Source: Candidatus Latescibacterota bacterium
Lineage (GTDB): Bacteria; Latescibacterota; UBA2968; GCA-2709665
Assembly: GCA_965222075.1 (NCBI GenBank)
Contig: OZ244937.1
Location: forward strand, 992,001-1,056,000
Reading direction: 5' to 3'
Length of the DNA stretch: 64,000 nt
Shown here: one piece after another, positions 1-64,000 of the stretch
How positions within the stretch are numbered: the stretch's first letter is position 1
Layout of the letters: every line of letters begins with the position of its first letter
Made by a program: the position numbers and the translations under genes
Notes under the pieces: generated by a model
What the model saw: the letters and a program-made list of their open reading frames with translations, nothing else
Database searches by the model: none
Told to the model about the DNA's origin: nothing

Positions 1-1
1 C

Positions 2-253
2 GTGGCGACCTACGGGCAGATTGCCCGGATGGTGGGTGTGGGACCCCGGCAGGTTGGACAGGCCCTTGCGGCGCTTCCACCCGGCAGCAGGTGCCCGTGG
101 CACCGCGTCATCAATGCCCGTGGGAGGATCTCGATCCGGAGCGGCATCCACAAGGCCCACTTAGACCAGGAGCGGCGCCTGAAAGCAGAGGGCGTCGTGT
201 TCCAGAACGGGAGAGTCGACTTAGAGGTGTATCGCTGGCATCCGGAGGTGTAG
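2..253 (+). CDS. atl: Alkyltransferase-like (ATL/MGMT family) DNA-binding protein, 5'-truncated by window edge
   Basis: ATYGQIA...PRQVG and PWHRVINA; Trp in place of the catalytic Cys of PCHRV marks ATL proteins. Confidence 0.85.
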   Translation: MATYGQIARMVGVGPRQVGQALAALPPGSRCPWHRVINARGRISIRSGIHKAHLDQERRLKAEGVVFQNGRVDLEVYRWHPEV

Positions 254-290
254 GAAATATCGAACAAGAAATGATGGTGGAGGCGACGAT

Positions 291-2060
291 TTGTTCCTGA
301 ATCCCTTCAAACCTTTCTGGCCGTACATCCGGCCCTATCGACATTACGTGGTTCTGGGTATCGTATTGCTTGTGCTGGCCCAGGGGGTGGCCGCGACGAT
401 TCCACTCGTGTTGGGGGAGGCGGTGGACGCCATTAAGGCCGGGGTGGACGCCGGTGGGGCCTTCAGCGGGGCCATGCAGGAGGATATCGCCCTGTTTGCG
501 GGGCTGATCTCAGGGCTTGCCCTGGTCCAGATGGGGCTGCAAATGGGGCTGCGGTGGTACCTGAGCAGCCTGGGGCGATATGCGGAATATGACATCCGGA
601 AGGTCTATTTCCGGCACCTGCTGAGGCTCTCCTTGAACTATTTCCACCGGACGCCCACGGGCGATTTGATGGCCCGGGCCACAAATGATGTGAACGCCAT
701 TCGTATGTTCCTCGGGTTTGGCGTTCGCATGATTTTCAGCGCCCTGTTGGCGTTTGTCCTGGCAATGGGCGTGATGTGTACGATCGACTGGAAGCTGGCC
801 GTTTATGCCCTCCTGCCCCTGCCGGTGATGTCCCTGGTGGTAAACCGGGTGGCGGCCAGGATTTACACCGGATTTCGGGAGGTGCAGGAGCAGTTTTCAA
901 ATATCAGCGCCCGCGTGCAGGAGAATCTGTCGGGGATGCGGGTGATCAAGGCCTACGTGCAGCGAGAGGCAGAGGTTGAGGCCTTTGGAAAACTCAACCG
1001 GGCGTATTTGGAGAAGAATCAGAGGCTGATCTACATCCAGAGCCTCTTCTTCCCCCTGATGTTTGTGATCGGCGGGGCTTCGCTTTGCGTCGTTCTCTGG
1101 GTGGGCGGACACCGCGTGGTTCAAAACGAACTGACGCTGGGAGATTTCGTGGCCTTCAATGCCTATTTGACCAGGCTGATGTTTCCGATGATTGCGCTTG
1201 GGTGGATGGTCGATCGATACCAGCGGGGTATGGCTTCAATGGCGCGGATTCAGGAGATCCTGGCAGTAGAGCCGGAGATCCGGGATGCCAGGCACATCCG
1301 GCCGGTCCGGGATCTAAGCGGAGAGATTGAGTTCCGGAAGATGACGTTTGCCTACAACGACGAAACGGTCTTAGAGGATATCGACCTCCACATTCCCGCC
1401 GGCACCACCCTGGCGGTGGTGGGCCGGGTGGGCTCTGGAAAGACGACCCTGGGGCGGCTGATCCCCAGGCTGGTCCAGGCTGGAAACGGAGGGGTGCTGA
1501 TTGATGGCATCCCTGTGGAGGAACTCCCCCTTGAGACCCTCCGGTCGGCCATCGGTTACGTGCCCCAGGAGACGTTTCTCTTCTCGGATACGCTTCGAGA
1601 GAATATTGCGCTGGGGGTGGTGGATGCATCGGAGGAAGAGGTTGCCCGGGCAACCGAGGTGTCCCAATTGTCAGAGGATCTGGCCGATTTCCCACAGGGG
1701 CTGGATACGGTGATCGGGGAGCGGGGAGTGACCTTATCGGGGGGGCAGAAGCAGCGAACGGCGCTGGCCCGGGCGGTGATCAGACAGCCGAGGATTCTGG
1801 TCCTGGACGATGCGATGGCCAGTGTGGATACGCATACCGAGGAGGAGATTTTGAGGAGGCTGCGAGAGGTGATGGTGGGGCGGACCACGATTTTGATTTC
1901 CCACAGAATTTCCACGGTGCAGGGCGCAGACCGGATTGTGGTGCTGGATGAGGGCCGGATTGCGGAGGTGGGAACGCACGGGGAACTCATTGCGCGGGAC
2001 GGGATCTACGCCGGGATGTACAGGCGGCAGCAGCTTTCGCAGGAACTGGACGAGATCTGA
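291..2060 (+). CDS. ABC exporter, permease + ATPase half-transporter (MdlA/YheI-like)
   Basis: TM domain, Walker A GRVGSGKT, LSGGQKQR, Walker B ILVLDD (degenerate site). Confidence 0.92.
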   Translation: MFLNPFKPFWPYIRPYRHYVVLGIVLLVLAQGVAATIPLVLGEAVDAIKAGVDAGGAFSGAMQEDIALFAGLISGLALVQMGLQMGLRWYLSSLGRYAEYDIRKVYFRHLLRLSLNYFHRTPTGDLMARATNDVNAIRMFLGFGVRMIFSALLAFVLAMGVMCTIDWKLAVYALLPLPVMSLVVNRVAARIYTGFREVQEQFSNISARVQENLSGMRVIKAYVQREAEVEAFGKLNRAYLEKNQRLIYIQSLFFPLMFVIGGASLCVVLWVGGHRVVQNELTLGDFVAFNAYLTRLMFPMIALGWMVDRYQRGMASMARIQEILAVEPEIRDARHIRPVRDLSGEIEFRKMTFAYNDETVLEDIDLHIPAGTTLAVVGRVGSGKTTLGRLIPRLVQAGNGGVLIDGIPVEELPLETLRSAIGYVPQETFLFSDTLRENIALGVVDASEEEVARATEVSQLSEDLADFPQGLDTVIGERGVTLSGGQKQRTALARAVIRQPRILVLDDAMASVDTHTEEEILRRLREVMVGRTTILISHRISTVQGADRIVVLDEGRIAEVGTHGELIARDGIYAGMYRRQQLSQELDEI

Positions 2061-2066
2061 GTTTAT

Positions 2067-3857
2067 ATGGCCGAAAAAACGTACGATATTCACGAAGAAG
2101 AGGTTTCGGAGAAGCCGTTTGACCCGAAGCTGATGCGGCGGCTTCTGGGCTACCTGAAGCCCTACAGGCGGTGGGTGGCGCTGGCCTTCGGGTTGATCCT
2201 GGTGACGTCGGGGGCGCGGCAGGCCGGCCCCTACCTGACCAAGATCGCGGTGGACGACCACATGTTAAAGGGCGATCTGCCGGGCCTGAACCGGATCGTG
2301 CTGCTGTTTGTGGGGCTCCTGGTGCTCCAGTTTGTGGCAGACTATATTCAGAATATTGTGACGAGGATGACCGGACAGTGGGTGATGTACGACATCCGGC
2401 GCCAGATCTTCACCCACCTGCAGCGGCTGTCTTTGGCGTTTTTCGACCGGACGCCCATCGGGCGGCTGATGACCCGGAATACCAGCGATGTGGATGCCCT
2501 GAACGAGCTGTTTACCGACGGGGTGGTGACGGTTTTCAGGGATATTTTCGCCATTATCACGATCCTGGGGTTTATGTTCTATATGGATGTGGCGCTGGCG
2601 CTGGTGGTCTGCCTGACCGTGCCGGTGATGTTCGGGGTGACCTTTGTCTTTCAGGGATGGATGCTGAGGGCGTTCCGCCGGGCGCGCAGCCGGCTGGCCC
2701 GGCTGAACGCTTACCTGCAGGAGAATATTTCCGGGATGGATGTGGTGCAGCTTTTCAACCGGGAGCGCCGCAATCGGGAGCGATTCGATGAGATCAACGG
2801 GAGATATTTGGAAGCGCATTTGCAGACAACGCTCTACTTTTCACTCTTTTTCCCGATTATGGAGCTGATCAGTGCAGTTGCCGTCGCCCTGATCATCTGG
2901 TACGGCGGCGGAGATGTCCTTCAATCCCGGATCGAGTGGGGGGTGCTGGTGGCCATGCTGCAGTATGTGCCCAGATTTTTCTGGCCGGTCCTGGAGATCT
3001 CCGAACGCTACGCCATCCTCCAGGCGGCTATGGCCTCGTCGGAGCGAATTTTCGAACTCTTGGATACGGGGCCGGAGCCCAAAGGGGGAGATAGGGCGCC
3101 ACAGCGGGCCCTGGGGGAGATCGAGTTCCAGAACGTCTGGTTTGCCTATACGGACGGGGACTGGGTGCTTCGGGACGTGTCGTTCCACCTCAGGCCGGGC
3201 GAGCGGGTAGCCGTTGTGGGGGCGACCGGGGCGGGAAAGACCACGGTGATCAGCCTGCTCTGCCGGTTTTACGATATTCAGAAGGGGACCATCCGCATCG
3301 ATGGCGTGGATATCCGGGAGTGGGACATCGAGGCGCTGCGGCGTCGAATCGGGGTGGTTCAGCAGGATGTCTTCCTCTTTTCGGGGGATATTGAGACGAA
3401 TATCCGGCTGGGCAACCGGAAGATTTCCCGGGAGCAGGTCGAGCGGGCCGCACGGGATGTGAACGCAGACCGATTTATCCAGAGGCTGCCCAGGGGCTAT
3501 GGGCACGGGGTGACCGAGCGGGGAAGCACCTTTTCGAGCGGGCAGCGGCAGCTCCTCGCGTTTGCGCGGGCACTCGCGTTCGACCCCGATATTCTGATCT
3601 TAGACGAAGCCACCTCAAGTGTGGATACCGAAACGGAGATGTGGATCCAAAGTGCGGTGGAACGGCTGATGCAGACGCGTACGTCAATCGTGATCGCCCA
3701 CCGGATCTCCACGATTCGGCACGTGGACCGGATCGTTGTGTTGCACAAGGGGGAGGTCCGGGAAGTCGGCACGCACGAGGAGCTGATGGCCCTGAAGGGG
3801 ATCTACCATCGCCTTCACCAGCTCCAATACATCGGGAGCGAGTCGCCTGGGGGATGA
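2067..3857 (+). CDS. ABC exporter half-transporter (MdlB/YheH-like), heterodimer partner
   Basis: GATGAGKT, FSSGQRQ, ILILDEATS; 6 bp after previous gene. Confidence 0.92.
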   Translation: MAEKTYDIHEEEVSEKPFDPKLMRRLLGYLKPYRRWVALAFGLILVTSGARQAGPYLTKIAVDDHMLKGDLPGLNRIVLLFVGLLVLQFVADYIQNIVTRMTGQWVMYDIRRQIFTHLQRLSLAFFDRTPIGRLMTRNTSDVDALNELFTDGVVTVFRDIFAIITILGFMFYMDVALALVVCLTVPVMFGVTFVFQGWMLRAFRRARSRLARLNAYLQENISGMDVVQLFNRERRNRERFDEINGRYLEAHLQTTLYFSLFFPIMELISAVAVALIIWYGGGDVLQSRIEWGVLVAMLQYVPRFFWPVLEISERYAILQAAMASSERIFELLDTGPEPKGGDRAPQRALGEIEFQNVWFAYTDGDWVLRDVSFHLRPGERVAVVGATGAGKTTVISLLCRFYDIQKGTIRIDGVDIREWDIEALRRRIGVVQQDVFLFSGDIETNIRLGNRKISREQVERAARDVNADRFIQRLPRGYGHGVTERGSTFSSGQRQLLAFARALAFDPDILILDEATSSVDTETEMWIQSAVERLMQTRTSIVIAHRISTIRHVDRIVVLHKGEVREVGTHEELMALKGIYHRLHQLQYIGSESPGG

Positions 3858-3905
3858 AGCTACCGCAGAGGCGTTTCATACCATCATACTTTAAGGAGGA
3901 TCTTG

Positions 3906-5540
3906 ATGAAGGTTGCTGACGCTATCGCTCAAATCTTGAAGGCGGAAGGGGTGGAATACCTCTTCGCCTATCCGGTCAATCCGATCATCGAGGCGGCGGC
4001 CAAGATCGGTATTCGACCGATTATGGTTCGGCAGGAACGCATTGGGCTTCACATGGCCGATGCCGTCAGCCGGGTGACGTCGGGTCAGCGAATCGGGGTG
4101 TTTTGTATGCAGAGTGGTCCGGGAGCGGAAAACGCCTTCGGGGGCGTGGCGCAGGCCTATGGGGATTCGGTGCCTATGGTCGTGCTGCCGATGGGCTATC
4201 CGCGCAGTTTGACCAACGTGCTCCCCAATTTTAACGCGTTCGTCAATTACCGCCACGTTACCAAGTCCTGCGAGCAGGTTACGCTGCCTGAGACCGCGCC
4301 GGACGCCCTGAGACGGGCTTTTACCCAGGCAAGAAACGGGAGGCCCCGTCCGGCGCTGGTGGAAATTCCGATGGATGTGTTTGAGGAAGAGCTGCCCGAG
4401 CCTCTGCACTACACCCCCGCGCCCACGCTGCGTTCCGCACCGGACCCCGAGGCGGTGCAAACGGTGGCGGGCGTGTTGTTGGAGGCCGAGCGGCCCGTGC
4501 TCTACGCCGGCCAGGGGGTGCATTACGCGCAAGCGTGGGAGGCGCTGCGCGCCCTGGCCGAACTGCTGGAAGCGCCTGTGACCACCAGCCTTGGGGGCAA
4601 GAGCGCTTTTCCGGAAAACCACATCCTGTCCCTGGGCTCCTGCGGCCATTCCCACCCCCAAGCGGTGCACGATTTCCTGCACGGTGCCGACGTAATTTTC
4701 GGCATCGGGTGCAGCTTCGGCATCACAGGGTTCGGGGTGCGCATGCCCAGGGGCAAGACCATTGTTCACGCCACGCTGGACCCGGCGGACATCAACACAG
4801 GCGTGGCGTCGGAACACGCCCTGGTGGGAGACGCCCGCCTGATTCTGGACGCCCTGGTGGGTGAGATCCGTGAGCGCCTGGGTGGGAAGCCCCGGGGCCG
4901 CGTTGATCGGGTAGCCGCGGAGGTCAAGGCGATCAAAGGGGAGTGGTTGGCCAAATGGATGCCCAAACTCACCTCCAACGAGGCGCCCCTTTCCCCGTAC
5001 CGGGTGATCTGGGACCTGATGCACACAGTGGATGTGGCCAATACCATAATTACCCACGACGCCGGGAGTCCCCGGGATCAGCTTGTGCCCTTCTGGGAAT
5101 CCACCACGCCGCTTTCCTACATCGGCTGGGGCAAGACCACGCAGCTGGGCTACGGTCTCGGGCTGGCGATGGGTGCAAAGCTGGCCCGGCCGGAGAGGCT
5201 GTGTATCAACGTCTGGGGGGATGCGGCCATCGGCTTCACGGGGATGGACTTTGAGACCGCCGTCAGGGAGCGCATCCCGATCCTGTCGATCCTGTTCAAC
5301 AACTTCTGCATGGCGATCGAACTGCCCATTATGCCGGTTTCCACGCAGAAATTCGGCAGCACGGACATCTCGGGGCATTACGCTGACATGGCCAGGTCCT
5401 TTGGAGGGTACGGAGAACGGGTGGAGACCCCCGATGAGATCGTACCTGCGATCAAACGGGGGATTCAGAAGACAGAAGAAGGCGTGCCGGCCCTGCTGGA
5501 GTTCCTCACGGCCAGGGAGATCGAATTTTCCGTATTCTGA
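3906..5540 (+). CDS. Thiamine pyrophosphate-requiring enzyme (acetolactate synthase-like superfamily)
   Basis: VRQE, SGPG, GDAAIG...NN TPP motif; AAGGAGG RBS before ATG 3906. Confidence 0.9.
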   Translation: MKVADAIAQILKAEGVEYLFAYPVNPIIEAAAKIGIRPIMVRQERIGLHMADAVSRVTSGQRIGVFCMQSGPGAENAFGGVAQAYGDSVPMVVLPMGYPRSLTNVLPNFNAFVNYRHVTKSCEQVTLPETAPDALRRAFTQARNGRPRPALVEIPMDVFEEELPEPLHYTPAPTLRSAPDPEAVQTVAGVLLEAERPVLYAGQGVHYAQAWEALRALAELLEAPVTTSLGGKSAFPENHILSLGSCGHSHPQAVHDFLHGADVIFGIGCSFGITGFGVRMPRGKTIVHATLDPADINTGVASEHALVGDARLILDALVGEIRERLGGKPRGRVDRVAAEVKAIKGEWLAKWMPKLTSNEAPLSPYRVIWDLMHTVDVANTIITHDAGSPRDQLVPFWESTTPLSYIGWGKTTQLGYGLGLAMGAKLARPERLCINVWGDAAIGFTGMDFETAVRERIPILSILFNNFCMAIELPIMPVSTQKFGSTDISGHYADMARSFGGYGERVETPDEIVPAIKRGIQKTEEGVPALLEFLTAREIEFSVF

Positions 5541-5563
5541 TTTTTGAACCGGTGGGGGCTGAC

Positions 5564-7255
5564 CTATGGGTCGGCGGGGTTGCTCCGGATGACCGGGACG
5601 TGGATGAGCGTGGGCACGTCGGCTGTGAGGCCCTGCTGGAGGGCAGGCGCGATTTCGTCGGGGCTGTTCACCCGGATGCCGAGGGCGCCAAAAGCCTCGG
5701 CCATCTGGTCAAATCGGATGGGCCCCAGTTCGCTGGTGATGCCCTGCCCGTACCTCTTCTGGTGTCCGGTAAGGGTGATGCCCCAGGCCTCGTCGTCGGC
5801 TAAGAGCACAACAAAGCCGAGGTTCTGACGGGCGGCCGTTTCGAATTCGGCCACGGTGAAGGTCAGCGCGCCGTCTCCTGAGATGAGGATGACGGGGCGG
5901 TCGGGGTAGAGGAGGCGGGCGGCCATGGCGCCGGGGAGGCCGTAACCGACGACCCCGCTGGCGCCGCAGGTGACCCAGTGGCCGGGGTAGTGGTCGCAGA
6001 GGGCCTGATGCGCCCACTGGCCGATGTTTCCGCCGTCGATCAGAACGACCGTGTCGTCCGTGAGGACGGACTGAACCGCGTCGATTATGTCCAGGGAGTG
6101 GCAGGCGCCGCTGTCTGGACGGGACACGCCCAGGCAGCGCTGGCGGAAGGCGTCACGGCGGGATCGGGCCTCCTGAAGCCAGGCCGTTTTGGGGGACGCG
6201 GCCTGCCTGCGCGGCCTGCCTGTGCGTGTCCGCACGCAGACAGGCGCACCGCGCTGCAGGCAGGCGCAGGCGTCGGCGAGCTGGATCAAGACCGACCGGG
6301 GATCGCCGAGAATGGAGAGGTGTGCGCCTGCGCCCTGCTGGAGCTGCACCGGGTCGGCGTGGATGCGGACGATGCGGGCGTTTTCCCCAACCGCGGGGGG
6401 CTGGAGGTATCCGACGCGGTAGTCGCAGGCTGCGCCGACCATCAGGACCAGGTCTGCATCCGGCAGCAGGCGGGGCCCCCCGGTTGCTGCGCCGATGACG
6501 CCCATGAATTCATCGATGGGGTGCGGGACCGACCCCCGGTCCCAGATGGGGACGGCAACCGGGACCGAGAAGGTGCGGACAAAAGCGGTCAGGGCGTCCT
6601 CACCCTGCGCATAGTAGAGGCCGCTTCCGGCGATGAGGAGGGGCCGCTCGGCCCTGGAGAGGAGGTCGGCGGCAGCGGCGACACTTTCGGGGGCGCCGGA
6701 CGAGGCAACAGGCGGTGAGGCGGCAGGTTCGAGCACCCGGATGATACGGTCCGGGTCGACCTCGGCCGTCTGAATGTCGAGCGGAAGGGTGAGGTGGACC
6801 GGCCCGGGCCGGCCTGAGAGGGCGGCCGTGAAGGCCTCGTGGAGGATCTGCGGAATCCGTTCGGGACGGTCGATGGTGCGGGCGTATTTGCAGACCGGCG
6901 CGGCCAGGGCGGCCTGATCGAAGTCCTGGAAGTGACCCAGACCGATCGTTTCGGTGGGGCCGCACCCGGTGACGAGGACCATGGGGGCGCCGTCGAAGTG
7001 GGCGTTGAGGACGCCGGTGAGAGCGTTGGCGTGCGCCACGCCGCTGCTGACGGCGCATACGCCGACCCGGCGGCTGAGACGTCCGGTAACCTCGGCCATG
7101 TACCCCGCGGCCTGTTCGTTGCGAACATCCACAAGCCGCATCCCGGCATCCCGGCAGGCGGCGTCCAGCGGGTCCATCCCGTGACCGCAGAGGGTGGGGA
7201 TAAATGACACTTCCCGCTGCTGAAGCTCACGGACGAAGAGTTCCGCACCGTTCAT
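5564..7255 (-). CDS. Thiamine pyrophosphate-binding enzyme (ALS / acyl-CoA lyase-like) carrying a 63-bp in-frame palindromic insertion
   Basis: MNGAELFV start with AGGAG RBS, VRNEQAAG, GRPGPVHL, GDGAL motif. Confidence 0.88.
   Translation of the reverse strand: MNGAELFVRELQQREVSFIPTLCGHGMDPLDAACRDAGMRLVDVRNEQAAGYMAEVTGRLSRRVGVCAVSSGVAHANALTGVLNAHFDGAPMVLVTGCGPTETIGLGHFQDFDQAALAAPVCKYARTIDRPERIPQILHEAFTAALSGRPGPVHLTLPLDIQTAEVDPDRIIRVLEPAASPPVASSGAPESVAAAADLLSRAERPLLIAGSGLYYAQGEDALTAFVRTFSVPVAVPIWDRGSVPHPIDEFMGVIGAATGGPRLLPDADLVLMVGAACDYRVGYLQPPAVGENARIVRIHADPVQLQQGAGAHLSILGDPRSVLIQLADACACLQRGAPVCVRTRTGRPRRQAASPKTAWLQEARSRRDAFRQRCLGVSRPDSGACHSLDIIDAVQSVLTDDTVVLIDGGNIGQWAHQALCDHYPGHWVTCGASGVVGYGLPGAMAARLLYPDRPVILISGDGALTFTVAEFETAARQNLGFVVLLADDEAWGITLTGHQKRYGQGITSELGPIRFDQMAEAFGALGIRVNSPDEIAPALQQGLTADVPTLIHVPVIRSNPADP
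6202..6264. repeat. Nested palindromic elements (33-bp outer + 30-bp inner at 6215-6244), ends CCTGCCTG...CAGRCAGG
   Basis: cctgcctgcgcgg[cctgcctgtgcgtgtccgcacgcagacagg]cgcaccgcgctgcaggcagg; adds 21 codons. Confidence 0.85.
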
Positions 7256-7293
7256 GGGATTCTCCTGTGAACCGCAAAACTGCTGAGTATTTT

Positions 7294-8031
7294 TTACTGG
7301 AGGTAGAGACCCATCGCTTCGATGGCTTCTGCCACTTCTCTGAGCACCAGGTCCCGGGTCGGTTCTCCACGTCTTCGCCGCTGCCGGACCCGGGTCGAGG
7401 ACATCTGGATGTAGCGCTCGGCCAGCTGGATAAAGTCGACCCGATCGGTGAAGGGCCTGCATTCGGGGCGTTCCATCAGGGTGCGCATTTGCTCCAGGCC
7501 GTGGCACCCCCGGTTGGCGGCAACGATGCGGGAGGTTTCAAAGAAGGGGTGGAGGTCCTCCTGCATGTCGGCGTAGTATCTGGGGTCGAAGAGCCGCTGG
7601 AGGGTATCGTAGCCGACGATGAAGTAGAACCGGGTGCCGTGGGCATAGAGGGCGCGGAGGGCCTCGGCTTTGTCTATGAACCGGGCGTGACTGCATCCGG
7701 CCACCGAGATATCGGAACGGCCTTCGGCATAGGCAAGCAGCATGGCCAGCCGCTGGCCCAGGTCGGCGCCAAAGACCTTCTTGTCAACATTCGACCGCGA
7801 CAGCATCAGCAGCACCTCGTTCAGGCCGCAGGTCCGCCGGGCCTTTTCAACCATCCCGTGGTGGGCCAGCGTCATCGGGTTGAACGAGGCATCCAGCACG
7901 CCGAGACACCCTGCCGAGACGCCCATGCCTCCGGGTGCCCGCTGCACGATACGGACCCGGGGCGGCCCGGCCGGGTGCAGGTCGGCCATAATCCTGCGCA
8001 GGCGTTCCAGTTCTTCGGGGTCGGTCCGCAT
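7294..8031 (-). CDS. Nicotinate/nicotinamide-nucleotide adenylyltransferase-like (cytidylyltransferase superfamily)
   Basis: DASFNPMTLAH (T/HxxH), FIVGYDT, MSSTRVR motifs. Confidence 0.8.
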   Translation of the reverse strand: MRTDPEELERLRRIMADLHPAGPPRVRIVQRAPGGMGVSAGCLGVLDASFNPMTLAHHGMVEKARRTCGLNEVLLMLSRSNVDKKVFGADLGQRLAMLLAYAEGRSDISVAGCSHARFIDKAEALRALYAHGTRFYFIVGYDTLQRLFDPRYYADMQEDLHPFFETSRIVAANRGCHGLEQMRTLMERPECRPFTDRVDFIQLAERYIQMSSTRVRQRRRRGEPTRDLVLREVAEAIEAMGLYLQ

Positions 8032-8159
8032 GTCTGTTTTCCTTATCGAGAAAAATCTACAGCATACGGATATGGTAGTTTCTGCCACACCGGAAGTCAA
8101 CCGAAATCTGAACGGTTTGAGGCGCTTTCAATCACGGGTGTTACGTCTGGAGGGAGATT

Positions 8160-9023
8160 ATGCATATCGGGATGCGGATTCCGCCTATGGTTCGGGATCT
8201 TGGCTTTGAAGGTGTGGTGGCGTGGGCGAGTGCCAACGGGTTTGGTTCTATCGATGTGCCCCAGGTGGACCGGAAGGTCCGAAAGATCTGCGACAGGGCC
8301 GGGTTGCGCATCGGCACGGTGGACTGGGGCGTTGGGGGGGCGCTGTTGAGCAGAGACGGCCGCGTGCGCCGGAAGGCGGTTGCGGCGATGAAACGGCGGA
8401 TCCAAGCGACGGCCGCGTGCGGCTCGGGGGTGATCTTTGTGTGCCTTGCGCCCGATGACAGTTTGCAGCCCCGGGCCGAGAGTTTTGAGATTTTTAAGCG
8501 GGTCTACCCCGGGATTGTGGACGCGGCGGAAAAGGAGGGCGTCCACTTAGCGATTGAACCCTATCCCGGTCCGGCGCCGGCCTATCCCAACCTGGGCTGC
8601 ACGCCGGAGACTCTCCGGGCCATTTTCGAGGCGATTCCGTCGCCCCACCTGGGGATCTGCTACGACCCCTCTCATTTTATCCGCATCGGGGTGGATTACA
8701 AGCGCCTCCTGGTGGAGTTCGGGGACCGGGTGCGTCACGTGCATGCCAAAGATACCGAGATCTTAGACGACGGGCTTTACGCGTTTGGCTGTCTGGGGCA
8801 GAGTTTTGGCCGCCGTTATCCCCACGGAGAGGGCTGGTGGCGCTATTGTATTCCGGGATGGGGGGCTGCGGACTGGAAGTGGGTGGTGGCCCGCTTAGAG
8901 GAGATTGGGTACGACGGCCCTCTGGCGGTCGAACTGGAGGACGACCGCTATATGGGAAGCACGGAACGGAACCAGGAGGGGCTTCTGGCCGCCAGGGCCT
9001 ACCTGAAGCAGATCATCCGATAG
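8160..9023 (+). CDS. Sugar phosphate isomerase/epimerase (xylose isomerase-like TIM barrel)
   Basis: LAIEP, YDPSH, HVHAKD, YDGPLAVELE. Confidence 0.88.
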   Translation: MHIGMRIPPMVRDLGFEGVVAWASANGFGSIDVPQVDRKVRKICDRAGLRIGTVDWGVGGALLSRDGRVRRKAVAAMKRRIQATAACGSGVIFVCLAPDDSLQPRAESFEIFKRVYPGIVDAAEKEGVHLAIEPYPGPAPAYPNLGCTPETLRAIFEAIPSPHLGICYDPSHFIRIGVDYKRLLVEFGDRVRHVHAKDTEILDDGLYAFGCLGQSFGRRYPHGEGWWRYCIPGWGAADWKWVVARLEEIGYDGPLAVELEDDRYMGSTERNQEGLLAARAYLKQIIR

Positions 9024-9810
9024 CGTTTCTTCCGATGGTCAGGGCTTCCAGAAATGGGAACGCAATACACGCCCGCCGCATCTCGCGTTTGAGCCAGGTC
9101 TTGAAGAGCCGGTTTCTGATCTCCTGCTGCACGGCCCCGGTCAGGGTCGCGGGGTAGATGTGTTGCACAAGGTAGAGCGCGTAGCCTTTTTCGACCTTTA
9201 GCGGCCCTACCAGTTCCCCCGGCGCTGCCGCAAACACCAGCGGGGCGATGCCTTTGGGCAGGTGGCGGCGTCTGAGCCGTCCCAGGTAGCCTCCAGCGGG
9301 TCGGGTGGCTTCATCCTGAGAATGACGCCGCGCCAGATTGTGGAATGCGACACCTTCCTCGGTTATCTGTATCCGGAGTTCCTCTGCAATTCCCTCGTCT
9401 GCGACGTGTATCCAGTAGACTTCCGCCTCGTCGAAGTCCAGGGTATGCTGTGCAAAATAGGGTTCTATTCGACCTTCGGTTGCCTTTTGGGCCAGGGACG
9501 CCTCAAGCAAGCGGCATTCGACCTGTTGGGCCACGTCGTCCAGCGCCAACCCCCGATGCGCCAGCCAGGCCTCTGTTTCTTCCACGCGCTCCAGCCGGTT
9601 CTGGTAGCGCCACGCATCCACTTCCGTCTGCAGGTCCTCCGGGCCCACGCTCAGGCCTTCGCGCAGCGCCAATTGGAGGATGAGACGCTGCCGGGCGCAG
9701 CGGTGGAGAAGGCTCAGGTCGTCAGCAGCCTGCAGCGCACGCAGCAGGTCCGAGAGATGGACGTGCTCATCGTTGACAACGGCGAGCACCGGGTCTGTTC
9801 CCTCCAACAC
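9013..9810 (-). CDS. Parvulin/PpiC-type peptidyl-prolyl isomerase, T1SS-associated
   Basis: FHNLARRHSQD...AGGYLG, VGPL; GTG start with GGAGG RBS next to the HlyD stop. Confidence 0.85.
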   Translation of the reverse strand: MLEGTDPVLAVVNDEHVHLSDLLRALQAADDLSLLHRCARQRLILQLALREGLSVGPEDLQTEVDAWRYQNRLERVEETEAWLAHRGLALDDVAQQVECRLLEASLAQKATEGRIEPYFAQHTLDFDEAEVYWIHVADEGIAEELRIQITEEGVAFHNLARRHSQDEATRPAGGYLGRLRRRHLPKGIAPLVFAAAPGELVGPLKVEKGYALYLVQHIYPATLTGAVQQEIRNRLFKTWLKREMRRACIAFPFLEALTIGRNAIG

Positions 9811-9811
9811 C

Positions 9812-11227
9812 TTATCCCTCCTCGTTTGATGCGAACGCCGCAGATTCACGCAGCTGCCGCAGCGGCTTCAGTAGCAGGTTGAGGATCGAAGTTCTGTCCG
9901 TTATGATCTCGGCGGTGCCCTTCAGGCCGTACATCAGCGGCTTTTCCTCTCCGCGCACCCGCACGGTTATCTCTTCCGGTTGCACGATGCACCGATAGAC
10001 CGGGCCGAGGGTCGGATCGACGGTTGCATCCGGCGATATCTGCGTTAGTCTCCCCAGCTTGATGCCATAGTCTTCAAAGGGGAAGGCTTCGTACTTCAGC
10101 TTGACGGCCTGCCCCGGCTTGATCATTCCCACGTCCTTGTTCAGGACCATCGCTTCGGCCACCGTGGGGGCGGAGGCCGGGGCCAGGGTGGCCAGGGCCT
10201 GTCCTTTGTCGGCCACCTGGCCCACGGTGTTCACGAGCACCCGGGTCACGATGCCGGCTTCCGGTGCCAGGATGAGGTCCGAGTCGGCCTCCAGGGCCCG
10301 GTCCACCGCCTGCTGCGCCCGTTCGTAGCGCAGCTTTGCCTCTTCGTAGGCGTGCACGGCCCGGACGGACTCCCGGTCGCGGTCGATCTGCGCCTGCAGG
10401 ATTTGTCGCTTCAGGTCCTGCACGGTTGTTTCCAGGCGATGGACCTCCGCCATCCGGGCAGGGAGAGCGGCCAGCGCCCCAAAGTAGCGCACCCGGGCCT
10501 CGTCTAAGGCCTTGTGGCTGATGAGGCGCTTCTTGTAGAGCTGCCGGCTCTCCATATACAGATGTTTGAGGTGTTCCAGTTCTGCGGATCGAAACCGGAT
10601 CTCCGCCTTCAGGTCCGCCTCAGGAGGGTTTGCATCCGGGGTGTGACCTTTCAGGTCCTCCTCTCTGAAGCTCTCTCGATAGGCCTGCAAGGCGTCCTGG
10701 TGGGTCTGCATCAGCGCTTGCATGAGGTCCAGCCTGGCTTTGAGCGCGGCAACGGTCTCCTGCGTGAGCCGCCGCTTTTGGGGCAGGGCTTCCCGAAGGT
10801 CGTAGTCCGCTTTCTGAAACTGCACTTTGGCCTGTTCCAGTTCCCGCAACTCCATCCAGGTTTCACGGGACCGGAGTTTGAAGAGAATTTGCCCTTTGCT
10901 CACCCTGTCCCCCTCCTTCACCCCGATGCCCTCAATCTCTCCACCCCGGGGCGCCTGGACAGTATTCACCCGGCCCCGGGGCATGAGGCGAAACGGCGCT
11001 GTGGCCACCACATCCACTTTCCCAAACCCCGCCCAGAGTAGCCCGGCCAGGACAAAGGCCAGCACAATATAGAGCAGCGTCCGGCTAAAGGCAGGGTGAA
11101 GAGACCCGAAGAACTCAGACACTTCCACCGCGTGTTCTACATTCCCCGAAACAGGGTGAACCCCGGCATCTGGAACACCGGGGGTTTTCTCCACCAATGC
11201 GGATGCTGTTAATACGGGTTCGGCCAT
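9812..11227 (-). CDS. HlyD-family type I secretion membrane fusion protein
   Basis: Single TM, VKEGDRVSKGQIL, coiled coil, AFPFEDYG, ISPDA. Confidence 0.92.
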   Translation of the reverse strand: MAEPVLTASALVEKTPGVPDAGVHPVSGNVEHAVEVSEFFGSLHPAFSRTLLYIVLAFVLAGLLWAGFGKVDVVATAPFRLMPRGRVNTVQAPRGGEIEGIGVKEGDRVSKGQILFKLRSRETWMELRELEQAKVQFQKADYDLREALPQKRRLTQETVAALKARLDLMQALMQTHQDALQAYRESFREEDLKGHTPDANPPEADLKAEIRFRSAELEHLKHLYMESRQLYKKRLISHKALDEARVRYFGALAALPARMAEVHRLETTVQDLKRQILQAQIDRDRESVRAVHAYEEAKLRYERAQQAVDRALEADSDLILAPEAGIVTRVLVNTVGQVADKGQALATLAPASAPTVAEAMVLNKDVGMIKPGQAVKLKYEAFPFEDYGIKLGRLTQISPDATVDPTLGPVYRCIVQPEEITVRVRGEEKPLMYGLKGTAEIITDRTSILNLLLKPLRQLRESAAFASNEEG

Positions 11228-11263
11228 TTGACTTTTGTCGGCTTATTTGTCCCTCACGATTTT

Positions 11264-14200
11264 TTATGCCGCGTCCAGCTGCTGACCTGTCAGGTAGTAA
11301 TAAAGCCCTTGCTTCGCCACCAGGCCCTCATGATCCCCTGTCTCTACGATGTGTCCTTTGTCCAGCACCACGATCAGGTCCGCATTCCGTACGGTGCTCA
11401 ACCGGTGGGCGATGACGAACGCCGTGCGGTCTTTTAAGATGTCCTCCAGGTTCTCCTGGATGGCCTGCTCCGATTCCGTATCCAGGGCGTTGGTCGCTTC
11501 GTCGAAGATCAGGATCCGGGGATCGGTGTAGAGCGCCCGGGCGATGGCGACCCGTTGCCGCTGCCCGCCGGAGAGTCCCACACCCTGTTCTCCGACCCTG
11601 GTTTCGTAGCCCATGGGCAGGTCGGAGACAAAGCCGTGGGCGTTGGTCAGCCTGGCGGCCTCCACCACCCGGTCCATGTCGACCTCTTCCGCGCCCAACG
11701 CGATGTTTTCCGCGATGGACCCGCTGAAGAGGAACGGCTCTTGCAGGACCATCCCGACCTGGCGCCGCAGCCATGCCGGGTTAAAGTCGCGCAGGTCGAT
11801 CCCGTCGAGCGTCACCCGCCCTTCGGTGGGATCAAAAAGCCGGGGGATGAGTTTCACCAGCGTGGTCTTCCCTGCGCTGCTACGGCCTACGACGGCCACC
11901 TTCTGGCCGGGCTGAACGGTCAGGTCGATGTCGTTGAGGACATAGGGTTCCTCTGCACCGGCTCCGTAGCGAAAGAAGACCTTTTCAAACGCGATCCGAC
12001 CTTCCATCCGCTGGAGGGTTACCGCATAATTCCCATGCCGGGACGCCTCCATAGGGCTATCGTAGATGTCGTTGAGCCGGTCCAGCGCAATGCGCGCCTC
12101 CTGGATCTGTGGCCAGAGACCGATCAGGCCCATAATCGGTCCTGTTACGTTTCCGACGATCGCATTGAAGGCCATCAATTGTCCTACCGACAGTTCCCCG
12201 TCAATCACCAGGGTCGCTCCGTACCAGAGAATAAATGTGCTGCTGAAGAGGTTCAGCAGTCTGCCGATAGAGCCGAACAGCATCCCGATTTTCATTCGGT
12301 GAAATCCGATTTGAATCTCTTTGGTGTAGCGATCCTCCCATTTCCACCTCGTGCTCCGCTCTACAGCCGATGCCTTGACAGCGTCAACGCCATGCAGGGA
12401 GTCGATCAGCACAGACGACTGTTCAGCTTGCGCCAGGAAGGCGCGCTGGCCGAGCGACTTGAGGACCGGCGTGTAGATCAACGTCAGGATCACGGTAAGC
12501 GGCATAAATGCCAGCACAAAAAGGGTCAACTGTGCATGATAATAGAGCATCAGCCCCAGGTAGACGAAGAGCATGGTCACGTCGAGGACGACCGAGACCG
12601 TGGCGCCGGTCAACAGCGCTTGAATCGTGGCGTTTTCCCCGAATCGTGTTGTGAGATCACCTGTGCGACGCAGTGCGAAGAAACGCATCGATAGGCCCAG
12701 CAGGTGCCGGTAAAATCGGGAGAGCATGGTGATACTCAACCGGGCGCTGACGTAGGCGATCAGGTAGGTCCGCAGTGCGGAGGTGCCCATCTGGAAGAGG
12801 GCGATGACGATCATTCCGATCAGCATCAGGTTGAGCAGGTGCCGGTCCTGGTGGACCAGGACCTGGTCTACGATGGTCTGCGTAAAGATCGGCGAGGCGA
12901 GCCCGAACAGGCTCAGGACCAGGGACGCCAGGAGGATTTCGCAGAGGATGCCGGCGTAGGGCCGTACAAGGGGGAAGAACCTGCGGAAGGAGGGCAGGGA
13001 GGATTCGTTTTCGGCCACCCGGTCCGTGTACTCCAGAAGAAGCGCCATATGGGCCCAGCCAGCCTCGAACGCCTTTCTGGAGAGCTTCCGGATGCCGATT
13101 TCAGGGTCGGCGATCATCGCATACTTTGCGGTGATCTGAAAAAGGACGATAAAGTGGTTGCCCTCCCAGTGGATCACGGCGGGCAGGTCTGTGCGCAGCA
13201 GCTGCTCGTAGCCCGTCCGCACACCCCGCGTGACAAACCCCAGGCTCTCCGCAGCTTCGGCCAGCCCGGCTAAAGACGCCCCGTGGCGTGAGACGTTGGC
13301 CATGTCCCGCAGCCGGTTCAACCCGATGGGCATCCCGTAATACTTGCAGATCATCCCCAGACAGGCCGCCCCACAGTCGGTCTGGTCATGCTGCTTGAGA
13401 AATGGAAACCGGCGGATTTTTCGGGCCTTCCCGTTTTGGGACGAGGCCTCCGGCGTTACCGTATCCTTCGTTCGCTGCGTTTGGGGAGCAGTCGGTCCAT
13501 TCACCGGAATCGGCGCGGGTTCCGCAGATTCTTTCTGTCTGTGCTCCGAGACCGCCCCTTCAAGCGCCCGGCGCAAGGGGGGGATTCGACCCACAAAGCG
13601 GTCAAAGTCCACCTTCGACAGCGAATAGACTACAACATCGGTCACTGCGGTGATGGTGGCCGGCTGGGGTGTGTTCTCCAGCAGCGCCTGCACGCCAAAG
13701 AAATCCCCCTGCTTCAGTTCATATGCCGTTCGCTCCCGTCCGCAACCGTCCAGGCTTATGGCCCTCATGTGTCCACCGCCAATCAGGTAGAACCGTTCTC
13801 CTGCGTCTCCCTGGCGGGCCACACACGTTTCGGAGGATAGGGCCTCCCGTTTCAAGCTCCGGAACAGGTCCTGCATCGCTTCGCCGGATACCTGTCCGTT
13901 TCCCGCTTTGAGGAACCGCGTGAAGTCCCGGTATGCGATGTGAACGATCTGGTCTTCAAGATACGCTTTCAAGTCCGGGTTGGAGGAGACAACCTTCAAG
14001 AAATCGGCTCTGGAGACCCGCAGCACTCCTGAGGGCTCAACCGCGCGTACCGTGGCGCGACGTCCCAGGCCGGTCAATAGTGCGCCCTCTCCGAAGTGGT
14101 CGCCAGGGTAGAGGTAGCCCACCGTCTGGGGGCGTTCCTCATCATCCTTCCGGAGGACTCGCAAGCGGCCGGACCGGACGATGTAGAAGGCGTCGCCCGG

Positions 14201-14290
14201 ATCGCCTTCCTGGAAGATGGTGGCGCCCAGATTGAGGCGCAGAGAGTTTTCTTGGGAAGCGAATTTATCCGGTAGGATTGGATGGTTCAT
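11264..14290 (-). CDS. Peptidase-containing ABC transporter: 2x cNMP-binding + C39 peptidase + TM + ATPase
   Basis: Two GDxFG cNMP domains; QHDQTDCGAACL, HWEGNHF, IADP; GRSSAGKT, LSGGQRQR. Confidence 0.93.
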   Translation of the reverse strand: MNHPILPDKFASQENSLRLNLGATIFQEGDPGDAFYIVRSGRLRVLRKDDEERPQTVGYLYPGDHFGEGALLTGLGRRATVRAVEPSGVLRVSRADFLKVVSSNPDLKAYLEDQIVHIAYRDFTRFLKAGNGQVSGEAMQDLFRSLKREALSSETCVARQGDAGERFYLIGGGHMRAISLDGCGRERTAYELKQGDFFGVQALLENTPQPATITAVTDVVVYSLSKVDFDRFVGRIPPLRRALEGAVSEHRQKESAEPAPIPVNGPTAPQTQRTKDTVTPEASSQNGKARKIRRFPFLKQHDQTDCGAACLGMICKYYGMPIGLNRLRDMANVSRHGASLAGLAEAAESLGFVTRGVRTGYEQLLRTDLPAVIHWEGNHFIVLFQITAKYAMIADPEIGIRKLSRKAFEAGWAHMALLLEYTDRVAENESSLPSFRRFFPLVRPYAGILCEILLASLVLSLFGLASPIFTQTIVDQVLVHQDRHLLNLMLIGMIVIALFQMGTSALRTYLIAYVSARLSITMLSRFYRHLLGLSMRFFALRRTGDLTTRFGENATIQALLTGATVSVVLDVTMLFVYLGLMLYYHAQLTLFVLAFMPLTVILTLIYTPVLKSLGQRAFLAQAEQSSVLIDSLHGVDAVKASAVERSTRWKWEDRYTKEIQIGFHRMKIGMLFGSIGRLLNLFSSTFILWYGATLVIDGELSVGQLMAFNAIVGNVTGPIMGLIGLWPQIQEARIALDRLNDIYDSPMEASRHGNYAVTLQRMEGRIAFEKVFFRYGAGAEEPYVLNDIDLTVQPGQKVAVVGRSSAGKTTLVKLIPRLFDPTEGRVTLDGIDLRDFNPAWLRRQVGMVLQEPFLFSGSIAENIALGAEEVDMDRVVEAARLTNAHGFVSDLPMGYETRVGEQGVGLSGGQRQRVAIARALYTDPRILIFDEATNALDTESEQAIQENLEDILKDRTAFVIAHRLSTVRNADLIVVLDKGHIVETGDHEGLVAKQGLYYYLTGQQLDAA

Positions 14291-14336
14291 CCGGGTTTCT
14301 TAGCCTCAGCGTCATCTTTCTTCAGATTCTGTTACC

Positions 14337-14480
14337 GTGGAAACCTGCTGCTTTGGCATGAAACGAGAGCGATTACGGGCGATGTTGGAAGCTGCCGTGG
14401 AGCTACAGGATGCTTATTACACCTTCTGTTTGCTCCACGACAGCCTCAAGCAACAGATTCATCCCCTCTGGGCCAACAAA
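14337..14480 (+). pseudogene. Probable IS1-like transposase C-terminal relic
   Basis: ETCCFGMK...LEAAVELQDAYYTFCLLHDSL resembles RxTxCFSK...YNFCxxHxSL. Confidence 0.45.
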
Positions 14481-14545
14481 GGGCAACGGGTCGCCGAAAG
14501 AGTGGTCTCCACATACCCCGATGGCAGAAGGGATAACGGATCACG

Positions 14546-14573
14546 CCTGCCTGCCGAGTCCGGCGCAAGCAGG
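14546..14573. repeat. Palindromic element copy (28 bp)
   Basis: cctgcctgccgagtccggcgcaagcagg flanked by G|C. Confidence 0.7.
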
Positions 14574-14586
14574 CAAAACGCTCTCC

Positions 14587-14847
14587 CTAACTGCGATATC
14601 CGGAGTAAACTTCATACATCTTTTGCCTCTTGTAAAATTCATCGACAAAAGTGTCTCCTGGTGGGGGGGTATATATAACATAGCTAGACACCAGGTATTT
14701 AGAGGGAATCTCCTTACCATTTCCTCCTTCTACGATCGCCATTTCATGCATGCTTAAGCTTTCTTCGCGTAGGGGTAGAGGTACACACTGTACGAAGAAT
14801 TGTCCTGGATCTGTTGTAATCCGGTTATTACGTACTTTGGCTACCAT
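14587..14847 (-). CDS. Putative double-glycine-leader precursor peptide (86 aa; 42-aa leader + 44-aa core)
   Basis: TAAGGAGG RBS; EESLSMHEMAIVEGG fits LSxxELxxIxGG; between glycosyltransferases and C39 exporter. Confidence 0.72.
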   Translation of the reverse strand: MVAKVRNNRITTDPGQFFVQCVPLPLREESLSMHEMAIVEGGNGKEIPSKYLVSSYVIYTPPPGDTFVDEFYKRQKMYEVYSGYRS

Positions 14848-15072
14848 CGTTGTTACCTCCTTATTGAGACTCAGAGAATTCTGAGACATCCGGTTGTGAG
14901 CGGATACCTGTATCCTGACATTCCTCATCGCGAAGTTCGGATGTCAAGAGCGGTATTCAGAGTGGGGTAGTTATGCGTTACCTCTCTGTGTCAGACCATA
15001 AGCGACCTCCTCTGGAATCGGGTGATCGGTTCCGGGCAATATGCATGGACGGTGGGATAGAGCCGTCCCATC

Positions 15073-16470
15073 TCACGGGGACATCAGCATATCGCCCATC
15101 TGCCGGATCTTTCGGAGCGCCTGATGGCACGTCTCCCGGTCGCCGGCGATACCGAGCAGCGCGGCCTCCACCTCGTTCGGATGTAGCGCCTGGCTCAGGT
15201 AGAGGCCCAGGCCTTCCAAGAACGGAAGGTCCTGATGCAGGAAGGGGACCCTGGGGAGCGGGCCCTGCTGGCTGCCAAGATAGTTGTATGCCTTGCTATG
15301 TGCATGTCCTTTCAAGTTATAGCCCTGGACAAAGTGGACGGTGAGGGGTACAGGGCAGGTACCCCGCTCACGCTTCTGAAGGAGATCTTCGAAAAGCTCC
15401 ACGTGCTGTTTTGCAATCCGGTCCCACGAAAATCCTTCTGCTCGTTCCCTTGCCTGCCGGCCTGATTTTTCCCGTTCGGTTTTGCTGTCGATCAGGCTTC
15501 GTATTGTATCTGAAACTGCCTCTGGGGGGATGTAGCCGGACACGCTGAGCGGTTCGTCCTCAAATCGCGTGACCTCGACCATCCAGCCGCAGTTGGAAAG
15601 GAGTTCGGGCGCGCCGGCAAACCGGGTGGCCACAATTGGAAGGCCGCATGCCATTCCTTCCAGCACAACCGAAGGGCAGGATTCGTAGGAGTAGACCGAC
15701 AGGAAGCAGAGCACATCCAGCAGGTTGTAGTAAAGCGGCATCCGGTTGTAGGGCTGAGGTCCGAGAAAGATGACATTTGGTGGATGGGTAACGGGAACAA
15801 ACTGCTGGCCGACGACGGCGAACAGGACATCCGGGTTCAGATCGGCTATGCGAAGAAAGGGATACGCTCCCTTGCCCGGTTCGAATCGAGAACAAAATCC
15901 AACGACAGGCATCTCCAAAAATCGCTGATCACTGGTGGCCTCGGCGACCTCTTTGCGGGCAGCGAGCTTGTCGGTGGGCTTGAAGACCTCTGTGTCCACG
16001 CCGTTCGTGATGGGCCTCAGGTAAGACGGGTCGAAGGCGTAGGCCGCCAGTTCGCGGGCACACCAGGTCGATTTGGGTGAGAGCGCGTCGTAAGGCCGAA
16101 GCAGGGAATAGCAGTTCAAGACCTGGTTCAGGAACTCCCGGTTCTGCCCAAAACAGCAGGACAGACGGATGACGATTGGAGCGGGGCAGACATGGCGGAA
16201 GAAGGCCAGCTCATTAACGTTTGGCTCAAACATCAGCACCGCATCGAATTCCTGTCGCTCAAACCATTGAAGCGAAGCGTCGATGGTTTCGAACGCTTGC
16301 CGAACGCCATAGATGTTGTCCTGGTACTCCTCTGGCTCCTCCGATAGCAGGAAGACCTCGCAGTACTTAGACAGGGCTTGTACGTGATTGAACCCCGAAA
16401 TCGAAGCGCCACTCCCGGATTCGTATACGGCCGCTTCGGAAAGGTATGGATAAGGGATGAAAATCTTCAC
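15073..16470 (-). CDS. Family 4 glycosyltransferase with ~90-aa C-terminal extension
   Basis: NGVD, ESCPSVVLEGMACGLP (Ex7E); GTG start with AAGGAG RBS. Confidence 0.88.
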   Translation of the reverse strand: MKIFIPYPYLSEAAVYESGSGASISGFNHVQALSKYCEVFLLSEEPEEYQDNIYGVRQAFETIDASLQWFERQEFDAVLMFEPNVNELAFFRHVCPAPIVIRLSCCFGQNREFLNQVLNCYSLLRPYDALSPKSTWCARELAAYAFDPSYLRPITNGVDTEVFKPTDKLAARKEVAEATSDQRFLEMPVVGFCSRFEPGKGAYPFLRIADLNPDVLFAVVGQQFVPVTHPPNVIFLGPQPYNRMPLYYNLLDVLCFLSVYSYESCPSVVLEGMACGLPIVATRFAGAPELLSNCGWMVEVTRFEDEPLSVSGYIPPEAVSDTIRSLIDSKTEREKSGRQARERAEGFSWDRIAKQHVELFEDLLQKRERGTCPVPLTVHFVQGYNLKGHAHSKAYNYLGSQQGPLPRVPFLHQDLPFLEGLGLYLSQALHPNEVEAALLGIAGDRETCHQALRKIRQMGDMLMSP

Positions 16471-16495
16471 AGAATTCTCCTTGTATTTTGCCTTT

Positions 16496-16514
16496 CTCTG
16501 CGTCCTCTGCGGTG
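16496..16514. repeat. Short intergenic repeat CTCYGCG..CTCTGCGGTG (also 19128-19154 and 45277-45294)
   Basis: Three same-orientation intergenic copies. Confidence 0.55.
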
Positions 16515-16519
16515 TTCTT

Positions 16520-19078
16520 TTAGAGATTTTCGATAAACGCACGCGTCTGTTCAGCACCGTCCAGCGCCAGGGTATGCCTCGGTAGGGGATGAGACAGCCC
16601 ACGCACAATGGCATCGGCGATCCGATCAGGCGTCAGAACGTCGGGATGGATCACCTCCGCCAGTCCCAGATCAGCCAGCTTGCGCGCCCGGATATCCTGA
16701 TCCTCTGAAAGCTTGCTTGGCACGAACAGAGTCCGGACACACGTCTCCAGGGTGTTCATACAGGTGTTGTATCCGGACCGGCTGATCGAGAGGTCGGCGA
16801 CACGCATCCACTGGAGAAAATTGGGCGCGAACCGCTCAAGGCGAAACGGACCGTCTCCACACATCTGTTTAAGGGCTTTGAAATGCGTCTCCTCTACAAA
16901 GAGGCCTGAGAAAATGACCATTGTCCGGTTCTCAATCGCTCCCTGTTCATCAAGGCGTTTCCAGGCCTCAATACAGGGAGCGGCAAGCGTGTGACCATCA
17001 ACGCCACCGCCTGCGCTGACCAGCACAAATCCGTTTCTGTTTTGGGGATTTTCTCCCAACAGGTTTCGATGCTCCAGCGCACCGTTCGGTTTTTCAGATA
17101 CATATCCTGTGTAGATAACCGGGATGGCGATATCCTCCACCCAGGGGAAGTGCTCTTCCAGCCGGCTCACACGCGGGTCTCCGTGAATGAGCAGGGCGTC
17201 GAAGCAGGCGTTTAACGTGGGACAGACCTCTTCGTAATACCTGCGTGCAATTCGGGTATTCTCGTGGACTTTACCTCCAAAAGGAACCGAGTAGAACCGC
17301 AGCCGGTCCCCGGATGGATGGCAGGCTGGAACCGGAAATATATCGAGGGCAGCCGTTTTGGCCTGAAGGGGGATGTCACGCAGAGAACAGATTACCCTGA
17401 CGTCCGGGTTGACCGATCCGGCTGCTTGAATCGCCGGGAGCAGCTCCGGCCGCAAGAGCCACCGCTGGAAGGGAAACAGTTCAACGATGAAGACGTCCGG
17501 TCGCAGGTGTGAAACGGTCTCTCGCAGGATGCGTTGACGCTCCTCCAGTACCTCTTCGATGTTCCGGTTGGGATTTTCAGAGGCCAATCCCTGTGGTGTC
17601 AGATGAATGGGCGTCAGATGAATGGGCCTCACGGAGTCTGGCACTTCGGCGCCTGGAATTGGACGGCCGCCGTCCACGAAGTGGACCTCGTGGTCCCGTG
17701 ATAGCACCCGGACGATCTGGAGATTTCGGAAGTGATGGCCCACGCCGACAAGGTGCTGGCTGTAGAAGAGGATGCGCTTTCTGCGGGGTTTCGAAGCGGC
17801 GCCGGACAGCCCGGGCCGGTGTTCACGGAGCGCCCGCTCGTAAATCACGCCGTATCTCGCCACGACCTTCCGCCATGCCCGGTGTTCCAGCACCCAGAGC
17901 CTTGCACGGTGCCCCAGTGCTGCGCGGAGCCGCGCATCCTGGATGAGGGTCGAACACTTCCGGGCGAGGTCATCCGGGTCGTCGGCGGTACAGATAAGGC
18001 CGGTCTTGCCGTCGTCCACGATCTCACGGAGTGCGTTCACATCGCTGACAATGAGGGCTTTTTCCATGCACATTGCTTCATACGGCTTTAGCGGGGTCAC
18101 CAGATCCGTGACTTTGCTCTTGATTCTGGGGATGACAAATAGATCGAGGAGGGCATAATAATCCAGAATGTCCCGATGGGGTACCCGGCCGGTAAAGTGA
18201 ATGGCGTTTCTTAGATTCAGCTTTCTTGCCAGGGCCTGGAGGGGGCCAAGTTCGTCGCCTTCACCCACAATCACAATCCTGACGCGCAGGTTGTTTTCCA
18301 GCAGGATTTTTCCGGCTTTGAGCAACCCATGAATGCCCTCGAGCTTTCTCAGGCAACCGATGTAGCCGATGACGACTTCCTCTGGAAGAATGCTTAGCTT
18401 CTCACTCAGGTGTGTCGGGCGTTCCCGGGGCTGAAATTGTGAGGGATCGACCCCATTGGGGACAATAGAAATTTTCTCTCCGGGGATGCCTTTCCGCACG
18501 AACTCGGCCTTCATTGTCCTGGAAAGGGTCACCACGCGGTCTGCGCGTTCCATTGCATTTACAAACTCCTGGCACTGCCTCTGATAGGCTTCTGAAGCAG
18601 GATCGGTTGTGCCATTCGCGACTGCGCTGTCGTGCCGCAGACCCCTCACTTCGTAGATCACCGGCAGACCGCACCGGCGCCCCAGATCGATCGCTGTCAA
18701 GGCGTTCCGTGCGGGGGATGCGACGTGGACCAAATCAGGTTTTTGGGTCTGGATAGCGCGGGAAATATGGTTTCGAAATTGGCGCTCCAGGCCGTACCGA
18801 AACAGGCGGTCAAAATCGGGAGGTCGGCCTGCGCCGAGACGTTGTAAGACGTTGTGATTACACGCTTGAGCGGTATCTCTCAGATACAAAACGCCGTCCA
18901 GGTACTCCTCTTCAACAGGATATGCTCCGTTTGCCGAAGGGGGTGAATGCCTTGTCGCCACGACCGGTTCAAACCCCAGTGCTTTCTGGAGGTCGACGAT
19001 ATACTTGCTGCGGATGGTGTAACCGGCCTGCCAGTGCGGCAGTGACCGATTCAGGATGTGTAGGATTTTCAGGGCCAT
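16520..19078 (-). CDS. Fused glycosyltransferase: N-terminal GT4 + C-terminal GT1/GT28-like domain
   Basis: YEVRG, VPNGVD, TPLKPYEAM; then YSQHLVGVGH, VSAGGG, SRSGYNT. Confidence 0.9.
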   Translation of the reverse strand: MALKILHILNRSLPHWQAGYTIRSKYIVDLQKALGFEPVVATRHSPPSANGAYPVEEEYLDGVLYLRDTAQACNHNVLQRLGAGRPPDFDRLFRYGLERQFRNHISRAIQTQKPDLVHVASPARNALTAIDLGRRCGLPVIYEVRGLRHDSAVANGTTDPASEAYQRQCQEFVNAMERADRVVTLSRTMKAEFVRKGIPGEKISIVPNGVDPSQFQPRERPTHLSEKLSILPEEVVIGYIGCLRKLEGIHGLLKAGKILLENNLRVRIVIVGEGDELGPLQALARKLNLRNAIHFTGRVPHRDILDYYALLDLFVIPRIKSKVTDLVTPLKPYEAMCMEKALIVSDVNALREIVDDGKTGLICTADDPDDLARKCSTLIQDARLRAALGHRARLWVLEHRAWRKVVARYGVIYERALREHRPGLSGAASKPRRKRILFYSQHLVGVGHHFRNLQIVRVLSRDHEVHFVDGGRPIPGAEVPDSVRPIHLTPIHLTPQGLASENPNRNIEEVLEERQRILRETVSHLRPDVFIVELFPFQRWLLRPELLPAIQAAGSVNPDVRVICSLRDIPLQAKTAALDIFPVPACHPSGDRLRFYSVPFGGKVHENTRIARRYYEEVCPTLNACFDALLIHGDPRVSRLEEHFPWVEDIAIPVIYTGYVSEKPNGALEHRNLLGENPQNRNGFVLVSAGGGVDGHTLAAPCIEAWKRLDEQGAIENRTMVIFSGLFVEETHFKALKQMCGDGPFRLERFAPNFLQWMRVADLSISRSGYNTCMNTLETCVRTLFVPSKLSEDQDIRARKLADLGLAEVIHPDVLTPDRIADAIVRGLSHPLPRHTLALDGAEQTRAFIENL

Positions 19079-19299
19079 GAGAGGGGTTCACCTCGGAGAA
19101 TTTCTCCTTTTCCCTGCATTTGTATTTCTCCGCGCCTTCCGCGCCTCTGCGGTGCGGTTACCGGGGCAGGTTTCGCAAACCCTGTGCCACCCCTTCCTGG
19201 GAGAGCATAACAATAATATTTTCAAAATCTTCGAGAGAATTTTTGAGAAAATTTCAGAAGGAAAAGGTGAAAAAGGTTTTCAAAATGGCTCTCCGGATC

Positions 19300-19316
19300 T
19301 GAAAGATCCATGCCAA
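19300..19316 (-). promoter_or_regulatory. Sigma54-like -24/-12 promoter upstream of the glycosyltransferase/T1SS operon
   Basis: TTGGCATGGATCTTTCA, correct spacing, imperfect -12. Confidence 0.45.
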
Positions 19317-19481
19317 TAGGGCCCGGAAATCGTCTGTCTGTACTTTTTTCAAACGCATATCCTGACGGGTATATCCCTCAACACTTAAGCTGCAGACTGG
19401 GAATAGAAAGAGGCCCTGACCGTTTTGTGGTCAGGGCCTCCTGACGTCTTGCGTCGGGGCGGAGTGAGATGTATAGCCGAA

Positions 19482-20477
19482 TCAATCCCCACCCCGGTAC
19501 CGATCTGCCCGAAATCCGTGCTCGGCCATTCGTACCTGGAAGTACTGCCGTCCGATACCGCTCTCCCGGGCGGCCTGAGAGACGTTGCCCCCGGTGCGCA
19601 GCAGGGCACGGTGAAGGTATTCCCGGGTGAAGCGGTCCAGGCTGAGGCGCCGGGCTTCCTTATAGGAAAGTTCATAGAGATCTGCCTCGGACGTGCCTGA
19701 GGCCTGGATGTGAGGCGGCAGGTCGCCGGGGTAGACCTGTTCTCCCTCGGCCAGGAGGAGCGCCCGGGAGATGACATGGGTCAGTTCTCGGACGTTGCCC
19801 GGCCAGTCGTAGCCCTCCAGCAGCATCCGGACCTCCGGAGAGAGGGGGCGTATTCTCAGTCCATTCTCCTGGGATTTCGCCACAAAATGCTCGATCAGGA
19901 GGGGTATATCGCTTCGACGATCCCGAAGAGGGGGCAGATGGAGGTGGATGACATCGAGGCGGTAAAAGAGATCCTCACGGAATCGGCCCTCCAGAACCTG
20001 TTGTTTCAGGTCCCGGTGGGTGGCTGTGACTAAGCGCACGTCGGCCCGGTGGATTCGGCTGTCGCCTACCGGACGGAACTCGCCTTCCTGGAGGAGCCGG
20101 AGCAGGTGGGGCTGCAGGTCCCCGGGCAGGTCGCCCACTTCGTCTAAGAAGAGGGTGCCGCCTCTGGCCTCTTTCACCAGTCCGCACCGGTTTTCGAAGG
20201 CGCCGGTAAAAGATCCCCGGAGATGGCCGAAGAGTTCGCTTCGGGCTACGTCCCGGGACAGAACGCCGCAGTCCACGACCACAAAGGGTCCATCGGAGCG
20301 GGGACTTTGGGCGTGAATGGCGCGTGCGAGTAATTCCTTTCCGGTGCCGGTTTCCCCGGTGATCAGCACCGGCAGGTGGCAGCGGGCGGCACGGTGGGCC
20401 AGGTTCTGGACTTCCAGAACGGTGGGATGGCGACCGACAGTGGGGCTGTTGCGGGTGGTGCATGCAAAAGGGGACAT
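19482..20477 (-). CDS. Sigma54-dependent enhancer-binding protein without N-terminal sensor
   Basis: GETGTGKE, ELFGH-GSFTGA, FLDE, WPGNVREL, Fis-like HTH; GGAGG RBS. Confidence 0.9.
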   Translation of the reverse strand: MSPFACTTRNSPTVGRHPTVLEVQNLAHRAARCHLPVLITGETGTGKELLARAIHAQSPRSDGPFVVVDCGVLSRDVARSELFGHLRGSFTGAFENRCGLVKEARGGTLFLDEVGDLPGDLQPHLLRLLQEGEFRPVGDSRIHRADVRLVTATHRDLKQQVLEGRFREDLFYRLDVIHLHLPPLRDRRSDIPLLIEHFVAKSQENGLRIRPLSPEVRMLLEGYDWPGNVRELTHVISRALLLAEGEQVYPGDLPPHIQASGTSEADLYELSYKEARRLSLDRFTREYLHRALLRTGGNVSQAARESGIGRQYFQVRMAEHGFRADRYRGGD

Positions 20478-20509
20478 TGCGCTCCCTCCCAAAAGTGTAA
20501 GAATCTCGC

Positions 20510-20761
20510 TTGTAATCAGGTCCAGTCCTTGGGCCTCTAACAGCGTACGGATGAACGGTGACCCACGCACCAGCCGCTCCCCCGGCCAGCGCAGCAGGAA
20601 CTCGATGCCTGCGCGGTTGATGAACGGGACGCCTTTCAGCTCCGGTACCAGGCGCTACGCCTCCCGGAGCGAGTGGGTGAATGCCTGCTCCAGTCCTCTT
20701 CAGACATCCAGTTTAGCAGAATCTTCTCCGAAGTCTGCGATATGACTGTGAGCCGTACCGT
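20510..20761 (-). pseudogene. Decayed STAS-like small protein
   Basis: ACG at start position, frameshift and internal TAG; remnant LVPELKGVPFINRAGIEFLL...SPFIRTLL. Confidence 0.55.
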
Positions 20762-21006
20762 CTGATTGCTCTCCGGATTACACACTATCTGCAAACCAAA
20801 TCCTGTGCCAAAAAAATAGCCGCCCAAAGCGTGTCGCTTCAAGTGGCTGTTTATAATAGGGGTTGTGGGATGACTGTACAAGGTTAGCCGGACAGGATGC
20901 TAACTGGTGCAGGGACAGTATCTGGTCCCACCAATTGTGCTAATTTCTTTTATTCTGTTTATAAACATATAGATTGTAAGAACAAACATGGGTCCCATAT
21001 ATGGTC

Positions 21007-22359
21007 TCAGGGCGCTATATGTGGGACCTGCGGCCGCTGGATGTCCAGCTTCTTCATGCGGTGGCTCAATGTAGACGGATGCATGCCCAGCAAGGCAGCC
21101 GCTCCGTGCGGCCCCTTGATGACCCATCCGGCCTGTTCCACGACCTTCCGTATGTGCTGTTTTTCGAGTTCTTTCAGGGTCAGGATCTCCTCAGAGGATT
21201 CACCATCCGGCCGACCGGATTCCAGGGCAATATCCTTAGGCTGGATCGCCTGCCTCCGGCACATGATCACGGCACGCTGTACCGCATGCTCCAGTTCCCG
21301 GATGTTGCCCGGCCAGTCGTAGGTCCTCAGCACGGCCAGCGCCTCCGGAGTCAGCTGGGGTACTGCTTTGTTTAGATAGGACGCCATCCGCTCCACAAAA
21401 CAGGCGGCCAGAAGCGGGATGTCCTCCCGGCGCTCGCGCAGGGGCGGCAGTCTCACGGGAAACACTTGCAGGCGAAAGTAGAGATCCTCCCGGAACTGCC
21501 CGTTGGCCACCATCTCCTGCAAATTCCGGTTGGTAGCTGCAATCACCCGCATATCGGCCACCAGCGTCTCGGTGCCGCCCACCCGCTCGAAGGCGCGTTC
21601 CTCCAAGAGGCGCAGCAGCTTCACCTGCGCTTCCAGGGCCAGGTCCCCGATTTCATCTAAGAAGAGCGTGCCGCCCGCCGCCAGTTCCACCTTGCCCAGC
21701 TTGCGGGAGACCGCTCCGGTGAAGGCCCCCCGCTCGTGCCCGAACAGTTCGCTTTCGACCAGGCCTTCGGGGAGGGCGCCGCAGTTGACCTGGATGAAGG
21801 GGCGATCTCTGCGCGGGCTCAGCCGGTGCACGGCCCGGGTAGCCACCCCTTTGCCGGTACCGGTCTCGCCTGAGATCAATACGGTCAGGTCGGTTTTGGC
21901 CACCTCTGCAAGCTGCGCCTGGACCTCGCGGAGGGCCTGGCTATCCCCCACGAACTCGCCTTTGGTCCCACTCTGGCTCAGCACCTCGGCCAAGACCTGG
22001 ATGTGAGGGTCGGGCACCACGTTCAGTGTGACAGAAGCTGGCTCGGAGTAATTCAGGTCCTGGTCCACGGCCTGGACTTCGAACGTGAAGGTTTCCCTCG
22101 GCAGGTCCTGGTATTCCACACGTCGAGCGTTTGTGGTCTGCCAGTCTTCATCGTAGCCTTTCAGCCGATACCGGTAGACCAGCCCTTCCGGACGCGTTTT
22201 GAAGCTGATGCCGTGAAATTCAAAAACAATGAGTCCCACACTGGTGGAGATGGTCAGATCATCTTCCCTCTCATAGGCACAAAATAGCGCGAAGTTTTGA
22301 CTACCCGACAGGTCTCGAAAGCGGTATAATCCTGCTTCGAGCAGGACGAACGTTTCCAT
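21007..22359 (-). CDS. Sigma54 enhancer-binding protein with Y_Y_Y domain, probably N-terminally truncated/chimeric
   Basis: YRYRLKGYDEDW...FEVQAVD; GETGTGKG, GAFTGA, WPGNIREL, HTH. Confidence 0.88.
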   Translation of the reverse strand: METFVLLEAGLYRFRDLSGSQNFALFCAYEREDDLTISTSVGLIVFEFHGISFKTRPEGLVYRYRLKGYDEDWQTTNARRVEYQDLPRETFTFEVQAVDQDLNYSEPASVTLNVVPDPHIQVLAEVLSQSGTKGEFVGDSQALREVQAQLAEVAKTDLTVLISGETGTGKGVATRAVHRLSPRRDRPFIQVNCGALPEGLVESELFGHERGAFTGAVSRKLGKVELAAGGTLFLDEIGDLALEAQVKLLRLLEERAFERVGGTETLVADMRVIAATNRNLQEMVANGQFREDLYFRLQVFPVRLPPLRERREDIPLLAACFVERMASYLNKAVPQLTPEALAVLRTYDWPGNIRELEHAVQRAVIMCRRQAIQPKDIALESGRPDGESSEEILTLKELEKQHIRKVVEQAGWVIKGPHGAAALLGMHPSTLSHRMKKLDIQRPQVPHIAP

Positions 22360-22424
22360 GATTATCCTCCTCTTTGATGGTTGCCAATTTGAAGGATAAT
22401 CTAAGGTGTCTTGCTCATTTCTTA

Positions 22425-22505
22425 CCTGCCTGCCGAGCAAGGCACCTGTCTGCCGCCTGCCTCGCCTGCTTCAGCAGACAGGGACAGGCAGGCGGCGCAG
22501 GCAGG
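22425..22505. repeat. Stack of nested palindromic elements
   Basis: Left ends at 22425, 22445, 22456, 22465; right ends finishing at 22482, 22492, 22505. Confidence 0.75.
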
Positions 22506-22672
22506 TAGCTGTTTCTCAACCCGTTGCAGGCCGGGACAGGTTTATGAGATAAGTTCTAACAAACTACTACAGGCGACAGACGACAGCGTACGCTCTTAGA
22601 CTCTTTGAGAATTTCTCACTTGTCGCCCACACTTGAGCGCAATCGTTAGGAGTAAACGTATTTTTGGCAGTT

Positions 22673-23998
22673 TCATAAGCCATTGAAGTTCAGCAGTTTG
22701 AGCTGAAGGTCGTGGGTAATTTCGAAGCTGAGATAGATGGCACAGCGATCATAAATGGCCACAGCAGCAAACTCGAAGAGCGGTTTACGCAGGGATTTGA
22801 GTTGCTGAAAAAGCGTGGCCTTCTCCTGCAGGACGGACAGCTTGTAATCCACCATCAGATTGAAGCTCCACAACGTGAGTAACACGAAGCAGGTATTCTG
22901 TTGAAAATCTTTTCGTGGAAGCTTCTCGATAGCGAAGTCGTTCTTCAATTCTTCGATCAATTTTTCGACCAGATTCCTGTGGTCGTAAAACTGCACGGTT
23001 TCGGTTTTGGATAATTGGGTGTCATTGGTAATTACGGCCCATGGGGCACAGCCTTTTTGTCGGACCACGATACACCGTATTGACTTTGTAGTCAAGTAGG
23101 TGTTGAGAAAGATTGGTTCAACTTCGGTGATCCACACGCCTGGTTTGAGCCGTTGGCGGCCTGGGGTTCTGGAGTTGACCGCGTTGATCAGATCACGATG
23201 TTCTTTCTGATAATTCTTTAGGACCGTGAAGAACTTGATCTTTTTGCGTTGAAGAAATTTGAAGTTGTCGCCCGACCAAAAGCCGCGGTCCATGCCCAAC
23301 CGCTTCAGCCGGAATCCCAGGTGATGAACTGCCAGTACAGCTGGGATCAGTTCTTGTGCATCGGATTGATCAACGGTGGTGAAACGCACATATAATAGGG
23401 TTTTCGTGGCAATATCGATCAGTAAAAACAGTTTAAATCCGTAGTAGGATTTGCCACGCATCTTGATCCAGGCGGCTTTCTCAAAACTTGAGTTCGGGCT
23501 TTTTCCGATGAGGGTGCTGTCAAAATAGGCTTCCAGATTTTTGGGCAACAAGCCACGCCGGCGCAGGCTTGCCACATGACGGGTAAAGCCTGCTTCAATC
23601 AGTTCGGGCCTCAATGTTTCGAACAGATCGTAGAGAATATCGACACTGGCCCCACGCTGTTGACCGTAGCTTAACGCGAAGACGCGCTGAATAAACTTCT
23701 GCACCAACAGGCCGCGCAATTGGTTGATTGAAGCGCAGTTCAGTTGTGGGCGGCAGATTAAAATCAGCATCAGTGAGACCGCGCGATACCCTTTCTCCTT
23801 CGTGGTCATGCCAACCAAATACACCTGTCTGCAGTGCGGGGCACCGCACAGGCAGGTCGGCAGTTTCAACTGGTAGCGCAGGTAACGCACAAAAGGCAAG
23901 ATGCCGGCAAAGGCAGCGGCGCCTTGATTGGATGGGGTGTCCCCCGGATGAATGAGAGAATCATAGGACTTGCTTGAGCCGGCACGTTTTTGCGACAT
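22673..23998 (-). CDS. DDE transposase (IS1380/IS4-like)
   Basis: YFDST, MDRGF, YDHRNLVEKLIEELK. Confidence 0.88.
   Translation of the reverse strand: MSQKRAGSSKSYDSLIHPGDTPSNQGAAAFAGILPFVRYLRYQLKLPTCLCGAPHCRQVYLVGMTTKEKGYRAVSLMLILICRPQLNCASINQLRGLLVQKFIQRVFALSYGQQRGASVDILYDLFETLRPELIEAGFTRHVASLRRRGLLPKNLEAYFDSTLIGKSPNSSFEKAAWIKMRGKSYYGFKLFLLIDIATKTLLYVRFTTVDQSDAQELIPAVLAVHHLGFRLKRLGMDRGFWSGDNFKFLQRKKIKFFTVLKNYQKEHRDLINAVNSRTPGRQRLKPGVWITEVEPIFLNTYLTTKSIRCIVVRQKGCAPWAVITNDTQLSKTETVQFYDHRNLVEKLIEELKNDFAIEKLPRKDFQQNTCFVLLTLWSFNLMVDYKLSVLQEKATLFQQLKSLRKPLFEFAAVAIYDRCAIYLSFEITHDLQLKLLNFNGL
23824..23856. repeat. 33-bp palindromic element in frame within the transposase
   Basis: cctgtctgcagtgcggggcaccgcacaggcagg; encodes about CLCGAPHCRQV. 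Confidence 0.8.
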
Positions 23999-24262
23999 TA
24001 TACCTATCTCCTGGGTTATGGTAGAGGTTGAGGGTTGGCTGCTTTTAACCTCTTACCTGACTCAGGAGATGTCCAGCCTCATTTTGAAGCTAAAATAACC
24101 CGATCGTCCTAACGCGTGCTATATCATCAGGTTATTGAACTGTCGTTTTGACCTTCGCCAATCCGGGTGAAATGTCCTATTGGGTTCGAAAAAGCTTCTC
24201 AAATTCTGGTAAAGCACACTAAATCAAACTGTTATGCAACCGCCAAATTTACGAGTAAAGTG

Positions 24263-24940
24263 ATGACAAAGATAAATCTTTTTAGCGTTGATTCCCGTCT
24301 GCTGGATGCTTCTATAGAACTCTATGCGTTGGAAGAGCACCTACAACTCGTCGAAAGTTATATGGAGCAACTCCATAAGACGGCACGGAGTAAGGCTAAG
24401 ACATACATCCGAAAAGAGGGCCTGTGCCCAGATGATCCAGAATGGCACATTGCTTGGCAGAAGTACGACGACCTTATTGACCAACTCCCAAGGTTTTTCC
24501 GGGGGCCTTTCCTGGTGTCACTCTATGCGGTGTATGAATCTATTGTCACCGAAATAGGCTGTCTAATCCAAGACAAGCAGTTCCAGAAGATCGAGATCAA
24601 CGATCTCAGAGGTGATTTCTTGGAAAAGGCTAAGAAATACTATAAACACATCCTCCAATTCGAATTATATTCAGAAGAAAAGGTATGGCACCAGGTCAAG
24701 ATGCTGTCAGAACTCAGAAATGCCTTTGCACACACGAATGGCCGCCTGGATATGCTCAACGAAAGATCGAGAAATACTATAAAAAAATGGGTGCAACAAA
24801 AGCGCGGAATATTAACGTACTATGATTACATAATATGTGAAGAGAAAATAGTCGCTGAAATATTCGGCGCGGTGCGTAGTTCTCTGGAAGATTTGATTGA
24901 AAGGTATAAGCACTGGGACGACAAACACGGGCACACATGA
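24263..24940 (+). CDS. Hypothetical protein with HEPN-like Rx4H motif
   Basis: Helical protein, LVSLYAVYE, ELRNAFAHTNG; low GC. Confidence 0.65.
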   Translation: MTKINLFSVDSRLLDASIELYALEEHLQLVESYMEQLHKTARSKAKTYIRKEGLCPDDPEWHIAWQKYDDLIDQLPRFFRGPFLVSLYAVYESIVTEIGCLIQDKQFQKIEINDLRGDFLEKAKKYYKHILQFELYSEEKVWHQVKMLSELRNAFAHTNGRLDMLNERSRNTIKKWVQQKRGILTYYDYIICEEKIVAEIFGAVRSSLEDLIERYKHWDDKHGHT

Positions 24941-25314
24941 TCAACGCGTGAATAGTGGACTGGCTTATAACGTTGACGTGTTTTCAGCCAGCCGGTTATA
25001 TACGCCGTTAGGTTTCCCTCGAAGTACAGTTGGATCGGCAAAGTATAACTTCAGATTGTCCAAACGATAGCATTGTCTGAGAAAAACGCCCGGATTGCCT
25101 TCATCGGGTATTGAGTTCACTCCAGACCACGTCTACACCGGGATAGTCTTCAGGCGGCCTGCCCCGATCCGAAAGCGGCTTATCGCTGCCGCACAGCAGA
25201 TGATCCATACTTACGGCACCAATTGCCAATACGCGGTCGATTCCACCTGGGTCCGATATTCCTACGCGTATCGTCGCAAATCGGTAAAGGTTAAGATAGC
25301 AGCGGACGCGCCGG

Positions 25315-25460
25315 CTATTCGGCAATGTCGGTGATGGCGATGCTCACGACCAGACTGACGCGCCCTCCCTCCCATCGCTGGCGCGCACGATCACCGCATA
25401 TCCGATCTTTTGCTCAAAGTCGTACGTCGCTTTCGTCCGGATCTGCCCTGCGCCTTCGTC
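25315..25460 (-). pseudogene. Cadherin-like domain relic
   Basis: GQIRTKATYDFEQKIGYAVIVRASDG, frameshift, GRVSLVVSIAITDIAE*. Confidence 0.55.
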
Positions 25461-25542
25461 GTCTTTCCGCTCGCTCTTGGGTGCTGTATCGGCCACCGCC
25501 TTCTGGAGAATCAAGAGTACGCATCCCCCGCTTCAGCGGAAA

Positions 25543-26349
25543 TCATAATTCGTGATAACAATCAGCGTCCATAGAACTTATCAGGATGATCCGAGACCAG
25601 AAACCTCGATCCTGGATACTTTCTCGAAGGGCTTGCAATTCCCACTCTCCAAGAATCGAGATTGGCACAATGCAAATATGATCAATCAGAATCAACCACC
25701 ATTCCTGAAAATCATTTAACTTATTAGTTTGAATGACCTTAAGTGATTTTTCTTCTATACAGGGCTGGATATTATTTATCAATTCATCTGCTATGCCAAT
25801 ACCTTTGAGATCGGAAACGTTATTGAGGTAAAAGCCGGGGGATCCTGTGTATTCATAGCGTTCGCCAACTTCAAGGCATATGCCGCATGGCAGACAGAGG
25901 TGCAGGGGGTTCAGAAGATCAAGTTCATTGACATGCCTATCGTAATCGACGTATTTTGGCATAAATTGATTGAAAGTATCGGGCGTATCATACTTTTGTA
26001 TGAGCGGTATAAGGGTTTCACGGATTTGATTTTTGACAATCTTTCTATTTGGCAAGCGTCTTGAGAAATCATATTCACAATCGACCTCCCATCTTCGCTC
26101 ATTGCCGGGCGGATCAATTTCAGCAAGCGTGCTTTCAATAGTTTGGCGTAAGGATATTCGAGAATTTTCCTCGCCTTCGGTTTGGCCATTGATCTCGATT
26201 CTTCGATTCAGTCGCCGCACCTCGACAGCGAATTTGCCGTCAACAACATAGTCTGGTGGATCGTCTTCTGATCGCTCAATGCTTGAATGGCCTTGGGATT
26301 CAAGCCATTTCTTGGCCCAGCGTTCGTCGTCTTTCTCACGATTGCTCAT
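25543..26349 (-). CDS. Hypothetical protein, PD-(D/E)xK nuclease-like
   Basis: DDPPDYVVDGKFAVEVRRL; low GC. Confidence 0.6.
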   Translation of the reverse strand: MSNREKDDERWAKKWLESQGHSSIERSEDDPPDYVVDGKFAVEVRRLNRRIEINGQTEGEENSRISLRQTIESTLAEIDPPGNERRWEVDCEYDFSRRLPNRKIVKNQIRETLIPLIQKYDTPDTFNQFMPKYVDYDRHVNELDLLNPLHLCLPCGICLEVGERYEYTGSPGFYLNNVSDLKGIGIADELINNIQPCIEEKSLKVIQTNKLNDFQEWWLILIDHICIVPISILGEWELQALRESIQDRGFWSRIILISSMDADCYHEL

Positions 26350-26402
26350 TACGTGGAACACCGCCTCCCATTGAAAGACATCCGCCTGCACGGACAGACG
26401 GG

Positions 26403-28985
26403 TCAATTTGATGACGCTTCTTTGCCGAAGTCGTTAGCAAAGATCAGAAAATCACCAAAGCCAATGGTGTCATCTCCATCTAAATCATACCGCGCGTCAT
26501 ACCCCGTATCGCCTTGACTTAATCCGAACTGCGCCGCAAACTGCAAAAAATCCGCAAAGCCGACAGTACCATCGCCATCAAAGTCGGGCGTAGCTTGCCC
26601 GACGGCAGTAAAGGTCATCGGCTCTAGCCCGGCGACCTTTACCGCAACGGTGTTCGTCCCTAGCCGGCTCCCCAGCGTCAGAAAAGTAGTTGCTTTGCCT
26701 CTAACATTAGTCGTCGTCTGTTCTTGTGAGAGCATCCCGCCGCCAGTGACCGAAAAGCGGACAATCACCCCGGCCAGTGGCTCGCCGTTCTGGTCTAACA
26801 CCGAGACGACCAACGGCTCCGCCAGCGCCTTGCCGGGTGTCCCCTGCTGCTGGTCGCCTTGCAGTTTCAACTCGACCGGATGGGGCGGCGGCGTACGCTC
26901 AGGGACCGTCCATAGCATCACGAGCGTATTTAACCCCGTAACAAGGATGGTATCATCCGGTGAAAGTACTAGCCCCTTTAAGGCCCCTGGTTGCGCGATA
27001 GTGGCCATCTTATCTTGTGTAACTAAGTCCCATACATGGAACTGGCGGCCATCCGATGCAATCAGCGTCTTTCCATCCCGTGAAAACGTCGAATTAAACC
27101 CCCAATTTTTTATTGCAAAGCTAGCGTTCTGTTCTCTTGTAGCGACATCCCAAAGCGCAACATAGTGCATGGCCCCAACCGCGAGCGTGTTCCCGTCGGG
27201 CGAAAACCGCAACGAAGTGACCTCCGTTGTATGCTCAAAGGTGGCTATTTTTGTCTGTGTGGCCGTATCCCAAAGGTGAACAAAGTGACCGTTCTCAGAG
27301 GCGAGGATGGTCCCATTCGGCGAAAACTGCAACGCCTCGACTGAAGCACTATGCCTCATGCTAGCAATTCTTGTTTCTGTCGCCATGTTCCACAACTCAA
27401 CGGTATACTCTTTGTCGTTGTGTGCTAGAAGGCCACACGCTACGGTGACCCCATCCGGGGATAACGCCCACGACATGAGTTGTTTTAGTTCAAGTTGCGG
27501 GCGGAAAGTAGCGATTTTAGTTTGTGTCTCCACGTCCCAAAGATTGAGGGCTTGACCGTTCGCAACCGCGACGGTAGCCTTATCCGGCCAAAACGCCAAC
27601 ATACGGATGAAGTCTCCAGGTCCCTGCCGCGGTAGGGTAGCGATTTTAGCTCTTGCCGCTACATCCCAAAGCTCAACCGTGCCACTTCCCCCTCCAACTG
27701 CCAGGACAGTCCCATCCGGGGATAACGCCAACGAAGTGACTACCAAACCAATTTCAAGAGTGGCGATATGGAACGGCGACCGTTCCGCAAGGTCAAAGCC
27801 CATATCACCTGTATTGCCCTCCGTATCAACTATATTGACTCGGAGCACATGATAAGGAGAATCGGAAATACTTGTAATGCCACCAGAAGGAATGACACCG
27901 TCATACTCAAATTCGATAATGGCCTCACGAGCACCGTCTAGTCCGCGGCACGCTTTCACTTCAAGAGAGTTAGAAGCAGAGTGTCCGGGTTGTGTATAAA
28001 CGGTCAGGATCGCTTGGTGAAGCCCATGCTCAGCGCGAGCGACCAATTGAGCAGTAATGCTTGATGCCCCTGCCGGGTATAAAACCGGCGAAAGCCATTC
28101 AACACTTGGCCGCTGCCCCTGTTCAATAGGGACATTGGGATTAAAAAAAGGATGCACGGTTAAAAATTCGGCACCGCAGGCCGATAGAGACCTTCGCTGA
28201 CCACCGCCATACGACATAATGTACGCGTTATCGTTAAAGTCATGGTGCAATCCGAAGGCATGGCCGAGTTCATGCGCTATTATCTGCCAGGAAAAAGCAG
28301 CAGAAACTAACGCTATGCCCGCTTTTTTACCCCTCACCGCTCCGACACCTGCTGCAACCCCTTTCCAAAGCGCAATTCCATTTATGCTATTGTCAATGAC
28401 CATCAGCAAAATGTTGTCATCAAGACCAAACGCCTCCCCGGGACGGCCAGTTCGCCCAATCACTTCATCTATTACAGCCCTCTGCGTATTTTCAAGGTAG
28501 TGACTATCAGGATATGCCCCGTCCACACGGTGAACTAGCGGCTCGCCGTCTGCGTCGGTTTCGAAGCGGAAGGTCTTGACACCGTACCCGTGCACCTGCA
28601 TCTGCTCAGCATAAAAGGCTTGAACCTGTCGAATCGCCGTTTTCATTGAGTCAGCCACGTCGGTACGATACATCCGATCATTGGGTAAGACGTAGATCAT
28701 CCGCACTGTGCGCGGTTCCCCGACGTTCTCATCCGCCAGCGACTTGGCCGCAGGGTAGGGGTGGTCCCGCCGCCACTGCTCGTAATCGAACGGTGCGCAG
28801 AAATGCACACTGTCGGCGGGGGAGGGCGAAGCATGGACAACCGCCATCGGCAAGAGCCAGAGACCGATTAACGCGGAAAACTTAGCGGAAGGATCAGGGA
28901 GTGAACCCGTTGAAAGAACGGGGCGGTTCCTACTATAAGCGAACCAAGACAATAAAACGGCCAATGCTACTAAGCAGGCGATCAT
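26403..28985 (-). CDS. Secreted Zn-metalloprotease (metzincin) + WD40 repeats + Ig-like + dockerin/EF-hand-like tail
   Basis: HELGHAFGLHH, IMSYG Met-turn, ~7 WD repeats, DFDGDGTVGFADF...DLDGDDTIGFGDF. Confidence 0.88.
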   Translation of the reverse strand: MIACLVALAVLLSWFAYSRNRPVLSTGSLPDPSAKFSALIGLWLLPMAVVHASPSPADSVHFCAPFDYEQWRRDHPYPAAKSLADENVGEPRTVRMIYVLPNDRMYRTDVADSMKTAIRQVQAFYAEQMQVHGYGVKTFRFETDADGEPLVHRVDGAYPDSHYLENTQRAVIDEVIGRTGRPGEAFGLDDNILLMVIDNSINGIALWKGVAAGVGAVRGKKAGIALVSAAFSWQIIAHELGHAFGLHHDFNDNAYIMSYGGGQRRSLSACGAEFLTVHPFFNPNVPIEQGQRPSVEWLSPVLYPAGASSITAQLVARAEHGLHQAILTVYTQPGHSASNSLEVKACRGLDGAREAIIEFEYDGVIPSGGITSISDSPYHVLRVNIVDTEGNTGDMGFDLAERSPFHIATLEIGLVVTSLALSPDGTVLAVGGGSGTVELWDVAARAKIATLPRQGPGDFIRMLAFWPDKATVAVANGQALNLWDVETQTKIATFRPQLELKQLMSWALSPDGVTVACGLLAHNDKEYTVELWNMATETRIASMRHSASVEALQFSPNGTILASENGHFVHLWDTATQTKIATFEHTTEVTSLRFSPDGNTLAVGAMHYVALWDVATREQNASFAIKNWGFNSTFSRDGKTLIASDGRQFHVWDLVTQDKMATIAQPGALKGLVLSPDDTILVTGLNTLVMLWTVPERTPPPHPVELKLQGDQQQGTPGKALAEPLVVSVLDQNGEPLAGVIVRFSVTGGGMLSQEQTTTNVRGKATTFLTLGSRLGTNTVAVKVAGLEPMTFTAVGQATPDFDGDGTVGFADFLQFAAQFGLSQGDTGYDARYDLDGDDTIGFGDFLIFANDFGKEASSN

Positions 28986-29019
28986 AGCGTACCTCCTATT
29001 TAGAATACATTAAGGATAT

Positions 29020-29034
29020 ACAAAAACCGTGCCA
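29020..29034 (-). promoter_or_regulatory. Sigma54 promoter
   Basis: TGGCACGGTTTTTGT, 35 bp upstream of ATG 28985. Confidence 0.7.
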
Positions 29035-29227
29035 ACTTTGTGACAAACGGCTAACTGATTGCAGGCGAGGAAATTGGAGCATACGAGGAACGATTCGACT
29101 TTTTCTGGACTGTTGCAGAATGCGCCTGATCAAGCACGCGGAGAACGCATGTTCGCTCAGACGGAGATGGGATATATGTTTATTTATGAATGACTTACGG
29201 AAAAAATATGGAGGAAAAACAGAGAAA

Positions 29228-29265
29228 CTGTTGCAATTTGCAATACAAGACGCAATTTGCAACAG
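29228..29265. promoter_or_regulatory. Palindromic enhancer/UAS-like site (copy ~37573-37608)
   Basis: ctgttgcaatttgc...gcaatttgcaacag about 200 bp upstream of each sigma54 promoter. Confidence 0.5.
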
Positions 29266-29404
29266 TAGGGAAGGGTGCCGCCGACCGTCTCGGAGGCCGT
29301 TGAAAGGGGTTCTCAAGATATACGTCGGGCCGATGGCGGCCCCGGGCGGGAGCCTGCTCGGGTGTCGATATAAGAAAGGAAGGCGTTTCGCCTGCTGGCG
29401 TTCA

Positions 29405-29820
29405 TCATCGGACCACAACCTCCTTCCTCAAAACGGAACCGTCTGGCTGAGACACCAGAAAGATCCAGGTGCCAACCCTCAGAGGAGGATAAATCACTAA
29501 GAGGGGGTACCCCCGTATTCGACTCGCTGAGTCAAAAGGACAGATTAAATATTCTTTTATACGCCCAATTTGTATCCGACCAGATCAATTCTCGTCGTGT
29601 CAACATAAACTAACCCGGAACATAAATCTATGCTGGTATAATATCCTACGCGCATGGTATCAGAGGCCGCCAAAGGGGATGTCACCGTCAGGCTGTCGAT
29701 ATGGAGTTGAAAAATCTGAAAATCAGGAGGGTCCGGCTTAAAGGGATAATAATCGCACCCCAGACAGGATAGACCCATCAGGACCGCCAACGAAACAAAA
29801 ACCACGATTTTCCCTTGCAT
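29405..29820 (-). pseudogene. Lipoprotein paralog L4, frameshifted at ~29558
   Basis: CLGCDYYP lipobox; TAA at 29557, C-terminus ICPF...GTWIFLVSQPDGSVLRKEVVVR in another frame. Confidence 0.82.
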
Positions 29821-29887
29821 GACCGATGTTCCTTTCGCCTCCCTTTTGATGGTTGACAATTTGAAGGCGTCCTGCTTATTTCTTATA

Positions 29888-29939
29888 CCTGCCTGCGCCG
29901 CGATGGGCCTGCGTGCGTGAGACAGCACGCGCAGGCAGG
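29888..29939. repeat. Palindromic element(s), partly nested
   Basis: cctgcctg at 29888, cctgcgtg at 29908, caggcagg ending 29939. Confidence 0.7.
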
Positions 29940-30073
29940 GCTCGCCCTCGAAAATCACTTGACACGAGGGGCGACAGCCCCGCAAAGCGGCCCGACGTGG
30001 GTTTTAAGACAGTTTCTAACGCTCAAGTTTTGTGGTTTAGCCCCTGTATATGCACAGAAATTCTCGTATTCCC

Positions 30074-31336
30074 TCACCTGGGGTCGTAGATCGCCCCCAG
30101 GAAGAGGATGGTCCCACTCAGCCGTTCCCGGATTGCGAGCAGGAACGGCCGGTTCACCACAATGCCGCTCGGCACCCCTATCGGTTGTATGCCTGCCGAC
30201 GTAACCGCAGCGGCTACGGTGCCTTCCTCGTCCACCTGCAGAAATGTCTTGTGTTTGACCTGGGAGATGTATGTCTCTATGTCCGAAGTGAGCCTGGAGA
30301 AATCCGCCGCTTCGGAATCGAATGCCATCCCCATCCCCATCTTAACGAGTGGGGTGTTCAGCAAGACGCTGTGCTCCAGCTTGAACGTGGGCATCTGCAC
30401 GGGCAGCTTGTCGAACGCGACCCCGTTCGTCCACGCGTTCCACTGTGCCAGATCAATGCTGTTCACCAGGCCCGCCAGGCTGCCTTCGGAGCGTGGCTGC
30501 AGGATCACCATGCTGAACGCTTCGGCTCCGTACGGCAGCTCGGCAATCTGCACTGTCTCTGTGGACCCGGTTGCCCCACGCCCATTCGGCTCCGACATCG
30601 TGGGCACGTCCACGGGGTCGGTGCTTCCTTCCAGGAAGAAGGGGCGGGGTCTCGTCTTCGCCGGGTCGAACTGAACCGTCCAGTCGCCCTCGAAATAAAC
30701 GGCGTTCAAAAGAAAGAGGATGCTGCCCTGATCAATCTCCTGGATGATCGATTCGATGCGGCCCCGGGTCTGATCTTTCACCCAGCCGTTGATGGCCTGT
30801 TTGGCACCGGGATCGGCAAAGTCGAGCGTCTGAGCTCTGGCATCGAAGTGGGTGCGGATGGCGTCGGAAAAGCGCGCTTCGAACGTATATCCCTGTTGCA
30901 TCCACACCGAGTTGGCGACTGCGATCTGTACGCTCGGGTCCAGCCTGAACAGAAGGTCGCGCACCCCCCGGTAGCCCTCGTTGATCTCGCCCATCGCCAG
31001 GTCGGGTAGCCGGAGCCCCGAGCGCATCGCCTCAAAGGTCCCTCCTGCGGCGCCGTTGAGGGCCATTCCAAGCGTCATTGACACGCTCAGCGGAGATACG
31101 AACACGTTCTTCCCCGGTTCAGCCACTTCGCGCAGCAGTTCAAAGGCAAAGCCGTTGTTGGCGTGGATCACCGCGTTTTCGCCTGCGGTCAGCGGCCGGG
31201 GTAATTTTGTGAGGGGGCGCTCCGGTTCAACGGGGTTGTCTGCGCAGGCGACAAGACCAGGTATCGTCGCCCCAACAAGCGCCGTTAAGGTCCGGTATGA
31301 TCGATAGTGGGCCAAAAGGGTTCTCTTAAAGCACAT
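30074..31336 (-). CDS. Serpin (probable lipoprotein)
   Basis: LVAC lipobox, NVFVSPLS, LLNAVYFEGDW, DEEGTVAAAVT hinge, VNRPF. Confidence 0.95.
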   Translation of the reverse strand: MCFKRTLLAHYRSYRTLTALVGATIPGLVACADNPVEPERPLTKLPRPLTAGENAVIHANNGFAFELLREVAEPGKNVFVSPLSVSMTLGMALNGAAGGTFEAMRSGLRLPDLAMGEINEGYRGVRDLLFRLDPSVQIAVANSVWMQQGYTFEARFSDAIRTHFDARAQTLDFADPGAKQAINGWVKDQTRGRIESIIQEIDQGSILFLLNAVYFEGDWTVQFDPAKTRPRPFFLEGSTDPVDVPTMSEPNGRGATGSTETVQIAELPYGAEAFSMVILQPRSEGSLAGLVNSIDLAQWNAWTNGVAFDKLPVQMPTFKLEHSVLLNTPLVKMGMGMAFDSEAADFSRLTSDIETYISQVKHKTFLQVDEEGTVAAAVTSAGIQPIGVPSGIVVNRPFLLAIRERLSGTILFLGAIYDPR

Positions 31337-31520
31337 GGATGTCCTCCTTTGTCAAGAACAGTTTTGTTCTGGACATTTCCACCGGTTTAAAATTGGACAC
31401 TTTTGGAAGAGTGGATAGAGCGATTATGGTGGCATAGGGACCTCCATTGTGAAGGATCAAGGTTGCGTTTGGGTGTCTGGGAGGTGGCGGAGAGAGTAGG
31501 TATTGGGTTTACGTCCTCGG

Positions 31521-31559
31521 CCTGCCTGCGTCGCGGTGCTCCTGCTCCGCGCAGGCAGG
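31521..31559. repeat. 39-bp palindromic element
   Basis: cctgcctgcg...cgcaggcagg flanked by G|C. Confidence 0.78.
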
Positions 31560-31753
31560 CGTCCCTGTTTTTCGAGCAGGCCGGCGTTGAGCAATTCGGA
31601 GAGTGCTTTTCTGAGCTGTCCGTCATTGCCGTGTCGGAGTGCGGGAGCAAGGCAAGCAGACTAGGGATACGGGTGGTTGGATACCGGGGGCGCTGCCCCT
31701 GGGCCAGTTCATGAGGAGGGTGTGGAAAGACCTCATTTTCATGAGATCTGAGG

Positions 31754-31879
31754 TTATTCAATCACCACCAGCACCGCCTCTCCCCGCAGGATTTCGTTGA
31801 CAATGATGACGTGGGTGATGCCCTCGCTCACTCCCACCATATAGTCCTGTCCCTTTTTTCAGCTTGCCCGAACGGCCGA
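31754..31879 (-). pseudogene. Duplicated 3' end of the coiled-coil lipoprotein gene (41330-41454)
   Basis: Near-identical DNA with one extra T; downstream DNA also shared. Confidence 0.85.
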
Positions 31880-31931
31880 ATAAGAAAGGCAGCCGAAACA
31901 ATGGCGGCGTCTATCGGTTGGCGCGACCGCC

Positions 31932-34900
31932 CTACGTGGCGCCATAGCACTCTCCAAATATTATAAAATCGGCAAAATTGATGGTTCCATCCCCATTATA
32001 ATCCATCCGTGCATCAAAATTTGCATCCGATGAACTGGATCCAAAAGCCGCGCCAAATAACGCAAAATCAGTTTGATTGACCTCACCATCACCATTAAAA
32101 TCGCATGACACAGGTGCCGTCGGTGTCGCCGAGGCACTCGCTGAGGCCGTGCCATTCCCCCCAGCGTTCACCGCCCGCACCTGGAAGGTGTATCTGGTTC
32201 CATTGTTCAGACTCCTCACCGTATAACTCGTCGTGCCAGAGCCACTGCCTGAAATATCCGTCCAATCCGGCGACCAACTGCTGCCACTGTTGGTGCTCTG
32301 ACGATACTGATACTTTGTGATGCTCGCATTGTTCGGGTTACTCCAACTCAACACAACCTGACCATTCCCTGCAGTCGCCGTGAAGTTCGTGGGCGCGGGC
32401 GGCGGTGTGACCGGTGCCGTCGGTGTCGCTGAGGCACTTGATGAGGCCGTGCCATTCCCCCCAGCGTTCACCGCCCGCACCTGGAAGGTGTATCTGGTCC
32501 CATTGTTCAAGCTCCCCACCGTATAACTCGTCGTGCCAGAGCCACTGCCTGAAATATCCGTCCAATTCGGCGACCAACTGCTGCTGCTACTGGTGCTCCG
32601 ACGATACTGATACTTTGTGATGCTCGCATTGTTCGGATTGCTCCAACGCAACACAACCTGACCATTCCCTGCAGTCGCCGTGAAGTTCGTGGGCGCGGGC
32701 GGCGGTGTGACCGTGACCGGTGCCGTCGGTGTCGCTGAGGCACTTGATGAGGCCGTGCCATTCCCCCCAGCGTTCACCGCCCGCACCTGGAAGGTGTATC
32801 TGGTCCCATTGTTCAGACTCCTCACCGTATAGCTCGTCGTGCCAGAGCCACTGCCTGAAATATCCGTCCAATCCGGCGACCAACTGCTGCCACTGTTGGT
32901 GCTCCGACGATACTGATACTTCGTGATGGTCGCATTGTTCGGGTTGCTCCAACGCAGCACAACCTGACGATTCCCCGCAGACGCCCTGAAGTTCCCAGGT
33001 GCCGACGGCCGCGTAACAGGCGCCGTCGGTGTCGCTGAGGCACTTGATGAGGCCGTGCCATTCCCCCCGGCATTCACCGCATGCACCTGGAACGTGTATG
33101 CGGTCCCATTGTTCAGACTCCTCACCGTATAACTCGTCGTGCTGGCACCACTGCCTGAAATATCCGTCCAATTTGGTGACCAACTGCTGCCACTGTTGGT
33201 GCTCCGACGATACTGATACTTCGTGATGGTCGCATTGTTCGGGTTGCTCCAACTCAACACAACCTGACGATTCCCCGCAGACGCCCTGAAGTTCGTGGGC
33301 GCGGCAGGCCGCGTGACAGGTGGGGGCGTGACCGTGACCGGCGCCGTCGGTGTCGCTGAAGCACTCGCTGAGGCCGTGCCATTACCCCCGGAATTCACCG
33401 CATGCACCTGGAACGTGTATGCGGTCCCATTGTTCAGACTCCTCACCGTATAACTCGTCGTGCCAGAGCCGCTGCCTGAAATATCCGTCCAATCTGGCGA
33501 CCAACTGCTGCCACTGTTGGTGCTCCGACGATACTGATACTTCGTGATGGTCGCATTGTTCGGGTTGCTCCAACTCAACACAACCTGATGATTCCCCGCA
33601 GACGCCCTGAAGTTCGTGGGCGCGGCAGGCCGCGTGACAGGTGGGGGCGTGACCGTGACCGGCGCCGTCGGTGTCGCTGAAGCACTCGCTGAGGCCGTGC
33701 CATTACCCCCGGAATTCACCGCATGCACCTGGAACGTGTATGCGGTCCCATTGTTCAGACTCCTCACCGTATAACTCGTCGTGCCAGAGCCGCTGCCTGA
33801 AATATCCGTCCAATCTGGCGACCAACTGCTGCCACTGTTGGTGCTCCGACGATACTGATACTTCGTGATGGTCGCATTGTTCGGGTTGCTCCAACGCAGC
33901 ACAACCTGACGATTCCCCGCAGTCGCCGTGAAGTTCGTAGGCGCAGACGGCGGTGTGGCCGTAACCGATGCCGTGACCGTGACCGAAATCGGCTGCGTGG
34001 CCGTCAAGGCCCCGTCGCTGGCCGTCACCGTAATGGTCGCGCTGCCTGCGGCCACCGGCGTCATCGTTACCGTGCTTCCCGATACGCTCACCGTCGCGAC
34101 GGATGCCGCCGACGTCGTGGCCGAATAGGTCAGACTATTCCCATCGGAGTCGCTGAACTTGCTCGACACGTCAACCGATGCGGCGGCTCCACCCACCGTC
34201 AGCGATTGCGCGCTAATGGACCCCACCGCCTTCGGCGGGTCATTCACCGCAGTCACCGTCACCCTCACCGTTGCCGTTGCCGTGCCACCATACCCATCCG
34301 ACACGAGATAGACGAAGCTGTCCGTCCCATTGAAATTGGTATTGGGCGTGTACGTGATGCTCCTCCCGGTCGAAGTTACGGTACCGTTCGACGGAATGGA
34401 CGTAGCGATCACGGTCAGCGGGTCACGTTCCGGATCGCTGTCGTTGTCCAGCACGCTGATGGTCGCGGCCACGTCTTCATCGGTCGTCGCGTCGTCATTC
34501 CCCGCCGTCGGCTCCTGGTTGACACCGGAAGGCGTCACTGCCGATGCAACGGACAGCGCGATGGCATCAACGCCGATCCATGCATTTGTGCTATCTGAAT
34601 TTCCATCCATACCAACAATTCTTGCCTCGCTGCCATCATATGCAGAAACATCCCACGTATATTTGGTGAAATCGTCCGTTCCCGGCGCAAAAGTCCGTCG
34701 CTTTGTTGTCCAACTGCCATTTTCTAATACCTGCAATGCGACTGTATTCTGGTTGCGGGATACGGAGCTGTCGTATCCGCACACCTTGAGATTGATATAC
34801 GGCCTATAGATGACAAAGGAATTGGAGGTCAACGTTCCCGTGCCGGTCTGTGGATCATAACTGCCCGCGCTATGTGTGCCTACCTCCCCCACTTCCGATG

Positions 34901-36836
34901 AGTCGTTATAACTCCGATACGTATTGTCCTGCGCCCAGGGCCCGGTGGCCGTCCAGGAAGCCAGGGTTGTATCCGCGCCACTCACACTCACCTCTTCCAT
35001 ATTGCCATTTGCCAGGGCATTTGCCAGGGTGCCGTGAACGGTAAAGTCCATCACGGCCTCACCGGGCTCACAAGGAAACCATCCTAAAGACTGGCCGCCC
35101 ACAGTGAAGACTCGATATACAAACGTCCTCACGTCACAGCCAGTTGTTGTTATGGTCCCCGGAACGGGGCCGGTCCAGGGTAGGCCATAGTTTGGATTTG
35201 CCGCACCGAATCCCTGCGTAGTTGGATTGCCCCACACCTCAGGGGGAGAAGAGAAGGTTACACCAAAGGATACCGACTCTCGAATCTCATGTTGTCTTAC
35301 CGCATAACTACGACTAGAAATTGAATCTGGAAAATCAACCAGCGTCATTGTTCGCTTCGTCAGGCCGACATCCATACCGGTCGTAGACTGGTGCAGAAGC
35401 ACATAGGGCGGTGTGAGCATATCCAGGGCTTTTTTGGCATCGAGCAAGCCATGTCCCGAGGTTTCATCAAAGCCTGTGTCCTGAATATCCCTGGCGCTCC
35501 GTTTGATGATTTCATAGACATCTTCATTGGTCAGGTCTTCATTGAACAGCTCCTTATAATAGGCTAACATCAGACCGGCGGTACCGCTCACGTGCGGCGT
35601 CGCAAATGAAGTGCCGCTTCTACGAACATAGGAGTCGATGTTGCCAGTCACCGGAATATTCTCTCCTGGAGCCGCAACATCAATATGAGGACCCGAACTC
35701 GAACCTTGGGTGGGGCGCTCCGAATCCTGCCACCTGACGTCATAATTGCCATGGGCAGTAGCGCCAACGGCTAACACGTGTTGTTGATACGCTGCAGGGT
35801 ATAGAGGTCGAGGGTCAAAGTAAAAATTTCCCATGCCAGCCACAGTGGCGATGCCGAGCTTATATGCATCGCCGATCGTCTTTCTAACAACAGAGCTACT
35901 TGTAGTATCAGCCCAACTACAGTTGATAATGTCCGCACCACCTTCTACGGCCTCCCGAATTTTCCTGGCAACTTCATCGTCACTAACTGGATTGTCAATC
36001 GTAGAAGCAATGTTTTTGGATATAATGGTTGCATGCCAGTCAACGCCGGCAATGCCGATGCCATTATTCGTATTTGCGGCAGCGATCGAGGCCACCTCAG
36101 TCCCATGCCCATTCCATCTTGGGGGGGTGTTATCTCCAGTGAGTTTGCCGGCAAATTCGAGATGTGACTGGTGAACACCCCCATCGATAATGGCGATCAC
36201 TGTTGAGGGGTCACCTTTCGAAAGATCCCAGGCTTCCGGCGCTCTGATGCGATCCAGGTTCCACTGAGGGCCAGGGAGCGTCGTCCCGCGAAAATAGGGA
36301 TCGTTGGGCACGGCCTGGGGATAAACAAATCCATTTGGTTCCGCAAATAAAACCCCGGGCAGGCTTTTCAGTTCCTCACAAATCGCTGCGATGTCGGCGT
36401 CGGACGGGAACCTGAGCTTGTAAATTCTGCTGTAATCGTGGAGAACGACAGATCGCCCGGTTCGATGTGAAACTCTTACACGATCAAAAGCAGGGTTAAA
36501 GGTTGGGAATACCTTCATCAGACGTTCGGGGGAATGTCGGGTAAGCAAATTCTTGTAAGCCGGCTCGACCTTCTCGCTATTCTGAAATTCAAGCCATTCG
36601 GCTACCACCTTGCCTTCCGGAAAGTCCATGAATCCAGGGGCTACCTGAATCAGTACTTCCCGGGCTACCTGCTCGGGTGTCGATATAAGAAAGGAAGGCG
36701 TTTCACTTGGAGGAACATAGGGACGTTGGGCATTTTCAGAGGCAAATATCCCCGCACACCATGCCAGAATAGAACAAAGCAGGGTAACGCAGAATGGCAA
36801 TGGAAGGGTATTTGGGGTATTCCTGGCGTTTATCAT
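31932..36836 (-). CDS. Secreted S8 subtilase with prodomain, Ig/cadherin-like domains, 6 FN3 repeats and dockerin-like tail
   Basis: IAIIDGG, GHGTEVAS, SGTSFATPHV triad; DFNGDGEVN...DYNGDGTIN. Confidence 0.93.
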   Translation of the reverse strand: MINARNTPNTLPLPFCVTLLCSILAWCAGIFASENAQRPYVPPSETPSFLISTPEQVAREVLIQVAPGFMDFPEGKVVAEWLEFQNSEKVEPAYKNLLTRHSPERLMKVFPTFNPAFDRVRVSHRTGRSVVLHDYSRIYKLRFPSDADIAAICEELKSLPGVLFAEPNGFVYPQAVPNDPYFRGTTLPGPQWNLDRIRAPEAWDLSKGDPSTVIAIIDGGVHQSHLEFAGKLTGDNTPPRWNGHGTEVASIAAANTNNGIGIAGVDWHATIISKNIASTIDNPVSDDEVARKIREAVEGGADIINCSWADTTSSSVVRKTIGDAYKLGIATVAGMGNFYFDPRPLYPAAYQQHVLAVGATAHGNYDVRWQDSERPTQGSSSGPHIDVAAPGENIPVTGNIDSYVRRSGTSFATPHVSGTAGLMLAYYKELFNEDLTNEDVYEIIKRSARDIQDTGFDETSGHGLLDAKKALDMLTPPYVLLHQSTTGMDVGLTKRTMTLVDFPDSISSRSYAVRQHEIRESVSFGVTFSSPPEVWGNPTTQGFGAANPNYGLPWTGPVPGTITTTGCDVRTFVYRVFTVGGQSLGWFPCEPGEAVMDFTVHGTLANALANGNMEEVSVSGADTTLASWTATGPWAQDNTYRSYNDSSEVGEVGTHSAGSYDPQTGTGTLTSNSFVIYRPYINLKVCGYDSSVSRNQNTVALQVLENGSWTTKRRTFAPGTDDFTKYTWDVSAYDGSEARIVGMDGNSDSTNAWIGVDAIALSVASAVTPSGVNQEPTAGNDDATTDEDVAATISVLDNDSDPERDPLTVIATSIPSNGTVTSTGRSITYTPNTNFNGTDSFVYLVSDGYGGTATATVRVTVTAVNDPPKAVGSISAQSLTVGGAAASVDVSSKFSDSDGNSLTYSATTSAASVATVSVSGSTVTMTPVAAGSATITVTASDGALTATQPISVTVTASVTATPPSAPTNFTATAGNRQVVLRWSNPNNATITKYQYRRSTNSGSSWSPDWTDISGSGSGTTSYTVRSLNNGTAYTFQVHAVNSGGNGTASASASATPTAPVTVTPPPVTRPAAPTNFRASAGNHQVVLSWSNPNNATITKYQYRRSTNSGSSWSPDWTDISGSGSGTTSYTVRSLNNGTAYTFQVHAVNSGGNGTASASASATPTAPVTVTPPPVTRPAAPTNFRASAGNRQVVLSWSNPNNATITKYQYRRSTNSGSSWSPNWTDISGSGASTTSYTVRSLNNGTAYTFQVHAVNAGGNGTASSSASATPTAPVTRPSAPGNFRASAGNRQVVLRWSNPNNATITKYQYRRSTNSGSSWSPDWTDISGSGSGTTSYTVRSLNNGTRYTFQVRAVNAGGNGTASSSASATPTAPVTVTPPPAPTNFTATAGNGQVVLRWSNPNNASITKYQYRRSTSSSSSWSPNWTDISGSGSGTTSYTVGSLNNGTRYTFQVRAVNAGGNGTASSSASATPTAPVTPPPAPTNFTATAGNGQVVLSWSNPNNASITKYQYRQSTNSGSSWSPDWTDISGSGSGTTSYTVRSLNNGTRYTFQVRAVNAGGNGTASASASATPTAPVSCDFNGDGEVNQTDFALFGAAFGSSSSDANFDARMDYNGDGTINFADFIIFGECYGAT
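32113..33950 (-). repeat. Six tandem ~300-321 bp FN3-coding repeats
   Basis: APxNF...AGNxQVVLxW x6; identical stretches 321 bp apart. Confidence 0.95.
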
Positions 36837-37310
36837 CGGACCACAACCTCCTTTCTCAAAACGGAACCGTCTGGCTGAGACACCAAAAAGATCCAGGTGC
36901 CAACCCTCAGAGGAGGATAAATCACCAGGGGGGGATACCCCCGCATCTCACTCAATGCGAGGGGACAGATACCGGTATATCGTCGTCCCCATACGCTCAC
37001 TTTGTACCCGACCAGATCAATTCTCGTCGTGTCAAAATGAGAAAAAACGGGACATCCATAGGGGCCAATCCCGCCCAAAAATCCTACGTTCATGCGTATC
37101 AGTGACCGCCAATGGAGATGTCGTTGGCTGCAGCCGGATGAATTCACCGTGCCCAGAGCCCCGAGAGAGAGACAAAACCGCCACGCTGTCGACTTTGATT
37201 TGAAAATCCCGAACATCAGGGTCCGACTTAAGAGGGTAATAATCGCACCCCAGGCAGGTGAGACCCATCAGGACCGTCAACGAGACAAAGACCGAGATTT
37301 TCTTCTGCAT
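36833..37310 (-). pseudogene. Lipoprotein paralog L3, +1 frameshift at ~37095
   Basis: gatacgcatg versus gataccatg in paralogs; halves in ORFs 37032-37310 and 36833-37216. Confidence 0.82.
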
Positions 37311-37362
37311 GACAGATACTCCTTCTGGGTTGTCCAGAGTTCAGGAAACACATTAAAAGTCC

Positions 37363-37377
37363 GCAAAAACCGTGCCA
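37363..37377 (-). promoter_or_regulatory. Sigma54 promoter (consensus)
   Basis: TGGCACGGTTTTTGC, 53 bp upstream of ATG 37310. Confidence 0.8.
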
Positions 37378-37744
37378 ATTTTGTAAAAAATGGATAAATG
37401 ATTGCAGGAGAGGAAATTAGAGCAGATGGGGAACGATTTGAATTTTTCCGGTATTGTTGCATAATGCGCCTAATCAAGCGCACGGGGAATGCATACTCGC
37501 TCAGACGGAGTGGGATAGGTATCTATTTATAAATGACTTACGGAAGATATGAGGAAGGAGAGACAGAGGAGAGTTGCAATTTGCAATAGAAGACGCAATT
37601 TGCAACAGTAGGGAAGGGTGCCGCCGACCGTCTCGGAGGCCGTTGAAAGGGGTTATCAAGATATACGTCGGGCCGATGGCGGCCCCGGGCGGGAGCCTGC
37701 TCGGGTGTCGATATAAGAAAGGAAGGCGTTTCGCCTGCTGGCGT

Positions 37745-38230
37745 TCATCCTCGGACCACAACCTCCTTTCTCAAAACGGAACCGTCTGGCTGAGACACCA
37801 AAAAGATCCAGGTGCCAACCCTCAGAGGAGGATAAATCACCAGGGGGGGATACCCCCGCATATCACTCAATGATTGGGGACAGATACCGGTATATCGTCG
37901 TCCCCATACACTCACTTTATACCCGACCAGATCAATTCTCGTCGTGTCAAAATGAGAAAAGACGTAACACAAAGTGGGTCCAAGCGGGGCATAAAATCCT
38001 ATGCGCATGGTATCAGAGACCGCCAATGGAGATGTCGTTGGCACCCGTCGGATGTATTCACCGTGCCCAGGTTCAAAGACCCTCAAGGGAGACAAAACCG
38101 CCACGCTGTCGACTTTGATTTGAAAATCCCGAACATCAGGGTCCGACTTAAGAGGGTAATAATCGCACCCCAGGCAGGTGAGACCCACCAGGACCGTCAA
38201 CGAGACAAAAACCGCGATTTTCTTCTGCAT
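37745..38230 (-). CDS. Lipoprotein paralog L2 (intact), beta-rich, unknown function
   Basis: MQKKIAVF...CLGC lipobox, AAAGGA RBS, four paralogs in window. Confidence 0.85.
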   Translation of the reverse strand: MQKKIAVFVSLTVLVGLTCLGCDYYPLKSDPDVRDFQIKVDSVAVLSPLRVFEPGHGEYIRRVPTTSPLAVSDTMRIGFYAPLGPTLCYVFSHFDTTRIDLVGYKVSVWGRRYTGICPQSLSDMRGYPPLVIYPPLRVGTWIFLVSQPDGSVLRKEVVVRG

Positions 38231-38337
38231 GACAGATGTTCCTTTCTCCTTCCTCTCCTGAGCATCAGACCCTCTGCGCCAGACACACCCTCCTGCTTCT
38301 TTCAACGCAACGACCAGGACCCACGATAATCCGGATC

Positions 38338-40494
38338 CTATTCAGCGGACTGTGGGAACAGCACAAGCGGCGCACCTGCGGCGATCCGGATGCCATCGTA
38401 GGAAACACTGCCATCATCGTACACTGGTATCTCAGGCGCAGCACCCAAACTGACCGTAGTCGGTCCGGCCCCGGTCTGGGTCACCACAACGGGTTCGCTC
38501 TCGGTGTGACCCGATGAAATCGTAGCCGTCGTGACCGACAGGGTTCCTGCCTGCGCCGACAGGGTGACGGTCATGTCGAACGGCGCACCCTCGGCAAGTG
38601 TGACCACGATGGTGGCGGGACCCGGTGCGGCATTATCCCTGTTGTCTGTGCGTTGCAGTTCCATCGTCAAGGTAAAAGGAGATCCAGGGTTATTGTCAAG
38701 CCATAGCACCTTCAGCTTGTCCAGGCCGAAGAACATACTGTCAGGCAGTGTACTCAAATTGTTGTGGCTAAGATCCAGCGCGCGCAAGCTGTCCAGGCCT
38801 GAGAACGCACCCTTATGCACTGTGCTCAAAGCGTTGTTGAAAAGCCATAGCGCTTCCAGCCTGTCCAGGCCGGAGAACACACCTTCAACCAGTGTGCTCA
38901 AATCGTTCTCGTCAAGCAACAGGACTCTCAGTCTGTTCAGACCTGAGAACGCACCCTTATGCACCGTGGTTAAAGCGTTGTGGGAAAGCCATAGCATTTC
39001 CAGCCTGTCCAGGCCGGTGAACACGCCTTCAACCAGTGTGCTCAAATCGTTGTCCTCAAGCCTCAGCGTGCGCAAGCTATCCAGGCCGGTGAACACACCG
39101 TCAACCAGTGTGCTCAAATCGTTGTCCTCAAGCCTCAGCGTGCGCAAACTGGACAGGTCGGAGAACACACCTTCCGGTAGCGTGCTTAAAGCGTTCTCGT
39201 CAAGATACAGGGTTCTCAGTCCGGACAAGCCGGAGAACACACCATCAGGCAGTGCGCTCAGATCGTTGTCCTCAAGCTTCAGCGTGCGCAAGCTATCCAG
39301 GCCGGAGAACACACCATCAGGCAGTGCGCTCAGACCATTGCTGCGTAGCCCCACCCTTTGCAGACTGGACAGGTCGGAGAAGACGCCTTCAGGTAGCGTG
39401 CTCAGACCGTTATAGGAAAGCGCCAAACCTTTCAAATTGGACAGGCCGGAGAACACACCCTCGGGCAGTGTGCGCAGACCGTTGTAGCGAAGCTCCAGGA
39501 CTTGAAGGCTGTCCAGGCTTGCGAATACACCCTCAAGCAGCGTCGTCAGCTTATTTTGAGAAAGCTCCAGTCCTTTTAGACCGGACAGGCCAGAAAGATC
39601 AGCCTCCTCCAGGGCAGTGATACACGCCTCACCAAGATACAAGCCTGTGATCGAGGAGAGTTGCTCCGTCGTGGCCAGGGCACAGTCATCAACAGCAGAC
39701 AGCACCCTCAAGATGGCATCGCGGACCTGCGGGGTCCGGTTGCAAATCCCCATCGTGATGACGTCCACCGCTTTGCCAAAGTTTCTGGCAAAGATTTCAA
39801 AATCTCCAAATCCAATAGCGCCATCGCCGTCCAGGTCGAACCTGGCGTCGAAATCTTCATCACCTGAAGACTTCCCAAACTCAGCCGCGAACGCGACGAA
39901 ATCCGAGAAACCGACCGTCCCATCGTCATCGAAATCCGACATGGCGGCTCCTCCAAACCCATTGTGACCGCCATGGTGAGAACATCCAAGGGAAATAATG
40001 CCATTGGGTTCTGCAAACACAACCCCCGGGAGGCCCTGCAGATCCTCAGAAATAGCTGTCCGGTCGGCTCCAGGCGGGAACCTCAACTTGTATATCCTGC
40101 TGTAATCGGAAAGAACAACCTGATGCCCCGTTCGGGAAACGATCACCCTGTCGGTCGTGGGGTCGAAGTTAGGAAATGCCTTGATCAGAATTTCCGGAGC
40201 ATATCTGTCAAGCACATCTTTTAAAGCCGGCGCGACATTCTCGAATTCATGCCACTCGGCTACCACCTTGCCTTCCGGAAATTCCATGAATCCAGGTGCT
40301 ACCTGAATCAGTACTTCCCGAATGACCTGCTCGGGTGTCGATATAAGAGAGGAAGGCGTTTCACTTGGAGGAACATAGGGACGTTGGGCATTTTCAGAGG
40401 CAAATATCCCCGCACACCATGCCAGAATAGAACAAAGCAGGGTAACGCAGAATGGCAATGGAAGGATATTTGGGGTATTCCTGGCGTTCATCAT
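38338..40494 (-). CDS. Secreted protein: shared leader/prodomain + dockerin-like + ~13 24-aa LRRs + Ig-like C-terminus
   Basis: N-terminus homologous to 36836 gene; LxxLxLxxNxLxxLPxGVFxG repeats. Confidence 0.9.
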   Translation of the reverse strand: MMNARNTPNILPLPFCVTLLCSILAWCAGIFASENAQRPYVPPSETPSSLISTPEQVIREVLIQVAPGFMEFPEGKVVAEWHEFENVAPALKDVLDRYAPEILIKAFPNFDPTTDRVIVSRTGHQVVLSDYSRIYKLRFPPGADRTAISEDLQGLPGVVFAEPNGIISLGCSHHGGHNGFGGAAMSDFDDDGTVGFSDFVAFAAEFGKSSGDEDFDARFDLDGDGAIGFGDFEIFARNFGKAVDVITMGICNRTPQVRDAILRVLSAVDDCALATTEQLSSITGLYLGEACITALEEADLSGLSGLKGLELSQNKLTTLLEGVFASLDSLQVLELRYNGLRTLPEGVFSGLSNLKGLALSYNGLSTLPEGVFSDLSSLQRVGLRSNGLSALPDGVFSGLDSLRTLKLEDNDLSALPDGVFSGLSGLRTLYLDENALSTLPEGVFSDLSSLRTLRLEDNDLSTLVDGVFTGLDSLRTLRLEDNDLSTLVEGVFTGLDRLEMLWLSHNALTTVHKGAFSGLNRLRVLLLDENDLSTLVEGVFSGLDRLEALWLFNNALSTVHKGAFSGLDSLRALDLSHNNLSTLPDSMFFGLDKLKVLWLDNNPGSPFTLTMELQRTDNRDNAAPGPATIVVTLAEGAPFDMTVTLSAQAGTLSVTTATISSGHTESEPVVVTQTGAGPTTVSLGAAPEIPVYDDGSVSYDGIRIAAGAPLVLFPQSAE
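38685..39660 (-). repeat. 72-bp LRR-coding tandem repeats
   Basis: 24-aa periodicity with DNA-level similarity. Confidence 0.9.
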
Positions 40495-40979
40495 CGGACC
40501 ACAACCTCCTTTCTCAAAACGGAACCGTCTGGCTGAGACACCAAAAAGATCCAGGTGCCAACCCTCAGAGGCGGATAAATCACTAAGGGGGGAGATCCCT
40601 CCATTCTAAGCACTCTGAGGGGACGGATACTACTCCTGAGATCATCTTTCCCCCATACGCTCACTTTGTACCCGACCAGATCAATTCTCGTCGTGTCAAA
40701 ATGAGAAAACCCGTAAGCTCCAGTGGGGCCAACCCAACCATAAAATCCTATGCGCATGGTATCAGAGACCGCCAATGGAGATGTCGTTGGCACCAGCCGG
40801 ATGTATTCACCGTACCCAGGTACAATGACCCTCAAGGGAGACAAAACTGCCACGCTGTCAACTTTGATTTGATTATACCGAAAATCAGGGGCCGACTTAA
40901 ACGGGTAATAATCGCACCCCAGGCAGGTGAAAGCCATCAGGACCGTCAACGAAACAAAAACCGCGACTTTTCCTTGCAT
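40491..40979 (-). CDS. Lipoprotein paralog L1 (intact)
   Basis: CLGCDYYP lipobox; ATGA overlap with next gene. Confidence 0.85.
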   Translation of the reverse strand: MQGKVAVFVSLTVLMAFTCLGCDYYPFKSAPDFRYNQIKVDSVAVLSPLRVIVPGYGEYIRLVPTTSPLAVSDTMRIGFYGWVGPTGAYGFSHFDTTRIDLVGYKVSVWGKDDLRSSIRPLRVLRMEGSPPLVIYPPLRVGTWIFLVSQPDGSVLRKEVVVR

Positions 40980-41098
40980 GACCGATGTTCCTTTTTACGA
41001 GTACATCAATGCTTTGGATCGCGTGAAACCTTTCCTCAACGCTATCTGAATTATGCACGGCTCTCATATAATATATCGTAACTTATTATATAAACCAA

Positions 41099-41127
41099 AG
41101 TACATGTTGTATCACAACTGTTGTCAA
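41099..41127 (-). promoter_or_regulatory. Possible sigma70 promoter with operator-like palindrome GTTGT-N3-ACAAC
   Basis: TTGACA at 41127-41122, palindrome in spacer, AT-rich downstream. Confidence 0.4.
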
Positions 41128-41249
41128 ACGAAAAATCGGGAGTCTGGCCCGGGTCAGGGCCAGGTCGTCAGGAAGGGGGGATGGGGGTAGGGATACGGGT
41201 GGTTGGATACCGGCTGCAGGGGGTTAGCTGGCGCTCAGGCCGGGGATTC

Positions 41250-41281
41250 GGCCCAGGGACAGCGGGCGCTGTCCCTGGGCC
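41250..41281. terminator. Perfect 15-bp inverted repeat downstream of coiled-coil gene
   Basis: ggcccagggacagcg-gg-cgctgtccctgggcc. Confidence 0.55.
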
Positions 41282-41329
41282 AGTTCATGAGGAGGGTGTG
41301 AACAGCCCTCATTTTCTTGAGACCTGAGG

Positions 41330-42145
41330 TTATTCGACCACCACCAGCACCGCCTCTCCCCGCAGGATTTCGTTGACAATGATGACGTGGGTGATGCCCT
41401 CGCTCACTCCCAACATATAGTCCTGTCCCTTTTTCAGCTTGCCCGAACGGCCGATCAACTCCTTCAGTTTCTGACCCGGATTCAGGGGCAGTGGCTCGCC
41501 GATGGTGAGGATTTTGACCTTGTAATCGTCGTGTCCAGGTTTCTGGACCAGTTTGTACCCTTTGCGGAAGAAGCGGCGGCCCGTCTCCAGGAATCCATCC
41601 TCCTTGAGACGATTCTCCGTGCCCACCACCACGCGCACCGCGGTTTTCGCCTGGTCGAGTTCCGCTTTCGTTCTTTCGATATTCTTATTGGCCTCGTTCA
41701 ACTCCTGCGACAACTGCAGGGTGAGGTCTCTCTGTTCGCGCAGGGCGGCGGTGAGGCTGTCCGACTCGATGATGAGCCGGTCGATTTTCGTTGTGTCGGC
41801 CTCCTTCTCCTCCTGCAGCAGGCTGATCGCCTTCTCCAACTTCACGTTCAGAAGCCGGCGTTTCTCGGCTATAGCGCGGTATTTCTTCACCTCTTTCTGG
41901 AGTTGCTGATTTTTCTTTTGCAAGAGCATCTCGAACTTGGTGAGGCTGTCGAGTTGAGCCTTCAGCGTGACGAGTTGGGCCTGGGAACTGCCCGCCTCGT
42001 ATTCGAGCGATTCGATGCGGGCACTGCTCTCCTCTATCTTTGCGGTGAATTCCCGTTTCTGCTTCTCCAACTCGCTTTCTCCGCAGGCGGTCAGGCCAAC
42101 AAAGAGGAGCAGGGATAGGGAAAAACCGGAAAAAACCGTCTTCAT
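41330..42145 (-). CDS. Coiled-coil lipoprotein, unknown function
   Basis: LTAC lipobox, long heptad region, VVVGTENRLKEDG. Confidence 0.8.
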   Translation of the reverse strand: MKTVFSGFSLSLLLFVGLTACGESELEKQKREFTAKIEESSARIESLEYEAGSSQAQLVTLKAQLDSLTKFEMLLQKKNQQLQKEVKKYRAIAEKRRLLNVKLEKAISLLQEEKEADTTKIDRLIIESDSLTAALREQRDLTLQLSQELNEANKNIERTKAELDQAKTAVRVVVGTENRLKEDGFLETGRRFFRKGYKLVQKPGHDDYKVKILTIGEPLPLNPGQKLKELIGRSGKLKKGQDYMLGVSEGITHVIIVNEILRGEAVLVVVE

Positions 42146-42241
42146 CTGACCATCTCCCATGTTAGGGGTTGAAGTTCAGGTTCCGCAATACAACACAATG
42201 GGAACCGTTGTATCTTGAAAGACGTCAAAACGCACAGGTCG

Positions 42242-44437
42242 TCAGTTTGACGAAGTTTTTTTGCCTGCCTGTGCCGTGCCCGTCACGGCAGACAGGCCGA
42301 AGTTGTTGGCAAAGATCACAAAATCGCCAAACCCGATGGTGCCGTCCCCATCCAGATCGTACCGCGCATCATACCCCGCATCGTCCTGGCTTAACCCGAA
42401 CCGTGCTGCAAAGATCACAAAATCGCCAAAGCCAACGGTCCCGTCGCCGTCGAAGTCCGGATCAGGGGTTTGAGGGGTGATAAACGGCGACACGTCCCAC
42501 AACAAAATCGTGCCATCCTTTGAGCCGGATGCCAGTGTCGCCTCGTCGGGCGAAAACGCCACGGACCAGATCACATCCCGATGCCCGAACGCAGCCATCC
42601 GTTCGTGCGTCACCACGTCCCACAACCGCACCGTGCTCCCCATGCCCTCCGCTTTCTCTATTGTCGCGACAGCAAGCAGCAACCCATCCCGGGAAAACGC
42701 TACGGAAGTGATGTCCCGCTGACTCTTGCCAACGATCGCGATCGGTTCTCGCGTCGCCATCTCCCACAGCAACGCCGTGCCGTCACTTGACCCGGAGGCG
42801 AGCAGCTTCCCATCAGGCGAAATCGCCACGGATTGAACAAAATCCGTATGCTCTTCCAGGGTGGCGATATTTTCTCGCGTCGCCACATCCCACAACTTGA
42901 CTGTACCGTCCTCAGACCCGGAAGCCAGGGTGGCTCCGTCGAGCGAAAATGCTACCGAATTGACCCCACCAGTATGCCCTTCCAAGGTGGCGATACTCTC
43001 TCGCGTCGTTACATCCCACAGCTTGACCACGCCCACTGACCCTCCGGTAGCCAGGGTGGTGCCGTCGGGAGACAATACCATCGAATGAAGGAACCTACTC
43101 GGCTCTTCCAGGGTGGTGATGTCCTCTCGCGTCGCCACGTCCCACAACTTGACCGACCGCCTTGACGCGATGGCAAGCACCTTCCCATCCCGTGCAAACG
43201 ACACCGAATGGGACGGGCCCGCAGGGTGGGCGATCTCTTTCCGTGTCTCTACGTCCCACAGGATCACGCCGTCCCAGCCGGCAGAGGCGAGCGTGGTACT
43301 GTCGGGCGAGAACGTCACTGAACTGACGAAATCCGTATGTCCTTCAAGGGTAGCGATACGGTATGGCGAGATTTCCTCAAGCACAAAAGACGTAGAGCCC
43401 AGATTGCCATCCGCATCCACGGCCAGGATAGAAATCGGATGCCGTACAGGATCGGAAAGGCTCGTCCGGTAGAGGAAAAAAGAATAGTGGTCATCTCGGT
43501 CGGTAGACGGAATCACACCGTCATACTGGAACTCCACGACGGGGTCTTTGTCGCCCGCCATGCTACGACATGCCTTCACTTCCAAACCTTGAGGGCCATC
43601 AACCAAGAGAAAGACTTGGTGTAGCCCCGCCGAGGCGCTGATATTGAGTCGGACGGCGACGCTCAGTGATTCTGCCGGATAGGTACGTGGCGACAGGAGG
43701 TCAAGAGTGGGCGGCGGCCCCTCTCCGGTAGGGGTATCGGGATTGAAGTAGGGATGTACCGCCAGAAACTCGGCGTGGCAGGCCGATAATTGATACCTTC
43801 CCGGGCCATACGACATGAGGTAGGCACCGTCGCTGAAGTCGTGCCTCAAGCCGAAGGCGTGACCCAGTTCATGGGCCACCAGCCTAAACGATAAAGCTTC
43901 GTCTTCAACAAACACAAATCCGCCGTTTTTCCCTTGTCTGACTCCGAACGCGGCATGGTAGTTTATCGCAGCGCCGATGAGATAGACGTTCGCATCAAGG
44001 TCAAACGCCTGTCCAAGTTCGTCAATCACACGACTTGGATTTTCATTATGACCGTCCACGCGATGCACCAGCGGCTCGCCCTGCGCATCGGTTTCAAACT
44101 GAAAGGTCCTGTCCCCGTAGCCATTCGCTTGCATCTGCTCGGCATAGAAAGTCTGAACCCGGCGCATTACGACCTTCATCGAATCCACCATTTCTTGTCG
44201 AAATGGGCGATCACTCGGCAGGAAGTAGATCATCCGCACCGTGCGGGGTTCACCCGCGTTCAGATCCCCCAGCGGCTTGGCCGCAGGGCGGGGATGGTCC
44301 CGCCGCCACTGCTCGTGGTCGAAGGCGCAAAAGTGCACACTGTCGGCCGGCGGGGACGAAGCAGCACTGACGGCCATCGGCGAGAGGACGAGGCCGATTA
44401 ACGCGAGAAAAGCGGAATGCAGAACGGACTTTTTCAT
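42242..44437 (-). CDS. Secreted Zn-metalloprotease + WD40 + dockerin-like tail (paralog of 26403-28985)
   Basis: Signal peptide, HELGHAFGLRH, LMSYG, GH...WD repeats. Confidence 0.9.
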   Translation of the reverse strand: MKKSVLHSAFLALIGLVLSPMAVSAASSPPADSVHFCAFDHEQWRRDHPRPAAKPLGDLNAGEPRTVRMIYFLPSDRPFRQEMVDSMKVVMRRVQTFYAEQMQANGYGDRTFQFETDAQGEPLVHRVDGHNENPSRVIDELGQAFDLDANVYLIGAAINYHAAFGVRQGKNGGFVFVEDEALSFRLVAHELGHAFGLRHDFSDGAYLMSYGPGRYQLSACHAEFLAVHPYFNPDTPTGEGPPPTLDLLSPRTYPAESLSVAVRLNISASAGLHQVFLLVDGPQGLEVKACRSMAGDKDPVVEFQYDGVIPSTDRDDHYSFFLYRTSLSDPVRHPISILAVDADGNLGSTSFVLEEISPYRIATLEGHTDFVSSVTFSPDSTTLASAGWDGVILWDVETRKEIAHPAGPSHSVSFARDGKVLAIASRRSVKLWDVATREDITTLEEPSRFLHSMVLSPDGTTLATGGSVGVVKLWDVTTRESIATLEGHTGGVNSVAFSLDGATLASGSEDGTVKLWDVATRENIATLEEHTDFVQSVAISPDGKLLASGSSDGTALLWEMATREPIAIVGKSQRDITSVAFSRDGLLLAVATIEKAEGMGSTVRLWDVVTHERMAAFGHRDVIWSVAFSPDEATLASGSKDGTILLWDVSPFITPQTPDPDFDGDGTVGFGDFVIFAARFGLSQDDAGYDARYDLDGDGTIGFGDFVIFANNFGLSAVTGTAQAGKKTSSN
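42264..42296. repeat. 33-bp palindromic element in frame near the C-terminus
   Basis: cctgcctgtgccgtgcccgtcacggcagacagg; paralog has empty site tttg|ccgaag at 26421-26430. Confidence 0.9.
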
Positions 44438-44457
44438 AGCACGCGTCTGGCGGCCAA

Positions 44458-44919
44458 TTATAGATCCTGAAGATGTGTGAAGTTAACTGCGGCGGATGAA
44501 TCTTTTGCCAGAGCTGCGCGATAAAGATCAAAATCGACAGTGATCAACGGCCTTTCAGCCGTGACAACCTCCAGGAGCACCGCGTCGGCCAGCCCAAGCC
44601 GTCTGAACTCACTGTTGCGCGAAGCGTCCGTACTTGCAACGACGATCTCCTCGCTTTCCTGAATGATGAACCGGAGCCTGTCGAAGAAGCGGGAACGCTC
44701 CGGATCCGCATGTTGAGCGAGCAGATTGGATGTTTCGGTCAGCGTGTTCGGCGTTACGAACACCCGGGCAACCCTGGCAAGCAGTTTGAGCAAACGCTCG
44801 TAATCTTCCGCGGCAAATCTTTGCAGCCGACGATGCTTGAGGATCAGATCTCGATCTACACTGCCCACCACGAGCAGCACGAGAAGATTCGCGTCAATGA
44901 AGAACCCGGCCGGGGTCAT
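44458..44919 (-). CDS. PIN-domain protein
   Basis: FFIDANLL, PNTLTE, LGLADA, LITVD acidic PIN residues. Confidence 0.85.
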   Translation of the reverse strand: MTPAGFFIDANLLVLLVVGSVDRDLILKHRRLQRFAAEDYERLLKLLARVARVFVTPNTLTETSNLLAQHADPERSRFFDRLRFIIQESEEIVVASTDASRNSEFRRLGLADAVLLEVVTAERPLITVDFDLYRAALAKDSSAAVNFTHLQDL

Positions 44920-44923
44920 CGGC

Positions 44924-45205
44924 TTATTCCGAAGCCGTCAGGACGCGATCCTTGACAGATACGACACGACCGTCATGGTCATGGATGCGAACGACCTTAT
45001 AGGAGCGTGCTGGAGATCCCTCACCAAACGTAGCGCTGATAACGTTTTTATGGTCCCACGGCCGAGAGAAGCCGATGGTTATTTTCCAATCATTTGACAT
45101 GGCGTCAAAGTCAATCTCCTCAAGGCCGACATTCGTGATCTCTTCACCGGCGAAGAGTTCGGTAAGGTATTCTTTCGCCTTCTGCGCGGCTTCTTTTACG
45201 TCCAT
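44924..45205 (-). CDS. Small hypothetical protein, putative partner/antitoxin of PIN protein
   Basis: 93 aa, GGAGG RBS, directly upstream of PIN gene. Confidence 0.7.
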   Translation of the reverse strand: MDVKEAAQKAKEYLTELFAGEEITNVGLEEIDFDAMSNDWKITIGFSRPWDHKNVISATFGEGSPARSYKVVRIHDHDGRVVSVKDRVLTASE

Positions 45206-45297
45206 TCGGGCCTCCGTTCTATTCTCCCATGTTGGATAATTTTCTTTTTACCATGTCTGAGTGTGCCCGCACAGCCCTCTGCGTCTCTGCGGTGAAT

Positions 45298-46170
45298 CTA
45301 TACTGCCAGTGCACGCTGGACGGTTTCGCCGATGTCGGCGGGGCTGTTGCAGACGTGGATGCCGGCTTTTTCCAGGGCGGCTATTTTTTCGGCGGCGGTG
45401 CCGTGTCCGCCTGAGATGATGGCGCCGGCATGGCCCATGCGCCGGCCCGGCGGGGCGGTCTGGCCGGCGATGAAGCCGATTACGGGTCTGTCGAAGGCGC
45501 GGCGGACGTAGGCGGCAGCGTCCTCTTCATCCGAGCCTCCGATCTCGCCGATCATGACCACGGCAGCGGTGTCGGGATCTTTTTTGAAGAGCTTCAGGCA
45601 GTCGATAAAATTGGTGCCGATGACCGGATCGCCGCCGATGCCTACGCAGGTGGACTGTCCGAGACCGGCAGAGGTGAGCTGAGAGACGGCCTCGTAGGTG
45701 AGGGTGCCGCTGCGGGAGATGACGCCGATACGCCCCTCTCTGTGGATGTCGCCGGGCATGATGCCGATTTTGCATCTGCCGGGGGAGATCACACCGGGGC
45801 AGTTGGGACCGACCAGGCGCGTTTTGTGCGAGGAGAGGTAGTTTTTCACACGGACCATGTCGAGGATCGGGATGCCCTCGGTGATGCAGACGGCGAGGTC
45901 GACGCCCGCATCGGTGGCTTCCATAATGGCGTCGGCGGCAAAGGGGGCGGGAACGAAGATGACCGATGCATTGGCGCCGGTCCTCTCCACGGCCTCTGAG
46001 GCCGTATTGAAGACAGGAACGCCTTCAAAGTCCTGGCCGCCTTTGCCGGGTGTGACGCCGGCGACGACCTGCGTGCCGTATTCCAGCATCTGCCGGGTAT
46101 GAAAAGATCCCTCGCCTCCGGTGATGCCCTGGACCATGAGGCGGGTTTCACTATCGATGAGAATGCTCAC
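45298..46170 (-). CDS. sucD: Succinyl-CoA synthetase alpha subunit
   Basis: [27 protein letters not shown]. Confidence 0.97.
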
Positions 46171-46880
46171 GCGTCCTCCCATTGCGGATTGCAGATGAGG
46201 GGTTGAGGCTCGGTCCGCTCTTCGCAGGTGCCGTCGGCCTTTCCGATGATGATCCGGTGCGCCAGGCCGGTGAAGAGACCGCACTCGACGACGCCGCAAA
46301 TGGCGGTGATTTGGGCTTCCAGCGCCGGGGGATCGTCGATGCGGCCGAAGGCGCAGTCCAGGATGTGATTGCCGTTGTCTGTCAGAAAGGGGGCGTCTTC
46401 CTGCATGCGGAGCAAGGCCCGGCAGCCGAGGTCTTCGAGGCGCCCCCGGGCGATCTGCCAGCCGAAAGGGGTGACTTCGACGGGCAGGGGGAAGGCCCCG
46501 AGGCGGTCTTTGAGTTTGGTTTCGTCGACCACGATGATCTCTGTTTGGCTGGCGGAAGCGACGATTTTTTCCCGAAGAAGAGCGCCGCCCCCTCCTTTTG
46601 TGAGATTAAACGCGGGGTCTACCTCGTCGGCGCCGTCGATGGTGAGGTCAATGCGGGTGATTTCAGAGAAGTCGATCAGCGGGATGCCCTCATCCCGGGC
46701 CTGAGCGTGGGACTGTTCGGAAGTGGGGATACCCCGGATGTTGAGGCCCTGCCTGACGCGTTCTCCCAGTTTTCGGATGGCAAAGGTGGCGGTTGAGCCG
46801 GTGCCGAGGCCGACCACCATGCCGTCTTCCACGTTGTCCGAGGCGCGCTCTCCGGCGACCTGTTTGGGATTTGGAGGCAT
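46167..46880 (-). CDS. rpiA: Ribose-5-phosphate isomerase A
   Basis: [27 protein letters not shown]. Confidence 0.97.
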
Positions 46881-47125
46881 ACAGGGCTTCCTCTGTAAGA
46901 CCGATTTCTCCACTCACTTTTCGCACGCGGGAAGATACATACTACCCTCTGATTTGGCAATTACTTTAACAGGGACGGTCGGTGAGGACTGAGACGATCG
47001 ACGTTTGGCTTATGAATGTCTCGGCAAGCCAGGCGCGCCAACCCGCAGGCGTGAAATTGTGGAGAATTTTAGATATATTGTGTGATGATACGGTTTGTGG
47101 CACAGATTTTTTTTGAAGGGGGTAT

Positions 47126-47971
47126 GTGGTGGCCTATTCTACGCTGGAAGACTTTTTTGGGGATATTGTGGGCAAGGCCCGGCAGGGGCAGGGGATCTCG
47201 GAAGCGGACCTGGCCCGGGCCGCGGGGCTTACGCCGGGTGAGATCGGGCAGATCGAATCTTATGCGTTAACGCCGGACGATGAGCGCATCCACGCCCTGG
47301 CAAAGGCGCTGAACCTGAATGGGGAGAAGCTGGTGGGGGTTGCCCGGGGCTGGGTGCCGGTGCATTCCAATGAGTCGTTTGAGAGTGCGGAACTGGCCGT
47401 GGATCGGGCGATTCTGAACGTCGGGATGGAGGTCAACTGCTACGGGCTTAAGTGTAAGCGCACCGGTGAGGGCGCGTTGATTGACGCGGGAGGACAGGCC
47501 CGGCGTATTCTGGACATGGTGGACCGCATGCAGGTCCGGGTGACCCATATTCTGCTGACACACGGCCACGGAGACCACGTGGGCGCACTGCGAGAGATGA
47601 AAGAGGCAACGGGGGGACGGGTTTGTTGCTGCGAGCGGGATTTTTCGCTGTTGGGGGGGCTGAAGCCGCTGATTGAGGAGGTAGTTGAAGAGGGATGGGA
47701 AACAGAGGTGGGGGCTTTGAAAATAGAGGCCGTGAGCTTGCCGGGACATACGTCCGGCGGGATCGGGTATGGCACGGACGGTGTCTTTTTTTCAGGGGAT
47801 GCGCTCTTTGCGGGGTCCTTAGGGGGGGCCCGGGGTGCGGCCTATACCGGACAGATCGAAGCGGTGCGGCGCAAGGTGCTGTGTCGGGATGAGAAGATCC
47901 GGATCTTTCCCGGGCACGGGCCTATTACAACCGTAGAAGAAGAGCGGGCACACAATCCGTTTTTTGCGTAG
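47126..47971 (+). CDS. HTH-fused metallo-beta-lactamase-fold hydrolase
   Basis: N-terminal XRE-like HTH; THGHGDH, PGHT, GDALF, PGHG. Confidence 0.88.
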   Translation: MVAYSTLEDFFGDIVGKARQGQGISEADLARAAGLTPGEIGQIESYALTPDDERIHALAKALNLNGEKLVGVARGWVPVHSNESFESAELAVDRAILNVGMEVNCYGLKCKRTGEGALIDAGGQARRILDMVDRMQVRVTHILLTHGHGDHVGALREMKEATGGRVCCCERDFSLLGGLKPLIEEVVEEGWETEVGALKIEAVSLPGHTSGGIGYGTDGVFFSGDALFAGSLGGARGAAYTGQIEAVRRKVLCRDEKIRIFPGHGPITTVEEERAHNPFFA

Positions 47972-47988
47972 AGGAAAGGAGTTAGACC

Positions 47989-50900
47989 ATGGCCGTGTGG
48001 CGTTGTCTTTTGAGTGCAGCAGCGTTTGTCATGCTCGCTGGGTGGGTTGCGGGCGTCTCTGCGCAGGAGTATTTCGGAAAGAACAAGGTGACCTACGACG
48101 ACTATGACTGGCACTATATCGAGACGGAGCATTTTACGATCTACTTCGATAGGGAGTCGCTGCCGGTGGCGGAGTTTGCGGCCAAGGAGGCGGAGCGTGC
48201 GCTGGCGCAGATCGAGAAGGATCTGAAGTATACGCTTAAGGGGCGCTATCCGTTTGTGGTTTACAATTCCCACAATGGTTTTTCGGTGACGAATATCTCG
48301 CCCCAGGAGATACCCGATGGTGTTGGTGGTTTTACGGAGTTTGCTCAGGGTCGGATTGTGATACCCTATACGGGTTCGTATGCGGATTTTCGGCATGTGA
48401 TTCACCACGAGCTGGTGCACGAGGTCACGGTGGAGATGTGGACGGGAGGGGGTCTTTTGGGTGGTGTGGTGGCACAGACGGCGTCGATTCCGCCCCTGTG
48501 GGTGGTGGAGGGTGTGGCGGAGTATCTTTCGCGTGGTGGGTGGGACATAGGTGCGGACAATTTTATGCGTGATGCGACGATAACGGGTTATGCGCCACCG
48601 ATTGAGTTGTTGGGTGGTCTGTTCGCGTATAAGGGTGGTCAGTCTGTGATGTATATGATCGAGCAGACGTATGGTAAGGAGAAGGTGGCGGAGTTTATTT
48701 CCAATTTTCGTTCAGCGCGTTCTGTGGACAAGGCCCTCAAGTCGTCGGTTGGCATAGGTCTGGAGGAGTTGGACGAGAAGTGGCAGTTGTGGTTGAAGCG
48801 TCAGTTTTGGAATGACATCAATCTGTATCAGCACCCCGAGGAGGTGGGCAAGAACCTGACCAAGCCGGCAGAGCAGCGGACGTATTTTGGTTATAATCTG
48901 GCTCCGAGTTTTTCTCCTCAGCGGGACAAGATCGCCTACCAGACGCTCAGCAGTCAGGGGACGTTTAACCTGCGCTTGATGTCAGCGATTGACGGCAAGG
49001 ACTTAGGCAGGCTTGTGGAGGGAGAGCGGTCCTCGGATTTCGAGTCGATGTTTTTGCTTCGTCCGGGTGTTACGTGGTCTCCCGATGGGAAGCAGATTGC
49101 CTTTGCTGCGAAGTCGAACAACAAGAATACGCTTTACATTCTGGAGGTTCGCAGGAAGAAGGTGAGGAAGCGTTTCAAGTTCGACCTTGACGGTTTGTTC
49201 GAGCCGGCGTGGTCTCCGGATGGGAAGCGTATTGCTGTTGTGGGTTTGAAGCATGGGTGGTCGGATATTTACATTGTGAACCTGGATGACGAGTCGTTGG
49301 AGCGTATCACGAACGATCCGTATGATGAGAAGCAGCTGGACTGGTCTCCGGATGGGGCGTGGATAGCGATGAGTTCGGATCGTCCCGATACGGCATTGGC
49401 GTTTGACGGTCAGAAGGATTTTCCGTTTGGTCAGTATGATATATTTGTGGTTCGTCCGGATGGTTCTGAGATTCGTCGTGTGGTTGCCCACGAGGCGGGT
49501 GAGGTTCATCCCTCGTGGGGTGGTGACAGCGAGACGCTGGCTTTTGTGTCGGACCGTACGGGTGTGGGTAATATCTACATTGCGCATTTAGACAGTGGTG
49601 TGGTGTATCCGGTGACGAATCTTCTTGCGGGTGGTCAGGGTGTGGACTGGCATTATATGGACTGGTCAGCGGATGGTAAGAAGATGGCGTTTACGTCTTT
49701 GCACAAGGCTGGTTACGATATTTTTGTGATGAGTGATCCGCTTTCGAAGCGGAAGCGGGCTGAGGATTTGCCACTGACGCGTTTTGCCAAGCGGGAGCAG
49801 GGTATAGAGGATAAGACGTTTGTAGAGCGTCAGCAGGAGCGTCAGAAGCAGGCGCAGGCGTCGCAGGGGGAAGGTGAGGGAGAGTCGATTGAGTTGGCTG
49901 TGGCGCCTGAGGACACCGGCGTGGTGGATCGGAAGGTCGAGAAGTGGGTGTCCGATCAGATGTCGCTGGCCACAGAAGAGGCAAAGTCGGAGGCTGGCGA
50001 AGCTGTGGAGGCGCCCTCCGACAGCAGCGCCGTGGAGGCACCCTCCGACAGCAGCGCTGGGGATGGAGAGGGTCTGGGCGCGGCGCTTGAGGGTTGGAAC
50101 AAGGAGTTCAAGATCAACAAGTATAAGATCAAGCTGAAGCCTGAGTTTTTCGGTGCCAACGCGGGTTTTGATACGTTTTACGGTGTGAGCAGCCTGGTGC
50201 AGTTGTCGATGAGCGATGTGTTGGGCGACCACCGTCTGGTGCTGTTGACGAGTGTGAATTTTTCATTGAAGGACAGCGATTTTTTCCTGACGTATGCGAA
50301 TTTGAAGCGGCAGACGAACTTCGCGGTTCAGGCGTTTCATACGCGTTTGTTCTTTTTCAGCGGGGGGGTGTTGAACGCCGACCGGTATTATGGAGGGGCA
50401 GCGGGTCTTGAGCGTCCGTTTAACCGGTTCACGCGTTTTGAGCTGGGCACGCGTTTTATTACCATCTCGCGCGACCGTCTGAACTCGTTCGCCAATCCCT
50501 TTGTGCGTGGGGGCTTCACGGGGGGGACGGTGCGTGGCCAGCCAGGTGAACACGTGGACACGCGTCGTGCGGTGATTTCCGAGGCTGCGCTTGTTGATGA
50601 CAATACGATGAACAGCCTGTTTGGTCCTGTGCACGGGCGTCGGTTGCGGCTCTCGTTTGAGGGGAGCTTTTCAGGGATGAAATACAGGACAGTACAGTTG
50701 GATTATCGCAAATATGTGCGTGTGCTGGACGACTATACCTTTGGGTTGCGGCTTGCGGGGGGCACCAGCTTTGGGCAAAACAGACACGTCTTCTTCGTGG
50801 GGGGTGTCAACAACCCGATCAACCCGAGGTTCTCCACCATCGCCTCTGTTGACGACAGCCGCATTTTCTTCTCCCGTTTCATCTGGCCCCTGCGTGGGGT

Positions 50901-51249
50901 TGAGCTGTTTGAGATGGCGGGCGACTCTTTTGCGCTGGCCAATGTGGCGTTCCGTTTCCCTCTGCTTCGACAGTTGACCCTGGGCTGGCCGCTGCCCCTG
51001 TTTTTCCAGAATGTGCAGGGCGAACTGTTCCTGGATGTGGGCGGGGCGTTTGACCGGGACAATTTCGACCCCTGGGAGGCACAAAGCGGGGGGTTTGAAC
51101 TGCGCGATCTCGAGGCGGGCTACGGGCTGGGTGTTCGGGTCAATATGGGTATTTTCCTCTTCCGCTACGACCTGGCCTGGCCTACCGACTTTGCCCAGAC
51201 CTACCATCCCTTGCAGTACTTCTCAATCGATTTTACCGGGATCTTCTAA
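47989..51249 (+). CDS. Outer-membrane protein: peptidase MA-like HExxH domain + PD40/TolB propeller + Omp85/BamA-like barrel
   Basis: Signal peptide, FGKNKV, HELVH...EGVAE, WSPDG repeats, PLRG, terminal Phe. Confidence 0.85.
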   Translation: MAVWRCLLSAAAFVMLAGWVAGVSAQEYFGKNKVTYDDYDWHYIETEHFTIYFDRESLPVAEFAAKEAERALAQIEKDLKYTLKGRYPFVVYNSHNGFSVTNISPQEIPDGVGGFTEFAQGRIVIPYTGSYADFRHVIHHELVHEVTVEMWTGGGLLGGVVAQTASIPPLWVVEGVAEYLSRGGWDIGADNFMRDATITGYAPPIELLGGLFAYKGGQSVMYMIEQTYGKEKVAEFISNFRSARSVDKALKSSVGIGLEELDEKWQLWLKRQFWNDINLYQHPEEVGKNLTKPAEQRTYFGYNLAPSFSPQRDKIAYQTLSSQGTFNLRLMSAIDGKDLGRLVEGERSSDFESMFLLRPGVTWSPDGKQIAFAAKSNNKNTLYILEVRRKKVRKRFKFDLDGLFEPAWSPDGKRIAVVGLKHGWSDIYIVNLDDESLERITNDPYDEKQLDWSPDGAWIAMSSDRPDTALAFDGQKDFPFGQYDIFVVRPDGSEIRRVVAHEAGEVHPSWGGDSETLAFVSDRTGVGNIYIAHLDSGVVYPVTNLLAGGQGVDWHYMDWSADGKKMAFTSLHKAGYDIFVMSDPLSKRKRAEDLPLTRFAKREQGIEDKTFVERQQERQKQAQASQGEGEGESIELAVAPEDTGVVDRKVEKWVSDQMSLATEEAKSEAGEAVEAPSDSSAVEAPSDSSAGDGEGLGAALEGWNKEFKINKYKIKLKPEFFGANAGFDTFYGVSSLVQLSMSDVLGDHRLVLLTSVNFSLKDSDFFLTYANLKRQTNFAVQAFHTRLFFFSGGVLNADRYYGGAAGLERPFNRFTRFELGTRFITISRDRLNSFANPFVRGGFTGGTVRGQPGEHVDTRRAVISEAALVDDNTMNSLFGPVHGRRLRLSFEGSFSGMKYRTVQLDYRKYVRVLDDYTFGLRLAGGTSFGQNRHVFFVGGVNNPINPRFSTIASVDDSRIFFSRFIWPLRGVELFEMAGDSFALANVAFRFPLLRQLTLGWPLPLFFQNVQGELFLDVGGAFDRDNFDPWEAQSGGFELRDLEAGYGLGVRVNMGIFLFRYDLAWPTDFAQTYHPLQYFSIDFTGIF
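50005..50058 (+). repeat. 27-bp tandem duplication in acidic linker
   Basis: VEAPSDSSA x2. Confidence 0.85.
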
Positions 51250-51447
51250 CCCGTCCCTGCGCCAACAGGTATAGGACCTGTCCCTATTGTGTGAGTGGGA
51301 GATCCACTTCTGGATGAGGCCTCCCCGGGAAGGGGGAGGCCTGCTGGTTTTGTCAGATTGTGGCAGGGCTTTCGGGGATTGTCTTTCTGGTGGGTCTGGG
51401 CCTCCTGATCTTTCACGCAGGGAGACCCTGAGTCTCCTTGGAGGAGG

Positions 51448-51765
51448 ATGAGCATGGCGGCAAAAGACCTCTATTTGGAGGGGTTGAAAAAGATCTCGGT
51501 GGGTGATTTCGGTGGGGCGATTGAGGCCTTCCGGAAGGCCCTGGGGGAGGATGACCGGTTTTTTCTGGCTCACCTGGGCTGGTCACAGGCCTTAGACAGG
51601 CAGGGCAACGTTGATGAGGCGATTGTTCAGGCGAAGAAGGCCATCGAGATTGCCCCCGACGAGCCTTTAGCCCATACCAGCCTCTCCCGTCTGTTTCAGC
51701 AGAAGGGGATGATTCCCGAGGCGGAAGAAGAGATGGCCATCTCCCAGCGCCTTCAGGGGACATAG
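51448..51765 (+). CDS. Small TPR protein
   Basis: TPR pattern; GGAGG RBS. Confidence 0.85.
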   Translation: MSMAAKDLYLEGLKKISVGDFGGAIEAFRKALGEDDRFFLAHLGWSQALDRQGNVDEAIVQAKKAIEIAPDEPLAHTSLSRLFQQKGMIPEAEEEMAISQRLQGT

Positions 51766-51794
51766 GTATCGGCCCGCCCTTTAGATTGCAGAGC

Positions 51795-51826
51795 AAGGGG
51801 ACGTTTTGGAGGAGCGTCCCTTTTTT
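51795..51826 (+). terminator. Rho-independent terminator
   Basis: gggacg...cgtccc stem followed by T-run. Confidence 0.65.
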
Positions 51827-51846
51827 GTGTTACCCCCAAATGGGGA

Positions 51847-53970
51847 ATGCCGATGGCTGACCTCAACCTGCGGTTTTCCGTTCTTCTGGTGGGGATGCTG
51901 GCAATGCTGCCGCCCCCATCAGAGGCGGGGTCCAGGACAAACACCCGGGTTCGTCCCTGCGGTGTGCTGGCGGATTCTCTCTTCAGGGCCGCGATGGCCG
52001 ATACGACGCGTCCGGTGAAGGAGAGGATCACGCTGTTGAAGCAGGTTTTGAAGGTGGACAGAAACCACACGGAGGCCCTGCACGCCCTGGGATGCCTCTA
52101 CATGGCACAAAATACGATCTTCAGTCGAGACCTGGCCCGCCGCAGGCTGGAAAGGGTTTTGCAGCTGGACTCCGAAAATGTGAGGTACCACGAGTCCTAT
52201 GCCACCCTGCTGCGTCGACAGGGGTTTTACTACAATTCGATGAGACATTTTAAGAAGATTTTAGAGATGGATGCCGACCATGCAGACGCGGCTTGCGAAG
52301 TGGGGGAGTACCTGCTTCGGGATATGCTCAAATATGTCGATGCCCGCCGGTTTGACGGAGGGGGAAGCATGCGGTCCTTCGGACTGGAGAGCCGGGACGA
52401 GGCCGCGGATTTTTTCCAATATGCGCTCCGGAAAGATCCTTACTGTCGGCGTGCCTATTACCGGCTGGGGTTTCTGAGTTTAGAGAGTGGGCGTCCGAAG
52501 GGCCTTGTGAGGCTCTCGAAGCTGCTGCTGGAGCGCTATCCCGGCGACCCGGACGGGCTGCTCTTCCTGGGGCTGGGATATCAGGAAATGGGAGATATGG
52601 AGAGGGCCGATCGGGCGTATCGGGAGGCGCTGGATTGGATGGGGGAGCGGGACCGGCGGGTGATGGAATCCCCTGAGTTGATCGGGTTGATTGCCGGCCG
52701 GGAAGAGCGGCTGGGCCTGGGGCTGTCCAACGGTCGGGATGCGCGCGGGGAGGCTGTTTTCACGCCCGGGTTGGCCCGGTTCTGGAAGGTGAGAGATCCG
52801 CTTTTTCTGACCCGCTTTAACGAGCGACGCATGGCCCATTACGGCCGGGTCGCCTATGCCAACCTCCGGTTTTCCAGGCCGGATGAAGGGGTGGTGGGCC
52901 GGGAGACCGATATGGGCAAGGTCTGGATCCGGTACGGCCGTTACCTGGGGAGGGAACGTACGATCGAGCCGTACCGGGAGGTCTGGGCCTACGAGGATTT
53001 TCGGATTGTCTTCTACTCATACGACTCTTTTCATTGGTGGATCGAATTTTCAAAAGATGACCAGTGGGTGACCGGGCGGTATGGGCGGGGGGACGTGCTT
53101 TCGTCCGGATTCGCCCGCCGGGAGCGCTATGTCGATCCCTATGCGGACCAGAAATACCGTTTGCCCACCCAGGTGGGGGTCTTCAAGGCGCCCGACAACC
53201 GTGTAAAGGTCGACCTTTCCTGGGCCCTCCCAAAGGTCCGGCTGGGTTATTTAAAGCTTTACGATACCTATCAGGTGAACCTGCAAGACGGGGTATTTCT
53301 GTTCGACGATGCGGACGATCCGGTGGTGCGTCAGGTGCGGCGTCGGGAGGTGTTTCGGGATGTCTGGCAGGATACGTTGAAGTCGTGTTATCTGCTGGAT
53401 CGGGCTTCGGTGACGCTGGAGGGTGGGGCTTTCCGGCTGGCTGTGGAGGTGAGGGATAAAGAGAAGGAGACGATCGGGACCTTCCGGGATACCCTCAATG
53501 TGGAGCCGTTTGGCGAGGTGAGGCTGGGGCTGAGCAGTATTATTCTGGCTACCCAGGTGATCGGAGGTGAGGATGGTGGCGGGAGGGGCCGCTTGCAGGT
53601 GATCCCCAATCCGGTCCGGACCTATACCCGATCCGAACCGCTTTATCTCTATTTCGAGGTCTACAACTTGGCGCAGGATGCCTTTGGGCAGACCCGCTAT
53701 CGCGTTGAATACCGGATAGGGATGCCCAAGTTGCGGCGTTTGCCCTTACGGCTGGACCGGGCCGCAAGGGCGCGGCTGGGCCTGGAGGGGGAACGGTGGA
53801 CCGTTTCGGTGGCGACGGACTACACGGGAGGCCGGTCCGACGAATCGCTGCACTTAGACGTCGCTCTGAGCGATCTGAAGCCCGGGTTACAGCTCCTGAC
53901 GCTGGTGGTCACGGACCAAAATACGGGATTGCGGGCAGGACGAGAGGCGCTGTTTCGGATCGTAAAATAG
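51847..53970 (+). CDS. TPR + GWxTD-domain protein
   Basis: FWKVRDP, RVAYAN, GRETDMGKVWIRYG. Confidence 0.82.
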   Translation: MPMADLNLRFSVLLVGMLAMLPPPSEAGSRTNTRVRPCGVLADSLFRAAMADTTRPVKERITLLKQVLKVDRNHTEALHALGCLYMAQNTIFSRDLARRRLERVLQLDSENVRYHESYATLLRRQGFYYNSMRHFKKILEMDADHADAACEVGEYLLRDMLKYVDARRFDGGGSMRSFGLESRDEAADFFQYALRKDPYCRRAYYRLGFLSLESGRPKGLVRLSKLLLERYPGDPDGLLFLGLGYQEMGDMERADRAYREALDWMGERDRRVMESPELIGLIAGREERLGLGLSNGRDARGEAVFTPGLARFWKVRDPLFLTRFNERRMAHYGRVAYANLRFSRPDEGVVGRETDMGKVWIRYGRYLGRERTIEPYREVWAYEDFRIVFYSYDSFHWWIEFSKDDQWVTGRYGRGDVLSSGFARRERYVDPYADQKYRLPTQVGVFKAPDNRVKVDLSWALPKVRLGYLKLYDTYQVNLQDGVFLFDDADDPVVRQVRRREVFRDVWQDTLKSCYLLDRASVTLEGGAFRLAVEVRDKEKETIGTFRDTLNVEPFGEVRLGLSSIILATQVIGGEDGGGRGRLQVIPNPVRTYTRSEPLYLYFEVYNLAQDAFGQTRYRVEYRIGMPKLRRLPLRLDRAARARLGLEGERWTVSVATDYTGGRSDESLHLDVALSDLKPGLQLLTLVVTDQNTGLRAGREALFRIVK

Positions 53971-54024
53971 TAAAGGCGCTGCTCGGCTGTCGTGGGTGTC
54001 GATCTGTAAGATCGGCGCTTTTTT

Positions 54025-55041
54025 TTACGCTCTGGGGGCAAACGATCGACTGCGGCGCAGCAGGAGGCTTACAAGGCCGGGGCCGCCGGTGATGAGGAAG
54101 GTGAGGTAGGCGATGCTATGGAGAACAGTGGCAAATGCAACGGCTTCGTCAAGGGGCACTCCGTAGAGGTGGTAGAGGCTCTGGCTGCAAAAGTAGTGGT
54201 AGGTGCCTATGCCGCCCAAACTGGGGAGAACGATGCCGACCGTTGAGATGGCCATAACCACCAGGGCGGCGGCGAGGTCGAGCCCGTAGCGTTCTGGAAA
54301 ATTGAAGGCCAGAAAGGGGAGGTAGACGGCCAGGATGTAAATCCCGCTGAGCAGGAGGGTGGAGATGAAGATTTCGGCATATCCCGCCACCGTGCGGATA
54401 GCCTCCATGCCCTGAAAGAATGAGCGCATCATTTCCACGAGGCGGTCAGCCAGCCTGTGTGATATGCCCCCAAAGATGCGCTGCAGAACCGTCAGGGTAC
54501 GTTCTCCATAGAGGGAGAGAACACCAAAGAGGATCATGAGGAGGAGCGAGACGAGGAGGGTGATCAAAGCCGCGGTTTCCATCCTGGGGTCTATGCGGGC
54601 GATTTCTGTTCGGAAGAAAAGGAGGGCGATGCCGAACAGGGCCGCCAGGACGAGCATGTCGATAATCCGCTCGACCACCACGGTGGCCAGAAGGCCGCTT
54701 ATGGGGAGGTCCCGGTCCTGTTTGACCGCGATTACGCGCGCAACCTCCCCCGCACGGGGAAAGAGGTTGTTTCCCGCATAACCGATCAGGACGGCCACAA
54801 AGGTTCGCCAGAGCGAGATGTCGCGGCTGATGGGCGCCATCAGGATCTGCCATCTCCAGGCGCGGGGAAGGTTGGATAGAAGGAGCAGGAGGGCCGTGGG
54901 AATAAGCCAGGAGGGCCGTGCCTGTTGAACCTCCTGCCAGAATCGGTGCAGGTCAATACCCCGAAAGGTCGCCCAGAGGAAGGCCCCGCAGATGCCCAGG
55001 ACAAGGGTGAGCTTGAGGAGGGTTTTCAGGTAGCGAGTCAA
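54025..55041 (-). CDS. Lysylphosphatidylglycerol synthase TM-domain (flippase-like) membrane protein
   Basis: RAWRW, NNLFPRAGEVAR, ERIID, PSLGGIG. Confidence 0.88.
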   Translation of the reverse strand: MTRYLKTLLKLTLVLGICGAFLWATFRGIDLHRFWQEVQQARPSWLIPTALLLLLSNLPRAWRWQILMAPISRDISLWRTFVAVLIGYAGNNLFPRAGEVARVIAVKQDRDLPISGLLATVVVERIIDMLVLAALFGIALLFFRTEIARIDPRMETAALITLLVSLLLMILFGVLSLYGERTLTVLQRIFGGISHRLADRLVEMMRSFFQGMEAIRTVAGYAEIFISTLLLSGIYILAVYLPFLAFNFPERYGLDLAAALVVMAISTVGIVLPSLGGIGTYHYFCSQSLYHLYGVPLDEAVAFATVLHSIAYLTFLITGGPGLVSLLLRRSRSFAPRA

Positions 55042-55050
55042 GCGCTGCTC

Positions 55051-55953
55051 TCAGGCCAGATAACCGAGTCCGCGGAGGGCGGTGTCTTTTTTTCGCCAGT
55101 TTTCATATACCTTCACGTGGAGATCGAGATAGACAGGGCGTTCTAAGAAGGCTTCGATTTTTTGCCGGGCATTCCTGCCGATCGATTTGAGGGCTTTGCC
55201 TCCCGTGCCGATGACAATGCCTTTCTGGGAGTTGCGCTCTACGATAATGTGCGCCTGAATGTAGGTTTTGGGGCGGTCTTCCCTGAATTCCTCAACTTGA
55301 ACGGCGACCGCATAGGGGACCTCCTGGCGGAGCTGGGAAAAGAGTTCCTCCCGAATGAGTTCTGAAACAAAGAAACGCTCCGGTTGTTCGGTGAGCATGT
55401 CATCGGGGTAGTACCGGGGTCCGGGGGGCAAAGCCGCTTCCAGAACAGACCGGAGCTGGAGGAGGTTGTCGCCGGTTGTGGCGGAGACAGGGAGGACCTC
55501 CTCTGCCGCAACCGTTGCGCGGATGGTGTTTAAGTACCGATTGACCGGGTCGGCGCTGACCAGGTCGGTTTTGTTGAGGGCGACCGTGCGGTGGGCGTGG
55601 GAAGCCGCAAAGGTGTCCTGGACCTCGCGGTCCAGGGTGTCTTCGAAGTTTGAGGCATCCACGATGCCCAGAAGGACATCCGCATCTCGCAGGGCGTCCT
55701 GGATCTTATTGCACATGATCTCCTGCAGCCGGTAGCGGGAATCGAGCAGCCCGGGCGTGTCTAAAAAGAGCATTTGAGACCCGGGTGTGGTGAGGATGCC
55801 CAGGATGTTGTTCCGGGTGGTCTGCGGTTTGGGGGTGGTAATGGAGAGCCGCTGGCCAACCAGGGCGTTAAACAGGGTCGATTTTCCCACATTGGGCCTG
55901 CCTACGATCACGATATAGCCCGACCGGAAGTCGGGAGAGGCGTTGGAGGACAT
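55051..55953 (-). CDS. era: GTPase Era
   Basis: GRPNVGKS, PQTTR, DTPG, NKTD, KH domain VIGTGG. Confidence 0.97.
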   Translation of the reverse strand: MSSNASPDFRSGYIVIVGRPNVGKSTLFNALVGQRLSITTPKPQTTRNNILGILTTPGSQMLFLDTPGLLDSRYRLQEIMCNKIQDALRDADVLLGIVDASNFEDTLDREVQDTFAASHAHRTVALNKTDLVSADPVNRYLNTIRATVAAEEVLPVSATTGDNLLQLRSVLEAALPPGPRYYPDDMLTEQPERFFVSELIREELFSQLRQEVPYAVAVQVEEFREDRPKTYIQAHIIVERNSQKGIVIGTGGKALKSIGRNARQKIEAFLERPVYLDLHVKVYENWRKKDTALRGLGYLA

Positions 55954-56017
55954 AGCTGACCTGGAAGCATTGAATCGTGAAGATTGCCAGAATTGAAGAT
56001 TGAAAAATCTTCAATCT

Positions 56018-56971
56018 TCAGAAGTAGGCGGACGCGGAGATCCGGTAGGTGTTGTCCAACTGGCCATGTTCGAGGAAGGCCAGATCGAAGCCGAAGCGGC
56101 CATACAGGTGGATTCCGGCGCCTGCGGTGAAGTGGTCTCCCTCTGCGCCGATTCGGAATGCGAGTTTGTCCTGGAAACGGTATTCGACACCTGTGTGCAG
56201 CCCTTCTATGTCTTCCAATCCCGACTTTTCCTCGCCGATGTGGACGCTTGTGCTCCATGTGATCCGGCCCCGCAAGACAGGGATCATTCGGGTGTAGGCC
56301 ACGCCGAGCAGGAGGCTGGGAGGGATGTGATCGGCGGCCCCTGAATCGAAGCTGATCCGGGTTCGGGTGAGGTTGCGGAGGGTCAGGCCGGCGGAGAGAT
56401 CCGGTCGGGGGGTATAAAGCGCCCCCAGATCGATGCCGTAACCGGAGCCACTGCCAGCGCTCAGATCGCGCCAGATCAGTTTGAGGCCCACGCCAAGGGA
56501 GAGGGTTGAGCGGGCCTTTCGCCCGTAGGCGAGGGTGAGGGTGACATCCGTGGTCCCCACCACCTGCGAGACAAGGGGGCGATTGTCGGGCCCCAGGGGC
56601 ACAGACGGGTTTTCCAGAGCCGTCAGCTTGATGCCATCCACGCCGAGGCGCAGAAGCCCTATGCCAAAGCCTCCAACGGATGAGGGGCCGGCAAGGGTGA
56701 AGGCGTCGTGGTTGACGGTTCCGCCGAACTGTTCGGCGTGTTGAACCTGGACCTCCCTCCGGCTCAGGCGGGCGAGCCCGGCGGGGTTCCAGTAGACGGC
56801 CGTGGCATCGTCGCTGATGGCCACAAAGGCGCTGCCCATACCCAGGGACCTCGCGCCGGCACCCAGCAGCAGGGGGTCGCCCCCGTAGCGGGAGGTATTC
56901 TGCGCCTCTGTTTGGCCGGCGGTTGACAGGAGGCTCAGCAGGAGGAGGCCAGTAAGGGGTGACCGCTTCAC
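56018..56971 (-). CDS. PorV/PorQ-family outer-membrane protein
   Basis: GARSLGMG, DATAVYWNPAGL, terminal Phe. Confidence 0.85.
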   Translation of the reverse strand: MKRSPLTGLLLLSLLSTAGQTEAQNTSRYGGDPLLLGAGARSLGMGSAFVAISDDATAVYWNPAGLARLSRREVQVQHAEQFGGTVNHDAFTLAGPSSVGGFGIGLLRLGVDGIKLTALENPSVPLGPDNRPLVSQVVGTTDVTLTLAYGRKARSTLSLGVGLKLIWRDLSAGSGSGYGIDLGALYTPRPDLSAGLTLRNLTRTRISFDSGAADHIPPSLLLGVAYTRMIPVLRGRITWSTSVHIGEEKSGLEDIEGLHTGVEYRFQDKLAFRIGAEGDHFTAGAGIHLYGRFGFDLAFLEHGQLDNTYRISASAYF

Positions 56972-57570
56972 CGGGGCGCTCCGCTTTGGATTTCTAAGGG
57001 GGGAATCAGGATGGCTGCGTTCCCCGGTTGGAGGGCTGACCCAAGGGCTTTGACATCACGCCCCCTGAGTTCTAAGTGGCCGAGGTTGGGCGATGTGGGG
57101 GAGCCGACCGGCTGGATCAACAGGGAGGGGGAGAAATAGAGCCTGGAGATTTCACGGGGGCCTTCGATCAGACGGCCGATAAAATCCAGCGGCAACCGCC
57201 GTCCCCGGAGCCGGAGGCCGTGGTTGCCCGGTTCGGGCGTTACGGGATCGATGCGGTTGGCCATGTGGAACAGCAGGGTTTTCCGACGTGTATGGGGGAC
57301 AGGCCCCCAGCTCTGGATCGGACAGGTTCTCAAGAGGCGTCCGCCCGCTTTGAGGACGACCTCCCCGGCTGGCAGGTCGATGACCAGATAATAGGCCTCC
57401 CGATCGGCCCGAACGAGGCGGTATTCGATTTCCAGTGCGGTTTTTTTGCGCCAGAGGGCCCGTTTTTGAGCGGACGGTTCAGGTTCTGCGCCGGCCTGTT
57501 CCGCGGCCTCCAGGCTGCCGGCCAGAAGGACCAGGATGGGAAAGAGGATATGGGGCTGTCGCAAGGTCAA
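56968..57570 (-). CDS. Exported hypothetical protein, degenerate L,D-transpeptidase-like
   Basis: TTG start overlapping upstream stop; YYLVID, GHLEL in place of HGCIRL. Confidence 0.6.
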   Translation of the reverse strand: MTLRQPHILFPILVLLAGSLEAAEQAGAEPEPSAQKRALWRKKTALEIEYRLVRADREAYYLVIDLPAGEVVLKAGGRLLRTCPIQSWGPVPHTRRKTLLFHMANRIDPVTPEPGNHGLRLRGRRLPLDFIGRLIEGPREISRLYFSPSLLIQPVGSPTSPNLGHLELRGRDVKALGSALQPGNAAILIPPLEIQSGAPR

Positions 57571-58199
57571 TAGATGTAGACCCGGCTGCCGGTTTTGGTG
57601 AGGGCATAAGCGGCTTCGAGATCGGCGTCGTTCAGGCGAATACAGCCGTGGGTGATGTGACGGCCGATCAGGTTGGGATACAGGTTGCCGTGAATCACAT
57701 AACCATCCCCCAGTTCCAGCGCATATTTTCCCAGGGTAATCGGGTCTAAACGACTGAAGTCCCACGGCAGGACGGGGGCGGATTGGCCCTGTTCCACAAA
57801 GGCCCATTTGGGCTTTTTCCAGATGGGGCCTTCGACCTTCCGCTGGACCTGGAAGACTTTCTTAGGCGTGTTAAAGTACCAGGCTTCCCGCTTTTTGCCC
57901 AGGAGCACCTTCCCGCTGCCGGTAGAGCAGACGGCCTCTTTGAGGATGCGGTCTCCCCTGCGAATCTGGAGGCGGTTGTGGACGGTATCGATGACAATGT
58001 AGGGGTCATTGCCCATAAACAGGGCCTCTTGAAGGTCCTGGATCTCGGCCTGGATCCGGGCCAGGGAGCGTTCATCGGGCACCTGGACGGATGGCTCCGG
58101 GGCTGGGTTCGCAGACGCGGGGGTGTCCCGGTAGAGGGCCTTGTAGAGGACTGCTGCTGCGGCCGGAATCAGAAGGAGAAAGAGGAGATATCTGCGCAT
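57567..58199 (-). CDS. L,D-transpeptidase (YkuD family)
   Basis: IHG...THGCIRL. Confidence 0.92.
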   Translation of the reverse strand: MRRYLLFLLLIPAAAAVLYKALYRDTPASANPAPEPSVQVPDERSLARIQAEIQDLQEALFMGNDPYIVIDTVHNRLQIRRGDRILKEAVCSTGSGKVLLGKKREAWYFNTPKKVFQVQRKVEGPIWKKPKWAFVEQGQSAPVLPWDFSRLDPITLGKYALELGDGYVIHGNLYPNLIGRHITHGCIRLNDADLEAAYALTKTGSRVYIY

Positions 58200-58216
58200 G
58201 GTGAGGGCCTAAAACC

Positions 58217-58252
58217 GGAAAACCGAGAAGGGGTTTCGCTTCTCGGTTTTCC
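58217..58252. terminator. 14-bp stem hairpin
   Basis: ggaaaaccgagaag-N8-cttctcggttttcc. Confidence 0.6.
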
Positions 58253-58290
58253 AGAGCATTGCACGATTGGGAATCAATCGACACCGCGGT

Positions 58291-58905
58291 TTAAAGTTCA
58301 TACCAGGGGCGATTCTGCATCCGCCATTCCTCGACTTTCTGCATTGCCGTCTGCACGGCGCCCTGCACCTGAGACAGTTTGTCCTCGGCGGATCGGGCCT
58401 GGCCTAAGGCATCTTTGAACTTGCCGGTATTGAGGCTGTTCTTCGCATCGCTCAGTGAGGCTTCGGACTGCCCCAGGTCTGATTGGAGCTGATCGAGGTC
58501 AGCATCCGCACCTTTGCCCCGGGGCACATTGTTGAGGGCGGTTCTGAAGTCGGTAAGGTCCGTGGAGAGACGGGTGACCAGGTCCTGGGCCTCGTTACGG
58601 GTCTGTTCCATGGTGACTCCGGCCTCTTGCATGGCGCGGTCGGCCAGCTCTTTTGCACGGATTGCAGAGATCAAGGCGGCCTCATAGTCCCTCTGTTCGG
58701 ACTCGGGGTCGCCCTTGACGTTGGCATCGTTCAGGGTATCCTGGGCAGACTGGTAAGTCTCCGGGGCATAGATGTCAGCCTCTGCGTTTTTGGCAGCGGC
58801 CAGCGCATCCGCCGCCGCTTTGAGTTCGGCTTCGGGCGGCTGGGCACAACTGAAAAAGGCGAAGGCCAAACTTAAAACCAGACCGATTCTTAGGACAGAT
58901 CGCAT
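58291..58905 (-). CDS. DUF4398-like helical lipoprotein
   Basis: FFSC lipobox, AKNAEADIYAPE; GGAGG RBS. Confidence 0.8.
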   Translation of the reverse strand: MRSVLRIGLVLSLAFAFFSCAQPPEAELKAAADALAAAKNAEADIYAPETYQSAQDTLNDANVKGDPESEQRDYEAALISAIRAKELADRAMQEAGVTMEQTRNEAQDLVTRLSTDLTDFRTALNNVPRGKGADADLDQLQSDLGQSEASLSDAKNSLNTGKFKDALGQARSAEDKLSQVQGAVQTAMQKVEEWRMQNRPWYEL

Positions 58906-58972
58906 CCTCCCCTCCTTTGTTAAGGACAGAGCCAATGATCTTCGGATATATACGTATGCAGGTATAAACAGT

Positions 58973-59001
58973 AAGATAAAACTTAACTTTATTATTGTCA
59001 A
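58973..59001 (-). promoter_or_regulatory. Sigma70 promoter
   Basis: TTGACA-N17-TATCTT. Confidence 0.6.
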
Positions 59002-59234
59002 TACAAAAGTGCGTGCGCCCCACACTGGTCCTTTGAAGCGCAACCCGAAATTTGCCGTTGGATGTGTTTGGAAAAGAGAAGTTTGTGGTTGCGGTATGTC
59101 GCTGGAGAAAATATATTAAGTCCACCGGTTCGATGTGATATTTCACCTGGGTGTTTCATCTTTCAGATGGACCCATGCCGGGCGTTGGGAGCATCGCGGT
59201 TCGGTGTTTCGGATCCACCTGTCCGGGAGGGAAA

Positions 59235-59498
59235 ATGGAAATTAGCAATCAGTTGCTCGCGGGTGTGCTGGCCGCGCTGGGCGCTTTGATTATCCGGAGG
59301 TTTCGGATCTCGAAGCGCATCCCGAAGCGCATTGTTCCATTGGTTCCGATGGTCCTGTCGATGGTTATCTGGGGTTGGGTTTTTGTCAGAGATCCCGGGC
59401 AGTTTGCATCGATCTGGGAGATGCTGGAGACGGGCATCATCAGCGGCCTGCTGGGAAGCGGGATGCTCCATATTCTGCTTGGAGTAACGTCAGAATAA
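59235..59498 (+). CDS. Small membrane protein, holin-like topology
   Basis: GGAGG RBS; three hydrophobic segments, IPKRIVPL, GIISGL. Confidence 0.6.
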   Translation: MEISNQLLAGVLAALGALIIRRFRISKRIPKRIVPLVPMVLSMVIWGWVFVRDPGQFASIWEMLETGIISGLLGSGMLHILLGVTSE

Positions 59499-59603
59499 GC
59501 ATGTCGAAGCCCTGTTCCACACCAGGGCAGGTGAGGTTGCAGACGATGGCTCAGGCAGTTCTTGAAGTCCCGATAGCCAGGCGGGAGGGCGAGTCGGCAG
59601 CGT

Positions 59604-62486
59604 TCACCGGGGAGCCAGAAAACGATCTCCGTTGAAGTGAATCAGATGGTCTGGTATTTCAGATAACCAGACTTCTGTTTCCCAGGCGATCTCGGCGATG
59701 AAATTCTTGAAGATCGTGAAATCGGGAAATGCACTCACGTATACTCGTCTGGCAGAACAGACTTTAAACATCTCCTCCAGTTCGAGGTGGCGTTTGGGAG
59801 ATACCGGGCCGTGAGAAGTGACGGCTTCAACCAAAAAAAGCCGGTTCTGTTTTTCTTCATAGAAAACGATATCGGGTAGCTTGTCGTGACTTGATATGGG
59901 TATACCAAGCTCCTCGAAGCTATCTTCGTTGAGGATTAAGGACTTATTTTCTGAATCGCCAAGGTATAGAAGTTGGGCTCCGGGAGCGAATCTTGGTCCG
60001 AACTCCTCAACAACGGCAGCTTGTAATTCGTTGTGCGGACCAGGCGAGAGGTGAAATTCCTTTCCACTTGCCAATCGCAGAGGTACTCTGTGTTGTTCTC
60101 GGCGTTTCTGATAGATTTCAAAAAGCGCACCTTCAGCTTCATTAAAAGAGGCAATCGCTTGGTTCCACATTTTGGAACGATATGCTCTTATAGTGCGAAT
60201 CGCTGCATCCGATAAGGCATAATGGGTCCGCGGGCTGTTCGTGGGTAGGGTAAGGTCGTCAGGGTTCCGAACGACAAGGACTGCCTGCTCAAATTGGTGG
60301 ATGACCTGACGGCGGATCGTTTCGCGGGTGTTCTCTGCATATTCTCGACCGTATCTATCCCTGATTTCTTCCAGAATATCGTGTATACGCAAACTCTGGC
60401 ATTTCGCTTCAATCCAGGGTGTATCTTCTGAAAGCTGGCCCAGAACAAGCAATGTCAGAGCGGATATTTCGTTTTGTTGGGCATGGGGTAGCCCAAGGGA
60501 TTTCAGGATCTCCTGAGCTTCCTGTATTTTTCTGTTCGCCATACGGGTTTCCTTTATTGTAGGGAAATCCCTTGGGATATATCCAGATTCTCTTAAGGTC
60601 GAAAAAACGATAACGTCTATATCCACTTCTGCTTCGGACAGATCAGCTTTGTGATACTGTTCGCCAATCTGCCTGATGACTCCTGGTGGTGGAAGCGGTA
60701 ATGCGCGTAATTCCGTTGCGTTTACCTGGGTATGTCCACTAATAATGCGAAAATACCGATCTAATAGTGCACTGTTGAAGAGAGCTGATAGTCCAAGTGT
60801 CTCTTCGACTTCGAGTTCGCCATCCTTTTTATATATATAGTTGAGATGATTCTCCAGCCCTATCCAGCGATGGGAAAATTGGTCTGCGAGAAAAGGCGCT
60901 GCAATAAGACGACGTGGTTCTTCCTTTGCACTGAACCTGCGAAGGAGGACATAATTAGAAACCCGAACGGATAAATCCTGGGCGTTCCGGTCCAGAGATA
61001 CGCCCTGTGGCTTATTCCCTTTGATCGCAGGCCATTCAACTCTTCGGTGCTTGATATTATGCATCCATAGAAGCGGAACAGCGCGGTTTTGTTTAACTGC
61101 ATCTTCATCTGTAAGAAATGGTCGAGCGCGAAAGGCTACCACCGGGCCTGTAGACACTTCCAATCCGTGCTGTTGTAGCGTACCGGTCCAGCTATCCACG
61201 ATTTCTATAACCTGTTCGTCGAACTCGCTGGTCGGCAGCCTGAAGGTGAGCGTGTTTTTGTATTCGCCAAGGAAATGCCTCATGGATACCCGACGGGTAA
61301 TCGATTGGTCTAAATCGAGGGCGCTCTTCGATGTGGATATCTCCAAAAATGTAGGCCTGCCTGCGCCGGAGACTGCTCGGCAGGCTGGCTGGCGTGCCTT
61401 TCCTTCTTGCAATCTGCCGTATGTAATGATAACATTCTCCTGAAGGACAGAATCTTTACTGAACGTTTCGTGGCGTGATTCAAATAAGTGAAGGGACAAA
61501 GGGAGCACCTGGCTGATAAAGTCCTGCCTGAATGTGGAAAAGTAAGCGCCGGAACAGAAGCTGCGTGGCACAATAAAGCACGCGCAACCCAGTGGGGTAA
61601 GCATTCTTACTGCAAGTGCCATGAACAAGGTGTAGATATTGGTATGTCCCTTAATCTGGCCTGCAACTGTTTTTACACGAAGGTCGTCGCTATTGAGTTT
61701 AAAGTAGGGGGGATTTGCAATAATCTTGTCATATAGAGATGGTGTGTTCAGCTTACCGGGTTTGTCAGCCTGGAATAGGGACAACTGATAAGAAGGGATG
61801 CAATCGAGGATAAAGTCCCGGTTATATACTTCTGTGTGAACGGTTATGCCCTTTTCCTGAGCACGTCTTGCTGCCCGATCCAGTGACTTACGAGCCACTT
61901 CGCATAAGTCTTTGTCGATTTCATATCCGTCGATCCACAGCTCTTTTGGGCTTCCATCAATTATAGCGCACTCGATAAGGGCACACGCCAGAACGCCTGA
62001 ACCAATAGCTGGATCAAGCAACCTTTCACCCTCTCGCAGTGGTCCGAGTTGCTTGGCCATAAAACGGCCAACCAGGTCGGGCGTAAGGAATTGACCGTTT
62101 TGCTTACGGTGTGCTTCAGGCCTTTCTGACAGCGTATCTTCACCAAGCGTAAGACTATAATTTACGAGGTCTGGTAAACCATAGGGTACGGCCTTCTCTG
62201 CCACGGACATGGCAGATACATGGTGCAGGACGGATGAAGCATACTCAGGGTCTTTTTTAATAAATTCCTTCATCTTTTCTGTAACTCTGCCCGATAGCAG
62301 TAATAACTCGTCAAGGTCGCAGCCCAGAACCTTTGTGAGACGTAGGATTAACGATTCAGATGGCAGAATTTTTCCAGCCTCGATTCGTGAAAAGTGGGCC
62401 GGATCAACTCCCACAGCAGATGAGAGTGACCGTAAGCTGATTTTTTTACGCCTTCTGAGGAAACGCATATATTCGCCGATTTCCAT
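59604..62486 (-). CDS. Fused XRE-HTH + N6-adenine methyltransferase + BsuBI/PstI-family restriction endonuclease
   Basis: HTH; GQFLTP, LLDPAIGSG, NPPY; YAENTRETIRRQ, KLPDIV, EAVTSHGP, IAWETEVW. Confidence 0.92.
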   Translation of the reverse strand: MEIGEYMRFLRRRKKISLRSLSSAVGVDPAHFSRIEAGKILPSESLILRLTKVLGCDLDELLLLSGRVTEKMKEFIKKDPEYASSVLHHVSAMSVAEKAVPYGLPDLVNYSLTLGEDTLSERPEAHRKQNGQFLTPDLVGRFMAKQLGPLREGERLLDPAIGSGVLACALIECAIIDGSPKELWIDGYEIDKDLCEVARKSLDRAARRAQEKGITVHTEVYNRDFILDCIPSYQLSLFQADKPGKLNTPSLYDKIIANPPYFKLNSDDLRVKTVAGQIKGHTNIYTLFMALAVRMLTPLGCACFIVPRSFCSGAYFSTFRQDFISQVLPLSLHLFESRHETFSKDSVLQENVIITYGRLQEGKARQPACRAVSGAGRPTFLEISTSKSALDLDQSITRRVSMRHFLGEYKNTLTFRLPTSEFDEQVIEIVDSWTGTLQQHGLEVSTGPVVAFRARPFLTDEDAVKQNRAVPLLWMHNIKHRRVEWPAIKGNKPQGVSLDRNAQDLSVRVSNYVLLRRFSAKEEPRRLIAAPFLADQFSHRWIGLENHLNYIYKKDGELEVEETLGLSALFNSALLDRYFRIISGHTQVNATELRALPLPPPGVIRQIGEQYHKADLSEAEVDIDVIVFSTLRESGYIPRDFPTIKETRMANRKIQEAQEILKSLGLPHAQQNEISALTLLVLGQLSEDTPWIEAKCQSLRIHDILEEIRDRYGREYAENTRETIRRQVIHQFEQAVLVVRNPDDLTLPTNSPRTHYALSDAAIRTIRAYRSKMWNQAIASFNEAEGALFEIYQKRREQHRVPLRLASGKEFHLSPGPHNELQAAVVEEFGPRFAPGAQLLYLGDSENKSLILNEDSFEELGIPISSHDKLPDIVFYEEKQNRLFLVEAVTSHGPVSPKRHLELEEMFKVCSARRVYVSAFPDFTIFKNFIAEIAWETEVWLSEIPDHLIHFNGDRFLAPR
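61356..61388. repeat. 33-bp palindromic element in frame within the methyltransferase
   Basis: cctgcctgcgccggagactgctcggcaggctgg, G|C flanks. Confidence 0.75.
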
Positions 62487-62558
62487 AATTATCCTATTGA
62501 TTATTTTTCACTTATGAAATAAGCTCCCCAATGCGTCGTATTCGTTGCGGGTAGTGCT

Positions 62559-62590
62559 AATATATTCACTGTTGATCGATTTGTCAACAG
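62559..62590 (-). promoter_or_regulatory. Sigma70 promoter with operator palindrome over the -35
   Basis: TTGACA-N17-TATATT; CTGTTGA-N8-TCAACAG at 62569-62590. Confidence 0.7.
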
Positions 62591-62633
62591 CATATCCAGA
62601 TCGATGGACGAATAGATATTCCACTTCAGATCT

Positions 62634-63758
62634 TCAAAAACGCTTCAGACCCTCGATCAGCGTTTTGGCTTCAAAAACAGTGGCGTTTTTGAACGTGCGC
62701 TTTTCTTTTAGAACGTAGGTTTTCAGCGCTTTTCTGGCCAGACCGTTCTGGCCGTCGTTGAGGTAAGCCAATCCCAGGTAGTAGTAGGCATCCGTCTGCG
62801 TGGAGTCGATCTCTACGGCTTTCTGCAGGTGCCGAATTCCTTTTTTATAGTTTTCCCGATTGAAGTAAGCCAGGCCGAGTCTGAGGTGGAGAACACCGTC
62901 TTCGGGATGTCTTGCGGTGGCTTTTTCGTAGGCTTCTACTGCTGCACCAAAATCTTTCCGGTTAAACGCCAGGTTGCCCAGGCTTGTGTGGGCATCGACA
63001 TAGTCGGGAGCAAGTTCGAGGGCCTTTCGGTATGCGGCTTCGGCCCGATCCACCTGGCCTTTTTGGGCGTAGGCCATCCCGAGATTTCGATAGACGTAGT
63101 GGTGGTCGGAACGGTTGCTTTTGAGTTTAAGCGCCTTTTGGTAGATCTTGATGGCGTCGTCTACTTTGCCGGTGTAAAAATAGGTGAGCCCGAGGTTGAG
63201 GTATGCATCGCTGTACTTCTTGTTGAACCGAATGGCCCGTCGATACTCCGCTATGGCCTGATTGATATAGCCTTTGTGGTAGTAGGCAAGCCCGAGGAGA
63301 TTGTAGGCAAACGCCGAAGAAGACCTGATCTTCAGGGCGGCTTTATACTGGGGTATGGCGTAATCGTAGTCTCCTTTGTGATAGTAAGCACGGCCCAGAT
63401 CGATGCGCGCCAGGAAGAAGTTGGCGTCTGTGGCCACGGCGCGTTTCAGGTAGGGGAGTGCTTCCTCTGGATCGGCATGCACGCGGGCGTAGAGGTAGAG
63501 ATTGCGCGCATCCCTGGGGTTGGACTCCAGGCGTGTGCGGTACTCTTTCAGGAGCTGGGACCGACGGTCCATTTTGAGTAAGAGGTTCTGATAGTCTATA
63601 TGGGCCTTAACGTCGTTGGGGCGCCGGTTGATGAGCCGCCGATAGTGCGCGAGTTCGGCCTCGTGTTGCGCACCGGCTGGTCTCCCGGCCAACACAAGGG
63701 CCGCTGCGACGGTGAACAGCAAGGTCTTGAGAAGGGTTCGTTTTTTACCACACCGCAC
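62634..63758 (-). CDS. Exported TPR-repeat protein
   Basis: Multiple AYxNLG TPRs; GTG start with AAGGAG RBS and signal peptide. Confidence 0.88.
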   Translation of the reverse strand: MRCGKKRTLLKTLLFTVAAALVLAGRPAGAQHEAELAHYRRLINRRPNDVKAHIDYQNLLLKMDRRSQLLKEYRTRLESNPRDARNLYLYARVHADPEEALPYLKRAVATDANFFLARIDLGRAYYHKGDYDYAIPQYKAALKIRSSSAFAYNLLGLAYYHKGYINQAIAEYRRAIRFNKKYSDAYLNLGLTYFYTGKVDDAIKIYQKALKLKSNRSDHHYVYRNLGMAYAQKGQVDRAEAAYRKALELAPDYVDAHTSLGNLAFNRKDFGAAVEAYEKATARHPEDGVLHLRLGLAYFNRENYKKGIRHLQKAVEIDSTQTDAYYYLGLAYLNDGQNGLARKALKTYVLKEKRTFKNATVFEAKTLIEGLKRF

Positions 63759-64000
63759 GGATTGTTTCTCCTTGATACGTGCATAACCGTGGTGGAGCGC
63801 ACCTGCGCCTCTACCTACATAACGTATTGGTATACCTTTTGTTATGAAGACAAAAGGGCCGATAGCGTTGCTTCTCATCGCCCCTTTTTCCGTTTGTTTT
63901 TACCGCAGAATATCGGAGAGGGTTACCGGTCTTTCTTCAGGAGGGTATTGAGGGGAAGCCTGGGATTGTAGAGGTATTTCGCTTCTTCGGGCATCAGCAT

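Follow-up and report, generated by a model that had tools for sequence, protein, structure and literature searches.

Very short palindromic elements with precise insertion in a Candidatus Latescibacterota bacterium and other bacteria

Introduction

REPs and REPINs are hairpins of 20-50 nt that carry a 5' tetranucleotide and a bulge, reach high copy number and sometimes lie in frame in genes; both ends of 'double foot' REPs bear the tetranucleotide with its complement, and REPINs insert into one another (PMC8266576, PMC3733652, PMC6006769, PMC3116915, PMC3333891). The available parts of two of these accounts describe recognition of the 5' tetranucleotide and bulged stem by TnpA-REP, single-strand cleavage at a dinucleotide and strand transfer, and offer a circle model (PMC8266576, PMC3333891). 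The ends of IS200/IS605 elements also support single-strand, hairpin-guided and strand-specific movement (PMC8266576, PMC6006769). In Nostoc, SDRs are mobile units of ~20 bases with precise insertion, SDR5 entering between bases 3 and 4 of HIP1 (PMC4390886, PMC2884548). Rickettsia palindromic elements (RPEs) measure ~150 bp, preserve the reading frame of the unrelated genes they enter and code for a conserved peptide (PMC10969869). MUSE of fungal mitochondria are ultra-short, highly repeated and invasive (PMC7272585), while a length of 70-300 bp is given for MITEs (PMC3733652).

The spread of very short palindromic repeats such as REPs, SDRs and RPEs is an old open question. Movement of IS200/IS605 leaves no target duplication. 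The structure of Nostoc SDRs was reportedly inferred from compensatory changes by Elhai and colleagues in 2008, and we know of no mover for them. The element described here makes the question testable through its exact ends, a strain-level pair of filled and empty sites, sharp copy-number contrasts among closely related genomes, and natural compensatory variants showing which pairs matter. It was found in a window of 64 kb (G000:C1:992001-1056000) of a 5.36-Mb genome with 59% GC, here called G000.

By analogy with these systems, the element resembles a REP singlet or a Nostoc SDR in the way it works, and in genes it behaves like a Rickettsia palindromic element. It shares with REPs the hairpin size, a tetranucleotide as foot, the bulge and copy number, the position in frame in some genes, the double foot and the nesting, and is set apart from them because the sequence of its foot, its unit and the lack of a cognate RAYT gene do not fit. 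In the available descriptions, the REP foot is GT[AG]G or CGTC and a REP has a cognate RAYT gene flanked by copies; the element has the foot CCTG and no such gene. The REPIN unit is an inverted doublet with fixed spacing, whereas that of the element is a singlet, empty sites being free of single copies, and neighbouring element pairs have no orientation preference. Further, REP families are described as species-specific, whereas identical variants of the element cross phyla, and its exact ends, unlike those of REPs, are given by empty sites. A search with four end motifs in two supplement files of PMC6006769 returned one match, which was unrelated.

Nostoc SDRs differ in sequence and host and are set apart by description; unlike SDR5 as described, the element has no fixed palindromic target such as HIP1. 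The earlier note on this DNA, made from the sequence alone, had observed that Rickettsia palindromic elements are likewise in frame but longer, and this holds, in so far as the available account describes them: the present element measures 19-39 bp and occurs in three phases, in both orientations and across phyla. Compared with IS200/IS605 it has one hairpin, no gene and a weak, host-dependent target. MITEs of the DDE type similarly possess terminal inverted repeats (8 bp in the element), but the element is set apart from them because of its smaller size and because it lacks their target site duplication. MUSE belong to organelle DNA, and their likeness to the element is one of description. 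Our literature searches, the exact sequence included, returned no published description of it; subscription papers, supplements and the 2008 work of Elhai and colleagues could hold one.

Copies in the window

All eight loci reported in the earlier note as sharing their ends (6202, 14546, 22425, 23824, 29888, 31521, 42264 and 61356) are present. Against 0.06 strand matches expected by chance, the pattern CCTGYSTG-N(10-30)-CARRCWGG has 15 in the window, a number reached in none of 100 shuffles. The ends are 8-bp terminal inverted repeats, perfect in C-type copies and with one mismatch in T-type copies.

The nested pair at 6202..6264 is 63 bp long and adds 21 residues. Its outer 33-bp copy consists of 6202-6214 and 6245-6264; the inner copy (6215..6244, plus strand), placed within it by the earlier note as well, is a 30-bp T-type with a 4-base tail and a hairpin with a 2-base bulge (predicted fold -9.3 kcal/mol, z -3.1). 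The host gene (5564..7255, minus strand) encodes, by its Pfam domains, a thiamine-diphosphate enzyme, and the extra residues fall between the central domain (192-326) and the C-terminal domain (407-553). Three of ten loci (its own and those of the relatives G001 and G004) were extracted and compared by read-through: the insert is missing from the G001 orthologue (95% identical) and from that of G004, both of which read through the site without the 21 residues. Likewise, 20 full-length orthologues measure 1614-1626 nt and are 63-75 nt shorter than the 1689 nt found here. These two orthologues do not share the inserted peptide, whose removal the earlier note had taken to restore the host sequence. 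Contigs of runs X5 and X9, from two different studies, each join part of the nested copy to unique flank, and both sides are covered in this way, which argues against an assembly artefact.

Four further copies or nests are as follows in the genes of the window. A 33-bp T-type copy (23824..23856, minus strand) lies in frame in a DDE transposase ORF (22673-23998), and another (42264..42296, plus strand), likewise in frame, is close to the C-terminus of the WD40 protein encoded at 42242-44437 (minus strand) and has a paralogous empty site at 85% identity. A methylase/BsuBI-type nuclease fusion ORF (59604-62486, minus strand) holds a 33-bp C-type copy with one end mismatch (61356..61388, plus strand), also in frame. 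At 22425..22505, a three-layer nest of 33+21+27 bp, parsed by eye, occupies the upstream end of a sigma-54 activator frame. The intergenic loci comprise a 28-bp copy with one end changed (14546..14573) a 39-bp copy (31521..31559) and a damaged composite of two copies (29888..29939). Of the loci in the earlier note, 22425, 29888 and 14546 are thus amended, and the five copies in intact reading frames do measure 30 or 33 bp (33, 30, 33, 33 and 33).

The ORF at 59604-62486 (minus strand) combines HTH, methylase and BsuBI/PstI-type nuclease domains in one 960-residue frame that carries the 33-bp copy. The window also contains a cluster of repeat-domain proteins at 26403-44437 (minus strand), with WD40, LRR, fibronectin III with subtilase, and serpin members.

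Copy number and anatomy in the genome

The strict pattern, whose genome-wide comparison with chance had been suggested, matches 225 times in the genome and not once in the reversed genome. Iterative excision, with two end variants added, gave 275 copies of 19-39 bp, a set that excludes some further variants and damaged copies. The main length classes are 33 bp (107), 27 bp (88), 30 bp (23), 25 bp (18), 36 bp (15) and 19 bp (8), others being rarer. The cores had been described as hypervariable, but they do not vary per insertion: 202 of the 275 copies have an exact twin, there are 115 variants, and the same variants recur across phyla.

Of the 275 copies, 37 lie within another copy, against 0.4 expected at random and 8.7 if strictly non-coding DNA alone received insertions; there is a hotspot at a distance of 8 bases from an end of the host copy. 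Regions with a local GC below 55% have 12-14 copies per 100 kb, and those at 55-65% have ~3. Copies were also found in dead transposases, CRISPR repeats, REP-type repeats and tRNA-like arrays.

In the predicted fold, one strand starts with the CCTG foot and continues as a hairpin that has a bulge of 2 bases. Base 9 and base -5, left free as Y and R in the pattern, pair in 214 of 215 oriented copies (C:G 120, T:A 94, C:A 1), and the inner stem positions 9-11 are joined, by several pair types, in 92, 89 and 88 of the 96 distinct variants. The stem is kept by compensatory changes, with the loop free. A common core with different ends is seen in the minor variants B1 (22 copies) and B2 (6 copies): B1 alters base 6 together with base -2, and B2 base 3 together with base -7, in other-strand numbering. 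CTTG replaces the usual foot CCTG in one minor variant. Because of these paired changes, the ends can be read as X-Y...X'-Y', a crossed pattern. From the variants of two to three lineages we infer that X would close the hairpin and that the terminal Y' may pair with the bulge; in T-type copies such tail pairing requires a G-T/G-U wobble on one strand. A few viral matches have B2 ends on other cores, in scans that return mostly chance matches.

Two insertion-sequence copies, G000:C1:3463714-3465335 and 2831408-2832925, are near-identical and have two inserts in common; one of them has three extra inserts, two of which break the frame, so that the order of insertion can be read. A sigma-factor-like gene, named from its sequence (G000:C1:1470676-1471641), has a 19-bp copy at each end, which is probably coincidence.

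Mobility and target sites

A paralogous empty site of at least 90% identity was found for 35 of the 238 top-level copies, 14 of them at 98% or more, with 31 distinct junctions. At 34 of the 35 there is no gap within 8 bases of the junction and no duplication, the sole exception being an incompletely stripped nest. In addition, a contig of run X13 (record 14), ~99% identical, is continuous across window positions 23823/23857 and lacks exactly the 33 bp of the copy at 23824. The element is mobile, inserts scar-free at R|Y steps as the exact unit CCTG...CAGG and has moved recently; as a component of the overall explanation, mobility is practically certain. The earlier note had depicted a non-autonomous, active element that nests and inserts in frame; the empty sites, the strain without the 23824 copy and the frame counts given below bear out a non-autonomous element that moved recently, nests and survives in frame, and that may still be active.

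Spread without any enzyme of its own, through slippage, gene conversion or duplication of larger repeats, accounts for part of the copy number. About 10 copies in G000 are carried within one larger repeat, most of the sites fetched from the relatives G003 and G019 lie within larger repeats, and two successive CRISPR repeats have the same insert. However, the 31 distinct junctions with clean empty sites lack flanking homology, only 7 of 62 neighbouring copy pairs share a variant, and inserts occupy unrelated single-copy genes (purD, FGAM synthase, uvrA with two copies, and glnS). Passive spread as the sole route is largely refuted and is scarcely probable as a full explanation.

The larger dispersed repeat is uncharacterised and has ~40 copies in G000 (e.g. 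3431442-3431520 and 3341823-3341902); ~10 of them hold the 33-mer at one site and others hold inserts elsewhere. A related repeat in G003 has its own 33-mer in most of the copies fetched. In the CRISPR array G000:C1:2492815-2492976 (L753:416-577), both terminal repeats have the same 27-bp insert in the same place, and 16 further repeats of the stretch are without it; a filled repeat has apparently been copied once, as at spacer acquisition.

Flanks had been given as mostly G|C with no clear duplication. The second part stands, but G|C alone is too narrow: of 196 non-redundant sites, 154 are R|Y steps (65 G|C, 53 A|T, 20 A|C and 16 G|T), and there is no Y|R step. Two of these sites have A at -2, and six have T at +2. 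The target of T-type copies is asymmetric and they are oriented to it, C standing at -4 in 80 of 96 cases, and C-type copies, whose ends are identical, lean the opposite way, with G at +4 in 61 of 97. Counted on either strand, C is at -4 in 171 of 203 sites in G000, compared with 48% of the matched controls. Target preference varies by host: the C occurs at 37 of 67 multi-phylum sites and at 8 of 31 T-type sites of the genome G024, where the main signal is G at -1 (23/31), and the asymmetric C-N-S-R|Y preference is found in G000 only. Sites of G019 were excluded from this test because they are mostly one insertion amplified inside larger repeats.

The head-to-tail junction of the element scores positively on the T-type target profile; a simple rule of guide-to-target pairing did not fit the data. 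Folding is slightly more stable at empty sites than at local controls (in genes, -7.5 against -6.2 kcal/mol; p=0.004). Unlike IS608, the element has no clear lagging-strand bias, the replication-strand counts being 66:45 for T-type (p=0.057) and 53:68 for C-type copies (p=0.20).

Reading frame and host proteins

The earlier note had described elements that insert in frame. On the genome freed of elements, 236 loci were classified with an ORF cut-off of at least 900 nt: 100 lie within such ORFs (86 intact, 14 broken), 40 are strictly non-coding and 96 are ambiguous. All 86 copies in intact long ORFs have a length of 3n, and 7 of the 14 broken ORFs are broken by non-3n copies. Among strictly non-coding copies, 26 of 40 are 3n (20 of 32 after removal of repeats, p=7e-4 against one third); the two classes differ at p=9e-5. 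The presence of only 3n copies in intact genes, with non-3n copies in broken genes and spacers, suggests that selection removes frame-breakers from genes. Frame keeping thus looks like selection and not targeting, and the local pool of copies is also tilted to 3n. In-frame insertion is therefore upheld as an outcome; as targeting it is not, given the non-3n copies in broken genes and spacers and the lengths in other hosts.

A stop triplet occurs in 14 of 98 distinct 3n variants against ~41 after core shuffling, a weak test since shuffling disrupts the stem too. Copies in genes use all three phases and both orientations (32 same and 26 opposite in intact genes). Each copy adds 7-13 residues to housekeeping proteins such as those of purD, FGAM synthase, uvrA and glnS. 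The element is thus a source of novel peptide segments and also of odd inserts in metagenome-derived proteins.

Distribution

Matches occur in 27 of 41 relatives, with 1 to 199 strand matches each and sharp contrasts inside one genus. In a sample of phyla, 37 of 111 genomes match, 11 of them with at least 5 matches. A broader genome scan gave at least 122 loci, 80 with titles. Among the matches listed, the titled loci belong to Latescibacterota, Thermodesulfobacteriota, Planctomycetota, Verrucomicrobiota, Lentisphaeria, Methylomirabilia, Nitrospinota, Zetaproteobacteria, Bacteroidota families, Chloroflexi, Acidobacteriota, Patescibacteria, WOR-3 and Spirochaeta. Variants identical to those of G000 are frequent in other phyla, and the record labels among the matches listed name more than 10 phyla, single labels being open to error because most records are metagenome bins. 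Of 123 metagenome loci, obtained with a pattern that admitted short forms only, 54 are one 20-mer. In G024, with 130 strand matches, the favoured lengths are 20, 24, 26, 30 and 31 bp.

Viral contigs gave 136 matches, part of them due to chance, and some copies are in frame in prophage genes; viral scans for the end variants, which returned mostly chance matches, were set aside. Phages, insertion sequences and larger repeats would carry copies as passengers from one taxon to another.

Candidate movers

The earlier note had placed the mobilising enzyme outside the window. No mover was found among the 20 window proteins scanned, and the sole transposase is interrupted by a copy. Elsewhere too, no mover was found, and eight candidate families failed or only co-occurred with the element. 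The nuclease or transposase gene flanked by copies that had been anticipated was looked for among Y1 genes and by clustering of neighbour genes, and none was found. In particular, a Y1_Tnp profile search returned no Y1 gene flanked by copies in the manner of a REPtron, and a RAYT gene between paired copies was absent from G000 and from 20 fetched stretches of four relatives.

We favour, with a probability of roughly 0.4 for the explanation as a whole, a trans-acting single-strand HUH enzyme (Y1, RAYT-like) as the mover. The comparison with described substrates is tentative: in foot, bulge, polarity, lack of duplication, nesting and target-like junction, the anatomy of the element seems, from the available parts of the descriptions, most like that of single-strand HUH substrates (PMC8266576, PMC3333891). 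The moving form would be one DNA strand, a bulged hairpin with a 4-base tail pairing back onto the bulge. A trans-acting HUH strand-transferase would cut both ends, reseal the flanks and release a small single-stranded circle; it would then cut the CAGG|CC junction of the circle and a look-alike R|Y target and swap strands, and replication would fix the insert. Every enzymatic step here we infer from that likeness.

G000 encodes two RAYT-like proteins and one IS200-like TnpA (2071880-2072323), and a RAYT-like match was found in 11 of 12 relatives with at least 5 copies against 5 of 29 others. This co-occurrence and that of DUF559, discussed below, are confounded, since kin are not independent and both may mark mobile-element load. 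The RAYT-like genes of G000 were themselves rejected as movers: each is accompanied by GTAG-type repeats of its own, and of 20 homologous loci no more than 3 hold a copy of the element. G024, with its 130 strand matches, had no match to the RAYT-like query, its Y1 hits being one broken and one fragmentary.

The mover may instead belong to an enzyme family so far without a link to transposition, be it an unannotated gene or a distant strand-transferase that Pfam overlooks, which would stay in a lineage for a limited time. The host-dependent target and the patchiness of bursts in closely related genomes, from 0 to 199 strand matches, suggest as much, and none of the named families held up in all high-copy genomes; this reading is nevertheless unlikely, since no recurrent neighbour gene appeared in 105 multi-phylum and 123 metagenome loci (no cluster exceeded three loci, and clustering found one shared prophage family and nothing else), and no long gene-carrying version was recognised by eye among the leftover ends in G000. 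Distinctly unlikely is a hairpin-linked nicking nuclease, DUF559/Vsr-like or GIY-YIG, whose nick host repair would use to copy the hairpin in. DUF559 is present in 10 of 11 genomes with at least 5 matches against 20 of 100 others, copies adjoin DUF559 genes in G003 and small GIY-YIG genes at 4 of 30 loci, and the slightly better folding of empty sites is consistent with it. However, the adjoining copies are passengers inside another element's terminal hairpins or tRNA-like repeats, G024 lacks DUF559, the element is absent from four genomes that have 3-5 DUF559 genes, and the sole GIY-YIG match in G000 sits in a 629-residue frame. Further, nick-and-copy routes usually leave duplications or ragged ends, whereas 34 of 35 sites are clean.

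A housekeeping enzyme as mover would explain the absence of a dedicated one in any phylum. Type IA topoisomerase, for example, cuts single strands four bases after a cytosine, and C stands at -4 at all element ends and at most G000 targets. The available account of bacterial topoisomerase I describes selection of C at -4 (PMC3467081) as a general preference of the enzyme, yet C at -4 is not kept in other hosts (37/67 and 8/31), and relatives with 1-3 copies have not amplified them, so that we consider this route very unlikely. Reverse transcription of a transcribed hairpin into a nick would fit the wobble required by T-type tail pairing, and one high-copy relative has 12 reverse transcriptase matches; but RVT_1 is absent from G000, G019 and G024 (three of the five high-copy genomes searched) despite very recent insertions in G000, and orientation in intact genes is even, which leaves the RNA route highly unlikely. 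Other families were dismissed more directly: Y2_Tnp occurs in 4 of 41 genomes, none of them high-copy; IS110 was found in neither G000 nor G024; 23S_rRNA_IVP, in 24 of 41 genomes, is absent from G000; and PDDEXK_3, in 32 of 41, follows no pattern. Recombination of the integron attC type, which needs binding boxes for which the stem of the element is too short, was dropped.

Turning from its rivals to the element itself, it is possible, although doubtful, that it represents a minimal class of mobile DNA, in which one strand of 19-39 bases with crossed end pairing, the tail onto the bulge, would be the whole recognition signal. This signal would be unchanged across more than 10 bacterial phyla and phages, among the matches listed, and an enzyme not known as a transposase, from an unannotated family or hijacked from the host, would insert it scar-free. 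The mover, if found, would be a scar-free inserter of ~30 bases.

Some of the gene families searched have features of their own. The two RAYT-like genes of G000 (C1:3242104-3242871 and 1858864-1859472) are intact and were missed by the Pfam Y1_Tnp profile; besides the GTAG-type repeats that each of them has, the second has a partial duplicate upstream. In G002, G020 and G003, a RAYT-like domain is fused in frame within proteins of 1200-1440 residues (L154, L155 and L735, respectively). The DUF559 gene of G003 (L527:1400-1950 and L538:1020-1600) has GC-rich terminal hairpins and is apparently inserted in a longer reading frame, and gene-less remnants of this hairpin element occur elsewhere in G003 and in G000. 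Small GIY-YIG genes form tandem arrays with tRNA-like fragments in genomes labelled Bacteroidota (L291, L292 and L306, ~1200-2150).

Follow-up and report, generated by a model that had tools for sequence, protein, structure and literature searches.

Glycocins such as sublancin (SunA/SunS/SunT) and glycocin F derive from a precursor with a double-glycine leader that is served by a cytoplasmic glycosyltransferase (GT) and exported by a C39 ABC transporter, and their cores are helix-loop-helix structures with nested disulfides. The Nif11 and NHLP leader families illustrate how one conserved leader can be attached to many cores, and GtfA/GtfB is an O-GlcNAc transferase pair for serine-rich-repeat adhesins. 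Glycocins are also the subject of recent papers (PMC12457901; bioRxiv 10.1101/2025.05.19.655019). HetC of Nostoc PCC 7120 is a peptidase-containing ABC exporter (PCAT) with a single cNMP-binding domain that is needed for cell differentiation, binds ppGpp in vitro and requires its catalytic residues for function; its substrate is described as unknown, with no known substrate gene nearby (PMC10986499). Cacaoidin is a RiPP with O-glycosylated Tyr, and a GT4 enzyme, Cao24, is encoded in its cluster (PMC8068269).

Here we describe a cassette that shares parts of its logic with each of these systems. It lies in a 64,000-nt stretch of a Candidatus Latescibacterota contig (OZ244937.1, positions 992,001 to 1,056,000), which we call the window and to which all coordinates refer. 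All cassette genes were on the minus strand, and its features were as follows.

9013..9849, minus: PpiC/parvulin-type peptidyl-prolyl isomerase (PPIase), 278 aa (Pfam Rotamase)
9812..11227, minus: HlyD-family periplasmic adaptor, 471 aa (TIGR01843, Pfam HlyD_3)
11264..14290, minus: exporter of 1008 aa with two cNMP-binding domains, a C39 peptidase and ABC membrane and ATPase domains, a PCAT (Pfam)
14291..14586, minus: structured spacer between peptide stop and ABC start, 296 nt, conserved in the same-genus genome G001
14587..14847, minus: precursor peptide gene, 86 aa plus stop (translation, leader profile, dN/dS)
14590-14721, minus: predicted core, residues 43-86, 44 aa
14722-14847, minus: predicted leader, residues 1-42
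14848..15072, minus: conserved 5' region between GT4a stop and peptide start (alignment with G001 and G004)
14856..14863, minus: Shine-Dalgarno-like TAAGGAGG, 8 nt before the precursor ATG
15073..16470, minus: GT4a, 465 aa, GT4 glycosyltransferase from an isolated subfamily, GTG start after AAGGAG
16520..19078, minus: GT4b, 852 aa, a GT4 domain plus a second GT-B-type module (Pfam, NCBIfam)
19174..19189, minus: site resembling a sigma-54 promoter, TGGCACAGGGTTTGCG, about 95 nt ahead of the GT4b ATG
19482..20570, minus: sigma-54-dependent activator, AAA+ and HTH_8 (Pfam); the G001 ortholog is 96% identical and holds the same position
21007..22440, minus: second sigma-54-dependent activator, with a Y_Y_Y domain (Pfam) and an ortholog in G001

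Like glycocin clusters, the cassette combined a double-glycine precursor, an adjoining GT gene and a C39 ABC exporter that would also remove the leader, with putative Ser/Cys-type acceptor sites for a predicted glycosylation. Unlike them, it encoded GT4 and GT28/GT1-like GT-B enzymes rather than a SunS-type GT2 (GT-A), and its leader belonged to a different, longer family. Nested disulfides were absent from the core; because it has no Cys, a disulfide-stapled helix-loop-helix cannot form here. Export was of the Gram-negative tripartite type with HlyD and a transporter with cNMP domains, and a PPIase took the place of thiol-disulfide oxidoreductases. The exporter resembled HetC in running from cNMP-binding to C39 peptidase to ABC exporter with conserved catalytic residues, but it had two cNMP stretches in contrast to the single domain described for HetC (PMC10986499), and its substrate family was adjacent and identifiable. 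Cyanobacterial double-glycine bacteriocin clusters (PMC3140520) are similar: one leader serves hypervariable cores, a genome encodes several precursors, and export runs through a C39 ABC transporter with HlyD. Compared with Nif11/NHLP, the leader here was unrelated by sequence, confined to one order in the genomes searched and coupled to a dedicated GT4. Cacaoidin offers a precedent for Tyr O-glycosylation and a GT4 in a RiPP cluster, but it is a lanthidin of actinobacterial origin that carries many further modifications and is exported differently (PMC8068269). GtfA/GtfB share with the present pair the GT4 family, cytoplasmic Ser/Thr glycosylation before export and the pairing of GT-B proteins; their substrates, in contrast, are large adhesins exported by the accessory Sec route. 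We found no description of the leader family or the cassette in the open-access literature searched, where the relevant passages of PMC12993501 gave generic antiSMASH classes only.

The reading we favour, at a probability of roughly 0.6, is that 14587..14847 encodes the precursor of a secreted peptide that is cut after G42 by the C39 domain, probably O-glycosylated by GT4b/GT4a, and exported via ABC/HlyD. In this model the leader would be bound by the adjacent transporter, and once the C39 domain had cut after G42, the Tyr-rich core of 44 residues would be secreted by way of ABC and HlyD. Before export, the core would probably be O-glycosylated in the cytoplasm by GT4b and GT4a, following the logic of glycocin gene clusters with enzymes of GT-B fold.

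The precursor gene and its leader family

The precursor gene ran from an ATG at 14847-14845 to a stop codon at 14589-14587, and its ribosome-binding site, TAAGGAGG, was nearly kept in G001 and G004 in the alignment. The leader ended in ...LSMHEMAIVEGG, with G41 and G42, and was followed by the core NGKEIPSKYLVSSYVIYTPPPGDTFVDEFYKRQKMYEVYSGYRS, which contained 7 Tyr, 5 Ser, 2 Thr and a PPP run and lacked Cys. The core was polar, Tyr-rich and strand-prone, and no amphipathic or membrane-spanning segment was found in its 44 residues. GC content of 14590-14849 was 0.435, the minimum among 260-nt windows between 9 and 20 kb, the remaining ones ranging from 0.46 to 0.70. The initial annotation, made from the letters of the window, had singled out this ORF, its ribosome-binding site, leader end and core composition, as well as a GC content lower than that of its neighbours, all of which translation and base composition bore out.

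Judged by its substitution pattern and its relatives, the 86-aa ORF is a genuine gene, the predicted precursor of an exported peptide. Against the ortholog in G001, a genome of the same genus, dN/dS was 0.07 for the leader (synonymous changes 7, non-synonymous 2), 1.6 for the core (synonymous 4, non-synonymous 21) and 0.27 for the adjoining ABC gene. Immediately past the GG, the G001 ortholog carried an in-frame 39-aa low-complexity insertion of KGG and TTG/KTG repeats; this Thr-rich insert would add many more hydroxyls. A 10-nt indel in the G001 ortholog disrupts the frame upstream of the ribosome-binding site, which makes a longer, 113-aa reading from an ATG at 14928 unlikely.

Twenty-one related leaders aligned nearly without gaps, with T11, C21, L24, G41 and G42 invariant (both glycines in 21/21) and R9 and E28 nearly so. 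The first 26 residues formed a lineage-specific extension, with an N-terminal stretch of the form N-R-x-T-T-x-P-x-Q-x-F-x-x-C-x-x-L-x-x-R-E, and the last 15 fitted the double-glycine pattern. The consensus of double-glycine leaders has hydrophobic residues at -4, -7 and -12, an acidic residue at -8 and GG at -2/-1; the corresponding positions here were V39 (-4), M36 (-7), L31 (-12), E35 (-8) and the glycines at -2 and -1. Position -15 was Glu, not a hydrophobic residue. A profile built from the 21 leaders scored the ORF at E = 1.4e-20 within its own genome. Of 61 related genomes searched, 39 had matches, almost always across residues 3-45 only. Across the phylum the profile matched 41 of 168 genomes, including 16/21 in one family (f1) and 23/31 in a second (f2), or 39/52 for both, with one weak match in the 115 genomes outside them. 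The leader family thus appears to be limited, in the genomes searched, to one order of Candidatus Latescibacterota. Leader genes numbered from one to seven per genome, with one in the present genome, and relatives carried tandem arrays in which leaders of this family preceded many hypervariable cores.

The leader profile had 89 matches at E of 1e-3 or better in a set of 1.84 billion representative proteins. Roughly 75 were proteins of 54-191 aa with the leader at the N terminus and unrelated cores, and the rest were long repeat proteins. Scans of the 21 leaders against Pfam and NCBIfam at E up to 10 gave a single chance row per library and no match to the curated leader-family HMMs for bacteriocin-type signal, Nif11, NHLP and GG_sam_targ_CFB (TIGR01847, TIGR03798, TIGR03793 and TIGR04149, respectively). 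Searching a collection of 5.8 billion proteins with the 86-aa protein returned only the query itself, and no homolog of the core was found outside its own genus in that collection or the 61 related genomes. The 86-aa protein had no match in Pfam or in NCBIfam (the latter at E up to 0.1), and the best ESM Atlas score was 0.81, below any useful level, with all matches in unnamed clusters.

Exporter, adaptor and PPIase

The exporter gene lay 296 nt downstream of the peptide gene. Pfam ordered its domains as cNMP_binding (two stretches), Peptidase_C39 at residues 295-421 (E = 5.4e-37), ABC_membrane and ABC_tran, and its NCBIfam matches all fell under the curated cut-offs. Aligned to PCAT1 (4ry2), the C39 domain kept the catalytic Cys, His and Asp (TDCGAAC, NHF, ADP). 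The combined cNMP-C39 part was present in 39 of the 61 relatives and confined to four genera (g1, g2, g4 and g6), all of which carried the leader. Two more genera, g7 and g11, also had the leader, and the genomes searched there were 82% and 89% complete. That the ORF encodes a double-glycine precursor for a C39 exporter, as first proposed in the initial annotation, is well supported by the GG pattern, the retained catalytic residues and the genera shared by leader and exporter. The initial annotation had also proposed a search for similar short ORFs beside homologous exporters; the comparative search found leader genes in all four exporter-carrying genera.

The HlyD-family protein scored 219.5 bits against TIGR01843, above the cut-off of 208.65. 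The PPIase gene overlapped the end of the HlyD gene by 38 nt, and no signal peptide was obvious in the PPIase sequence. The initial annotation had offered the PPP run of the core as an explanation for the linked PPIase. The PPIase gene followed HlyD in 6/6 evaluable loci, where cores were mostly without PPP, and in G027 the PPIase was fused to the HlyD C terminus in one 573-aa frame. Because the PPIase accompanies cores without PPP, a link to that motif is not supported; the comparison places it in the export module as a general component, which would serve as a foldase or chaperone.

The cassettes of relatives suggest an antimicrobial or competitive role, which may extend to this core. In g6 and g2, genes for Rce1-like/CPBP membrane proteins, the usual bacteriocin-immunity type, came after the peptide genes. 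No such gene was found in the present cassette, the two PF02517 matches of this genome being far off, and this absence would fit a different role, in which the mature peptide serves as a signal, or as matrix or adhesive material, and a nucleotide second messenger controls its release by way of the two cNMP domains of the transporter. The polar, strand-prone core without an amphipathic or membrane-spanning segment and the single leader-family gene of this genome point the same way, and HetC provides a precedent for a cNMP-PCAT in cell differentiation (PMC10986499). We nevertheless regard a signal or matrix peptide as somewhat unlikely, since the tandem hypervariable cores of relatives, each followed by an Rce1-like/CPBP gene, have the usual bacteriocin-plus-immunity layout, the core dN/dS of 1.6 fits diversifying antagonism, and no gene for a receptor or sensor kinase was evident in the cassette.

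Glycosyltransferases and candidate acceptor residues

The gene order of the cassette was repeated in G001, G030, G027, G022 and G039, and G004 and G002 had peptide, ABC, HlyD and PPIase genes without GTs. GT4a matched 36 times in 24 of the 61 related genomes (in g1, in g11 and in 21/21 genomes of g6), with up to four copies per genome. Downstream of 35 of the 36 copies a leader-family gene began on the same strand at a distance of 51-669 nt, in most cases about 55-170 nt; around the exception (G023, locus L039) no leader was found in 10 kb at E of 0.1 or better. A metagenome scan with the GT4a C-terminal domain gave five loci, two of them close relatives. In one of these two (L045) a leader was 63 nt downstream of GT4a, and in the other (L044) an altered GT4a end was followed by another ORF and a leader was not found. 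The GT4a clade was closed in the collection of 5.8 billion proteins, comprising 46 clusters at 42% identity or more, with the next generic GT4 at 30% or less. The C-terminal half of GT4b, a GT28/GT1-like GT-B module with weak MurG, OleD and YjiC matches, had the same distribution as GT4a plus one g10 genome (25/61) and was encoded directly upstream of GT4a, either fused or free-standing.

The AF2 model of GT4a (pLDDT 88.1) had a GT-B fold, and its nearest Foldseek matches were MshA, GlgM, BshA and PimB', the first three at E of about 1e-18; GtfA was not among the top rows. The E-x7-E motif of retaining GT4 glycosyltransferases was present as ESCPSVVLE, invariant in 6/6 sequences. GT4a ended in a conserved extension of about 100 aa, modelled as three strands followed by three helices. 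We considered whether this extension might be a RiPP recognition element: the predicted topology alone would fit, and the fold and Pfam searches were uninformative. Modelled by itself the extension was weak (pLDDT 63.6), VIA-align matched the three helices only (Z of 7.5 or below), none of the Foldseek rows reached an E of 1e-3, and no PqqD match was found in Pfam.

To compare cores, we used 113 distinct leader-bearing peptides from all loci taken for comparison. The motif [DEN]-x-[VAILGFC]-S-[EDQK] occurred in 52 of 70 cores from GT-bearing genomes versus 4 of 43 from GT-less ones. Since the GT-bearing and GT-less groups largely coincide with one genus each, g6 and g2, the contrast rests on a few parallel substitutions rather than on 113 independent points. 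Three core families linked by BLAST spanned both groups, and in each the Ser was replaced in GT-less genomes, by Ala in two. In the first, ...DYISEEFGIDLP of GT-bearing genomes corresponded to ...LVAEIFGVTLP of GT-less ones (Ser in 5/5 versus Ala in 6/6); in the second, ...WYGDRVSEG corresponded to ...WYGDRIMDG or ...DRAKD (Ser in 4/4 versus 0/5); and in the third, which was Cys-tailed, ...E(T/F)(I/V)SE... corresponded to ...V(L/V)AE... (Ser in 3/3 versus 0/6). By eye, a fourth pair (DTVSEWW and IAEAIVDYF) and a fifth (WDWGDFAS and WDWGDALW) behaved in the same way. The comparative evidence thus points to the Ser of a hydrophobic-Ser-acidic motif, and not to Tyr, as the acceptor.

The present core and its G001 ortholog lacked the Ser motif and had V-D-E-F-Y and A-E-T-Y-Y in the comparable place. 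As a guess, the block KYLVSSYVI, identical in both, could hold the candidate site. The initial annotation had taken the hydroxyl residues of the core to be glycosylation acceptors. The general idea gained from the synteny of GT4a and leader and from a Ser motif that tracks the GTs, but Tyr was not favoured and the motif is absent here. Across the family, glycosylation by the upstream GTs is in our judgement the best-supported reading, with odds that are even or modestly better; for this particular core it would be somewhat less secure.

Alternatively, the peptide might be exported unmodified, in the manner of a class II bacteriocin or microcin, with the GTs making, for example, a co-regulated glycolipid or surface glycan and their adjacency reflecting co-regulation or one inherited block. 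GT4a and GT4b were absent from g2 (0/15 genomes) and g4, and the GTs are dispensable for the leader system, because both genera run leader peptides and exporter without them. An unmodified peptide would also agree with the lack of the Ser motif in this core, with the non-peptide acceptors of the closest solved relatives of GT4a (MshA, BshA, GlgM and PimB' use small molecules or lipids), and with the N-terminal half of GT4b, whose best NCBIfam match was a PEP-CTERM/XrtA-associated GT model (314 bits against a cut-off of 442). It is unlikely, however, to account for a leader gene directly after 35 of the 36 GT4a copies in genomes with up to four of them, for a GT4a subfamily that was not found apart from the leader system in the 61 genomes and the protein collection, or for three core families in which Ser gives way to other residues in just those genomes that lack the GTs. 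Nor did the cassette contain polysaccharide export, flippase, polymerase or sugar-nucleotide genes, the PCAT being its sole exporter.

A glycosylated peptide might further represent a new class of RiPP, defined by a GT4a with a peptide-docking C terminus paired with a fused GT4/GT1-like enzyme, a defined Ser as O-glycosylation site and a second-messenger-gated C39 exporter. The Ser would here perhaps lie in the conserved LVSSY, and one leader would serve interchangeable cores, up to seven per genome. We advance this class tentatively, at somewhat less than even odds.

Expression, regulation and significance

Four metatranscriptomic libraries, all from a single study and labelled sponge metagenome, yielded assembled contigs that matched 14468-14655, 14494-14759, 14770-14998, 14950-15172 and 14996-15198 at 99-100% identity and so covered 14587-14759 and 14770-14847 of the ORF. 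These contigs carry no information on strand, ends or level and may include DNA carry-over; they are consistent with transcription. Within 13800-15400, the segments 13800-14467 and 15199-15400 were without RNA contigs, which says nothing on transcription there. The initial annotation had held that the ORF should be conserved and expressed, and the G001 ortholog, the leader family and the RNA-library contigs over the ORF agree with this. That the ORF is a chance, untranslated open frame in a low-GC intergenic spacer, as its shortness, its lack of a Pfam or NCBIfam match and the absence of core homologs beyond the genus might suggest, is strongly disfavoured and highly improbable given the excess of synonymous over non-synonymous changes in the leader (7 versus 2), the in-frame insertion of the ortholog, the leader-profile score of 1.4e-20, the roughly 75 family members among 1.84 billion representatives, the strong ribosome-binding site and the RNA-library contigs across it.

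A sigma-54 promoter upstream of GT4b appears to drive the cassette. Exact TGGCAC-N5-TTGC sites were found upstream of cassette genes in G001, G030, G039, G034, G022 and G002, and one downstream of the cassette in G004, with seven distinct sites in all loci compared. Genomes of g6 had, in place of the sigma-54 activators, a response regulator that carries an AraC-type domain. A sigma-70 scan gave no minus-strand site upstream of the ORF. Conserved blocks in 14848..15072 included CTTGACAT in the alignment with G001 and G004, and the RNA contigs extended through this region to 15198. Downstream of the peptide gene, the RNA fold of the spacer (14291-14590) had an energy of -125.6 kcal/mol (z = -4.55, 0/200 shuffles as low), and a terminator-like hairpin lay at 14496-14482. 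Two RNA-library contigs ended at 14468 and 14494, a weak hint of partial termination, by which the structured spacer may hold peptide mRNA in excess over transporter mRNA. The single row from an Rfam scan of 14200-15150 was a chance miRNA match that scored far under its gathering threshold. Two plus-strand ORFs in the spacer (14282-14536 and 14337-14678) were rejected as genes, having no Pfam match and, in one case, a start codon deleted in G001.

We know of no cultured members of Candidatus Latescibacterota. The cassette context points to an undescribed kind of sugar-decorated peptide in an uncultured, sponge-associated lineage, and indicates secreted-peptide chemistry in a candidate phylum; the sequence of the present cassette is found in the RNA libraries with the sponge-metagenome label. 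Few glycosylated ribosomal peptides are known, and they depend on GT2 or other enzymes. If our reading is true, a GT-B (GT4) route joined to a double-glycine leader would be a new enzyme-leader pair for genome mining and peptide engineering, for which the comparison of GT-bearing with GT-less genomes already names a concrete acceptor residue. The leader peptides would also provide cNMP-domain PCATs with their first substrate family.

Variation in core and leader

In the same-genus ortholog of the peptide (G001), a 39-residue low-complexity insert of KGG, TTG and KTG units (L009:7446-7562) stands immediately after the predicted double-glycine cleavage site, and the peptides of G027, G039 and G023 likewise carry Ser/Gly/Thr-rich stretches directly behind the double glycine. 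In another core family, encoded at L014:10311-10574, L014:12174-12413 and L023:2263-2514, a hydrophobic helix and an acidic stretch are combined with a tail in which as many as seven Cys stand in a row and which ends in DD (CCCCCCCDD); its relatives in genomes without the GT4a/GT4b glycosyltransferase genes have CCSCSCKK-like tails. The leader Cys, invariant elsewhere, is missing from a more distant leader subfamily (L041, L042 and L043, from G029, G026 and G017, respectively), which follows the pattern M-x-R-R-I-V/A-S-x-P ... L-P-I-x-T-x-D-L ... SGG.

Accessory genes and junctions of the cassette

In some cassettes of related genomes, additional peptidase genes separate the peptides from the ABC gene:
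L013:10473-13264, M16 pair (G027)
L014:15207-16274, S41 peptidase (G022)
L015:6834-7649, DUF3267 zincin (G002)

The HlyD and PPIase genes of the window overlap by 38 nt (9812-9849) in differing frames, and a single 573-aa frame fuses HlyD and PPIase in G027 (L013:16333-18054). A second σ54-type site, TGGCACAGGATTTGG, at window positions 20795-20810, precedes the activator gene whose start lies at 20570.

Tandem repeats elsewhere in the window

At positions 32113-33974, a 321-nt unit occurs six times in tandem (91% matches) and probably encodes a repeated protein domain. Two further regions, 38698-39497 and 42746-43161, hold arrays with units of 72/144/216 nt and of 126 nt (72-78% matches) that look like repeat-protein genes.

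Transposases and the glycosyltransferase block

An IS4-type DDE transposase gene (window 22673-23998) lies directly past the cassette's activators, and in G004 the peptide and ABC genes are separated by an IS110-family transposase (L010:7654-9285).

The distribution of the glycosyltransferase genes was uneven within one family of the order (f1), as genus g1 possessed them and genera g2 and g4 did not. Gain or loss of the glycosyltransferase block by rearrangement within this family is therefore possible.
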